Translations under genes and position numbers: made by a program
DNA from: Gemmatimonadota bacterium
GTDB taxonomy: Bacteria > Gemmatimonadota > Gemmatimonadetes > Gemmatimonadales > GWC2-71-9
DNA length: 37,002 bases
Direction of reading: 5' to 3'
NCBI GenBank assembly: GCA_041482775.1
Contig: JBGPEJ010000003.1
Coordinates: 1-37,002, forward strand
Notes under the pieces: generated by a model
The model's database searches: none
What the model was told of the DNA's origin: nothing
The model's input: only the letters and a program-made list of their open reading frames with translations
Shown here: piece after piece, positions 1 through 37,002 of the stretch
Layout: each line of letters starts with the position of its first letter
How positions within the stretch are numbered: position 1 is the first letter of the stretch

Positions 1-77
1 ATGCCGCCGCCGATGACCAGCACATCGGCTGGGCGGGCGGCCAGGTCGCCAAGCGTGGCGCGAACCGAAGGAGTCAT
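1..77 (-). CDS. 5' end of FAD-dependent oxidoreductase (glycerol-3-phosphate dehydrogenase-like), runs off window
   Basis: Reverse complement from ATG at 77 reads MTPSVRATLGDLAARPADVLVIGGG(I), the start of a Rossmann FAD-binding motif (DVLVIGGG). Not in the supplied ORF track. Confidence 0.7.
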   Translation of the reverse strand, partial: MTPSVRATLGDLAARPADVLVIGGG

Positions 78-638
78 GTGGTAGGAGTTTACTCCGACTC
101 GCCCGATCTGACCGAACTGGAGCGCCCCAGCAGCTGGTTCGCCTGGCACGCGCACCGGATCCTGGCGGGCAGCCGGGTCCTCGACCTGGCCAGCGGCAGC
201 GGCCGCCACGCCCTGGCCGCGGCGGCGCTGGGCGCCCAGGTCACCGCGGTGGACCGGGACGCCGCCAGCCTGGAAATCGGCCGCAAGGAGGCCAAGACCC
301 GGCGCCTCGAGGTCACTTGGCTGGAGGCCGACCTCGAGGGCGCCTGGCCCAACCTCGGGCAGTTCGACACCGTGATGGTGTTCAACTACCTCGACCGTGA
401 CCGGATGCCGAGCATTCTCGACGCGGTCGCGCCGGCCGGCCTGCTCATGCTGGAAACCTTCCTCGAAGCCCAGAAAGCCTTCGGGTGGGGCCCGTCGAGC
501 GCCGCCCATCTGCTCCGCTCCGGCGAACTCGCGAAGCTGGTTGCACCGCTGACGATCCTGCACGGCCGCGAAGTGGTCGAGGCGGTGGACAACGCGCGCT
601 GGAGTGCCATCGCGAGCGTGCTCGCGCAGCGAAAGTAG
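78..638 (+). CDS. Class I SAM-dependent methyltransferase (TehB-like)
   Basis: Motif I VLDLASGSGRHA, post-I AVDRD, ADLE, FDTVMVFNYL. Start codon uncertain. Confidence 0.85.
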   Translation: MVGVYSDSPDLTELERPSSWFAWHAHRILAGSRVLDLASGSGRHALAAAALGAQVTAVDRDAASLEIGRKEAKTRRLEVTWLEADLEGAWPNLGQFDTVMVFNYLDRDRMPSILDAVAPAGLLMLETFLEAQKAFGWGPSSAAHLLRSGELAKLVAPLTILHGREVVEAVDNARWSAIASVLAQRK

Positions 639-642
639 CGGC

Positions 643-1908
643 GTGCGACGTTCTGTCGTCGTGGCCGGGCTCCGGACTCCCTTCGCCCGCAGCGGCACGG
701 TGCTCCGGGATGCCACCGGCGTGCAGATGGCCCGCCACGCCGCCCGCGAGCTGCTCTACCGCTCCAACCTCGATGGCCGCGAAGTGGACGAGGTCATCTT
801 CGGCCAGGTCATCCCCTCGGTCCTGGCGCCCAATGTGGCCCGCGAGGTGGCGCTGCTCCCCCAGTTTCCCCGCACCATCCCTGCGTACAGCCTGAACCGT
901 GCCTGCGCCTCGGCGGGGCAGGCGGTTACCAACGCCCATGACCAGATCTTCCTCGGCCACGCCGACGTCGTCCTGGCGGGCGGGGTCGAATCGCTCTCGG
1001 ACATCCCCATTCTCCACTCCAAGCGGATGAGCCAGATCCTGATCGCCGCCAGCAAGGCCAAGTCGCTGGCCGAGCGGCTCAAGCTCTTCGCCTCGGTGCG
1101 GCCGAAGGACCTGACACCGGTCTCCCCCGCCATTGCGGAGCCGTCCACCGGGGAGTCGATGGGGCAGTCCGCGGAGAAGATGGCGAAGGAAAACAGCATT
1201 TCTCGAGACGCCCAGGACCGGCTGGCCCTGCTCAGCCATCAGCGCGCTGCCGCCGGAACCGCCGATGGCCGTCTCACCGCGGAGATCGCACCCTGGTTCG
1301 GCGGACCGGACCTGGATCAGATCACCACCAGCGATAACGGTGTCCGGGCCGATTCGAGCCTCGAGGCGCTGGCCCAACTCAAACCGGTGTTCGACCGCCG
1401 CTACGGCTCGATCACCGCCGGGAACGCCTCCCCGCTCACCGACGGCGCGGCCGCGGTCCTGGTCATGGCCGAGGAGAAGGCCCGATCCCTGGGATACCGC
1501 GCACTGGTGGCCATCCGCAGCTACGCCGTTGCCGCGGTGGACCCGGGGTGGCAGCTGCTGATGGGCCCCGCGTATGCCGTGCCCACCGCCCTCGACCGCG
1601 CCGGCCTGACCTGGCGCGAGCTTGGCCTGGTGGAAATCCACGAGGCTTTTGCGGCGCAAGTGCTCTCCAACGCACAGGCGTGGGCCGAACGGCTGGGGCG
1701 CTCCGCCCCGGTCGGTGAGGTGGATTGGGACCGCACCAATGTCATGGGTGGCTCGATCGCGATCGGCCATCCCTTTGGCGCGACCGGCGCGCGGCTGGTT
1801 ACCACGCTGTCGAATGAGATGGTGCGCCGGGGCGTGCAGTTCGGGCTCATCTCCATTTGTGCCCAGGGCGGGATGGGGCTCGCCATGGTGCTGGAGCTGC
1901 TCGGGTGA
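643..1908 (+). CDS. fadI: Acetyl-CoA C-acyltransferase (3-ketoacyl-CoA thiolase, FadI type)
   Basis: RTPF at N-terminus, catalytic NRACAS, HEAFAAQ, GHPFGATG, ICAQGGMG. GTG at 643 chosen as start. Directly upstream of fadJ. Confidence 0.93.
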   Translation: MRRSVVVAGLRTPFARSGTVLRDATGVQMARHAARELLYRSNLDGREVDEVIFGQVIPSVLAPNVAREVALLPQFPRTIPAYSLNRACASAGQAVTNAHDQIFLGHADVVLAGGVESLSDIPILHSKRMSQILIAASKAKSLAERLKLFASVRPKDLTPVSPAIAEPSTGESMGQSAEKMAKENSISRDAQDRLALLSHQRAAAGTADGRLTAEIAPWFGGPDLDQITTSDNGVRADSSLEALAQLKPVFDRRYGSITAGNASPLTDGAAAVLVMAEEKARSLGYRALVAIRSYAVAAVDPGWQLLMGPAYAVPTALDRAGLTWRELGLVEIHEAFAAQVLSNAQAWAERLGRSAPVGEVDWDRTNVMGGSIAIGHPFGATGARLVTTLSNEMVRRGVQFGLISICAQGGMGLAMVLELLG

Positions 1909-4024
1909 GCGCGTTCACCCTCGCCGTCACCGACGGCATCGCGGTCCTCACCCTCGATGTGCCCGGTGAGCCGGTCAACATGCTGGGCACGCCGATCATC
2001 GCGGAGTTCGAATCGCTGCTCGCCCGCATCAAGGACGATTCCGCGGCGCGCGCCGTGGTGCTCATCTCGGGGAAGCCGGACCATTTCGTCGCCGGGGCGG
2101 ATATCCAGGAATTCACCCGGATCAGGACGGCCGAGGAGGGGACCGCGCTCTCCCGCGCGGGGCAGGAGATGATCAATCGCCTGGAGCGGTTCCCCAAGCC
2201 GATCGTCGTGGCGATTCACGGCGCCTGCGTCGGCCTGGGCTGTGAGCTTTCGCTCGCCTGTGCCTGGCGGGTTGCCACCGATTCCCCCAAGACGGTGATC
2301 GGCCTCCCCGAGGTGCAGATCGGGATCCTGCCCGGCGCCGGCGGCTGCCAGCGGCTTCCGCGGCTCATCGGAGTGAGCGCCGCGTTGGACATCATCCTCG
2401 CCGGAAAGACCGAGCGCGCGGCCAAGGCGTTCAAACTCGGCCTGGTGGACGAGCTGGTGCCGCCCAGCATTCTCCGCTCGACTGCGCTTGCCGCGGCGGA
2501 CCGGCTCTCGCGGCATGGGGTCCCGCTCCGCTCCCGCGGCGGCGGTCTGCTGCTGGACCGGAACCCGATCGGCCGCCGCATCGTGTACCGTCAGGCCCGC
2601 GCGACGGTCCTGAAGAAGTCCGGTGACACTATCCCGCACCGCTCGCCGCCCTCGAGGCGGTCGAAGCCGGGATGGAGCACGGGATGGAGGCGGGCCTTCG
2701 CTGCGAGGCCCAGCGGTTCGGCGAGCTGGCCGTAGGCCAAGTCTCGCGCAACCTGGTCCGCATTTTCTTCGCGCAGAATGCCCTCAAGAAGGACGATGGG
2801 GTCGGTCCCGGCACCGCCGCTCCGCGTCCGGTTCGCCGCCTGGGCGTGGTGGGCGCCGGGTTCATGGGCGCCGGTATCGCGGGGACGGCGGCGTCCCAGG
2901 CCGGCGTCGAGGTGCGGCTCAAGGACGCCGATCTTCCCCGCGTGGGGAAGGGGCTCAAGACCGCGACCGACATCCTCAGGGGCCAGCTCACCCGCAAACG
3001 AATCACCCGGTTCGAGTACGAGCGGAAGTCGGCGCTGCTGTCCGGCAGCGGCGCCTGGCAGGGGTTCGAGCGCGCCGACGTCGTGATCGAGGCGGTCTTC
3101 GAGGATCTCGGCGTCAAGCGGAAGGTGATGGCGGAAATCGAGGCGGCGGTCCGGCCGGAGGCGGTGATTGCGAGCAACACCTCCACGATCCCCATCGCGA
3201 GCATCGCCGAGGGGGCCGGCCACGCCGAACGAATGCTGGGCATGCACTTCTTCTCCCCGGTGGAGCGGATGCCCCTGCTGGAGGTCATCCCCACCGACGC
3301 CACCACCGCCCACGCCATCGCCACCGCCGTGCAGTTCGGGCGGCGAATGGGCAAGACGGTGATCGTGGTCAAGGATCGGCCCGGCTTCTGGGTCAATCGA
3401 ATTCTGTCGCCCTATATGAACGAGGCGGGCCTGCTGCTGGCGGAGGGGACCCCGATCGAGGTCATTGACCGCAGCATGACGGGGTTCGGATTCCCGGTCG
3501 GCCCGATCACGCTGCTCGACGAGGTGGGGATCGACGTCGGCAGCAAGGCGAGCGGAGTGATGCACGCCGCATTCGGCGACCGGATGACGCCGAGTCCCGG
3601 CGTCCTCAAGATGGTCGAGGCGGGCCGCCTGGGCCGGAAGGCGGGGAAGGGGTTCTACCTCTATCACGAAGGGCACAAGACCGACCCCGACCCGGCAGCC
3701 TACAAACTCCTCGGCGTGACTCCGCTGGCGTCGGTCGACACGGCCCGGCTGGAACAGCGCCTGATCTACATCATGTTGAACGAAGCGGCGCTCGCGATGG
3801 CGGAAGGGGTCGTCCGCTCCGCCCGCGACGGCGACATCGGCGCGATCTTCGGCATCGGCTATCCGGCGTTCCGCGGCGGCCCCTTGCGCTTCATCGACAG
3901 CCTTGGCGCATCACAGGTGGTGAAGACGCTGGAGGCGCTGGCCGCCTTTCACGGGCCCCGATTCGCTCCCGCGCCCGCTCTCGTGGCGATGGCGCGGGAC
4001 GGCGGCAGCTACTATCCCGAGTAA
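1905..4024 (+). CDS. fadJ: Fatty-acid oxidation complex alpha subunit (enoyl-CoA hydratase/3-hydroxyacyl-CoA dehydrogenase), frameshifted at about 2625
   Basis: GTGA overlap with fadI. Crotonase domain (FVAGADI, GLPEVQIGILPGAGG) lies in ORF 1857-2735 and HAD domain (GAGFMGAG, ASNTST, GMHFFSP) in ORF 2672-4024. Adding one G at ggt-g(g)a-cac-tat restores KKSGGHYPAPLAALEAV. Confidence 0.92.
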
Positions 4025-4071
4025 GCCCGCGCGGAGTCCGCGGACCTCCTCCCAACCCACTGGAGCCGGTG

Positions 4072-5640
4072 ATGAAACGGGTCGTCCACCTCGGAGTCGT
4101 CCTGACATTGCTTGCCGGGCTGGCCCCGCTCGCCGCGCAGAATTTTCCCACCGACGATGCCGTTCTCCGGAAGATCTGGACCGAAGGAATGGAGCACTCC
4201 CAGGTGATGACCCTGATGCAGGCGCTGGCCGATTCGATCGGGCCGCGCCTCTTCGGCTCGCCCGGGATCGTGGCGGGCCAGGACTGGCTCCGCGCCAGCT
4301 ACGCCAAGTGGGGCATCACCGCCCGGAGTGAGAAGTTCGGCACCTGGACCGCGTGGCGGCGAGGACCCAGTCACCTCGACCTGATCGCGCCGCGGGTCCG
4401 GAGTCTCGAGGGAACCATTCTGGCCTGGAGCCCCGGCACCAGGGGGAAACCGGTGCAGGGTGCGACGGTGATTCTCGCCGACCCGGGCGATTCCGTGGCC
4501 TTTGCTGCGTGGCTTCAACAGATCAAGGGCAGGTTCGTGCTCGCCTCCCGTGCCGAGCCCACCTGCCGTCCCGATTCGAGCTTCATCCGGTGGGGCGGCC
4601 AGGAGGCGTTCGATGCGATGAACCGGGAGCGGACCGCGGCGCGGAGGGCGTGGCAGTCGCGGACTATCGGGTTCGGGCCGGCCGCCAAGGCGCTGGCCAA
4701 GCGGCTAGAGGATGCCGGTGCGCTCGGCATCATCACGTCGACCTGGACCGGGGGATGGGGGGTTACCCGGATCTTCATGGCCCAAACCAAGAACATCCCC
4801 ACGGCGGACCTGAGCTGCGAGGACTACGGGCTCCTCTACCGGCTCACCGAGCGGAGCCAGGGGCCGGTGCTTCGGATTGCCGCCGACGCGGAGTCCCTGG
4901 GAGAGCAGCCGGTGTTCAACGTGATCGGCGAGATCAAGGGAACCCGGACGCCGGAAGAGTACGTCCTGCTCTCCGCGCATTTCGATTCCTGGGACGGGAG
5001 CTCCGGCGCCACCGACAACGGCACCGGAACCGTCACGATGCTCGAGGCGATGCGCCTTCTGGCCACGACCTATCCGGCGCCCAGGCGGACCATTCTGGCG
5101 GGGCACTGGAGCGGGGAGGAGCTTGGCTTGGTGGGTTCCCGTGCCTTTGCCGAAGATCACCCGGAGATCGTGAAGGGGCTGCAGGCGCAGTTCAATCAGG
5201 ACAACGGTACCGGCAAGATCGTGAACTTCGGCGCATCGGGGCTGATCGGCGCCGGCGGCAACATCGCCGGATGGGTTAGCCGGCTCCCCGGCGAGCTGAG
5301 CCAGGGAATCACTCTCGGATTCCCCGGCGGGCCGGCCGGTGGTGGGTCGGACAATGCTTCGTTCGCCTGCTACGGGGCACCGGGGTTCGGCCTGGGTTCT
5401 GAAAGCGCGGACTACGGCACCTACACCTGGCATACCGGGAGGGACACCTACGACAAAGTGATCGAACCGAATCTCAAACGGAACGCCACGCTCACGGCAA
5501 TGCTCGCCTACCTCGCCTCGGAGGATCCGGTCACCGTGCCGCGCGACCGGCGCATCATGCCCCTGGGTCAGAACGGCCAGATTTCCCCGTGGCCCGATTG
5601 CCCCAAGCCGCCGCGAACCTCGGCGGAGTCGGCGCGGTAG
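4072..5640 (+). CDS. Secreted M28-family metallopeptidase (carboxypeptidase Q-like)
   Basis: Signal peptide (…APLAAQ) and zinc-ligand motifs SAHFDSW, GATDNGTG, GEELGLVGS, QDNG, WHT. Confidence 0.88.
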   Translation: MKRVVHLGVVLTLLAGLAPLAAQNFPTDDAVLRKIWTEGMEHSQVMTLMQALADSIGPRLFGSPGIVAGQDWLRASYAKWGITARSEKFGTWTAWRRGPSHLDLIAPRVRSLEGTILAWSPGTRGKPVQGATVILADPGDSVAFAAWLQQIKGRFVLASRAEPTCRPDSSFIRWGGQEAFDAMNRERTAARRAWQSRTIGFGPAAKALAKRLEDAGALGIITSTWTGGWGVTRIFMAQTKNIPTADLSCEDYGLLYRLTERSQGPVLRIAADAESLGEQPVFNVIGEIKGTRTPEEYVLLSAHFDSWDGSSGATDNGTGTVTMLEAMRLLATTYPAPRRTILAGHWSGEELGLVGSRAFAEDHPEIVKGLQAQFNQDNGTGKIVNFGASGLIGAGGNIAGWVSRLPGELSQGITLGFPGGPAGGGSDNASFACYGAPGFGLGSESADYGTYTWHTGRDTYDKVIEPNLKRNATLTAMLAYLASEDPVTVPRDRRIMPLGQNGQISPWPDCPKPPRTSAESAR

Positions 5641-5656
5641 CCCTCGTCCCCCAGAG

Positions 5657-5782
5657 CGTCCGCCTGTGGGATGGAGAAATCCCAATATCGAACAGGAGGT
5701 CCCGGAACCAGACTGCTGCTGGAAAGCTAAACGTATATCCGACAACGTATTAGCTTAGATTTTGACCGGGCATGTTTCTTAC
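5657..5782 (+). promoter_or_regulatory. Candidate sigma54 promoter with IHF-like site and degenerate upstream palindromes
   Basis: GGGCATG-TTTC-TTAC at 5768-5782 (consensus TGGCACG-N4-TTGC; -12 G is A). AT-rich CAACGTATTA at 5743-5752 resembles the IHF core CAAnnnnTTR. Imperfect dyads at 5657-5694. An NtrC-type activator is encoded downstream in the same gene run. Confidence 0.45.
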
Positions 5783-5795
5783 CTATGTCCGGACC

Positions 5796-7046
5796 ATGGA
5801 CATCAAGCGCGAACCCCAGAAAAACCGGAAGAAGTGGATCTTCGGCGGGATCGGCGTGGTGGCCCTCATTGCGATAACCGTGGCGACGATGAGCCTCCAG
5901 CCGGCGGCGCCGACGGTCGAGCGGGGCACCATCGTGATGGATACGGTCAAGCGCGGCGAGATGGTGCTGGAGGTACGCGGCCCGGGCACGCTGGTCCCGG
6001 AAGACACCCGGTTCATCACCGCCGTCACCACGGGACGGGTCGAGAAGATCCATCTCCTGCCCGGAACCACGCCGGTCGAGCCGGAGACCATCATCCTCGA
6101 GTTGAGTAATCCGGACGTCGAGATTCAGACCCTCAACGCCGACCGGCAGCTTACCGATGCCGAGTCCCAGCTGGTTCAGCTCCGGACCAACCTCAACAGC
6201 AATCGGCTCAACCAGGCCTCGATCGTCGCGGACCTGCGCTCCCAGTATCAGGACGCCAAGCGCCGCGCCGAGGCCGGGGCGGAGTTGCTGAAGCAGGGGC
6301 TCATCATCCCGCTGGATCAGCAGCAGGCCCAGGACAAGGCCGACGCGCTGGCGGAGCGGGTCAAGATCGAGGATGAGCGCCTCAAGCTTCTGACCTCGAC
6401 CATCGCCGACCAGATCAAGGTCCAGGAGGAGCAGGTCGCGAGGATCCGGTCGATCGCGGCGTTCCAGCACGGGCTCAAGGCGTCGATGGTGGTGCGCGCC
6501 GGCATTCACGGGGTGCTCCGGGAGGTGCCGCTCCAGAGCGGTCAGTACGCGACGGCGGGAACCACGCTGGCCCGGGTGGATCCCATACCGCTCCGGCTCA
6601 AGGCGGTGTTGCGGATCCCCGAGACCCAGGCCAAGGACCTCGCCATCGGCCAGAAGGCCGCCATCGACACGCGGAACGGAATCGCGGCGGGGCATGTGAG
6701 CCGAATCGATCCCGCCTCTTCCAACGGAACCGTCGCGGTGGACGTCGCACTGGACGCCGCCCCGCCGGCGGGCGCCCGATCCGACCTCAGCGTAGACGGT
6801 GTGATCGAGATCGCGCGCCTCAAGAACGTGCTCTATACCGGCCGGCCGGCCTACGGCCAGAGCGAGTCGACCGTCGGCCTGTTCAAGGTCATCGAAGGCG
6901 GCAGCTACGCGCAGCGGATCTCGGTGCGGGTCGGCCGGACTTCGGTGAATAGTGTCGAGCTCAAGGACGGCCTTGCCCCCGGCGACGTGGTGATCCTGTC
7001 GGACATGTCGCGGTGGGACAACGTGGATCGCGTACGGATCAAATAG
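5796..7046 (+). CDS. Periplasmic adaptor/membrane fusion protein (HlyD/MacA family)
   Basis: N-terminal basic patch plus TM helix, VKRG…VRGPGTLVP, coiled-coil hairpin, C-terminal GLAPGDVVI. ATG at 5796 chosen. Confidence 0.9.
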   Translation: MDIKREPQKNRKKWIFGGIGVVALIAITVATMSLQPAAPTVERGTIVMDTVKRGEMVLEVRGPGTLVPEDTRFITAVTTGRVEKIHLLPGTTPVEPETIILELSNPDVEIQTLNADRQLTDAESQLVQLRTNLNSNRLNQASIVADLRSQYQDAKRRAEAGAELLKQGLIIPLDQQQAQDKADALAERVKIEDERLKLLTSTIADQIKVQEEQVARIRSIAAFQHGLKASMVVRAGIHGVLREVPLQSGQYATAGTTLARVDPIPLRLKAVLRIPETQAKDLAIGQKAAIDTRNGIAAGHVSRIDPASSNGTVAVDVALDAAPPAGARSDLSVDGVIEIARLKNVLYTGRPAYGQSESTVGLFKVIEGGSYAQRISVRVGRTSVNSVELKDGLAPGDVVILSDMSRWDNVDRVRIK

Positions 7047-7140
7047 GGGCCGGGTTTAGGGCTGGGGGCGAGGTCACCTCGTTGCCCCGACCCGACGCCC
7101 CGCCCCTCGTCCCTAGCACCTGGTCTCTAACTGCTGCCCC
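7044..7140. repeat. Degenerate inverted G-rich/C-rich heptamer arrays with central hairpin
   Basis: TAGGGGC…TAGGGC-TGGGGGC on the left, TCGTCCC-TAGCACC-TGGTCTC-TAACTGC-TGCCCC on the right, and a GGGGCGAGG-TCA-CCTCGTTGCCCC hairpin. Confidence 0.4.
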
Positions 7141-7159
7141 CACAACGAAGGATCTCAAA

Positions 7160-7879
7160 ATGTCCACCGCACCTGGCGAAACTCTGATCAACCTCGACGG
7201 CATCAAGAAGGTGTTCCTCACCGATGAGCTGGAGACTCACGCCCTGTCGGAAATCCACCTCCGGATTGCCAAGGGAGAGTACGTCTCGATCTCCGGCCCG
7301 TCGGGGTGCGGCAAGACCACGCTGCTCTCGATCCTGGGCCTGCTCGACACGCCGAGCGGGGGGACTTACACCCTGGCCGGGCACTCGGTCGAGAGCCTAA
7401 CTCCGTCGGAGCGCGCGCGGGTCCGCAACCGGCAGATCGGATTCATTTTTCAGGCCTTCAACCTGATCGGCGATCTCACCGTGTATGAGAACGTCGAGCT
7501 GCCGCTCACCTACCGCGGAATGGCCTCGTCCGAGCGCCAGCAGCGGGTAACCAGCGCGCTGGAACGGGTCGGGATGGCCCACCGCATGAAGCACTATCCC
7601 TCCCAGCTGTCGGGCGGCCAGCAACAGCGGGTGGCGGTGGCGCGCGCGGTCGCGGGGGAGCCGGCCATCCTCCTCGCCGACGAGCCCACCGGAAACCTCG
7701 ACTCCCAGAACGGCGAGGCCGTCATGGAGCTGCTGCGCGAGCTGCACCGCGGCGGTGCCACGATCTGCATGGTGACCCACGACCCGCGCTACGCCCGGTG
7801 GGCCGATCGCGAAGTGAAGCTGTTCGACGGCAAGGTGGTGGAGGAGGAAGAGAGTTCCCGCGTCGACGTGCATCACTAG
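7160..7879 (+). CDS. ABC transporter ATP-binding protein (MacB/LolD-like)
   Basis: Walker A GPSGCGKT, signature LSGGQQQR, Walker B LLADEPTGNLD, VTHD. RBS-like GAAGGA before ATG 7160. Confidence 0.95.
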   Translation: MSTAPGETLINLDGIKKVFLTDELETHALSEIHLRIAKGEYVSISGPSGCGKTTLLSILGLLDTPSGGTYTLAGHSVESLTPSERARVRNRQIGFIFQAFNLIGDLTVYENVELPLTYRGMASSERQQRVTSALERVGMAHRMKHYPSQLSGGQQQRVAVARAVAGEPAILLADEPTGNLDSQNGEAVMELLRELHRGGATICMVTHDPRYARWADREVKLFDGKVVEEEESSRVDVHH

Positions 7880-7884
7880 CCGCG

Positions 7885-10299
7885 ATGAGCCTCTTCGCCG
7901 AGCTCCCGCGCGCCGCCCGATCCCTGGCGCGGGCACCCGCCCTCGCCACGGTCGCGGTGCTCTCGCTGGGACTCGGTATCGGCGCCAACGCGACGATATT
8001 CAATTTCGTCAACGCCATCGAATTCCGGCCCCTGCCATTTCCCCAATCCAATCGATTGATGGATGTGAGCGAGGAGAACGCGCGGGAGCTGTGCGATGGC
8101 TGCGGCGTCGGCACGGCGTGGCCCACCTTCCAGGTCTGGCGGGAGAGCGCCCGGAGCTTCAGCGGGCTGGGTGCCTACCACGAGGAGGCCTACGCGCTGG
8201 CGGGTGACGGCGAGCCCGAACGGGTGGGCGGCGCCGCGATCACGGCGAGCGTCTTCTCCATCCTCGGCGTCGCCCCGGTTCTCGGGCGCCCGCTGACGGC
8301 CGAGGACGATGCTCCCGGCGCCCCTGGCGTCGTCCTGCTCGGCTACGGGCTCTGGATCCGCCGCTACGGCGGGGACACCACCCTGATCGGCAAGCCGGTG
8401 CGGGTCAACGGGGTCGTGCGCACGGTGGTCGGTATCATGCCGCCAGGCTTCGGGTTTCCCGAATTCGCTTCACTCTGGCTCCCGATGGCCCGCGAGGAGC
8501 AGCTTACCCGGTCCTCCGAGCGCGCGATCAGCGTGGTGGGCCGGCTCAAGACCGGGGTTTCCGAGGCGCAGGCGGGGGCGGAGATGGCGGGCATTTCCGC
8601 CCGGCTCGCCGCGCAGGATTCCGCCACCTACCATGGGTGGACGGCGGCGGTGGGTTCGCTCAAACAGGACATTTCCCACGACACCAGCGGCGAGGCGTTC
8701 CTGCTCGCGCTGGGGGCGTCGGGATTCGTGCTCCTCATCGCCTGCGCCAATCTCGCGAATCTCTTCCTGGCCCGCGCCGCCGCGCGGGCCCGGGAGCTCG
8801 CTGTCCGGGTGGCCCTGGGGGCCAGCCGGAGCCGGATCGCGGCGCACGTGCTGGCGGAGTCGACCCTGCTCGGCCTGGCCGGCGGGATGCTGGGCCTCCT
8901 CCTCTCCCTCTGGGGCGTGCGCTTCGTCACCGGGCTCATCAATAGCGCCATGCCGTTCTGGATCCAGCTGGGCACCGATTGGCGCTTTCTGCTCTACACC
9001 CTCCTGCTGTCGCTCCTGGTGGGGCTCGGATTCGGGATGGTCCCGGCCATCCGCGCCTCCCGCATCGACCTGAACGAAGCGCTCAAGACCGGCGCGGCGG
9101 GCGTCACGGCGGGACGTCGTGACGGCCGGCTGCGCGGCACGCTGGCGGTGACGCAGATCGCCCTGGCCATCGTGCTCCTGGTGGGCGCCGGACTCATGAT
9201 CAAGTCGTTCCTGGTGGAGCGCAACATGAAGGACCTCGGCTACAATCCCCGCGGCGTGCTCACCGCCCGGCTCCAGCTCGCCAGCCCTCGCTACGCGGAC
9301 CCGGCGCAGATCCGCCTTCTCCAGGATCAACTGCTGGAGCGGCTCGGGGTCCAGCCGATGGTGGAGTCGGCCGCGATCGAGCGCCCGGTCTTTCTGAATT
9401 CATTTGTCGGCACAGCGACCCGCGTCCGGCTGGAAGGCGCGGCGGACCCGGTGCCGATGGGCCGCGGCCCGGGCCATGGCAACGCCATCACTGCCGACTA
9501 TTTCCGGGTGCTGCAGATCCCCATCCTGTCGGGCCGGGGTATCGCGGCAACCGATCGAGCCGGAGCTCCGGCGGTCGTCGTAGTCAACCATCAGGCGGCG
9601 TCGCTGTACTGGCCCGGGAGCCAGCCCATCGGCAAGCGGCTCCAGATCGACCGTGGCGTCTGGCTCACCGTGGTTGGTGTGGCGGCCGACGTGGCCAACC
9701 ACCCGTTCGGCCGCGGGAGCATACCGCTGCTCTACACCTCCGCCGCCCAGGACTCAGCGCGGCCGTTCCGCCTGATGATGCGCTTCCATGGCGACCCCGC
9801 AACCGCCGCGGCCACGCTGAAGGCGGTGGCACGCACCGTCGACGCCGACGAGCCGGTCGAGGACGTGATGACGCTCGAGGCCGATCTGGCGCAGATGGTG
9901 TCCCCAGTGCGCTTCATGGCCCTCCTGCTCGGGGCGCTCGGCGGCATCGCGCTGGGGCTTGCCGCCTTCGGGATCTACGGGACGATGTCCTATCTGGTCA
10001 CCCGGCGCACCCGCGAGCTCGGCATCCGGATGGCTCTGGGCGCCGACAGCGGTGGCCTTCGTCGCTTTGTGGTGGGCCGGGGGCTTCGACTGGCCCTGCT
10101 CGGACTTGGAATCGGGCTTCCCGCCGCGTTGGGATTGACCCGCCTCATGCGGGGCGTGCTCTTCAGTGTGAGCCCCGGCGATCCGATGGTCTTCACGGCG
10201 GTCGGAATCCTGCTGGCGGGGATCGCGGTGCTGGCGTGCTGGCGGCCGGCGTGGCGCGCCACGCAGGTCGATCCCCTCCAGGCGCTCCGGGCGGAGTGA
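7885..10299 (+). CDS. ABC permease, ADOP/duplicated MacB-FtsX type
   Basis: LGIGANATIF, LLIACANLANL, RELAVRVALGA, second RTRELGIRMALGA repeat, C-terminal VDPLQALRAE. Confidence 0.93.
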   Translation: MSLFAELPRAARSLARAPALATVAVLSLGLGIGANATIFNFVNAIEFRPLPFPQSNRLMDVSEENARELCDGCGVGTAWPTFQVWRESARSFSGLGAYHEEAYALAGDGEPERVGGAAITASVFSILGVAPVLGRPLTAEDDAPGAPGVVLLGYGLWIRRYGGDTTLIGKPVRVNGVVRTVVGIMPPGFGFPEFASLWLPMAREEQLTRSSERAISVVGRLKTGVSEAQAGAEMAGISARLAAQDSATYHGWTAAVGSLKQDISHDTSGEAFLLALGASGFVLLIACANLANLFLARAAARARELAVRVALGASRSRIAAHVLAESTLLGLAGGMLGLLLSLWGVRFVTGLINSAMPFWIQLGTDWRFLLYTLLLSLLVGLGFGMVPAIRASRIDLNEALKTGAAGVTAGRRDGRLRGTLAVTQIALAIVLLVGAGLMIKSFLVERNMKDLGYNPRGVLTARLQLASPRYADPAQIRLLQDQLLERLGVQPMVESAAIERPVFLNSFVGTATRVRLEGAADPVPMGRGPGHGNAITADYFRVLQIPILSGRGIAATDRAGAPAVVVVNHQAASLYWPGSQPIGKRLQIDRGVWLTVVGVAADVANHPFGRGSIPLLYTSAAQDSARPFRLMMRFHGDPATAAATLKAVARTVDADEPVEDVMTLEADLAQMVSPVRFMALLLGALGGIALGLAAFGIYGTMSYLVTRRTRELGIRMALGADSGGLRRFVVGRGLRLALLGLGIGLPAALGLTRLMRGVLFSVSPGDPMVFTAVGILLAGIAVLACWRPAWRATQVDPLQALRAE

Positions 10300-10303
10300 T
10301 GCC

Positions 10304-12715
10304 ATGACAACCCTATTCACCGACCTCCGCTACGCCTTCCGGGGCCTTGCCCGAGGTCCCGGATTTTCCGCGGCCGCCATCCTCTCGCTCGGCCTCGGTA
10401 TCGGGGCGGTGACCACGATCTTCACCTGGACCGACCGCTGGGTGCTCAACCCGCTCCCCGCCGTCCGGAATACCGATCGGCTGGCCTACCTCCAGACCCG
10501 GGCGCCAGGCGGGGGAAGCTGGTCGATCTCCTATCCGTCCTATCGCGCCTGGAGGGAGCGGTCCCACGCGTTCGAGGGGATCTCCGTCTTCGATCTGCAG
10601 CAGGTCGGTCTCCGAATTGACGGCGGGACCGAGCGGGCTTGGGCGCTGGTCGCTTCGGCGAATTACTTCGATGTGCTCGGAGTGCCGATGCACCTGGGCC
10701 GGGGCTTCCGGGAGGAGGAGGAGCGCGGGGCAACCCAGGTCGCGGTGCTGGGATATTCGTTCTGGCAGCGCCGTTTCAAGAGCGACTCCGGCGTTCTCAA
10801 TCGGGTGCTCACGCTCAATGGCCACGGCTTTACCGTCATCGGGGTCGCGGCGCCCCGATTCGGCGGCGCGTACGTCGGGCTGAACATGGATCTTTACCTT
10901 CCGGTCACCACCCGGTCGGTGCTCGACGGCGCGCGGCCCTGGGAGGATCGCGGATGGCAGTGGCTCGATGGGATCGGGCGGCTCAAGGCGGGCATTTCGC
11001 TCGCCGCCGCCTCCCGCGACATGGAGCGGGTCGGCCGGGAGCTCGACGCCCTCTTCCCCGGCGAGCAGAACCTCGCGCTGGTGCAATCGCTGCAATCGGA
11101 GGGAGCCTCGGCGGTGCTCCTTCCGGTCATGGCGGCACTCCTCGGCGTGACGGGGCTCGTGCTGCTCATCGCCTGCGCGAACGTCGCCAATCTCCTCCTG
11201 GCCAGGGCAACATCCCGGCAGAAAGAGCTGGGCGTGCGCCTTGCGATCGGAGCGGGGCGCGGCCGGATCGTGCGCCAGCTCCTGACCGAGAGCCTGGTGC
11301 TGGGTGGCCTGGGCGGGCTGGCGGGAATGCTGCTGACCTACTGGGGCCGGAACGGGGTCCGGAGTTTCACACCCGCCGCGCCCTATCCGATCGATTTCGA
11401 AACCAGCTTCAGCAATGTGCGCGTCATCGGTTTCGGTATCGCCGTCACCCTGGGTACCGTCATTGCCTTCGGGTTGGCTCCCGCCCTCAGGGCCTCTCGT
11501 CCCGACCTGATTCCGGTGCTCAAGGATCTGCCTTCCGGCAGCGGGCGGGGGCGTCTGCGTGGAATGCTGGTGGCCGGGCAGGTGGCCCTCTCGCTGGTCG
11601 CGCTGGTGTGCGCCGGTCTCTTCCTCCGGGGGTTGCAGCGGGCCCAGCGGGTGGATCTGGGCTTCCGCGACCCCGAGACGCTCTTGCTGGTTTCCTCCGA
11701 TCTCCACCTGGCCGGGGTTCCCGATTCCGCCGGAGGCGCATTGCTCGACCGCGTCCTCGAGCGTGCCCGGGCCCTGCCCGGCGTCCGGGCTGCCGCAGCC
11801 AGTGATTTCGTTCCCCTGGGCTTCGGCGGAAGCTCCTCGGCCGGGGTCGAGGTGGACGGCTACACACCGGCCAAAGACGAGAACATGTCGGTGCAGTACG
11901 CCCGGGTGACCCCGGGTTATTTCGAGACCATGGGTCTTCGCATCGTGCGCGGACGGGCCATCGGCGTGGAGGATCGGAAGGGCGCTCGGGATGTTTCCGT
12001 CGTGAGCGAGGCATTTGGTCGGAGGTTCTGGCCGAGCCAGGATCCGGTGGGGAAGCAGTTCCGTCAATGGAATCGAACCTACACCGTGGTGGGGGTGGTG
12101 CAGGACTCCAAGCACAAGCAGATCATCGAAACCCCCTACCCGTTCCTGTACCATGCGCTGGCGCAGCGCTACTCCTCCGGATTCACCCTGCACGTCCGGA
12201 CCACCGGCCCGGCGCGTGCGTTGATCGAGCCGCTCCGGAAGGAGCTTGCCGCGGCGGAGGCGAACCTCCCCTACCTCGATCCGAGGAGCATGGCCGAGCA
12301 GATCATTCCCGCCACCATCGGACAGCGGATGGGCAGCCGCATGCTCGCGCTCTTCGGCGTCGTTGCCCTGGTGCTCGCGACCATCGGCCTCTACGGCGTG
12401 ATGGCCTACACCGTGAGTCAGCGTACCCGGGAAATCGGGGTGCGGGTGGCGTTGGGCGCGGATCCCGGCGCGGTCTCCCGGATGGTCCTGGCGCAGGGCC
12501 TTCGCCTCACGGCAATGGGCTTGGCGGTCGGCGCCGTTCTGGCGCTGGTCGCGGGGCGATTGCTCCAGAGCCAGCTCTTCGGCCTTTCCCCCGCCGATCC
12601 GGCGACCTTCGGCGCGCTGGTGCTCTTTCTGGGTGGTGTGGCGGCCGCGGCGAGCCTCATTCCAGCGCGTCGGGCCGCGCGGGTGGATCCGCTGGTAGCG
12701 CTGCGCAGCGAATAG
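10304..12715 (+). CDS. ABC permease, ADOP/duplicated MacB-FtsX type
   Basis: DLRYAFR, LLIACANVANLLLAR, QRTREIGVRVALGA, VDPLVALRSE. Confidence 0.94.
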   Translation: MTTLFTDLRYAFRGLARGPGFSAAAILSLGLGIGAVTTIFTWTDRWVLNPLPAVRNTDRLAYLQTRAPGGGSWSISYPSYRAWRERSHAFEGISVFDLQQVGLRIDGGTERAWALVASANYFDVLGVPMHLGRGFREEEERGATQVAVLGYSFWQRRFKSDSGVLNRVLTLNGHGFTVIGVAAPRFGGAYVGLNMDLYLPVTTRSVLDGARPWEDRGWQWLDGIGRLKAGISLAAASRDMERVGRELDALFPGEQNLALVQSLQSEGASAVLLPVMAALLGVTGLVLLIACANVANLLLARATSRQKELGVRLAIGAGRGRIVRQLLTESLVLGGLGGLAGMLLTYWGRNGVRSFTPAAPYPIDFETSFSNVRVIGFGIAVTLGTVIAFGLAPALRASRPDLIPVLKDLPSGSGRGRLRGMLVAGQVALSLVALVCAGLFLRGLQRAQRVDLGFRDPETLLLVSSDLHLAGVPDSAGGALLDRVLERARALPGVRAAAASDFVPLGFGGSSSAGVEVDGYTPAKDENMSVQYARVTPGYFETMGLRIVRGRAIGVEDRKGARDVSVVSEAFGRRFWPSQDPVGKQFRQWNRTYTVVGVVQDSKHKQIIETPYPFLYHALAQRYSSGFTLHVRTTGPARALIEPLRKELAAAEANLPYLDPRSMAEQIIPATIGQRMGSRMLALFGVVALVLATIGLYGVMAYTVSQRTREIGVRVALGADPGAVSRMVLAQGLRLTAMGLAVGAVLALVAGRLLQSQLFGLSPADPATFGALVLFLGGVAAAASLIPARRAARVDPLVALRSE

Positions 12716-12795
12716 CCCGCCCGACCCGTTAGTTTCCTGATCCGAGCGCGAGCGACCTCTGCTCGACACGCCTCACTCCACAGCCCCCGGGCCCT

Positions 12796-13461
12796 GTGAT
12801 TCAGCTCACCAACGTCGAAAAATTCTATCAGACCGGCCCGACCCGGACCTGGGTTCTGCGACAGATCGACCTCGAGATCGCCGAGGGAGATTTCGTCACC
12901 GTCATGGGGCCGAGCGGGGCGGGGAAGTCCACCCTCCTGGGCATCCTGGGCATGCTGGACGCCGGGTGGAGCGGGGGGTACGAATTCCTTGGCCAGCGGG
13001 TGGATCAGATCAAGCCGAAGCAGCGCGCCGAGCTCAACCGGACCTACATCGGCTTCGTGTTTCAGCAGTACCACCTGATCGATGACCTGACCGTGTACGA
13101 GAACATCGAGACCCCGCTGTCCTACCGGGACGTGCCCAAGGGGGAGCGTCAGGCCATGGTGGCGGACATTCTCGATCGGTTCCAGATCGTCGGCAAGAAG
13201 GACCTCTACCCCAACCAGCTCTCCGGCGGGCAGCAGCAGCTGGTCGGAGTGGCGCGGGCGGTGGTAGCCCGGCCGAAGTTGATCCTGGCGGACGAGCCGA
13301 CCGGCAACCTGCATTCGGCCCAGGCGCGGGAGATCATGGAGCTGTTCCGCGGGCTCAATCGCGAAGGGACGACCATCGTGCAGGTGACCCATTCGGAAGA
13401 GAACGCCAAGTACAGCAAGCGCATCGTGCAGCTGAAGGATGGGTGGATGGTGAGGGAATAG
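12796..13461 (+). CDS. Second ABC transporter ATP-binding protein
   Basis: GPSGAGKS, LSGGQQQL, ILADEPTGNL, VTHS. Confidence 0.94.
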   Translation: MIQLTNVEKFYQTGPTRTWVLRQIDLEIAEGDFVTVMGPSGAGKSTLLGILGMLDAGWSGGYEFLGQRVDQIKPKQRAELNRTYIGFVFQQYHLIDDLTVYENIETPLSYRDVPKGERQAMVADILDRFQIVGKKDLYPNQLSGGQQQLVGVARAVVARPKLILADEPTGNLHSAQAREIMELFRGLNREGTTIVQVTHSEENAKYSKRIVQLKDGWMVRE

Positions 13462-13508
13462 GGAGCCAGGGAGCCGGGGAGGCAGGGAGCCTGGGAGCGG
13501 GAGAGCCG
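13461..13508 (+). repeat. Tandem octamer array, 6 x GGGAGCCN
   Basis: gggagcca-gggagccg-gggaggca-gggagcct-gggagcgg-gagagccg, read directly from the sequence. Confidence 0.9.
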
Positions 13509-13575
13509 GTTGTTTGAGACCCAGTTGAACCCCGAAGGGTCTGTTCCGGAGACCCTGCCTCCAAAGCGGTCCCCG

Positions 13576-13862
13576 GTGCCCATTCGGACGTATCGCGATT
13601 TGATCGTGTGGCAGAAGGCGCTGGAGCTGACGACCGTGGTATATCGATTGACCGAGCTCCTGCCGGCCGCGGAGCGGTTCGGGCTCGGTACTCAGATGCG
13701 CCGTGCTGCGGCCTCGATACCGGCGAATATCGCCGAGGGGCACGAACGGCACAGCCGCGGCGATTGGCGTACTTCGAGCCCGCACGCCTGACCGATCCGG
13801 AATTGCTCGCGATCGAGGTCGGCCGTATGCTTTCTGCACTCCTGCGTCGGTTGCGCTCATAA
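13576..13862 (+). pseudogene. Four-helix-bundle protein (TIGR02436 / 23S rRNA IVP-like), internally deleted and frameshifted
   Basis: PIRTYRDLIVWQKA…ERFGLGTQMRRAAASIPANIAEG is the family signature. The C-terminus RLAY…EVGRMLSALLRRL is in another frame, and the usual third helix (…ARGSxxELET…) is missing. Confidence 0.85.
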
Positions 13863-13877
13863 CCGCGCCTGATGCGT

Positions 13878-13917
13878 GGGCTCCCTGACTCCCTGGCTCC
13901 CTGGCTCCCTGACCTCC
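13878..13917 (-). repeat. Inverted octamer array, 4-5 x TGGCTCCC (reverse complement of the 13461-13508 unit)
   Basis: gggctccc-tgactccc-tggctccc-tggctccc-tgacctcc. Confidence 0.9.
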
Positions 13918-15285
13918 TTGCCCCCTCCCCTCGTCCTCATCGCCGACGACCAGGCCGACGTGGCCGAGGCCCTCCGCCTGCTCCTGAAGGCGGAAGGCTA
14001 CCGCACCGCAAGCGCGCACGTTCCCGAAGGGGTGATCGCGCTGGTGGAACGGGAGCAGGCCGATGCGGCGCTCATCGATCTCAACTACACCCGGGACACG
14101 ACCTCCGGACGCGAGGGGCTCGACCTGCTGTCCCGGATCCGTGCGATCGATCCCACCCTCCCGGTGATCGTGATGACCGCCTGGGGAAGCGTGGACAAGG
14201 CCGTGGAGGCCATGCGTCTGGGCGCGCGGGATTTCATCGAGAAGCCCTGGGACAATGCCCGCCTCCTCACCACCCTCCGGACCCAGGTCGAGCTGGGCCG
14301 CGCGCTCCGCGTCACCCAGCGGCTGGAGCAGGAAAATCAAACCCTGCGGCGGAGCGGGTTTCCCGACCTCATCGCCGAATCGCCGGCCATGCGCCCGGTC
14401 CTCGAACTCATGGCGCGGGTGGCTCCCAGCGATGCAAACGTCCTGGTCACCGGGGAGCACGGCACCGGCAAGGAGGTCGTCGCCCGGTGGATTCACGCCG
14501 CCAGCGGCCGCAGTGAGAAATCGCTGGTTGTCGTAAATGTCGGCGGGCTTTCCGAAGGGGTGTTCGAGAGTGAGGTGTTCGGCCACGTGAAGGGCGCCTT
14601 CACCGACGCGAAGACCGATCGCGCCGGGCGGTTCGAGCTTGCCGACGGTGGAACCCTCTTTCTCGACGAGATCGCCAATATCGGGCTGGCCCAGCAGGCG
14701 CGACTCCTCCGCGTCCTCCAGACCGGGGAGCTCGAGCGGGTAGGATCATCGCAGACCCGCCGGGTGAACGTCCGGCTCATCGCGGCGACCAACGCCGATC
14801 TCAAGGCGGAGGTTACCGCCGGCCGCTTCCGTGAAGATCTCCTCTTCCGCCTCAACACCATCGAGATCCGGTTGCCGCCGCTCCGCGCCCGCCGCGAAGA
14901 TGTGCTCCCCCTGGCGCAATATTTCCTGGGACGCCACGCCGCGCGCTACGCCAAGAGCCGCACCGGCTTTTCCGACGAAGCGGTCCACCTCCTCAAGGGC
15001 TACGGCTGGCCCGGCAACGTCCGGGAGCTCGACCACGCCGTGGAGCGCGCGGTGCTCCTTGCCCGCCTCGACGTGGTGCAGGGGGAGGATCTCGCGCTGG
15101 CGCCGTTTGCCGACGCGGCCGGGACCGGTGCGCCGGACGCTGGGCCCCGGAGCCTCGAGGATCTCGAGCGCGACGCCATCCGGAACGCCCTGGCGCGCCA
15201 CGACGGCAACGTGAGCCTTGCCGCCCGGGCGCTCGGCCTTTCGCGCAGCGCGCTCTACCGGCGGCTGCAGCGGTACGGCCTTTGA
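13918..15285 (+). CDS. Sigma54-dependent response regulator (NtrC family: REC-AAA+-HTH)
   Basis: LIADD receiver domain, Walker A GEHGTGKE, ESEVFGHVKGAFTDA, LFLDEI, WPGNVREL, Fis-type HTH ALGLSRSALYRRL. Start uncertain (TTG 13918 or GTG 13876). Confidence 0.93.
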   Translation: MPPPLVLIADDQADVAEALRLLLKAEGYRTASAHVPEGVIALVEREQADAALIDLNYTRDTTSGREGLDLLSRIRAIDPTLPVIVMTAWGSVDKAVEAMRLGARDFIEKPWDNARLLTTLRTQVELGRALRVTQRLEQENQTLRRSGFPDLIAESPAMRPVLELMARVAPSDANVLVTGEHGTGKEVVARWIHAASGRSEKSLVVVNVGGLSEGVFESEVFGHVKGAFTDAKTDRAGRFELADGGTLFLDEIANIGLAQQARLLRVLQTGELERVGSSQTRRVNVRLIAATNADLKAEVTAGRFREDLLFRLNTIEIRLPPLRARREDVLPLAQYFLGRHAARYAKSRTGFSDEAVHLLKGYGWPGNVRELDHAVERAVLLARLDVVQGEDLALAPFADAAGTGAPDAGPRSLEDLERDAIRNALARHDGNVSLAARALGLSRSALYRRLQRYGL

Positions 15286-16595
15286 AGCTCGCTCACGATC
15301 GGAAGATCCTCCTCCTCGCCCTCCTGGCCGGCCTGCCCGCGCTCGGCGCGGCCACCGCGCTGCTCTGGCTGGTGCCGGCCTCCGGGCTCCTCCGCGCGAC
15401 GATCCTCGGAGCCCTGGTTCTGTTCTGGCTCATTGCCTCGCGGGCGGCGCAGCTCCGGGTCATTCGGCCGCTGCAAGTGATCGCGAACCTCCTCGCCGGC
15501 CTGCGCGAGGGTCACTTCACCCTCCGTGCGCGGGAAGAGGAGAGCGACGACGTGCTCGGCGCGGTGCGCCGCGAGGTGAACGCACTGCAGGAAACCCTCC
15601 GGGAGCAGCGGCTCGGCGCCCTCGAAGCCGACGCGCTGCTGCGCCGGGTGATGGAGGAAATCGACGTCGCGGTCTTCGCCTTCGACGCGGAACGCGCCTT
15701 GCGGCTGGCCAACCGCGCCGGCGAGCGGCTCCTCGGGCAACCCGTCGAGCGGCTGATCGGCAGGACGGCCGAGCAGCTCGGCATCGGCCAGTGCCTCGAG
15801 GGGGAAACCCCCCGGATCCTCGAAATGGTGGTCCCTGGGGCGGGGACCGGAAAATGGGAGGTGCGCCGCCGCCCCTTCCGGCAGGGCGGCCTCCCGCTCG
15901 ACATGGTCGTGCTCGCCGACATCAGCCGGGTGCTGCGCGCCGAGGAGCGGCAGGTCTGGCAGCGCCTGGTCCGGGTGCTCTCCCACGAAATCAACAACTC
16001 CCTCGCGCCGATCAATTCCCTGGCCGGCACGATGACCGGTCTCCTCGACCGCGCCCCGCGCCCTCCCGACTGGGAGGACGATCTCCGCAAGGGGCTCGAT
16101 GTCATCGGCGCGCGCTCGGACGCGCTCAACCGGTTCATGGCGTCGTACGCCCGGCTGGCCAAGCTCCCGCCGCCCACCCTCGAGCCCCTCGAGGTCGGGG
16201 AGTGGGTGCGCCGGGTGGTGCGCTTCGAGGAACGTCTCGCCGTTCGACTGATCGAGGGCCCCCCCCTGACCATCCGCGCCGACGGAGACCAGCTCGACCA
16301 GCTGCTCATCAACCTGCTGAAGAACGCCGCCGAGGCGGCCCAGGAAACCGGGGGCGGTGCCGAAGTCACCTGGTCCGCCGAGGAAAGCGCCCTCGTGGTG
16401 GAGGTGCGCGACGAAGGCCACGGTCTGACCACGTCGGCCAATCTCTTCGTGCCATTCTTCACCACCAAGCCGAACGGGACCGGCATCGGGCTGGTGTTCT
16501 CCCGGCAAGTGGCCGAGGCGCATGGCGGCGGCCTGACCCTCCACAACCGGACCGACCGTCGCGGCTGCGTGGCGCGGTTGCGGTTGCCCAGGTAG
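15282..16595 (+). CDS. Membrane sensor histidine kinase (HAMP/PAS-like, NtrY-like)
   Basis: Two TM helices, H-box LSHEINNSL, N-box INLLKNAAEA, DEGHG, FFTTK, GTGIGL. TTGA overlap with the regulator. Confidence 0.92.
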   Translation: MKLAHDRKILLLALLAGLPALGAATALLWLVPASGLLRATILGALVLFWLIASRAAQLRVIRPLQVIANLLAGLREGHFTLRAREEESDDVLGAVRREVNALQETLREQRLGALEADALLRRVMEEIDVAVFAFDAERALRLANRAGERLLGQPVERLIGRTAEQLGIGQCLEGETPRILEMVVPGAGTGKWEVRRRPFRQGGLPLDMVVLADISRVLRAEERQVWQRLVRVLSHEINNSLAPINSLAGTMTGLLDRAPRPPDWEDDLRKGLDVIGARSDALNRFMASYARLAKLPPPTLEPLEVGEWVRRVVRFEERLAVRLIEGPPLTIRADGDQLDQLLINLLKNAAEAAQETGGGAEVTWSAEESALVVEVRDEGHGLTTSANLFVPFFTTKPNGTGIGLVFSRQVAEAHGGGLTLHNRTDRRGCVARLRLPR

Positions 16596-16598
16596 CGG

Positions 16599-17543
16599 AT
16601 GCTCCGGACGTCCCTCCTCTGGCTCTCCCGGCAGCCGAAAGTCTTTCGCTTCGTGCAACGCAACCGGCTGGCCCGCTCCTTCGCCGGGCGATTTGTCGCC
16701 GGCGAGACCGTCGAAACCGCCGTCGCCGCGGCCGGCGCGCTCGCGGGCCAGGGCATCACCACCTCGCTCGATCTTCTGGGCGAGAGCGTCACCCGGGGCT
16801 CCGACGCCGAGGCGGCTTGTGCACGGTATCTCGAGATGCTGCGGCAGCTGGCCGGCGCTGGCGTCGAGGTGAACGTGTCGGTCAAGCTCACCCAGTTGGG
16901 CTTGGACGTCGACGAGAACCTCTGTGAGCGCAACGTCCGCCGGATTCTCGAGCAGGCCCGCGCGTTGCGCGGCTTCGTGCGCCTGGACATGGAGTCGTCG
17001 GCCTACACCCAGCGCACCCTGGATTTCTTCGAGCGCCGGCTGCGGGGCGAATTCGGCGCGCACGTGGGCGTCGTGATTCAGTCGGCGCTCCGCCGCTCGG
17101 CCGCCGACGTCGATCGGTTGATCGCTCTCAAGGCCCGGGTTCGGCTCTGCAAGGGAGCGTACCTCGAGCCCCCGGAGGTCGCATTCGCCGAAAAGCGGGA
17201 AGTGGACGCGAACTACCTCCGCCTGCTCGAGCGCCTCATGGTGGAGGGGAACTACCCCGGCATTGCGACCCACGATGAGCGGATCATCGCGCACGCGCGC
17301 CGGTTCGCCCAGGCGCACGGCATCGAAAGCCGCCGATTCGAGTTTCAGATGCTCTACGGGATCCGCCGCGACTTGCAAGACCGGCTTCGGGGGGCCGGCT
17401 TCAACGTGCGGGTCTATGTCCCCTTCGGCACCCAGTGGTATCCATACCTGATGCGGAGGCTGGCGGAACGCCCGGCCAACATCGCATTCATCCTCGGGAG
17501 CGTATTCCGGGAGGGCCTATCTCGCCGCTCGATCCCGAGGTGA
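16599..17543 (+). CDS. Monofunctional proline dehydrogenase
   Basis: RFVAGE, SVKLTQLG, VRLDME, RLCKGAY, IATHD, FEFQMLYG, YVPFG…YLMRRLAERP. Confidence 0.93.
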   Translation: MLRTSLLWLSRQPKVFRFVQRNRLARSFAGRFVAGETVETAVAAAGALAGQGITTSLDLLGESVTRGSDAEAACARYLEMLRQLAGAGVEVNVSVKLTQLGLDVDENLCERNVRRILEQARALRGFVRLDMESSAYTQRTLDFFERRLRGEFGAHVGVVIQSALRRSAADVDRLIALKARVRLCKGAYLEPPEVAFAEKREVDANYLRLLERLMVEGNYPGIATHDERIIAHARRFAQAHGIESRRFEFQMLYGIRRDLQDRLRGAGFNVRVYVPFGTQWYPYLMRRLAERPANIAFILGSVFREGLSRRSIPR

Positions 17544-17845
17544 CCCTTGGCGGGTATCTCGCCCGGCATGACCGCGCCCCGGCGTTTGGCGGGAGCGACG
17601 GGCAGGCCTACTCGGTCGCCATCTGGGTGGACGAGGAGCCCGACGAGCGAGGGCGCTACGGCGCGGCGCTGCTGTTCGTCCGGTGGAGTCCTGCCGGTGA
17701 TCGCCCCATGGGGACCGTCGAGTCGCCCCCGCTGGCCTGGGGCCGGAGCCCCGAGGAGGCCGACGAACGAGTGAAGGGACTATCCCTCTACGACGTCAAG
17801 GCGGCGCTCGACGCCGCGATCGCGGCGCGGCCGGAGGAATGGTGA
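17540..17845 (+). CDS. Hypothetical protein (101 aa)
   Basis: GTGA overlap with the proline dehydrogenase stop and overlap with the rsgA start suggest translational coupling. Reads as a globular protein (TLGGYLARHDRAPAFGGSDG…LLFVRW). Confidence 0.75.
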   Translation: MTLGGYLARHDRAPAFGGSDGQAYSVAIWVDEEPDERGRYGAALLFVRWSPAGDRPMGTVESPPLAWGRSPEEADERVKGLSLYDVKAALDAAIAARPEEW

Positions 17846-18750
17846 CCCCGCGCACCGGACTCGTTCTGGCGCGCGAAGGCGGCCACTTCCGCGTCGCCGT
17901 CGACGGCGGGGAGGTAGTGGCTATCCTCCGCGGCAAGGCCAAGCGGAGCCGCTACGATCGGGTGGTCGTGGGGGACCGCGTCACTCTCGACGACGGCGAC
18001 GAGCACGGCACGCTCGGTATCTCCGGGGTGGAGCCGCGTAGGAACCTGTTGGAGCGGCGGACGCCCTCGGGGCGGAGCAACCGGCCGGTCGCGGCCAATC
18101 TGGACCGGGTGTACGTGGTTACTTCCGCGGCGGATCCCCAACCCATTCCCCAGCTCATCGACCGACTCTGCGCGATTGCCGAGGCCAACGAGATTCCCGT
18201 CGCCCTGGTGGTGAACAAGTCGGAGCTCGGTTCCGCCGAACGGCTCGCCGCCCGCTACCGCCACGCCGGGTACGATGTGTTTCTGGTTAGCGCCAAGACC
18301 GGGGAGGGGCTCGAACCGCTCTTCGCCGAGCTTCGGGGCAAGGAGTCGCTGCTGACCGGCGCATCCGGCGTGGGGAAGTCCACCATCCTCAACCGGCTCC
18401 AGCCCGGTCTCGCGCTTCGGACCGGGGAGGTCAGCGAAAAGAATCGCCGCGGCAAGAACACCACCGTGGCGGCGGTGCTGGTGCCGCTGCTCGGCGGCGG
18501 CTGGCTGGTGGATACGCCCGGGTTCAGCGACGTGGGACTGTGGGGGATCGAGCCCCGCGAATTGGCGAGCTGCTTTCCCGAGATGCGCAATTTGATCGAT
18601 CGCTGCAAGTTTGCCGACTGCACCCATCGCGATGAGCCCGCCTGTGCGGTTCGCGAAGCCACCACGTCCGGCGCCGTGGATCCCGAGCGCTACGCCAGCT
18701 ATTTGGTTCTGCTCCAGGAGCTGCGCAGCGAACCCAAGGACTGGGAATAG
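17839..18750 (+). CDS. rsgA: Ribosome small subunit-dependent GTPase A
   Basis: OB fold (VVGDRV), circularly permuted G motifs NKSE / GASGVGKS / GKNTT / DTPG, and C-terminal Zn finger CKFADCTHRDEPAC. Confidence 0.93.
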   Translation: MVTPRTGLVLAREGGHFRVAVDGGEVVAILRGKAKRSRYDRVVVGDRVTLDDGDEHGTLGISGVEPRRNLLERRTPSGRSNRPVAANLDRVYVVTSAADPQPIPQLIDRLCAIAEANEIPVALVVNKSELGSAERLAARYRHAGYDVFLVSAKTGEGLEPLFAELRGKESLLTGASGVGKSTILNRLQPGLALRTGEVSEKNRRGKNTTVAAVLVPLLGGGWLVDTPGFSDVGLWGIEPRELASCFPEMRNLIDRCKFADCTHRDEPACAVREATTSGAVDPERYASYLVLLQELRSEPKDWE

Positions 18751-18757
18751 GCGCTCC

Positions 18758-18804
18758 CCTTGACGGTTTAGGGTACCGATGGTAGGATGCCTAAACTGTT
18801 TAGG
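18758..18804 (+). promoter_or_regulatory. Sigma70 promoter overlapped by two palindromic operators (probable PadR autoregulation)
   Basis: TTGACG (18760-65), 17 nt spacer, TAGGAT (18783-88) with extended-10 TG. Perfect dyad CCTAAAC-T-GTTTAGG at 18790-18804 and a variant CCTTGAC-G-GTTTAGG at 18758-18772. Confidence 0.75.
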
Positions 18805-18812
18805 TGACTGAC

Positions 18813-19157
18813 ATGCCGAACCATTCCGTAAGCCTCCTGCAGGGTACCCTCGAGTTCCTCGTGCTCAAGACCCTGTCGTGGGGCCCGATGCACGGGTTCG
18901 CCGTCGGGCGCTGGATCCGCAAGACCACCGACGATGCCCTGGAAATTGAGGAGGGAGCGCTCTACCCGGCGCTGCACCGAATGGAGCGCCGGGGCTGGGT
19001 CGAGTCCGAGTGGGGGGTCACCGAGAACAATCGTCGGGCCAAGTACTACCAGATCACCCGATTGGGTCGCGACCAGCTCCGCCGCGAGGAGTCGAGCTGG
19101 ACTCGCTATGTCAGCGCCGTCTCCAAGATCATGACGGCGGCGCGCGCCTTGGCATGA
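18813..19157 (+). CDS. PadR-family transcriptional regulator (ADOP-associated type)
   Basis: LLQGTLEFLVLKTL, MHGF, EEGALYPALHRME, WGVTENNRRAKYY. Confidence 0.94.
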   Translation: MPNHSVSLLQGTLEFLVLKTLSWGPMHGFAVGRWIRKTTDDALEIEEGALYPALHRMERRGWVESEWGVTENNRRAKYYQITRLGRDQLRREESSWTRYVSAVSKIMTAARALA

Positions 19158-21826
19158 CCCCGGTTCCCGGGTTGCGCCGCTTGTTCCGGCTCGCCACCGG
19201 TCGCCCCGGTGATCCGCAAGAGATCGACGATGAGTTGGCGCTGCACCTCGACCTGCTGACGGAGGAGTTGGTCGAGGCCGGAATGAGCGGCGCCGCGGCT
19301 CGCGCCGAGGCGCTACGCCGCTTCGGTGATGTGCCGGCGATCCGCCGGTCGGTTCGGGTGGTCGACCGAGACAGGGAGCGAGCGATGTATCGTGCCGAGT
19401 GGTGGGACGCACTGGTGGGAGATGTACGCCACGCGTTGCGCGGTTTCCGGCGGAATCCCGGCTTTGCGCTCGGTACGGCGCTCACGCTCGGGCTCGGGAT
19501 CGGGCTCAACACCGCGATCTTTTCGGTATTCGACGGCGTGCTCCTCCGCCCGCTTCCCTACGCCGAGCCCGAGCGGCTGGTCCGCCTGTGGAGCAACAAG
19601 GTCGAGCGCGGCTTGCGTTTCTTCTCCGTTTCGGTTCCCGATTTTCAGGACTGGAGGGCTCGGAACCAGTCCTTTGGTGGAGTCGCCGCGTTCGAGCGGC
19701 AACAGGACTTGACGCTCGCCAGCGACGCCGGGCCGGAGCAGGTCCAGGGCGCGCGGGTCTCTGCCGAGATATTCACCCTGCTCGGTGCGGCCCCCGCACT
19801 CGGCCGCGTCTTTGGCGCCGCCGAGGATGTTCCCGGTGCGCCGGACCGGCCCGTCGTACTGAGCCAGTCGATCTGGCGCCGACTGGGGGCGGACCCGAAG
19901 CTGCTGGGCCGGACGCTCAATCTGAACGGCGAACCGTGGATCGTCATCGGCGTGATGCCCAAGGACTTCACCATCCCGGGCAATAGCGCTGAAGTGTGGA
20001 CTCCACTTGGACCCGGCGCCGTCAACTCCAATCGGGGCAATCGATACCTGCGGGTGCTGGCCCGCCTCAAGCCTGGAGTGACTCTCGAGGCGGCGCGGCA
20101 AGACATGACGACGCTCGCCCGGCGGATCGAAGCTCAAGACCCGGGCGACAACTCGGGGTGGTCGGTGACAGTCCTCGGGCTCACCGACGCTGTCGTGGGT
20201 GAAGACTTCCGCAAGGCGGTCACCATCCTGCTCGGCGCCGTCGGCATGGTGCTGCTGATCGCCTGCGGCAACGTCGCGACAATGGTGCTGGGTCGGAACA
20301 CCGCCCGAGCGCGAGAGCTCGCGGTACGCAGCGCGCTCGGCGCGGGCACCGCCCGGCTCGGTCGTCTGCTGCTCACCGAGGGGATTCTCCTGGGCGCGGT
20401 GGGCGGCGCGGTGGGCGTGGCGCTCGCCTTTGCGCTGGTGCGCCTACTGCATGTTCTGGAGCCGCCCAATCTGCCCCGGCTCGAGCAAGTCACCGTGAAT
20501 GGCGCCGTGCTCGCGGTGGCGGCACTGCTTTCGATCGGAAGCGGCCTGCTGTTCGGGTTGGTGCCGCTCCGCCGGGCGTCCCGCGCGTCGTTGACCGAGG
20601 CGCTCCGTGAGGGCGGCCGGGGCGTGTCGGGCGGACGGGCGCGGCAACGCACCCAGCGGATGCTGGTCGTCGCCGAGATGACGCTGGCGGTGCTGCTGCT
20701 CTCCGGCGCCGGCCTCCTGATCCGCAGCCTGGTCCGTCTGCAGCAGGTGGACCTCGGATTCAACGGTAGGAATGTTCTGGCCGTGAGTCTGGCCTTGCCG
20801 CCCGCGAAGTATGAAGGCGCCGAGCGCGTCGCCGGCTTCTACCACGGCCTGCTCGATCGGGTCCGCGTCCTCCCGGGCGTTCGCGCAGTGGCCGCCATCT
20901 CGGCGGCGCCGCTGCTCGGGCCGAATTCCGGAACGGTGTTCGTCGTCGATGGGCGTCCGGTGCCCGATCCCGCGGCGGTGCCCGATGCGGACTATCGTGC
21001 GGTCACCCCGGGGTATTTCAGGCTCCTGAACATCCCGCTGCTCTCCGGCCGTGATTTCACCGAGCAGGACGGTCCGGCCGGCCCGGGGGTTGTGGTGATC
21101 AGCTCCAGCACGGCGAGACGGTTCTGGCCCGGCGAAAACCCCATTGGGGCGCACCTTCGGATCGGCGATGTCGAGAAGGGACCGGTGACGGAGATCGTAG
21201 GCGTGGTCGGGGATGTGAGCCACCTTTCGATCGATGCGCCGGAGCGCCGTTTGATGCTTTACTTCCCGCTCCGCCGCACCGGCAATACCGCCATGACCGT
21301 GCTCTTGGCTGCCTCGGGCGATCCTGCCTGGCTGACAGCGCCATTCCGCCGGGAGGTGCTCGCAATGGATCCGAGTCTTCCGTTGAGCGCCGTCCGCACC
21401 ATGGATGAGATTGTGGAGGGCGCATTCTCTCAGCGGCGCTTCAACGTCGTCGTACTGGGCCTCTTTGCGCTCGCGGCCTTGGTCTTGGCGGGGATCGGGC
21501 TCTTCGGCGTGATGGCCTACGCAGTGAGCCAGCGCACCCACGAGCTCGGGGTGCGGCTGGCCCTGGGCGCTCAGCGGGCACGCGTCCTCCGGATGGTGCT
21601 GGGCGAATCGCTGCGCCTGGCGATCGTGGGCGTCGGGCTCGGTGTAGCTGGCGCGCTGTTGCTCAATCGAACCCTGGCCACGCTGCTCTTCGACATCAAG
21701 CCCAACGACCCCATCACGCTCCTCGCCGCCAGCGCCGTCCTGGTCGGGATCGCGCTGCTGGGAAGCTTCGTGCCGGCGCGCCGCGCCGCCCGAGTGGACC
21801 CGATGACCACCCTGCGCGAGGAGTAG
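19154..21826 (+). CDS. ADOP-family ABC permease with N-terminal permease-prefix domain
   Basis: ATGA overlap with PadR. Prefix EIDDELALHL…EALRRFGD, duplicated MacB/FtsX halves, VDPMTTLREE. Confidence 0.93.
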   Translation: MTPVPGLRRLFRLATGRPGDPQEIDDELALHLDLLTEELVEAGMSGAAARAEALRRFGDVPAIRRSVRVVDRDRERAMYRAEWWDALVGDVRHALRGFRRNPGFALGTALTLGLGIGLNTAIFSVFDGVLLRPLPYAEPERLVRLWSNKVERGLRFFSVSVPDFQDWRARNQSFGGVAAFERQQDLTLASDAGPEQVQGARVSAEIFTLLGAAPALGRVFGAAEDVPGAPDRPVVLSQSIWRRLGADPKLLGRTLNLNGEPWIVIGVMPKDFTIPGNSAEVWTPLGPGAVNSNRGNRYLRVLARLKPGVTLEAARQDMTTLARRIEAQDPGDNSGWSVTVLGLTDAVVGEDFRKAVTILLGAVGMVLLIACGNVATMVLGRNTARARELAVRSALGAGTARLGRLLLTEGILLGAVGGAVGVALAFALVRLLHVLEPPNLPRLEQVTVNGAVLAVAALLSIGSGLLFGLVPLRRASRASLTEALREGGRGVSGGRARQRTQRMLVVAEMTLAVLLLSGAGLLIRSLVRLQQVDLGFNGRNVLAVSLALPPAKYEGAERVAGFYHGLLDRVRVLPGVRAVAAISAAPLLGPNSGTVFVVDGRPVPDPAAVPDADYRAVTPGYFRLLNIPLLSGRDFTEQDGPAGPGVVVISSSTARRFWPGENPIGAHLRIGDVEKGPVTEIVGVVGDVSHLSIDAPERRLMLYFPLRRTGNTAMTVLLAASGDPAWLTAPFRREVLAMDPSLPLSAVRTMDEIVEGAFSQRRFNVVVLGLFALAALVLAGIGLFGVMAYAVSQRTHELGVRLALGAQRARVLRMVLGESLRLAIVGVGLGVAGALLLNRTLATLLFDIKPNDPITLLAASAVLVGIALLGSFVPARRAARVDPMTTLREE

Positions 21827-21830
21827 CCGG

Positions 21831-22130
21831 GTGGCGCTCCGCATCCGCGATCGCCTGTTCCGCCTGGCGTGGCGCTCTTCGCCGGAATTGCGCTGGTGCT
21901 GTCCGCCGCCGGGGCCGGCGCGGTGGTGGCGTTTGCCGTGGCACAGCGCACCAGGGAAATCGGCCTTCGCATTGCGGTGGGAGCGCCTCCCGCCACGCTG
22001 ACCCGCGAAGGCGTGGTCCGGGCGGCGCGGTGCGGTGGCCATCACGCTATCGGTCGCGCTGCTCGCGGCCTACCTGCCGGCGCGTCGGGCCCTTCGGGTG
22101 GATCCGCTGACTGCCCTTCGCGCGGAGTGA
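21831..22130 (+). pseudogene. Collapsed ADOP permease relic (N-terminal stub plus two C-terminal fragments)
   Basis: Three frames give VALRIRDRLFRLAWR, then ALFAGIALVL…AQRTREIGLRIAVGA, then AVAITLSVALLAAYLPARRALRVDPLTALRAE-stop. Confidence 0.8.
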
Positions 22131-22131
22131 T

Positions 22132-22455
22132 TCACGACCCCGCCTTGAGCGTCCACCGGCTGGTGTCCCGACGGTCCACCTTGTCCATCATCCGGTCGAA
22201 CGCCGCCTGCAGGTCGATCCCCTCCCGGTTGGCGATACAGATCAGCACGAAGAGGATGTCGGCAATCTCCATGGCCATGTCGCCGTCCGCTTCGTCCTGC
22301 TTCTTGGTCTTCTGGCCGAAGCGGTGGTTGATCTCCCGGGCCAGCTCGCCCACCTCTTCGGTCAGGCGCGCGAGGTTGGTCAGCGGATGGAAATACCCCT
22401 CTTGGAATTTCGAGATCCAGGAATCGACGCGGCGCTGGGACTCGGAGAGTGACAT
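22132..22455 (-). CDS. MazG-like nucleotide pyrophosphohydrolase (YpjD-like)
   Basis: GYFHPLTNLARLTEEVGELAREIN and EIADILF. ATG at 22455. Confidence 0.9.
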   Translation of the reverse strand: MSLSESQRRVDSWISKFQEGYFHPLTNLARLTEEVGELAREINHRFGQKTKKQDEADGDMAMEIADILFVLICIANREGIDLQAAFDRMMDKVDRRDTSRWTLKAGS

Positions 22456-22457
22456 GG

Positions 22458-22970
22458 CTAACCCAATGCCCGGATCAGGGCCTTGCAGAAATGCGGGAGA
22501 TCGGCCGGCGTCCGGCTGGTAATCAGGTTCCCGTCTACCACCACGGGCGAGTCCTCCCACAGCATGCCGGCATTCACCAGGTCATCCCGGATGGCTCCCA
22601 CACTGGTGCCCCGCCGCCCCTTCACGATTCCGGCCGAGATGGGAACCCAGCCGGCGTGGCAGATGAAGGCGACCGGCTTCCCCGCGAGGTGAATCTCCCG
22701 GGTGAGCTGGAGCACTCGGGCCGAGCGGCGGAGGATGTCGGGGGCGTACCCCCCGGGGATCACCAGCGCATGAAAGTCCTTCGCCTCCACTTCGTCCACC
22801 GTCGCATCGGTGGTGATAGGATAGCCGCGCTTCCCCTGATAGCTGCGTTCACCCAGCCCCGCCACCACGCACGACGCGCCCTCCTCCTCCAGGCGGATCT
22901 TGGGGTACCAGAGCTCCAGGTCCTCATAGAGCGGAGCGGCGAAGAACAGGATGTGTTTGCCGGAGAGCAT
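22458..22970 (-). CDS. PfpI/DJ-1 family protein (type 1 glutamine amidotransferase-like)
   Basis: YEDLE, LVIPGG, nucleophile elbow ICHAG, VVDGNLITSR. Confidence 0.92.
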   Translation of the reverse strand: MLSGKHILFFAAPLYEDLELWYPKIRLEEEGASCVVAGLGERSYQGKRGYPITTDATVDEVEAKDFHALVIPGGYAPDILRRSARVLQLTREIHLAGKPVAFICHAGWVPISAGIVKGRRGTSVGAIRDDLVNAGMLWEDSPVVVDGNLITSRTPADLPHFCKALIRALG

Positions 22971-23015
22971 AGGCGGCCGGGACGCAGGGTTTCGAGGTCG
23001 GATGGGGCTTTCAAG

Positions 23016-23021
23016 TATAAT
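23016..23021 (+). promoter_or_regulatory. -10 element of a probable leaderless transcript
   Basis: Perfect TATAAT 6 nt upstream of ATG 23028, in a GC-rich background, with no Shine-Dalgarno. Confidence 0.6.
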
Positions 23022-23027
23022 TCACTT

Positions 23028-23279
23028 ATGCGCCCTCGCGACCGAATCCTCGCCAACCTCGAGACCATCTACCGGGAATCCTTCGACCGCGCCAAAGCCG
23101 TGCAGGACACGGCGCGGATGGCCGAGCTCGACAACGCCTACATGCGCGACCAGCTGATGCTCGAAATCCTGCTCGACATCCGGGACCTCTTTGCCGTGGC
23201 CCCGGCGGCGCCGGTCAAGGGAACCAGCGCCATCGAGAAACTGGAGTCCTTGCGGCGGCTGGCGCAGTTCCGTCCTTGA
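23028..23279 (+). CDS. Small helical hypothetical protein (83 aa)
   Basis: MRPRDRILANLETIYRE…DQLMLEILLDIRD; amphipathic helices, promoter directly upstream. Confidence 0.75.
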   Translation: MRPRDRILANLETIYRESFDRAKAVQDTARMAELDNAYMRDQLMLEILLDIRDLFAVAPAAPVKGTSAIEKLESLRRLAQFRP

Positions 23280-23341
23280 CCGCTCCGCCGATCCCTCGGC
23301 AGCCGCTGGTCCGGCGCAGCGTCGCGGAGTAGGTTGCCACG

Positions 23342-24988
23342 ATGCGTATCCATTCCGCGGTGATCCTCTCCTCCCTGATCCTGGCATGCTCCGGTGGGCC
23401 GCGGGCCGACCTCGTCGTGTACGGCCGGGTCTGGACCGGAGACCCCGCCCGGCCCTGGGCCGGCGCGGTCGCGATCAAGGGCGACACCATCGTCGCGGTG
23501 GGCGACAGCGCGGAGGTGGCCCCGCTCGTCGGATCGGGAACCCGACAGGTAGGGCCGGCCGGCAACTTCGTGGCGCCGGGTTTCATGGATGGTCACGTCC
23601 ATCTTCTCGGTGGCGGGTTCCAGCTGGCCGGCGTCGATCTCCGCGACGCGACCACTCCCGAAGAATTCACCCGCCGCCTCAAGGCGTTCGCGGCGACGCT
23701 CAAGTCGGGGGAATGGATCACCGGCGGCGATTGGGACCATGAGAAGTGGGCCGGGGCACCACTTCCCGACCGGAGCTGGATCGATTCGGTGACCCCCCGG
23801 AACCCGGTCTTCGTGAGCCGGCTGGACGGCCACATGGCGCTGGCGAATTCGCTGGCGCTCGCTGCCGGAAGGCTCGACCGGGGCGCCAAGGACATTCCCG
23901 GCGGTACCATCGTGCGGCGGAAGAGCGGGGAGTTGACCGGCATCCTCAAGGACGAGGCCATGGGTCCGGTTTCCGCCGTGATTCCCGATCCCTCCCCCTC
24001 CCAGCTCGATTCCGCCCTGACTCGCGCCCTGCGCCACGCCGCGTCCCTCGGCGTGGTGGGCATCTCCAGCGTCAGCACCGGATGGAACGATATCGCCGCG
24101 CTGCAGCGCGTCCGCGCCCGCGGGGCCCTCACCCTCCGGGTCTCCAACTACATCGGCCTGGGCGCCTGGCGCTCGATGGCCGATTCGGTCACCGCCCACG
24201 GCGTGGGCGACCAGTGGATCCGCACCGCCGGCGTCAAAGGCTTCGTCGATGGCTCGCTCGGCTCCACCACCGCGCTGATGTTCCTGCCGTATCGCGATGC
24301 ACCGGCCACGCGCGGGCTCATGGTCACCCCGGAGGATTCGTTGCGGCGCTGGATCGGCGCCGCCGACTCGGCCGGGCTCCAGGTGGCGGTACATGCCATC
24401 GGTGATCGAGCCAACGCGCTGCTGCTCGATATCTACGACAGCGTCGCCAAGGCGCACGGTACCCGGGACCGACGCTTCCGGATCGAGCATGCCCAGCACC
24501 TTCGCGCCGGTGATATCGCCCGGTTCGGCGAGCTCGGGGTGATCCCTTCGATGCAGCCCTATCACGCGGCCGACGACGGGCGCTGGGCCGCCAAGCGGAT
24601 TGGTCCCGATCTCATCCGGAACACCTATGCGTTCCGGACCCTCCTTGACCGGGGGGCCCATTTGGCCTTCGGCTCGGACTGGACCGTCGCGCCGCTCGAT
24701 CCGCTGGTGGGAATCGAGGCCGCGGTGACTCGCCAGACGCTGGATGGGAAGAATCCCGAGGGGTGGGTCCCGGAGCAGAAGATCACCGTCGAGGAAGCCC
24801 TGCGCGCCTACACCGCCGGCAATGCCTACGCGGTGTTCGCCGAGGGGCGCCGCGGCATCCTCAAGCCGGGGTATCTTGCCGATCTGGTGGTGCTGGATCG
24901 CGACCTCACCCGGATCCCTGCCGGCACCATCGATCAGGCCAAGGTTCGCCTGACCGTGGTCGCGGGGAGGGTGGTGTTTGAGCCCTAG
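23342..24988 (+). CDS. YtcJ-like metal-dependent amidohydrolase (amidohydro_3), probable lipoprotein
   Basis: Lipobox LILAC and motifs PGFMDGHVH, DGHMALANS, HAIGD, IEHAQ, GSDW, ADLVVL. Confidence 0.9.
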   Translation: MRIHSAVILSSLILACSGGPRADLVVYGRVWTGDPARPWAGAVAIKGDTIVAVGDSAEVAPLVGSGTRQVGPAGNFVAPGFMDGHVHLLGGGFQLAGVDLRDATTPEEFTRRLKAFAATLKSGEWITGGDWDHEKWAGAPLPDRSWIDSVTPRNPVFVSRLDGHMALANSLALAAGRLDRGAKDIPGGTIVRRKSGELTGILKDEAMGPVSAVIPDPSPSQLDSALTRALRHAASLGVVGISSVSTGWNDIAALQRVRARGALTLRVSNYIGLGAWRSMADSVTAHGVGDQWIRTAGVKGFVDGSLGSTTALMFLPYRDAPATRGLMVTPEDSLRRWIGAADSAGLQVAVHAIGDRANALLLDIYDSVAKAHGTRDRRFRIEHAQHLRAGDIARFGELGVIPSMQPYHAADDGRWAAKRIGPDLIRNTYAFRTLLDRGAHLAFGSDWTVAPLDPLVGIEAAVTRQTLDGKNPEGWVPEQKITVEEALRAYTAGNAYAVFAEGRRGILKPGYLADLVVLDRDLTRIPAGTIDQAKVRLTVVAGRVVFEP

Positions 24989-25005
24989 GGCTCGCGGCCA
25001 CGGAA

Positions 25006-25100
25006 TAGGGGACTAGGGGAACCTCCCCTGGAGATGGTATTTTCCGTGCTCCGGAGTGTGCCGGCTCCGTGGCTCCCTGGCCCCCTAGCCCCTGGCCCCT
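25006..25100. repeat. Inverted G-rich/C-rich 7-8-mer arrays without an intact enclosed gene
   Basis: TAGGGGAC-TAGGGGA on the left; cggctccg-tggctccc-tggccccc-tagcccc-tggcccc on the right, including the exact TGGCTCCC unit seen at 13894-13909. Confidence 0.6.
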
Positions 25101-25106
25101 CACGCA

Positions 25107-27239
25107 ATGGCCACTCGCCCTGCCCCGACATCCAAGGTCCGGCCCAGCGCCCGCCTCGAGAAGGGGGATCTTCTCGAGATGTACCGGCTGATGGTGCTCT
25201 CCCGGCGTCTGGACGACAAGGAAATCCAGCTCAAGCGTCAGAATAAGACCTTCTTCCAGATTTCCGGCGCGGGCCACGAGGCGGTCCTGGTGGCCGCCGC
25301 GAAGGTCTTTCGTCCCGCGTACGACTGGTTCTACACCTACTATCGGGATCGCGCCCTCTGCCTCGGCCTCGGCATGACCGCCACCGAGCAACTCCTCTCC
25401 GCCGTGGGCGCCGCCGACGATCCCAACTCGGGCGGCCGCCAGATGCCGTCCCATTGGGGCCACAAAGACCTCAACATCGTCTCCGCCTCGAGCCCCACCG
25501 GGACCCAGTTTCTCCAGGCCGTGGGCGCCGCCGAGGCGTGGCTCCGCTACTCCCAGAACGCCGAAATCGCCGATCGCGACGAGCGCATCAGGGGCGACGA
25601 GGTCGTGTTCGTTTCCGCCGGCGACGGCACCACCAGCGAAGGAGAATTCTGGGAGTCGCTCAGCACCGCGTGCAATCTGAAGCTGCCGGTGGTCTATCTC
25701 ATCGAGGACAACGGCTACGCGATCTCGGTCCCGGTTGAGGTCAACACTCCCGGCGGCTCGATCTCGAAGTTGGTGACCGGCTTCCCCGGGCTGCTGATCC
25801 AGGAGGTGGACGGCTGCGATGCCCTCGCCTCCTATGACGTACTGAGCCGGGCGGTGGACTACGCCCGGGCGCGAAAAGGACCCGCGCTGGTGCACGCCAA
25901 GGTCATTCGGCCGTACAGCCATTCGTTCTCCGACGACGAGATCCACTACCGTCCCCCCACCGAGCGGGACGCCGATGCCGCACGCGATCCGGTGACCCGG
26001 TTCCCCAGGTACCTGCTCGAGCAGGGCGTTGCGACCGAAGCCGAGCTCGAGCGGATTCGAGTCCAGGTGGAAGAGGAGATCCAGATCGCCGCGGACACCG
26101 CGCTGGCGTCGCCACAACCGGCCGCCGCCACGATCTACGACTTCGTCTACTCACCCGATGTGGACCCAACTTCTGAGCAGTTCGACACCGAGGACGACCC
26201 GAGATTCACCGGGGAGCCCACCACGATGGTGGACCTGCTCAACTCCTGCATGAAAGACGAAATGGTGCGGGACCCCCGGATCATCGTCTTCGGGGAAGAC
26301 GTCGCCGACGTAACCCGCGAGGACTACCTCGGCCAGGTGAAGGGGAAGGGTGGGGTGTTCAAGGTGACGTGGGGCCTGCAGAAGCTCTTCGGCGGCCACC
26401 GGGTGTACAACTCGCCACTCGCCGAGGCCAACATTGTAGGACGGGCCATCGGGCTCGCCACCCGCGGACTCAAGCCGGTGGTCGAGATTCAGTTCTTCGA
26501 CTACATCTGGCCCGCCTACATGCAGCTCCGGGATGAGCTCGCGCTCCTCCGCTGGCGCTCCAACAACTCCTTCGCCGCCCCGCTCGTCGTCCGGGTCACC
26601 TACGGGGGCTACCTCAAGGGTGGCGCCCCGTACCATTCCCAGACCGGCGCCGCGGTGTTTACCGGACTGCCGGGACTCCGCGTGGTCTGTCCCGCTACCG
26701 CGCTCGACGCCAACGGTCTCCTTCGCACTGCCATCCGCTGCGAGGACCCGGTGCTCTTCCTCGAGCACAAGCACCTCTACCGCCAGACCTATAACAAGGC
26801 CCCGAACCCCGGCCCCAATTTCATGATTCCTCTGGGGAAGGCCAAGGTGGTCCGCGACGGCACCGATCTGACCGTCGTTACCTATGGGGCGGTGGTGCAG
26901 CGGACGCTGGTGGCCGCGAAGGAGCTGGAGGAGCGGACCGGCGCGAGCGCGGAGGTGATCGATCTCCGCTCGCTCTCACCGGTGGATTGGGAGGCGATCT
27001 ACGCCTCGGTGAGGAAGACCAGCCGGGTCATCGTGGCCTACGAGGATTCGCTGTCGTGGGGCTACGGGGCCGAGATTGCGGCGCGGATCGCCGATGAGGC
27101 GTTCAGCTGGCTCGACGCCCCGGTGCGCCGCGTGGCCTCGGCCGACACCTTCGTGGCCTACGCGCCCGAGCTCGAGGACGTGATCCTGCCGCAGAGCGAG
27201 GGGATCGCGAAGGCGATGGAGGAGCTGCTCCGCTTCTAA
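25107..27239 (+). CDS. 2-oxoacid dehydrogenase E1, fused alpha+beta subunits (branched-chain type likely)
   Basis: SGAGHEA, GRQMPSH, TPP motif GDGTTSEG…DNGY, beta-subunit [26 protein letters not shown]. Confidence 0.92.
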
Positions 27240-28636
27240 TCTGCCGCGGGCATTTCGAAGACGAACACCGCTCCGCCCTCCGCGTCTCCCGGGGCCTCGT
27301 GGCGGACCGCGCCGCCGTGCCGCTCCGCGATCCACCGGGCGATCGCGAGCCCGAGACCACTCCCCGGCGCCGGGGTGTCACCCCGGGCGAACCGCCGGAA
27401 GATCCGCTCCCTCGCTTCGGGAGCCACCCCCGGACCCCAGTCCCGAACTCGCACCCAGGCCCGGCCGTTCCCCGGGCCGTCCGGGTGAACCCCGGCGCTG
27501 ACCGCGATCGGCGAGGGCGCCGCGTGGAGCAGCGCGTTCTCCAGCAGCCCGACCAGGGCGCGCTCGACCAGTTGTCGGTTACCCGAAACCGGAGCCGCTT
27601 CGAACTCCTCGAGCCGGATGGCACGTCCCTGGGCCACCGGCAGACGGCGTACCCGGACCAGGGCCTTCGACGCCGCGTCATCGAGAAAGAACCGTTCGGC
27701 CATGGCGCCCCGTTCGCCCGCCTGGCCGCGCGCCAGGAGCAGCAGGTCGGCCACGACCGATCCCATACGCTCCGCTTCGCTGGCGATGAGCTGAAGCGCG
27801 TCGGTGTCGCGGGCCGGATCCCGAGGAGCCGCCAGCGCCGCATCGGCTTCGCTCAGGACGATGGCGATCGGAGTGCGCAGCTCGTGGGCGGCGTCCGCCA
27901 GAAACGAGCGCTCGCGGCGGAGCGCCTCGCTCAGACGGGCCAGCAGCCGGTTGAACTCGGTGGTGAGCTCGCCCACTTCATCGGGCACCGTACTTCCCGG
28001 CAGCGGCGGAAAATCGATCTCTCCGGCCTCCATCAGCTGGCCGGTGCGCTTGGCGGCCTCGGCGATCTGCCCGACCGGGCTCAGCGCGGGCCGCGCCGCG
28101 AGCACCCCGACCCCGGCGCTCGCGACCAGCAGGAGCGGAAGGCCGAGAAACAGCACCAGCTGGAGCGCGCGGCGCTGCCGCTGGATCGGCGCGAGCGAAA
28201 TCCCCACCAGCAGGTGGACGCCTTCCGGGAGCTCCCCGCTCTGGACTCGCGCCAGCCCCGACTGGGTTTGTACCGTGAGGGGGAGCTCGATCCTCCTGGC
28301 GCCCAAGCCGTCCAGCTCCGGCGCCCCGGAGTAGCGCCGGGTCTGTGCCAGGATCCGGCCGTCGGAACTGAAGGCCATCATCGCCCGATCGGCGTAGATC
28401 AGCTCGGTCATCACGTGGGCGGTGGTGGCCGCCATGCTGGGGAATTCCGGCCGGTCCAGCAAGTAGAGCTCCCGCGCCGCCTCGATGGTCCCGCCGAGGG
28501 TGCGGTCCACGTCGGCCCGGTAGCTCCGCTCGACGATCACCACCAGCAGGATCCCGCCGGCGGCGAGCAGCGCGCCGAACCAGACCAGGTACACCGCCGC
28601 GAGCCGGAATCGGAGGCCGCGGAGCGGGTATCTCAA
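27236..28636 (-). CDS. Sensor histidine kinase (OmpR-partner, HAMP)
   Basis: Two TM helices, [39 protein letters not shown] overlap with the regulator. Confidence 0.92.
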
Positions 28637-29316
28637 GCGACCTCGCGACGCACGCCGAGGGAGTAGCCCGCCCCGCGGATGGTGTGGATCAGCGACGCCC
28701 GCCCCGGGCCGTCGATCTTCTTCCGCAGCCGGGCAATGTAGACGTCGATGACGTTGGAGAAGGCGTCGTAGCTCTCGTCCCAGACGTGCGCGCTGATCTG
28801 GCTCCGCCCGCAGACCTCTCCCGGATGGCGGGCGAGGTATTCGAGCAGCGCATATTCGGTGGTGGTGAGTTCCACCCGCCGGCCGGCCCGTTCCGCGGTC
28901 CGTGCCCCGGTATCGATCGAGAGATCAAGGACCGTGATGGTCTCCGGCCGGAGCTCGGGGGTGCGCCGCGCCAGCGCCCGGAGCCGGGCCAGCAGCTCCT
29001 CCAGCGCGAAGGGCTTGACCAGGTAGTCGTCGGCGCCGTGATCGAGCCCCCGGACCCGGTCTTCCACTGCGTCCCGTGCCGTGAGCATGAGGATCGGAAC
29101 CCGCTGGCCCGCGGTGCGGAGCTCCCGGGCCAGGTCGAATCCGGAGCCGTCCGGGAGCATGACGTCGAGCACCACCGCGTCGTATGACCCCTGCGCCAGC
29201 TTGGCACGCGCCATCACGAGCGTATCCGCAAGATCCACCGCATGCGCCGCCTGCCGCAGCCCCTTCGCGACCGACGCTGCAAGGCGCCCCTCATCCTCCA
29301 CCACCAACACCCGCAT
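28633..29316 (-). CDS. OmpR/CusR-family response regulator
   Basis: MRVLVVEDE, LDVMLP, MLTARD, GADDYLVKPF, winged helix NVIDVYIARLRKK…TIRGAGY. Confidence 0.95.
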   Translation of the reverse strand: MRVLVVEDEGRLAASVAKGLRQAAHAVDLADTLVMARAKLAQGSYDAVVLDVMLPDGSGFDLARELRTAGQRVPILMLTARDAVEDRVRGLDHGADDYLVKPFALEELLARLRALARRTPELRPETITVLDLSIDTGARTAERAGRRVELTTTEYALLEYLARHPGEVCGRSQISAHVWDESYDAFSNVIDVYIARLRKKIDGPGRASLIHTIRGAGYSLGVRREVA

Positions 29317-29386
29317 TCGATCGCTCCCCCCGGGAAACCACTCAAGTTTGCCCGGCGAGGGAGAGCCGGTCAACGGCCCCGGGCCC

Positions 29387-29413
29387 TTCACCTTTCTTTC
29401 ATGACTCCTGCAT
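29387..29413 (-). promoter_or_regulatory. Candidate OmpR-type tandem binding boxes
   Basis: TTCAC (29387), TTCAT (29398), TGCAT (29409): three direct repeats at an exact 11-bp period, upstream of the response regulator. Confidence 0.5.
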
Positions 29414-29436
29414 GACGAACGCGGATTCGGCGCGCG

Positions 29437-32166
29437 TCAGTTGTTGGGCGCCCCCGCCTGGATCCAGGCCTTCACTTTGTTGATGAACGTGGTGCCCAGC
29501 GAGCCCGACGGCGGCATCAGCGAAATCGTCGTGCCCTGGAGTGCACCGAGGAGACGGCCGGTGTTGGGATTTCCTGGAGTCACGTACACCGTCGTCGCCG
29601 TCACCAAGTTCGTATACGCCGCACTCAAGGTGTTGAGCGCGGGCCGCTGCTGTCCCGGCACATGACACCCGCTGGAGAGGCAGTTCGCCTGGAAGATCGG
29701 ATAGATGTCGGTGGCAAATGATACCCCCCCGGAAGCCGGCGACACCGTAAAGGTGACCGAGACGTTTTTCGGTGAGTTCGTGGCGCCGGCGGCGCTGACT
29801 GGAATCATCGCGGTGTAGGTACCGGCTACGATGCTTCCCAGCGTCGGGGTGACCGTAAGGGTGGCCGGCGCGGCCGTGGTGTTGAGCGATGCCGCGGCCC
29901 ATCCGGTGGCGCCGGCTCCGTAGGTCAGCGTTCCCACGGTGAGGCCGGTGAGCGACCCGCCCCCGGCATTGGTCACCGCCACCGTCCTCGCTGCGGGGGA
30001 AGTGCCGCCTGCAGTGGCCGCGAACGTGAGCGTGGCGGGAGAGAGGCCGATTGCCGGGGCCGGCGCGGCGCTGACCGTGAATGTGACCGATACGTTCTGC
30101 GGAGAGTTCGCTGCGCCCGCTGCGCTGACGGCGATCGTGGCGGTATAGGTCCCCGCGGCCAGGCTGCCGAGGCTCGGCGTGACCGTGAGGGTGCTCGGGG
30201 CGGTGGTGACGCTCAGCGAGGCAGCGCACCATCCACTCGCGCCCGCCCCGTAGGAGATCACCCCGACCGTGAGGCCGCTGAGCGTTCCCCCGCCGACATT
30301 GCTGACGCTCGCGGTCTTCGCCGCCGGGGACGCGCCCCCGGCGGTTGCCGAGAAGCTCAGACTGCTCGGTGCGAGGGCGATCGCCGAGGGTGTACCCGCC
30401 GCGCTCACTGTAAAGGTGACCGCGAGGTTCTGTGGGCTGTTGCCCACCCCGGCGGCGCTGACCGGAACCGTCGCGGTGTAGGTACCCGCCGCCAGGCCGG
30501 TCACACTCGGAGTGAGGGTGAGGTTGGCCGGCGCCGTGGAGCCCCCCAGCGCGGCCCCCAGCCAGCCGGCGGCCCCGGCGCCATAACTCACCGGTCCCGC
30601 GGTAAGGCCGGAGAGGGTCCCTCCTCCGGAGTTGGAGACGGTCACCACCTGCGCTGCCGGGGCGCTTCCCCCCGCGGTGGCCGAAAAGAGGGCGCTGCCG
30701 GTCGAGAGGGCGATCGTCGGCGGCAATGCTCCGGCGCTTACCGCGAGCGTGACCGCAATCGATTGTGGACCATTGCTCGCGTCCGGGGAGCTGACCGGGA
30801 GAGTGGCGTTGTAGTTCCCCGCGGCGAGCCCCACGGTCGCGACCGTGAGCGTAAGCGTGGCCGGTGCCGCGGTGGAGGTGAGCGAAGCCTGCAGCCATCC
30901 GCTGGCACCCGCACCATAGATGATCGGTCCGGTGGAGAGACTGCCCAGCGTGCCCCCGCCGGTATTGGATATCGCGATCGTCTTGGCCGCGGGTGGAGCG
31001 GCGCCCGCCTGTCCCGCGAACGCGGCGCTGGTCGGTGAGAGGGCCAGTACGGCGGGGGTTGCCCCTGGGGCCACTACCAGTGTGATCGTCACGCTCTGAG
31101 GACTCGCCGCCGCCCCCGCCGCGCTCACCGGTACCGAGGCGGAGTAGCTCCCCGGGAGCAGGCCGGAGAGTGTCGGCGCGAGGGTCAGCATCGCCGGCGC
31201 GGTGGTCGTGGAGAGCGCCGCCGTGAGCCAGCCGGTGGCGCCCGCCCCGTAGGAAACCTGGCCGACCGCCAGCCCGGTCAAGCTGCCGCCACCTCCGTTG
31301 GTGATGGCAATCGACTGCGCCGCGGGAGGGCTGGCGGCCGAGCCCGAGAAGGAGACCGCCGTGGTCGAGAGCCGGAGTGCAGCCGCCTCCGCTGCCTGCG
31401 TAATGGTCAGCGCCACCCGAACGGTGCGCGGGCTGTTGATGGCGCCCGGGGCCGCGATCGCGACGACCGCGATGTAGGTTCCCAGGGCGAGCCCCGATGG
31501 GTTCGGTGTCAGGGTCAGGTTGGCCGGAGCGGTGGTGCGGTCAAGCGTAGCGGTGAGCCAGCCGCTCGCGCTCGGGTCGTAGGTCACGTCGGTGATCGCG
31601 AGACCGTTGAGCGGCGCGTCGCCTGCCGCGAGGATCTGCACCACCTGGGCAGGGGACGTGCCGCCCGCCACCGCGGAGAACGCCGCGGCCGTCGCCGTCA
31701 TGCCGATGATCGGGCCGACTGCCACCGGATCCACCCGCAGCGTCACCGCCACACTGCGCGGGCTGTTGGTCGCTCCGGTTGCCGAGAGCTTGACCGCCGC
31801 GTAATAGGTCCCTGGGGCAAGGTTCCCCGCCGCCGCCTGAAGCGCCAGCGTGACCGGCGCGGTGGTGCCGGCGAGCGACGCGGTGAGCCAGCCAGAGCTG
31901 TCGTCCAGGTAGTGCACCGAGTCGATCCCCAGGCCGCCAAGGGATCCCGGCCCCGCGTTGCTGATCGCGATCGTCTGCATGGGCGCCAGGGCATGGACCA
32001 GGGCGGCGAAATCGGCGGAAGCGGTCGAGAGGGCAATGACCGGGGGGCCGGCCGGCTCCGGCTCGAGGCCGGCGGTGATCGTCTTCTGATCGCAGGAGCC
32101 GAGCAGCAGGCTCAGGGCGATGACCAGGCCGCCCGCGAACACGCGGGAAATTGCACGACGTCCCAT
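29437..32166 (-). CDS. Lipoprotein with seven ~110-aa Ig/BACON-like repeats and a C-terminal c-type cytochrome domain (CX4CH)
   Basis: Lipobox LLGS-C25. Repeat consensus IALS…F…NxGGGxLxGL…YGAGAxGW…APATLTxT…GTYxA…NSP. C-terminus VSFATDIYPIFQANCLSSGCH…MPP…WIQAGA resembles the planctomycete-type cytochrome c domain. Confidence 0.85.
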   Translation of the reverse strand: MGRRAISRVFAGGLVIALSLLLGSCDQKTITAGLEPEPAGPPVIALSTASADFAALVHALAPMQTIAISNAGPGSLGGLGIDSVHYLDDSSGWLTASLAGTTAPVTLALQAAAGNLAPGTYYAAVKLSATGATNSPRSVAVTLRVDPVAVGPIIGMTATAAAFSAVAGGTSPAQVVQILAAGDAPLNGLAITDVTYDPSASGWLTATLDRTTAPANLTLTPNPSGLALGTYIAVVAIAAPGAINSPRTVRVALTITQAAEAAALRLSTTAVSFSGSAASPPAAQSIAITNGGGGSLTGLAVGQVSYGAGATGWLTAALSTTTAPAMLTLAPTLSGLLPGSYSASVPVSAAGAAASPQSVTITLVVAPGATPAVLALSPTSAAFAGQAGAAPPAAKTIAISNTGGGTLGSLSTGPIIYGAGASGWLQASLTSTAAPATLTLTVATVGLAAGNYNATLPVSSPDASNGPQSIAVTLAVSAGALPPTIALSTGSALFSATAGGSAPAAQVVTVSNSGGGTLSGLTAGPVSYGAGAAGWLGAALGGSTAPANLTLTPSVTGLAAGTYTATVPVSAAGVGNSPQNLAVTFTVSAAGTPSAIALAPSSLSFSATAGGASPAAKTASVSNVGGGTLSGLTVGVISYGAGASGWCAASLSVTTAPSTLTVTPSLGSLAAGTYTATIAVSAAGAANSPQNVSVTFTVSAAPAPAIGLSPATLTFAATAGGTSPAARTVAVTNAGGGSLTGLTVGTLTYGAGATGWAAASLNTTAAPATLTVTPTLGSIVAGTYTAMIPVSAAGATNSPKNVSVTFTVSPASGGVSFATDIYPIFQANCLSSGCHVPGQQRPALNTLSAAYTNLVTATTVYVTPGNPNTGRLLGALQGTTISLMPPSGSLGTTFINKVKAWIQAGAPNN

Positions 32167-32179
32167 GGTACCCCCTGGA

Positions 32180-32995
32180 TCAGTCGTCGACGTTGGGATT
32201 TCCCGGTACGGCGCTGCCGCGAATCCGGAGCGTGCCCGCAGCGGGATCGAGGGTGGTGGTCAACAGGGTGAGGCCGGTCTGGGCGGGGCCCTGCAGGAGC
32301 GTACCGTCCGCGGCAAACTGCGCCCCATGCGCCGGACAGTGCCATCGATTCCCGGTGGGGTCGATGATCGCCTGCTGGTGGGGGCAGGCTAGGCCGTACG
32401 CGGTATAAGCCGACGCTCCGGTGCGGGCCACGCCGATCGGTATCGTGGTGTTCCCATCGACCCGCGCCAACCCACCGACCGCCGCCAGCGCGGGGAAGCT
32501 GGCCAGCTTGATGGTGAGATCGACATTGCCGCCGCCTCCCGACACCACCAGCGTCCCGGCCGCCGCATCGAAGGTGGTCTGTAGCCTGGTGAGTCCGCTG
32601 GTGCGCTGCCCGCCGGTCCACGTCCCCGCGCTGTCCCAGGTCGCGCCATGGTTGGGGCAGCGGAAACCGGCCCCCGCCGGGGCAACCGTGGTTCCGGCAT
32701 GCGGGCAGACCAGCGAGAACACCGCATAGGTCGCGGCGTCCACCCGGACCGCCGCCATCGGGACCGGGGCCCCTCCGATGACCGCCATGCCGCCGACCGA
32801 ACCCAAGACCGGATAGTCGGCGAGTTTGATCGTGAACGCGTCGAGCCCGGCGGTGGTGCCGCTCGGCCCGGTTCCGAAATCAATGCGCCCTCCGCACGCC
32901 GAAGCGAGCAGCGCGCTGACCGCGGCGAGTGTCGAGCTCTGCAGGAAATCCCGGCGGGTGACGCCGCTATCGCACCCCGATTGGCAGTCGCACAT
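32180..32995 (-). CDS. Tat-exported lipoprotein with two tandem Rieske [2Fe-2S] domains
   Basis: TRRDFL Tat motif, LASA-C34 lipobox, CPH-x13-CPNH and CPH-x13-CPAH, and an internal duplication (TIKLADYP / TIKLASFP). Confidence 0.88.
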   Translation of the reverse strand: MCDCQSGCDSGVTRRDFLQSSTLAAVSALLASACGGRIDFGTGPSGTTAGLDAFTIKLADYPVLGSVGGMAVIGGAPVPMAAVRVDAATYAVFSLVCPHAGTTVAPAGAGFRCPNHGATWDSAGTWTGGQRTSGLTRLQTTFDAAAGTLVVSGGGGNVDLTIKLASFPALAAVGGLARVDGNTTIPIGVARTGASAYTAYGLACPHQQAIIDPTGNRWHCPAHGAQFAADGTLLQGPAQTGLTLLTTTLDPAAGTLRIRGSAVPGNPNVDD

Positions 32996-33016
32996 GATGC
33001 ACCTCTTCCGAGCAGA

Positions 33017-33529
33017 TCAGAGCTTGACAGAGGCGGCGGCCCAGGCGGCCGGGTCCTTGTCGCTCTCGAATACCTTGTCCACGTCCACGAACAGGAGCTT
33101 TCCGTCGGTCCGGATCGGCAGCCGGTCCATATTCCGGGTCGCTCGGCCGGTGATGAAGGTCCCGTCGGGCTGGTATCGGGACTTGTGTTTGGGACACTGA
33201 AAGGTCGATTCCTCGTCCAGCCACTTGAGCGCGGTGTTCTGGTGCGGGCAGGAGAGCGCGAAGGCATACGCCGCGCCCTTGAATCGCACTACGATGACCT
33301 GGTTGTCCTTGTCGATCGTGGCGCCGTCGGTGGCGGGGATCGGATAGCTCATCTCGGCGCTGTTCGCGACCCGGAGTCCGGTGGCGTGCCGGATGGCCAT
33401 CGCGGCCGCCTTGGACGGCGAGAGCCCGAGCCCCACCAGAAGGCCGGCGGCGATCCCGGCGGCCTCCCGGAGAAACTCACGGCGGTCCGCGTGCTGGCCG
33501 CATCCGGTGCAGGGAGAATCGGGTGTCAC
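33017..33529 (-). CDS. Tat-exported single Rieske [2Fe-2S] protein
   Basis: GTG 33529 with GAGGAG RBS, DRREFL Tat motif, CPH-x15-CPKH. This is the C-terminal part of the 33017-34306 ORF. Confidence 0.88.
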   Translation of the reverse strand: MTPDSPCTGCGQHADRREFLREAAGIAAGLLVGLGLSPSKAAAMAIRHATGLRVANSAEMSYPIPATDGATIDKDNQVIVVRFKGAAYAFALSCPHQNTALKWLDEESTFQCPKHKSRYQPDGTFITGRATRNMDRLPIRTDGKLLFVDVDKVFESDKDPAAWAAASVKL

Positions 33530-33555
33530 GCGATTCGACTCCTCGGTGGAAATGT

Positions 33556-34203
33556 TCACTTGAAAAACAGCATCATCCCCCAGCTGGTGATCGACACGCC
33601 CATCGAGGCGAGCGCGATGTTCCGGTGCTGGATCCGCTTTTGCTGGGAGGTCCTCGCGTCCCGCGCGAGGGTGATCCCGGAATAGGCGAACCCCGCGTCG
33701 GCGGCCATGAACAGCAGGGAATGGATGTATCGCTTGGCCCGCCCCGCCGGGTCTTTCCGGGCGTCCCAGAGATTCCAGAGCCCGGTGATCGTGTTCGCAG
33801 TGAACACCACCGCGGTGGCCGTGGCCAGCGGCCGGTGCCAGTTGATTGCCCACTTGGGCGCGTCGGTCGAGTACTTGAGAACCTGATCCCCGGTGATGTA
33901 GCTCCCCACGAACAGCGGGATCATTGTGAAGCTGAGCCACCGGTGGAGGGTGAGGCGCGCGTGATAGAACCCGCTGTACTCCACCGCCTTGGTGCGTCTC
34001 CGGGTGCGCGCCGTGTCCTCGCGGCCGGCCGCACCCGACTCGGCGATCTCCCGCCAGTTGAGTCCGCCGCTCCCCACCAGCGGAGCCGCCGGGCTGGTAT
34101 ACCCGCTCGAGGGCATCGAGTCCGCGCCGGAAGCCGGGTCGGCGCTCGGCGCGGCGGCGAGGGACGGAATCAATTGGGCGATCAGGGTGAGGGCGGTTTG
34201 CAT
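33556..34203 (-). CDS. Four-helix membrane protein with four His, putative di-heme cytochrome b (b561-like)
   Basis: Four hydrophobic segments, each preceded by His: LHRW, WHRP, IHSL, QHRN. All four are conserved in the paralogue at 35065-35712. Confidence 0.65.
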   Translation of the reverse strand: MQTALTLIAQLIPSLAAAPSADPASGADSMPSSGYTSPAAPLVGSGGLNWREIAESGAAGREDTARTRRRTKAVEYSGFYHARLTLHRWLSFTMIPLFVGSYITGDQVLKYSTDAPKWAINWHRPLATATAVVFTANTITGLWNLWDARKDPAGRAKRYIHSLLFMAADAGFAYSGITLARDARTSQQKRIQHRNIALASMGVSITSWGMMLFFK

Positions 34204-34218
34204 CGGCGGCTGCCCCCG

Positions 34219-34716
34219 TCAGATCGCAAGGAGGGCGGTGCCGAGGAGCACCGAGCCGAACCAGAGTCCAAGGCTCGCCCAGGCCGTCTGTTTGAGTCGC
34301 CGCCAACCCGCCCCGGGCTCCCCGGTGCCCCGCCGCAGGGCCGTCTCGGCCCGCTGCAGCATCGCCCCGTTGGCGAGCAGGAGCGCGACGACTCCCATTT
34401 TGACCCAGAAGAGCGGCGCCGGAAGGAACGTTTTTAGGTCAGCGGCCAGCAGGAGAAAACCGCTCAGAAAGGTCAGCGTCAGGCCCGCCAGCACCGGCCG
34501 GTGGATCGCGTGGAGCTCGGCGAGGTGCGCCCGCTGCGTTGATGGATCGCCCGGCGCCCGGCGCAGAGTCATCCGGTCCGCCGCGATGGCGAAACCGCCG
34601 CCCAGCAGGAGACCGCCCAGGTGGGTGAAGGTGACTGCAGTGGAAACCAGCTTGGAATCCGCATATAGCCGGGCCCAGGGCGCCGCGAGCTGGGTGGCTA
34701 GGGAGACGACGGACAT
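34219..34716 (-). CDS. 4-TM membrane protein (DUF2214/DUF6644/CopD-like)
   Basis: THLGG…D in TM1, His before TM2, SGFLL, FWVKM motif, C-terminal SLGLW. Confidence 0.7.
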   Translation of the reverse strand: MSVVSLATQLAAPWARLYADSKLVSTAVTFTHLGGLLLGGGFAIAADRMTLRRAPGDPSTQRAHLAELHAIHRPVLAGLTLTFLSGFLLLAADLKTFLPAPLFWVKMGVVALLLANGAMLQRAETALRRGTGEPGAGWRRLKQTAWASLGLWFGSVLLGTALLAI

Positions 34717-34781
34717 TGAATTCTGCCTCAGCGTTGGCGCGGCGCGAGGGCCGCGATCCGGAGGGGTGGACTCGTTGAGTC

Positions 34782-34797
34782 AGCACGAGAGGTGCCA
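34782..34797 (-). promoter_or_regulatory. Sigma54 (-24/-12) promoter of the redox operon
   Basis: Minus strand TGGCAC-CTCTC-GTGCT with exact GG-N10-GC spacing, about 65 nt upstream of ATG 34716. Confidence 0.7.
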
Positions 34798-34947
34798 CTC
34801 GGAGTCACAATGCGCGTTGTTGCAGTAGAGCTGGACCACCTCGGGGGCTGGCGCCTCATGATTTGGCTCCAGCTACCGCTATCGTCATCTCTCTGGGACG
34901 CGAGAGGTTGCATGGGCTTGCACACCCGGGCACAACGTGAATGACGG

Positions 34948-35036
34948 GTTCATGAACTCTAGCGTGAAGCGCGGGGCAAGTTCGCGCTGCCCGTCCGTCG
35001 TATTCCGACCGGCTTCGCAGATTTCCGTTCATGAAC
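34948..35036. promoter_or_regulatory. Pair of identical palindromes GTTCATGAAC (candidate activator sites)
   Basis: GTTCATGAAC at 34948-34957 and 35027-35036, 150-240 bp upstream of the sigma54 site. Confidence 0.5.
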
Positions 35037-35064
35037 CGAGCCTCCACCGCGACCGGCGTGGCCC

Positions 35065-35712
35065 TCAATGGGTCAATAGCATCACGCTCCACCCCACGAT
35101 CGACAGGCTCATCGAGGCGAGGGCCACCGTCCGGTGGAAGTGATTTGGATCAGTCCTGGCCTTGGCGTCCTTGGCGAGCGTGATGCCCGCGTACGTAAAT
35201 CCGGCATCCGCCGCCATGAAGAGGATCGAATGCAGGTAGCGCCGCACCCGCCCCGCGGGATTGCGCTGGCTCGCCCGGAGATTCCAGATCCCCGTGATGG
35301 TGTTGGTCGCAAACACTGCACCGGTGGCGATGGCGAAGGGGGGGTGCAGACTCTTCGCCCATCGCGGCGGAGCATACGGCTCGTTGAGGAGCTTTTCTCC
35401 GGTCACGTACGACCCGATGAACAGAGGAATCATCGTGAAGCTGAGCCAGCGGTGGATCTTCAGCCGACCTCGATAGGCGCTCCCGTAGTCGAAGGCCTTG
35501 GCGCGGGCCGGTCGGCGGGTCGTGTCGGGCACTTCCACCGGAGACGCCGTCCGCTCCCGGAGCGCGGCCCAGTCGATGCCGCCGGGCCCGACCAGGGCAC
35601 CCCCCGCGGTCCGGACGATCGCCGGCGCCGTTCCCGCAGAATCGGGAAGGGGAGCGGCCGGGCTGGCGAGGGCCGGGAGGAGCTGAACGAGAATGGTCAA
35701 CGCGGTGCTCAT
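35065..35712 (-). CDS. Paralogue of the four-His putative cytochrome b membrane protein
   Basis: IHRWLSFTMIPLF, LHPP, LHSILFMAADAGF, FHRT; closely matches 33556-34203. ATG at 35712. Confidence 0.7.
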   Translation of the reverse strand: MSTALTILVQLLPALASPAAPLPDSAGTAPAIVRTAGGALVGPGGIDWAALRERTASPVEVPDTTRRPARAKAFDYGSAYRGRLKIHRWLSFTMIPLFIGSYVTGEKLLNEPYAPPRWAKSLHPPFAIATGAVFATNTITGIWNLRASQRNPAGRVRRYLHSILFMAADAGFTYAGITLAKDAKARTDPNHFHRTVALASMSLSIVGWSVMLLTH

Positions 35713-35726
35713 CGCATCGGCTGAAG

Positions 35727-35742
35727 AGCAGGACAGGTGCCA
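35727..35742 (-). promoter_or_regulatory. Sigma54 (-24/-12) promoter
   Basis: Minus strand TGGCAC-CTGTC-CTGCT, 14/16 identical to the site at 34782-34797, 14 nt upstream of ATG 35712. Confidence 0.7.
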
Positions 35743-35833
35743 GGAATCGATCGAAGCCCGGTCGGCAGCGCGGCGTCCTGTCCAATGGACGGCGGGGTGC
35801 ATTCGGCTGCGCCGCCGGCGGTGCTTCCTCCGC

Positions 35834-36669
35834 TCAGCCGCGCTTCCGGCAGAGCATCAGCTCGGTGCTCGGACTCTCCCGCAGCCGCCTCACCAGGGCT
35901 CGCTCCAGCGGGAACAACGCCGCCCCGAGCAGCCATCCCAGGGGCTCGCCCAGAGTGGCCGGCGCCACCATCGCGGTCCACGCCCAGCGGGCCAGCCGGG
36001 ACGTGGAGTCGGCGGGGTAGTTCATCAGCACGAACATGGGCACCCTCCCGACCACCTCGAACCCGGCGGCCTCCACCAGGCGGATGCTTTCGCTGAGGGG
36101 CCGGCTGGCCTGGTGCGCGACCCGCTCCACCGGATGGCGAAGGAAATTGTCCGACCAGAAGAACCACCCCCCCGGTCGGAGCAGCCCCACGATGTTGTGG
36201 AACGCGCGGGCGTACTGCGCGTCGTCCACGATGTGAAAGAGGACGTCGAATGCGGAGGCGGCGTCGAAGGAGGCTCGGGCGAGGGGGGCGCCGGTCATCT
36301 CCCCGCCGATGTCGGCACGAACGAAGCGCGCCGCCGGGAACCCGCGGGTAAGCTCGGCCACCGCGACGTCGGTGAGATCGAGGCCGGTAACCCGGGCGCC
36401 CAGCCGGAGCCAGCGCTCCACGTAGAGCCGGTCCCCGCGCCCACGTCGAGGACCTCCGCGCCGGCCCAGCTGTTGGCCGTCGAGAAATCACCGGTGGCCC
36501 GGTCAATTCCCGCCACCGCGCGATCGAACACCTCTCCCCGGACCCGGTACATCCACTCGTTGAATCGCCGGCCCAGGCGCAGAAAGCCGACCCCCGCGAG
36601 GGAATAGTGTTCGCGGAGCCTGGATTCCCAGTATTGACGGTTGTCGAACGGAGGGTGCGGAGCCGTCAC
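35834..36669 (-). CDS. Class I SAM-dependent methyltransferase, frameshifted at about 36426
   Basis: ORF 36295-36669 carries VLDVGAGTG and ORF 35834-36421 carries GLDLT, ADIG, FDVLFH, LRPGG. Adding one T restores GTGFYVERW. GTGA overlap with the upstream gene. Confidence 0.85.
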
Positions 36670-37001
36670 CCCATCGCCTCGCGGACTTCACTCGCCGCGG
36701 CGATGGCGTGGTCCACGTCCCGCGAGATGGCGCGGGCCTGCTGGGTGGCCTGGGTAAGGTCGCTGAGCACCGCGCCCACGCCGGAGGACCGGAGCCGGAT
36801 CAGGTCGAACCGCATGTTCTGCATGGCCAGGATGCTCGATTCGAGCCGCGCCGAGATACTGGTGCGCCGCGAGGTGAGCTCGCTTGCCGTCTTGTGCTGC
36901 CGCTCCAGAATCCCGATCTGCCGCTCCCGCTCCGGCCCGTCGGGCTGGGCGGTGAGCATGTCGAGCCGCTGCTTGATCCGCTCCGGCGTGTCCTGACCGA
37001 A
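36666..37001 (-). CDS. 3' end of a coiled-coil protein, possibly the C-terminal tail of a Ser/Thr protein kinase
   Basis: Frame stays open to the window edge (FGQDTPERIKQRLDM…LAMQNMRFDLIRLRSSG…). The kinase link is from recollection of similar tails; no kinase domain is visible here. Confidence 0.55.
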   Translation of the reverse strand, partial: FGQDTPERIKQRLDMLTAQPDGPERERQIGILERQHKTASELTSRRTSISARLESSILAMQNMRFDLIRLRSSGVGAVLSDLTQATQQARAISRDVDHAIAAASEVREAMG

Positions 37002-37002
37002 A

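What the first reader, a model, noticed from the sequence alone, without database searches (positions are those of the whole stretch)
29437..35742. Sigma54-controlled membrane-to-surface redox operon: cytochrome b-like proteins, Tat Rieske proteins and a stalked cytochrome c
Seen: five co-directional genes with gaps of 13-26 nt (4-TM DUF protein, four-His membrane protein, Tat Rieske, Tat di-Rieske lipoprotein, repeat-stalk lipoprotein with CX4CH), a second four-His paralogue upstream, two near-identical sigma54 promoters, and an OmpR/HK pair immediately downstream. Established: Rieske CxH…CxxH, heme c CxnCH and bis-His heme b are electron-carrier motifs, and Tat exports folded Fe-S proteins. 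Inference: together they form an electron conduit from the inner membrane through exported [2Fe-2S] carriers to a heme held far from its lipid anchor. No catalytic oxygenase, molybdopterin or bc1 cytochrome b gene is present. I do not recognise this combination as a named system.
Basis: partly seen in the sequence, partly recalled or inferred. Interest (0 to 1): 0.85.

Follow-up and report, generated by a model that had tools for sequence, protein, structure and literature searches.

The report
Conserved membrane-plus-Rieske redox gene module
This is an undescribed gene cluster, conserved in one order of Gemmatimonadota, that pairs two small histidine-bearing membrane proteins with two exported iron-sulfur (Rieske) proteins and probably moves electrons, or handles copper, at the cell envelope.

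Summary
On the minus strand lie a four-His membrane protein (His4_A) and then, with gaps of 15, 26, 21 and 13 nt, a CopD/DUF2214-like 4-TM protein, a second four-His protein (His4_B), a Tat Rieske, a Tat di-Rieske lipoprotein and a 909-aa lipoprotein. That lipoprotein has seven repeats and a C-terminal CX4CH domain. An OmpR/HK pair follows. Two sigma54-type promoter motifs are present, and these are the only two in the window (0.03 expected).

It is His4 + 4-TM protein + Rieske + second Rieske. All four lie together in 61 of 80 related loci, in four gene orders. His4 and the 4-TM protein co-occur in 54 of 61 genomes holding either, among 200 sampled. All His4-positive genomes fall in one order. 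The stalked CX4CH lipoprotein occurs in only 3 of 80 loci, so it is a sub-clade add-on.

His4 is a new family with no Pfam or NCBIfam model and one invariant His per helix. Heme b binding is inferred, not shown.

- **Best reading (0.45):** a membrane-to-periplasm one-electron relay.
- **Main rival (0.25):** copper handling.

I found no published description. It is a new variant of a known kind, of moderate to high interest.

The parts
35727..35742 (-). Sigma54-type promoter motif P1 (TGGCAC-N5-CTGCT), 15 nt upstream of the His4_A start codon. The mRNA would be nearly leaderless.
   Evidence: one of only 2 matches in the window, 0.03 expected. The same motif is present in orthologous locus L062. 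rpoN is present in the genome.
35065..35712 (-). His4_A: four-His membrane protein, a paralogue of His4_B (215 aa from the ATG at 35712).
   Evidence: 51% identity to His4_B, E 6.9e-64. No Pfam or NCBIfam family. It is a row of alignment A1, in which the four His are invariant.
34948..35036 (.). Two copies of the 10-bp palindrome GTTCATGAAC (34948-34957 and 35027-35036), about 150 and 230 nt upstream of promoter P2. Candidate regulator-binding sites.
   Evidence: these are the only two copies in the 3.1-Mb assembly. The core TTCAYGAA is kept at both places in L062. Not found at up to 1 mismatch upstream of the module in more distant loci.
34782..34797 (-). Sigma54-type promoter motif P2 (TGGCAC-N5-GTGCT), 66 nt upstream of the 4-TM gene.
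   Evidence: Conserved in L062 as TGGCACCCCTCATGCT.
34219..34716 (-). TM4: 165-aa four-helix membrane protein, a remote CopD/DUF2214/HemJ-like member. Invariant residues include H32, D47, R48, H72, D93, W104, K106, M107, N116 and G117.
   Evidence: DUF2214 in 10 of 12 members (best E 5.8e-05), CopD in 5 of 12, UPF0093 in 5 of 12, all below cut-off. AF2 model pLDDT 91.8. Loop charges indicate an N-terminus-out topology.
33556..34203 (-). His4_B: 215-aa protein of a new family. It has a variable N-terminal part and a 4-helix core (residues 78-213) with invariant H87, H123, H161 and H193, each at the start of a helix, plus an NTxTGxWNL motif.
   Evidence: 23 sequences; core pLDDT above 90, four helices; 100 of 100 listed relatives carry no Pfam domain, and every source name given is 'hypothetical protein'; 793 cluster representatives at E <= 0.001. 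Loop charges place H87/H161 on the cytoplasmic face and H123/H193 on the periplasmic face.
33017..33529 (-). Rieske1: Tat-signal Rieske [2Fe-2S] protein (CPH...CPKH) with a Cys pair (CTGC) just before the twin arginines and an AAA-M cleavage-like site.
   Evidence: The nearest solved relatives are AroB/AioB (E 7.7e-09) and b6f-type Rieske proteins.
32180..32995 (-). di-Rieske: Tat-signal lipoprotein with two complete Rieske domains (CPH...CPNH and CPH...CPAH) and the N-terminal Cys motif MCDCQSGC.
   Evidence: Single-domain in most relatives. Two-domain forms occur in L063, L066, L067 and L093.
29437..32166 (-). 909-aa lipoprotein (LLLGSC-D): seven choice-of-anchor-D/Ig-like repeats (residues 39-796) and a C-terminal ~97-aa domain (DNA 29440-29730) with CX4CH and a conserved MPP.
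   Evidence: CX4CH and MPP are kept in 3 of 3 orthologues. Language-model neighbours include PSCyt1/cytochrome c clusters, 0.93-0.96. Pfam gives only Cytochrome_CBB3, E 0.078. Present in 3 of 80 related loci.
28633..29391 (-). OmpR-family response regulator. Its best family is the heavy-metal (CopR/CusR/SilR) type, below that family's cut-off.
   Evidence: TIGR01387, E 2.6e-67, 226.6 bits against a cut-off of 279.2.
27236..28636 (-). Sensor histidine kinase (HAMP, HisKA, HATPase). Its best family is the heavy-metal sensor kinase type, below cut-off. It overlaps the regulator gene by 4 nt.
   Evidence: TIGR01386, E 1.4e-52, 179.2 bits against a cut-off of 292.55, aligned over residues 8-449.

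Best explanation
The region encodes a sigma54-controlled operon built around a four-gene module specific to one order of Gemmatimonadota. I read the module as a self-contained membrane-to-periplasm one-electron relay.

**Components**
- His4 is a new-family four-helix membrane protein. It has one invariant His at the start of each helix, so two His lie at each membrane face. It is predicted to hold two bis-His b hemes and to carry electrons across the inner membrane.
- TM4 is a CopD/DUF2214-like four-helix protein. It has invariant His, Asp, Lys and Met residues near the periplasmic face and is its obligate membrane partner, either a quinol or metal site or a docking subunit.
- The two Tat-exported Rieske proteins, one with an ordinary cleavable-looking signal and one a lipoprotein, pick up the electrons and pass them to a periplasmic acceptor. 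That acceptor is not encoded in the module.

**Extension in the window's sub-clade**
- His4 is duplicated.
- The second Rieske has become a di-Rieske.
- A lipoprotein with seven Ig-like repeats ending in a cytochrome-c-like CX4CH...M domain has been added.
- A CopRS-like two-component pair sits next to it.

**Shown:** gene content, motifs, conservation, co-occurrence and promoter motifs.

**Inferred:** heme in His4, heme c on CX4CH, physical contact of the parts, the direction of flow and the substrate.
For: **Conservation**
- Of 80 loci from other species, 73 have TM4 next to His4, 74 have at least one Rieske, 63 have two, and 61 have all four. Nine loci are cut by contig ends.
- Four complete gene orders occur (H-T-R1-R2 in 42 loci, H-R2-T-R1 in 9, T-H-R1-R2 in 5, H-T-R2-R1 in 2, plus duplicated forms), which argues for selection on co-location rather than inherited synteny.
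- In 200 sampled genomes of the phylum, His4 is in 57 and TM4 in 58, and 54 have both.
- Flanking genes are unrelated and vary: peptidase, kinase, dNK-like and others.

**His4**
- The four His are invariant in 23 of 23 sequences. Three of them are followed by Arg in the window's protein.
- The predicted core is a four-helix bundle with pLDDT above 90.
- Loop charges put one His pair on each face.
- The most frequent weak Pfam hits are DUF4079 (17 of 23), DUF420 (11 of 23) and Ni_hydr_CYTB (8 of 23).

**Rieske proteins**
- Both have complete CxH...CxxH ligand sets and Tat motifs.
- Their nearest solved relatives are AioB/AroB and b6f/bc1 Rieske proteins, not oxygenases.
- In my pattern scan 20 of 128 Rieske ORFs match the bc-type CTHxGC...CxCH pattern, seen in the alignment for the second Rieske of some relatives.

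**Supporting machinery.** TatC and cytochrome c assembly genes are present in the genome.

**Regulation**
- The window holds two sigma54 motifs against 0.03 expected.
- 17 of 73 related loci have a match of at least 9 of 11 positions upstream of the module, against a background of 0.021 per 360 nt. Ten loci carry TGGCAC-N5-TTGCC at about -49.
- rpoN and 8 enhancer-binding-protein hits are in the genome.
Against: - No heme b family model is met. All Pfam hits of His4 are below cut-off.
- hhalign against a true Ni_hydr_CYTB protein of the same genome gave probability 0.2%.
- Fold searches returned only generic four-helix bundles. Cytochrome b6 (Z 11.0) and b561 (Z 9.9) fall within the noise expected for helical bundles.
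- The His residues sit at the helix starts, at the membrane boundary, rather than deep in the bilayer.
- TM4's weak affinities are to a superfamily tied to copper transport (CopD) and HemJ, not to quinol sites.
- No terminal enzyme or acceptor is conserved next to the module.
- The lipoprotein's domain has CX4CH, not CXXCH, and fails every cytochrome c model.
- The genome already has canonical cytochrome b genes, so the module is an accessory.
- There are no expression data.
Confidence: 0.45

Rival explanations
1. Copper (or other metal) handling module. TM4 is a CopD-type copper permease. His4 is a CtaM/DUF420-like copper-binding or exporting membrane protein, or a transmembrane reductase. 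The periplasmic Rieske proteins change the metal's redox state (Cu(II)/Cu(I)) for uptake, delivery to cuproenzymes or detoxification. In the window's clade the system is switched by a CopRS-like sensor pair.
For: - TM4 members hit DUF2214 (10 of 12), CopD (5 of 12) and UPF0093 (5 of 12).
- TM4's invariant residues include H32, D93 and M107, which lie towards the periplasmic side by the loop-charge topology.
- His4 members hit DUF420 (11 of 23).
- The regulator and kinase beside the cluster score best with the heavy-metal CopR/CusR and CopS/CusS families. The same kinase/regulator type lies divergently upstream of the module in L135 and downstream in L066.
- In Bacillus subtilis the CopD domain of YcnJ (with a conserved His) and the DUF420 protein CtaM are functionally linked in copper import and export for heme-copper oxidases (PMC13344008; passages read).
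Against: - All these family hits are below the curated cut-offs.
- The DUF420 match covers only two helices and is not collinear: residues 76-143 align to profile positions 68-125 of 130.
- No CopC, Sco, multicopper oxidase or P-type ATPase gene is conserved in the module.
- I recall no copper system that uses Rieske proteins.
- The CopRS-like pair is next to the module in only a few loci (WIN, L066, L135).
Confidence: 0.25
2. A non-homologous analogue of a Rieske/cytochrome b complex. His4 (two hemes across the membrane) and TM4 (eight helices together) form a quinol-oxidising site at the periplasmic face. One electron goes to Rieske1 and on to the second Rieske, which stands in for cytochrome c1/f. 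The other electron crosses the membrane through the His4 hemes, in a Q-cycle-like manner.
For: - The obligatory four-gene set has two membrane subunits of 4 + 4 helices and a bc/AioB-type Rieske.
- One His pair lies on each membrane face.
- Some relatives' second Rieske carries the CTHxGC...CxCH disulfide motif, which I recall as typical of quinol-oxidising bc/b6f Rieske proteins.
Against: - There is no sequence or profile link to cytochrome b.
- In cytochrome b the four His sit pairwise on two helices (recalled), whereas here there is one per helix.
- Rieske1 in the window lacks the disulfide cysteines.
- Rieske1's signal looks cleavable (AAA-M), so a membrane anchor is doubtful.
- Canonical cytochrome b genes coexist in 4 of 5 genomes checked.
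Confidence: 0.12
3. The module is the electron-supply branch of the clade II nitrous oxide reductase (NosZ) of Gemmatimonadota, comparable to the Rieske/cytochrome b genes that I recall from some atypical nos clusters.
For: - In family f1, 27 of 35 His4-positive genomes have NosZ, against 26 of 61 His4-negative ones.
- In G095 nosZ lies about 4 kb from the module.
Against: - In family f2 the trend is the reverse: 8 of 20 His4-positive against 10 of 18 His4-negative.
- No nosZ was found in the window's own genome, which is 81% complete.
- The module is not next to nosZ in the other four genomes of G095's genus, nor in the other His4-positive genomes whose places I compared (G125, G165, G146).
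- Related genomes are not independent samples.
Confidence: 0.04
4. The genes are merely neighbours without a joint function.
For: - No experimental data exist.
- His4 sometimes stands alone: L042, L044, L068, L121 and the third paralogue on contig C10.
Against: - All four genes lie together in 61 of 80 loci despite four different gene orders and unrelated flanks.
- Genome-wide co-occurrence is 54 of 61.
- Gaps of 13-26 nt sit behind one promoter motif.
Confidence: 0.03

Closest known systems
Rieske/cytochrome b complexes (bc1, b6f)
   Same: Both combine a Tat-exported Rieske [2Fe-2S] protein of the same broad type with small multi-helix membrane subunits bearing four conserved His. The split into 4 + 4 helices recalls cytochrome b6 plus subunit IV (recalled).
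   Different: No cytochrome b homologue is present. There is one His per helix rather than two on each of two helices. A second Rieske stands where a c-type cytochrome would be. The window's Rieske proteins lack the disulfide cysteines. Canonical cytochrome b genes lie elsewhere in the genome.
MsrPQ (YedYZ) with the HprRS two-component system of E. coli (recalled from knowledge)
   Same: A four-His heme b membrane protein feeds a Tat-exported periplasmic redox protein, next to a CopRS/CusRS-family sensor pair. HprR is among the regulator's hits (NF008567, E 1.1e-54).
   Different: The periplasmic partners here are Rieske proteins, not a molybdoenzyme. His4 does not match the ferric-reductase or b561 families. 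A CopD-like subunit is added. The sensor pair is present in only a few loci.
CopCD / YcnJ with CtaM (DUF420) copper trafficking of Bacillus subtilis (PMC13344008, passages read)
   Same: A CopD-type membrane domain with a functionally essential His works together with a DUF420 membrane protein. TM4 and His4 give weak hits to these two families.
   Different: All hits are below cut-off. There is no CopC, YcnI, Sco or CtaK-like gene. Rieske proteins are not part of that system. No canonical DUF420 gene was found in 5 genomes of this group.
Arsenite oxidase small subunit AioB/AroB
   Same: It is the best solved-structure relative of Rieske1 (E 7.7e-09, residues 15-151). TIGR02694 is also the best NCBIfam hit (E 3.1e-07). 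Both proteins are Tat-exported.
   Different: The score of 30.3 bits is far below the family cut-off of 95.65. No AioA molybdopterin subunit lies in the window or in the related loci.
PSCyt1 ('Planctomycete cytochrome C') domains and class I cytochromes c
   Same: The C-terminal domain of the 909-aa lipoprotein has language-model neighbours in PSCyt1/Cytochrome_CBB3 clusters (0.91-0.93). It also has a conserved Cys...Cys-His plus a downstream Met-Pro.
   Different: The motif is CX4CH instead of CXXCH. No Pfam model is passed. No PSCyt1 match was found in 31 related genomes, but that search also rang in none of the controls and so is uninformative. Heme attachment is untested.

Membership tests
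Rieske [2Fe-2S] domain (PF00355) | CxH ... CxxH cluster ligands and a score above the Pfam cut-off | tested here: met
   Rieske1 scores 35.8 bits and the di-Rieske 55 bits (two stretches), against a cut-off of 20.3. The ligands CPH/CPKH, CPH/CPNH and CPH/CPAH are read.
Tat substrates | Twin-arginine motif (S/T-R-R-x-F-L) before a hydrophobic stretch | tested here: met
   DRREFL and TRRDFL. TIGR01409 gives 17.9 bits over its cut-off of 16.7 for the di-Rieske, and 15.7 bits, just under, for Rieske1. 125 of 128 Rieske ORFs in related loci have an RR motif. TatC is in the genome.
Rieske/cytochrome b complex (bc1/b6f) | A cytochrome b (PF00033/PF13631) gene with the Rieske gene | tested here: not met
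   No cytochrome b family hit on any protein of the cluster. Cytochrome b genes lie on other contigs, C106 and C258.
Rieske/cytochrome b complex (bc1/b6f) | Disulfide-forming extra cysteines in the Rieske boxes (CTHxGC ... CxCH) | tested here: not met
   Absent from all three Rieske domains of the window. 20 of 128 Rieske ORFs of related loci match my CTHxGC...CxCH pattern, seen in the alignment for the second Rieske of some relatives such as L046_8 and L047_10.
Prokaryotic cytochrome b561 (Ni_hydr_CYTB, PF01292) and other two-heme membrane cytochromes | Score above the curated cut-off, or a profile-profile match to a true member | tested here: not met
   13 bits against a cut-off of 30.1. 8 of 23 members give sub-threshold hits. 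hhalign against the genome's own PF01292 protein gave probability 0.2%.
Prokaryotic cytochrome b561 (Ni_hydr_CYTB, PF01292) and other two-heme membrane cytochromes | Four conserved His placed to give two bis-His sites in a four-helix bundle | tested here: inconclusive
   Four invariant His, one per helix and two per face by sequence and loop charges.
DUF420 / CtaM | Score above cut-off over the whole four-helix domain | tested here: not met
   18.1 bits against a cut-off of 30.5, covering only profile positions 68-125 of 130.
CopD / DUF2214 / HemJ (UPF0093) superfamily | Score above cut-off of one member family; conserved His in the first helix | tested here: inconclusive
   DUF2214 is hit by 10 of 12 members (best E 5.8e-05), collinear from the profile start, but below its cut-off of 34.1. 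CopD is hit by 5 of 12 and UPF0093 by 5 of 12. H32 in helix 1 is invariant. Fold searches are unspecific.
Cytochrome c (class I / PSCyt1) | CXXCH heme-attachment motif and a family score above cut-off | tested here: not met
   The motif is CX4CH (CLSSGCH). The best Pfam hit is Cytochrome_CBB3, 13.8 bits against a cut-off of 27.
Cytochrome c (class I / PSCyt1) | Conserved distal Met ligand and conservation of the Cys...Cys-His motif among orthologues | tested here: met
   CX4CH and MPP are kept in 3 of 3 orthologues (L063, L066, L067). Cytochrome c assembly genes are in the genome. Heme binding itself is not testable here.
Sigma54-dependent promoter | GG and GC elements with the -24/-12 spacing (TGGCAC-N5-TTGCW), rpoN in the genome, and an enhancer-binding protein | tested here: met
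   Two motifs against 0.03 expected. Recurrence in 17 of 73 related loci against a background of 0.021 per 360 nt. rpoN. Eight PF00158 hits, one in the window at 13876-15285. Which activator acts here, and the transcription starts, were not tested.
Heavy-metal two-component systems (TIGR01387 / TIGR01386) | Score above the curated subfamily cut-off | tested here: not met
   These are the best-scoring families for both proteins, but 226.6 bits is below 279.2 and 179.2 bits is below 292.55.

The most novel reading that the evidence does not exclude
The His4 + TM4 + two-Rieske set is a previously unknown type of respiratory or periplasmic redox complex. It would be a functional analogue of a Rieske/cytochrome b complex built from non-homologous parts: a new di-heme four-helix protein, a CopD-superfamily subunit, and a Rieske protein in place of cytochrome c1. 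In one sub-clade it is extended by a di-Rieske and a roughly 30-nm stalked CX4CH heme lipoprotein that could carry electrons across the periplasm.
Probability: 0.15. Interest if true: 0.85.

Novelty: new variant of a known kind. Interest (0 to 1): 0.6.

Why it matters
Gemmatimonadota are abundant in soils and sediments, yet few are cultured and their envelope bioenergetics are barely studied. This module is present in roughly 40% of sampled genomes of one order. It contains a protein family with no model in Pfam or NCBIfam and puts two periplasmic Rieske proteins in a context without cytochrome b, oxygenase or molybdoenzyme.

If it is a relay, it defines a new way to wire the quinone pool or the cytoplasm to periplasmic acceptors.

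If it is a copper system, it would be, as far as I recall, the first to use Rieske centres.

Either way it offers a small, testable four-gene unit, with a complete cultured-size genome (G067) among the carriers. It also offers an unusual conserved Cys pair in Tat signal peptides that may bear on the quality control of Fe-S protein export.

Tried and rejected

**Complex prediction.** His4 (residues 70-215, A1) + TM4 (A2) + 2 heme gave 'no answer', with scores of 0.00 and 0.00 against a mark of 0.32, and the controls were not run. This is neither support nor evidence against binding.

**Fold searches.**
- His4 model: Foldseek PDB found nothing at E <= 0.001, with designed helical bundles on top. 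In VIA wide the top rows are designed bundles (Z 15.2), cytochrome b6 scores Z 11.0 and b561 Z 9.9, all within the range expected for any helical bundle.
- TM4 model: likewise unspecific.

**Sequence and profile comparisons.**
- The PDB profile search with A1 hit only the designed di-heme protein 4D2, through a short loop-His-Arg motif (E 0.00054). That is a designed protein, so the hit has no evolutionary meaning.
- hhalign of A1 against the genome's own Ni_hydr_CYTB protein was negative.

**Family searches in genomes.**
- DUF4079 was not found in the own genome.
- DUF420 was not found in 5 genomes.
- PSCyt1 was not found in 31 relatives, but the control genomes did not ring either, so the search is uninformative.

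**NosZ association.** Mixed; see the rival explanation.

**Expression.** 22 runs hold part of the stretch, labelled sediment or freshwater-sediment metagenome and guessed to be DNA. No RNA holder is listed. Read laying was not used, so nothing can be said on expression or operon structure.

**Promoter and terminator scan.** No sigma70-like site was found, and 3 terminator-like sites against 3.0 expected.

**Palindrome.** The GTTCATGAAC pair is not conserved at up to 1 mismatch upstream of the module in distant loci.

**Literature.**
- 'DUF2214': 2 papers. 'DUF4079': 1 paper. 'Gemmatimonadota + Rieske + cytochrome b': 4 papers. 'HemJ + CopD + heme': 0 papers. 'PSCyt1': 5 papers. A six-term Rieske/Tat/lipoprotein query: 12 papers. 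By their listings, none describes this gene set.
- 'CX4CH + heme': 12 papers, listing only. That CX4CH can bind heme c is recalled, not read.
- Only PMC13344008 was read, as passages.
- Supplementary files were not consulted.

**Neighbour genes.** Peptidase M20/M28-like, dNK-like, Ser/Thr kinase, PaaX, enoyl-CoA hydratase, 3-keto-disaccharide hydrolase, LytTR, and an NtrC-type activator with a sigma70-family factor. All were examined and judged to be lineage synteny, not part of the module.

**Overlap of sets.** The 20-locus set and the 80-locus set overlap in some genomes, for example L035 = L078, L036 = L080, L038 = L084 and L046 = L104. They are not independent.

Full report
**1. What is there**

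The finding lies on the minus strand of a 37-kb contig of a 3.1-Mb, 81%-complete metagenome-assembled genome. Reading 5' to 3' on that strand:
- A class I methyltransferase, 35834-36421.
- His4_A, 35065-35712.
- A 348-nt spacer.
- TM4, 34219-34716.
- His4_B, 33556-34203.
- Rieske1, 33017-33529.
- A di-Rieske, 32180-32995.
- A 909-aa lipoprotein, 29437-32166.
- An OmpR-family regulator, 28633-29391.
- A histidine kinase, 27236-28636.

The gaps from TM4 to the lipoprotein are 15, 26, 21 and 13 nt. The pattern TGGCAC-N5-NTGCT occurs only twice in the window, upstream of His4_A and of TM4. Shuffles expect 0.03. The rest of the window holds unrelated genes, among them fatty-acid oxidation enzymes, peptidases, MacB-type ABC permeases, an NtrC-type activator with a PAS kinase, and an E1 dehydrogenase.

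**2. The proteins**

*His4.* His4_B has no Pfam or NCBIfam family.
- All 100 relatives listed by the large protein search carry no Pfam domain. Every source name given is 'hypothetical protein', and the two named source organisms are Gemmatimonadales bacteria.
- A profile search of 1.84 billion representatives found 793 cluster representatives at E <= 0.001 and 387 at E <= 1e-30.
- In an alignment of 23 diverse members the N-terminal 70 residues vary. The last 140 residues hold 20 invariant positions, among them H87, H123, H161 and H193 and the motif NTxTGxWNL.
- AlphaFold2 predicts four long helices (78-114, 117-148, 155-182, 187-213) with pLDDT above 90.
- Each invariant His lies at the start of one helix, and three of the four are followed by Arg.
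- Lys+Arg counts average 10.6 for the pre-helix-1 segment plus loop 2-3, against 6.5 for the other two loops. This places H87 and H161 at the cytoplasmic face and H123 and H193 at the periplasmic face.

I recall this geometry from two-heme transmembrane cytochromes b, but membership in a known family failed:
- Hits to DUF4079 (17 of 23 members), DUF420 (11 of 23) and Ni_hydr_CYTB (8 of 23) are all below cut-off.
- hhalign against the genome's own Ni_hydr_CYTB protein gave probability 0.2%.
- Fold searches found only generic bundles.

*TM4.*
- It is predicted with high confidence, pLDDT 91.8, as an amphipathic N-terminal helix plus four membrane helices.
- Twelve orthologues share 25 invariant positions, including H32, D47, R48, H72, D93, W104, K106, M107, N116 and G117.
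- Ten of 12 members give sub-threshold hits to DUF2214, and 5 of 12 each to CopD, UPF0093 (HemJ) and DUF6644.
- Loop charges indicate an N-terminus-out topology. That places H32, D93 and M107 towards the periplasm.

*Rieske proteins.*
- All three domains have complete ligand sets and both proteins have twin-arginine motifs.
- The second protein has a lipobox.
- Their nearest solved relatives are AioB/AroB and b6f/bc1 Rieske proteins. These are electron-transfer Rieske proteins rather than oxygenase components.

*The 909-aa lipoprotein.*
- It has a signal ending LLLGSC followed by Asp.
- It has seven tandem repeats matching choice-of-anchor D.
- Its ~97-residue C-terminal domain carries CLSSGCH and, further on, MPP. 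Both are conserved in 3 of 3 orthologues.
- Language-model neighbours include PSCyt1 and cytochrome c clusters. However, no Pfam model is passed, and the motif is CX4CH rather than CXXCH.

**3. Conservation**

*Distribution in the phylum.*
- In 200 other genomes sampled across the phylum, His4 was found in 57. By family this is f1 35 of 96, f2 20 of 38, f3 2 of 3, and f4-f12 0 of 63.
- TM4 was found in 58.
- Comparing the two lists, 54 genomes have both, 3 have only His4 and 4 have only TM4.

*Distribution across species genomes.*
- A scan of one genome per species (185,579 species) found 224 relatives.
- Of the best 80, 77 come from records titled Gemmatimonadota, -etes, -ales, -aceae or Gemmatimonas, 1 from Longimicrobium and 2 from unnamed 'bacterium' records.

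*Gene content of the 80 loci.*
- TM4 lies beside His4 in 73.
- At least one Rieske is present in 74 and two in 63.
- All four genes are present in 61.
- Nine loci are cut by contig ends.

*Gene order and flanks.*
- The order varies: H-T-R1-R2 in 42 loci, H-R2-T-R1 in 9, T-H-R1-R2 in 5, H-T-R2-R1 in 2, plus duplicated forms.
- The flanks are unrelated to each other.
- Retention of the set through rearrangement is strong evidence for a joint function.

*The add-ons.*
- The 909-aa lipoprotein is present in 3 of 80 loci (L063, L066, L067) and in 3 of 25 other genomes of the same genus. Twelve of those 25 have His4.
- Two-domain Rieske proteins and a second His4 copy accompany it.
- The same type of regulator/kinase pair lies next to the module only in L066 (downstream) and L135 (divergent, upstream).

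**4. Regulation**

- rpoN and eight PF00158 hits, one of them in the window, are present.
- Upstream of the first module gene, 17 of 73 loci have a match of at least 9 of 11 positions to TGGCAC-N5-TTGCT. The background is 0.021 per 360 nt (89 hits in 1.52 Mb).
- Ten loci of another clade carry TGGCAC-N5-TTGCC at about -49.
- In Gemmatimonadaceae loci no strong motif was seen, but an NtrC-type activator gene lies two to three genes upstream in 18 loci. This may be mere synteny.
- In the window, the spacer before TM4 holds the only two copies of GTTCATGAAC in the whole assembly. They lie about 150 and 230 nt upstream of the promoter motif. The core TTCAYGAA is kept in the closest orthologous locus.
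- The adjacent regulator and kinase score best with the heavy-metal CopR/CusR and CopS/CusS families, below cut-off.

**5. Mechanism**

*Best reading (0.45).* The module is a membrane-to-periplasm one-electron relay. His4 acts as a two-heme transmembrane carrier, TM4 is its partner subunit, and the two Rieske proteins are periplasmic carriers to an acceptor encoded elsewhere. The window's clade adds more carriers.
- Shown: the composition, conservation, motifs and promoters.
- Inferred: the cofactors of the membrane proteins, the contacts between the parts, the direction of flow and the substrate.

*Main rival (0.25).* Copper handling. It rests on three points:
- TM4's CopD-like signals and periplasm-facing His/Asp/Met residues.
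- The DUF420-like signal of His4.
- The CopRS-like pair.

The Bacillus precedent links a CopD domain and the DUF420 protein CtaM in copper traffic (PMC13344008, passages). The two readings can merge, as a transmembrane reductase feeding Rieske proteins that reduce Cu(II) for uptake by TM4, but nothing tested here shows that.

*Other readings.*
- A Q-cycle-like analogue of bc complexes is the boldest reading not excluded (0.12-0.15).
- A role as NosZ electron supply is unlikely.

**6. Comparison and novelty**

The parts belong to, or resemble, known superfamilies: Rieske, CopD-like, choice-of-anchor D and cytochrome-c-like. His4 is a new family, and the combination matches no named system in Pfam, NCBIfam or the literature I could search. 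I class it as a new variant of a known kind, namely a membrane heme protein with Tat-exported periplasmic redox partners. Interest is 0.6. The conservation is solid and the family is new, but function rests on inference.

**7. Limits**

- There are no expression data.
- Model coordinates could not be inspected.
- The complex prediction gave no verdict.
- Only the best 150 of the 793 profile hits were listed, and that library holds no taxonomy.
- The Atlas hints at an Acidobacteriota cluster that I could not follow.
- Related genomes are not independent, so the co-occurrence counts overstate statistical support.

Noticed in passing
window 33480-33529 and 32950-32995 (minus strand); Rieske genes in L033-L052 and L062-L141: Both Rieske proteins carry a conserved Cys pair (C-x1-4-C, e.g. 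CTGC and MCDCQSGC) a few residues before the twin-arginine motif, in the n-region of the Tat signal peptide. In related loci, 110 of 125 Rieske ORFs with an RR motif have it (alignment). As both signals look cleavable, the motif would act before or during export. I know of no description of this.
   Followed up: partly
window 34948-34957 and 35027-35036: The perfect palindrome GTTCATGAAC occurs only twice in the 3.1-Mb assembly. Both copies lie in the His4_A-TM4 spacer, 79 bp apart and upstream of the second sigma54 motif. It is a candidate binding-site pair for the unknown activator or for the adjacent OmpR-type regulator. The core is kept in L062.
   Followed up: partly
window 35712-35742: The first sigma54 motif ends 15 nt before the His4_A start codon, so the transcript would be nearly leaderless. 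An out-of-frame ATG-CGA-TGA precedes the start.
   Followed up: no
G000:C10:10892-11374 (L003 1498-2253, minus): A third His4 paralogue (43% identity over residues 66-215) stands alone, without TM4 or Rieske genes, next to ThDP-enzyme-like genes. Stand-alone His4 genes also occur in L042, L044, L068 and L121.
   Followed up: no
L046, L047, L051 (second Rieske gene): In some Gemmatimonadaceae the second Rieske has the CTHxGC...CxCHG motif, with the extra cysteine pair that I recall as typical of quinol-oxidising bc1/b6f Rieske proteins. In my pattern scan 20 of 128 Rieske ORFs match this bc-type pattern.
   Followed up: partly
window 13876-16595 (plus strand): An NtrC/ZraR-type sigma54 activator with a receiver domain, followed by a PAS histidine kinase, lies 18 kb from the cluster beside MacB-type ABC transporter genes. 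Whether it drives the two promoters is unknown.
   Followed up: no
L143 (G000:C29), 741-2166 minus: The same genome has a YedY/MsrP-like Tat molybdoenzyme gene overlapping a true Ni_hydr_CYTB (b561-type) gene by 8 nt. It is an MsrPQ-like pair and shows what a recognised version of 'heme b protein plus Tat partner' looks like in this organism.
   Followed up: no
G095:C11:170960-178091: In one genome the module (His4 at 176986, TM4 at 177621) lies about 4 kb downstream of the clade II nosZ gene. This is not seen in the other four genomes of its genus.
   Followed up: partly
window 7798-12715 and 19010-21826: There are three large MacB/FtsX-type permease genes of 803-938 aa (833, 803 and 938 aa), with an ABC ATPase and an HlyD-like adaptor, in one 37-kb window.
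   Followed up: no
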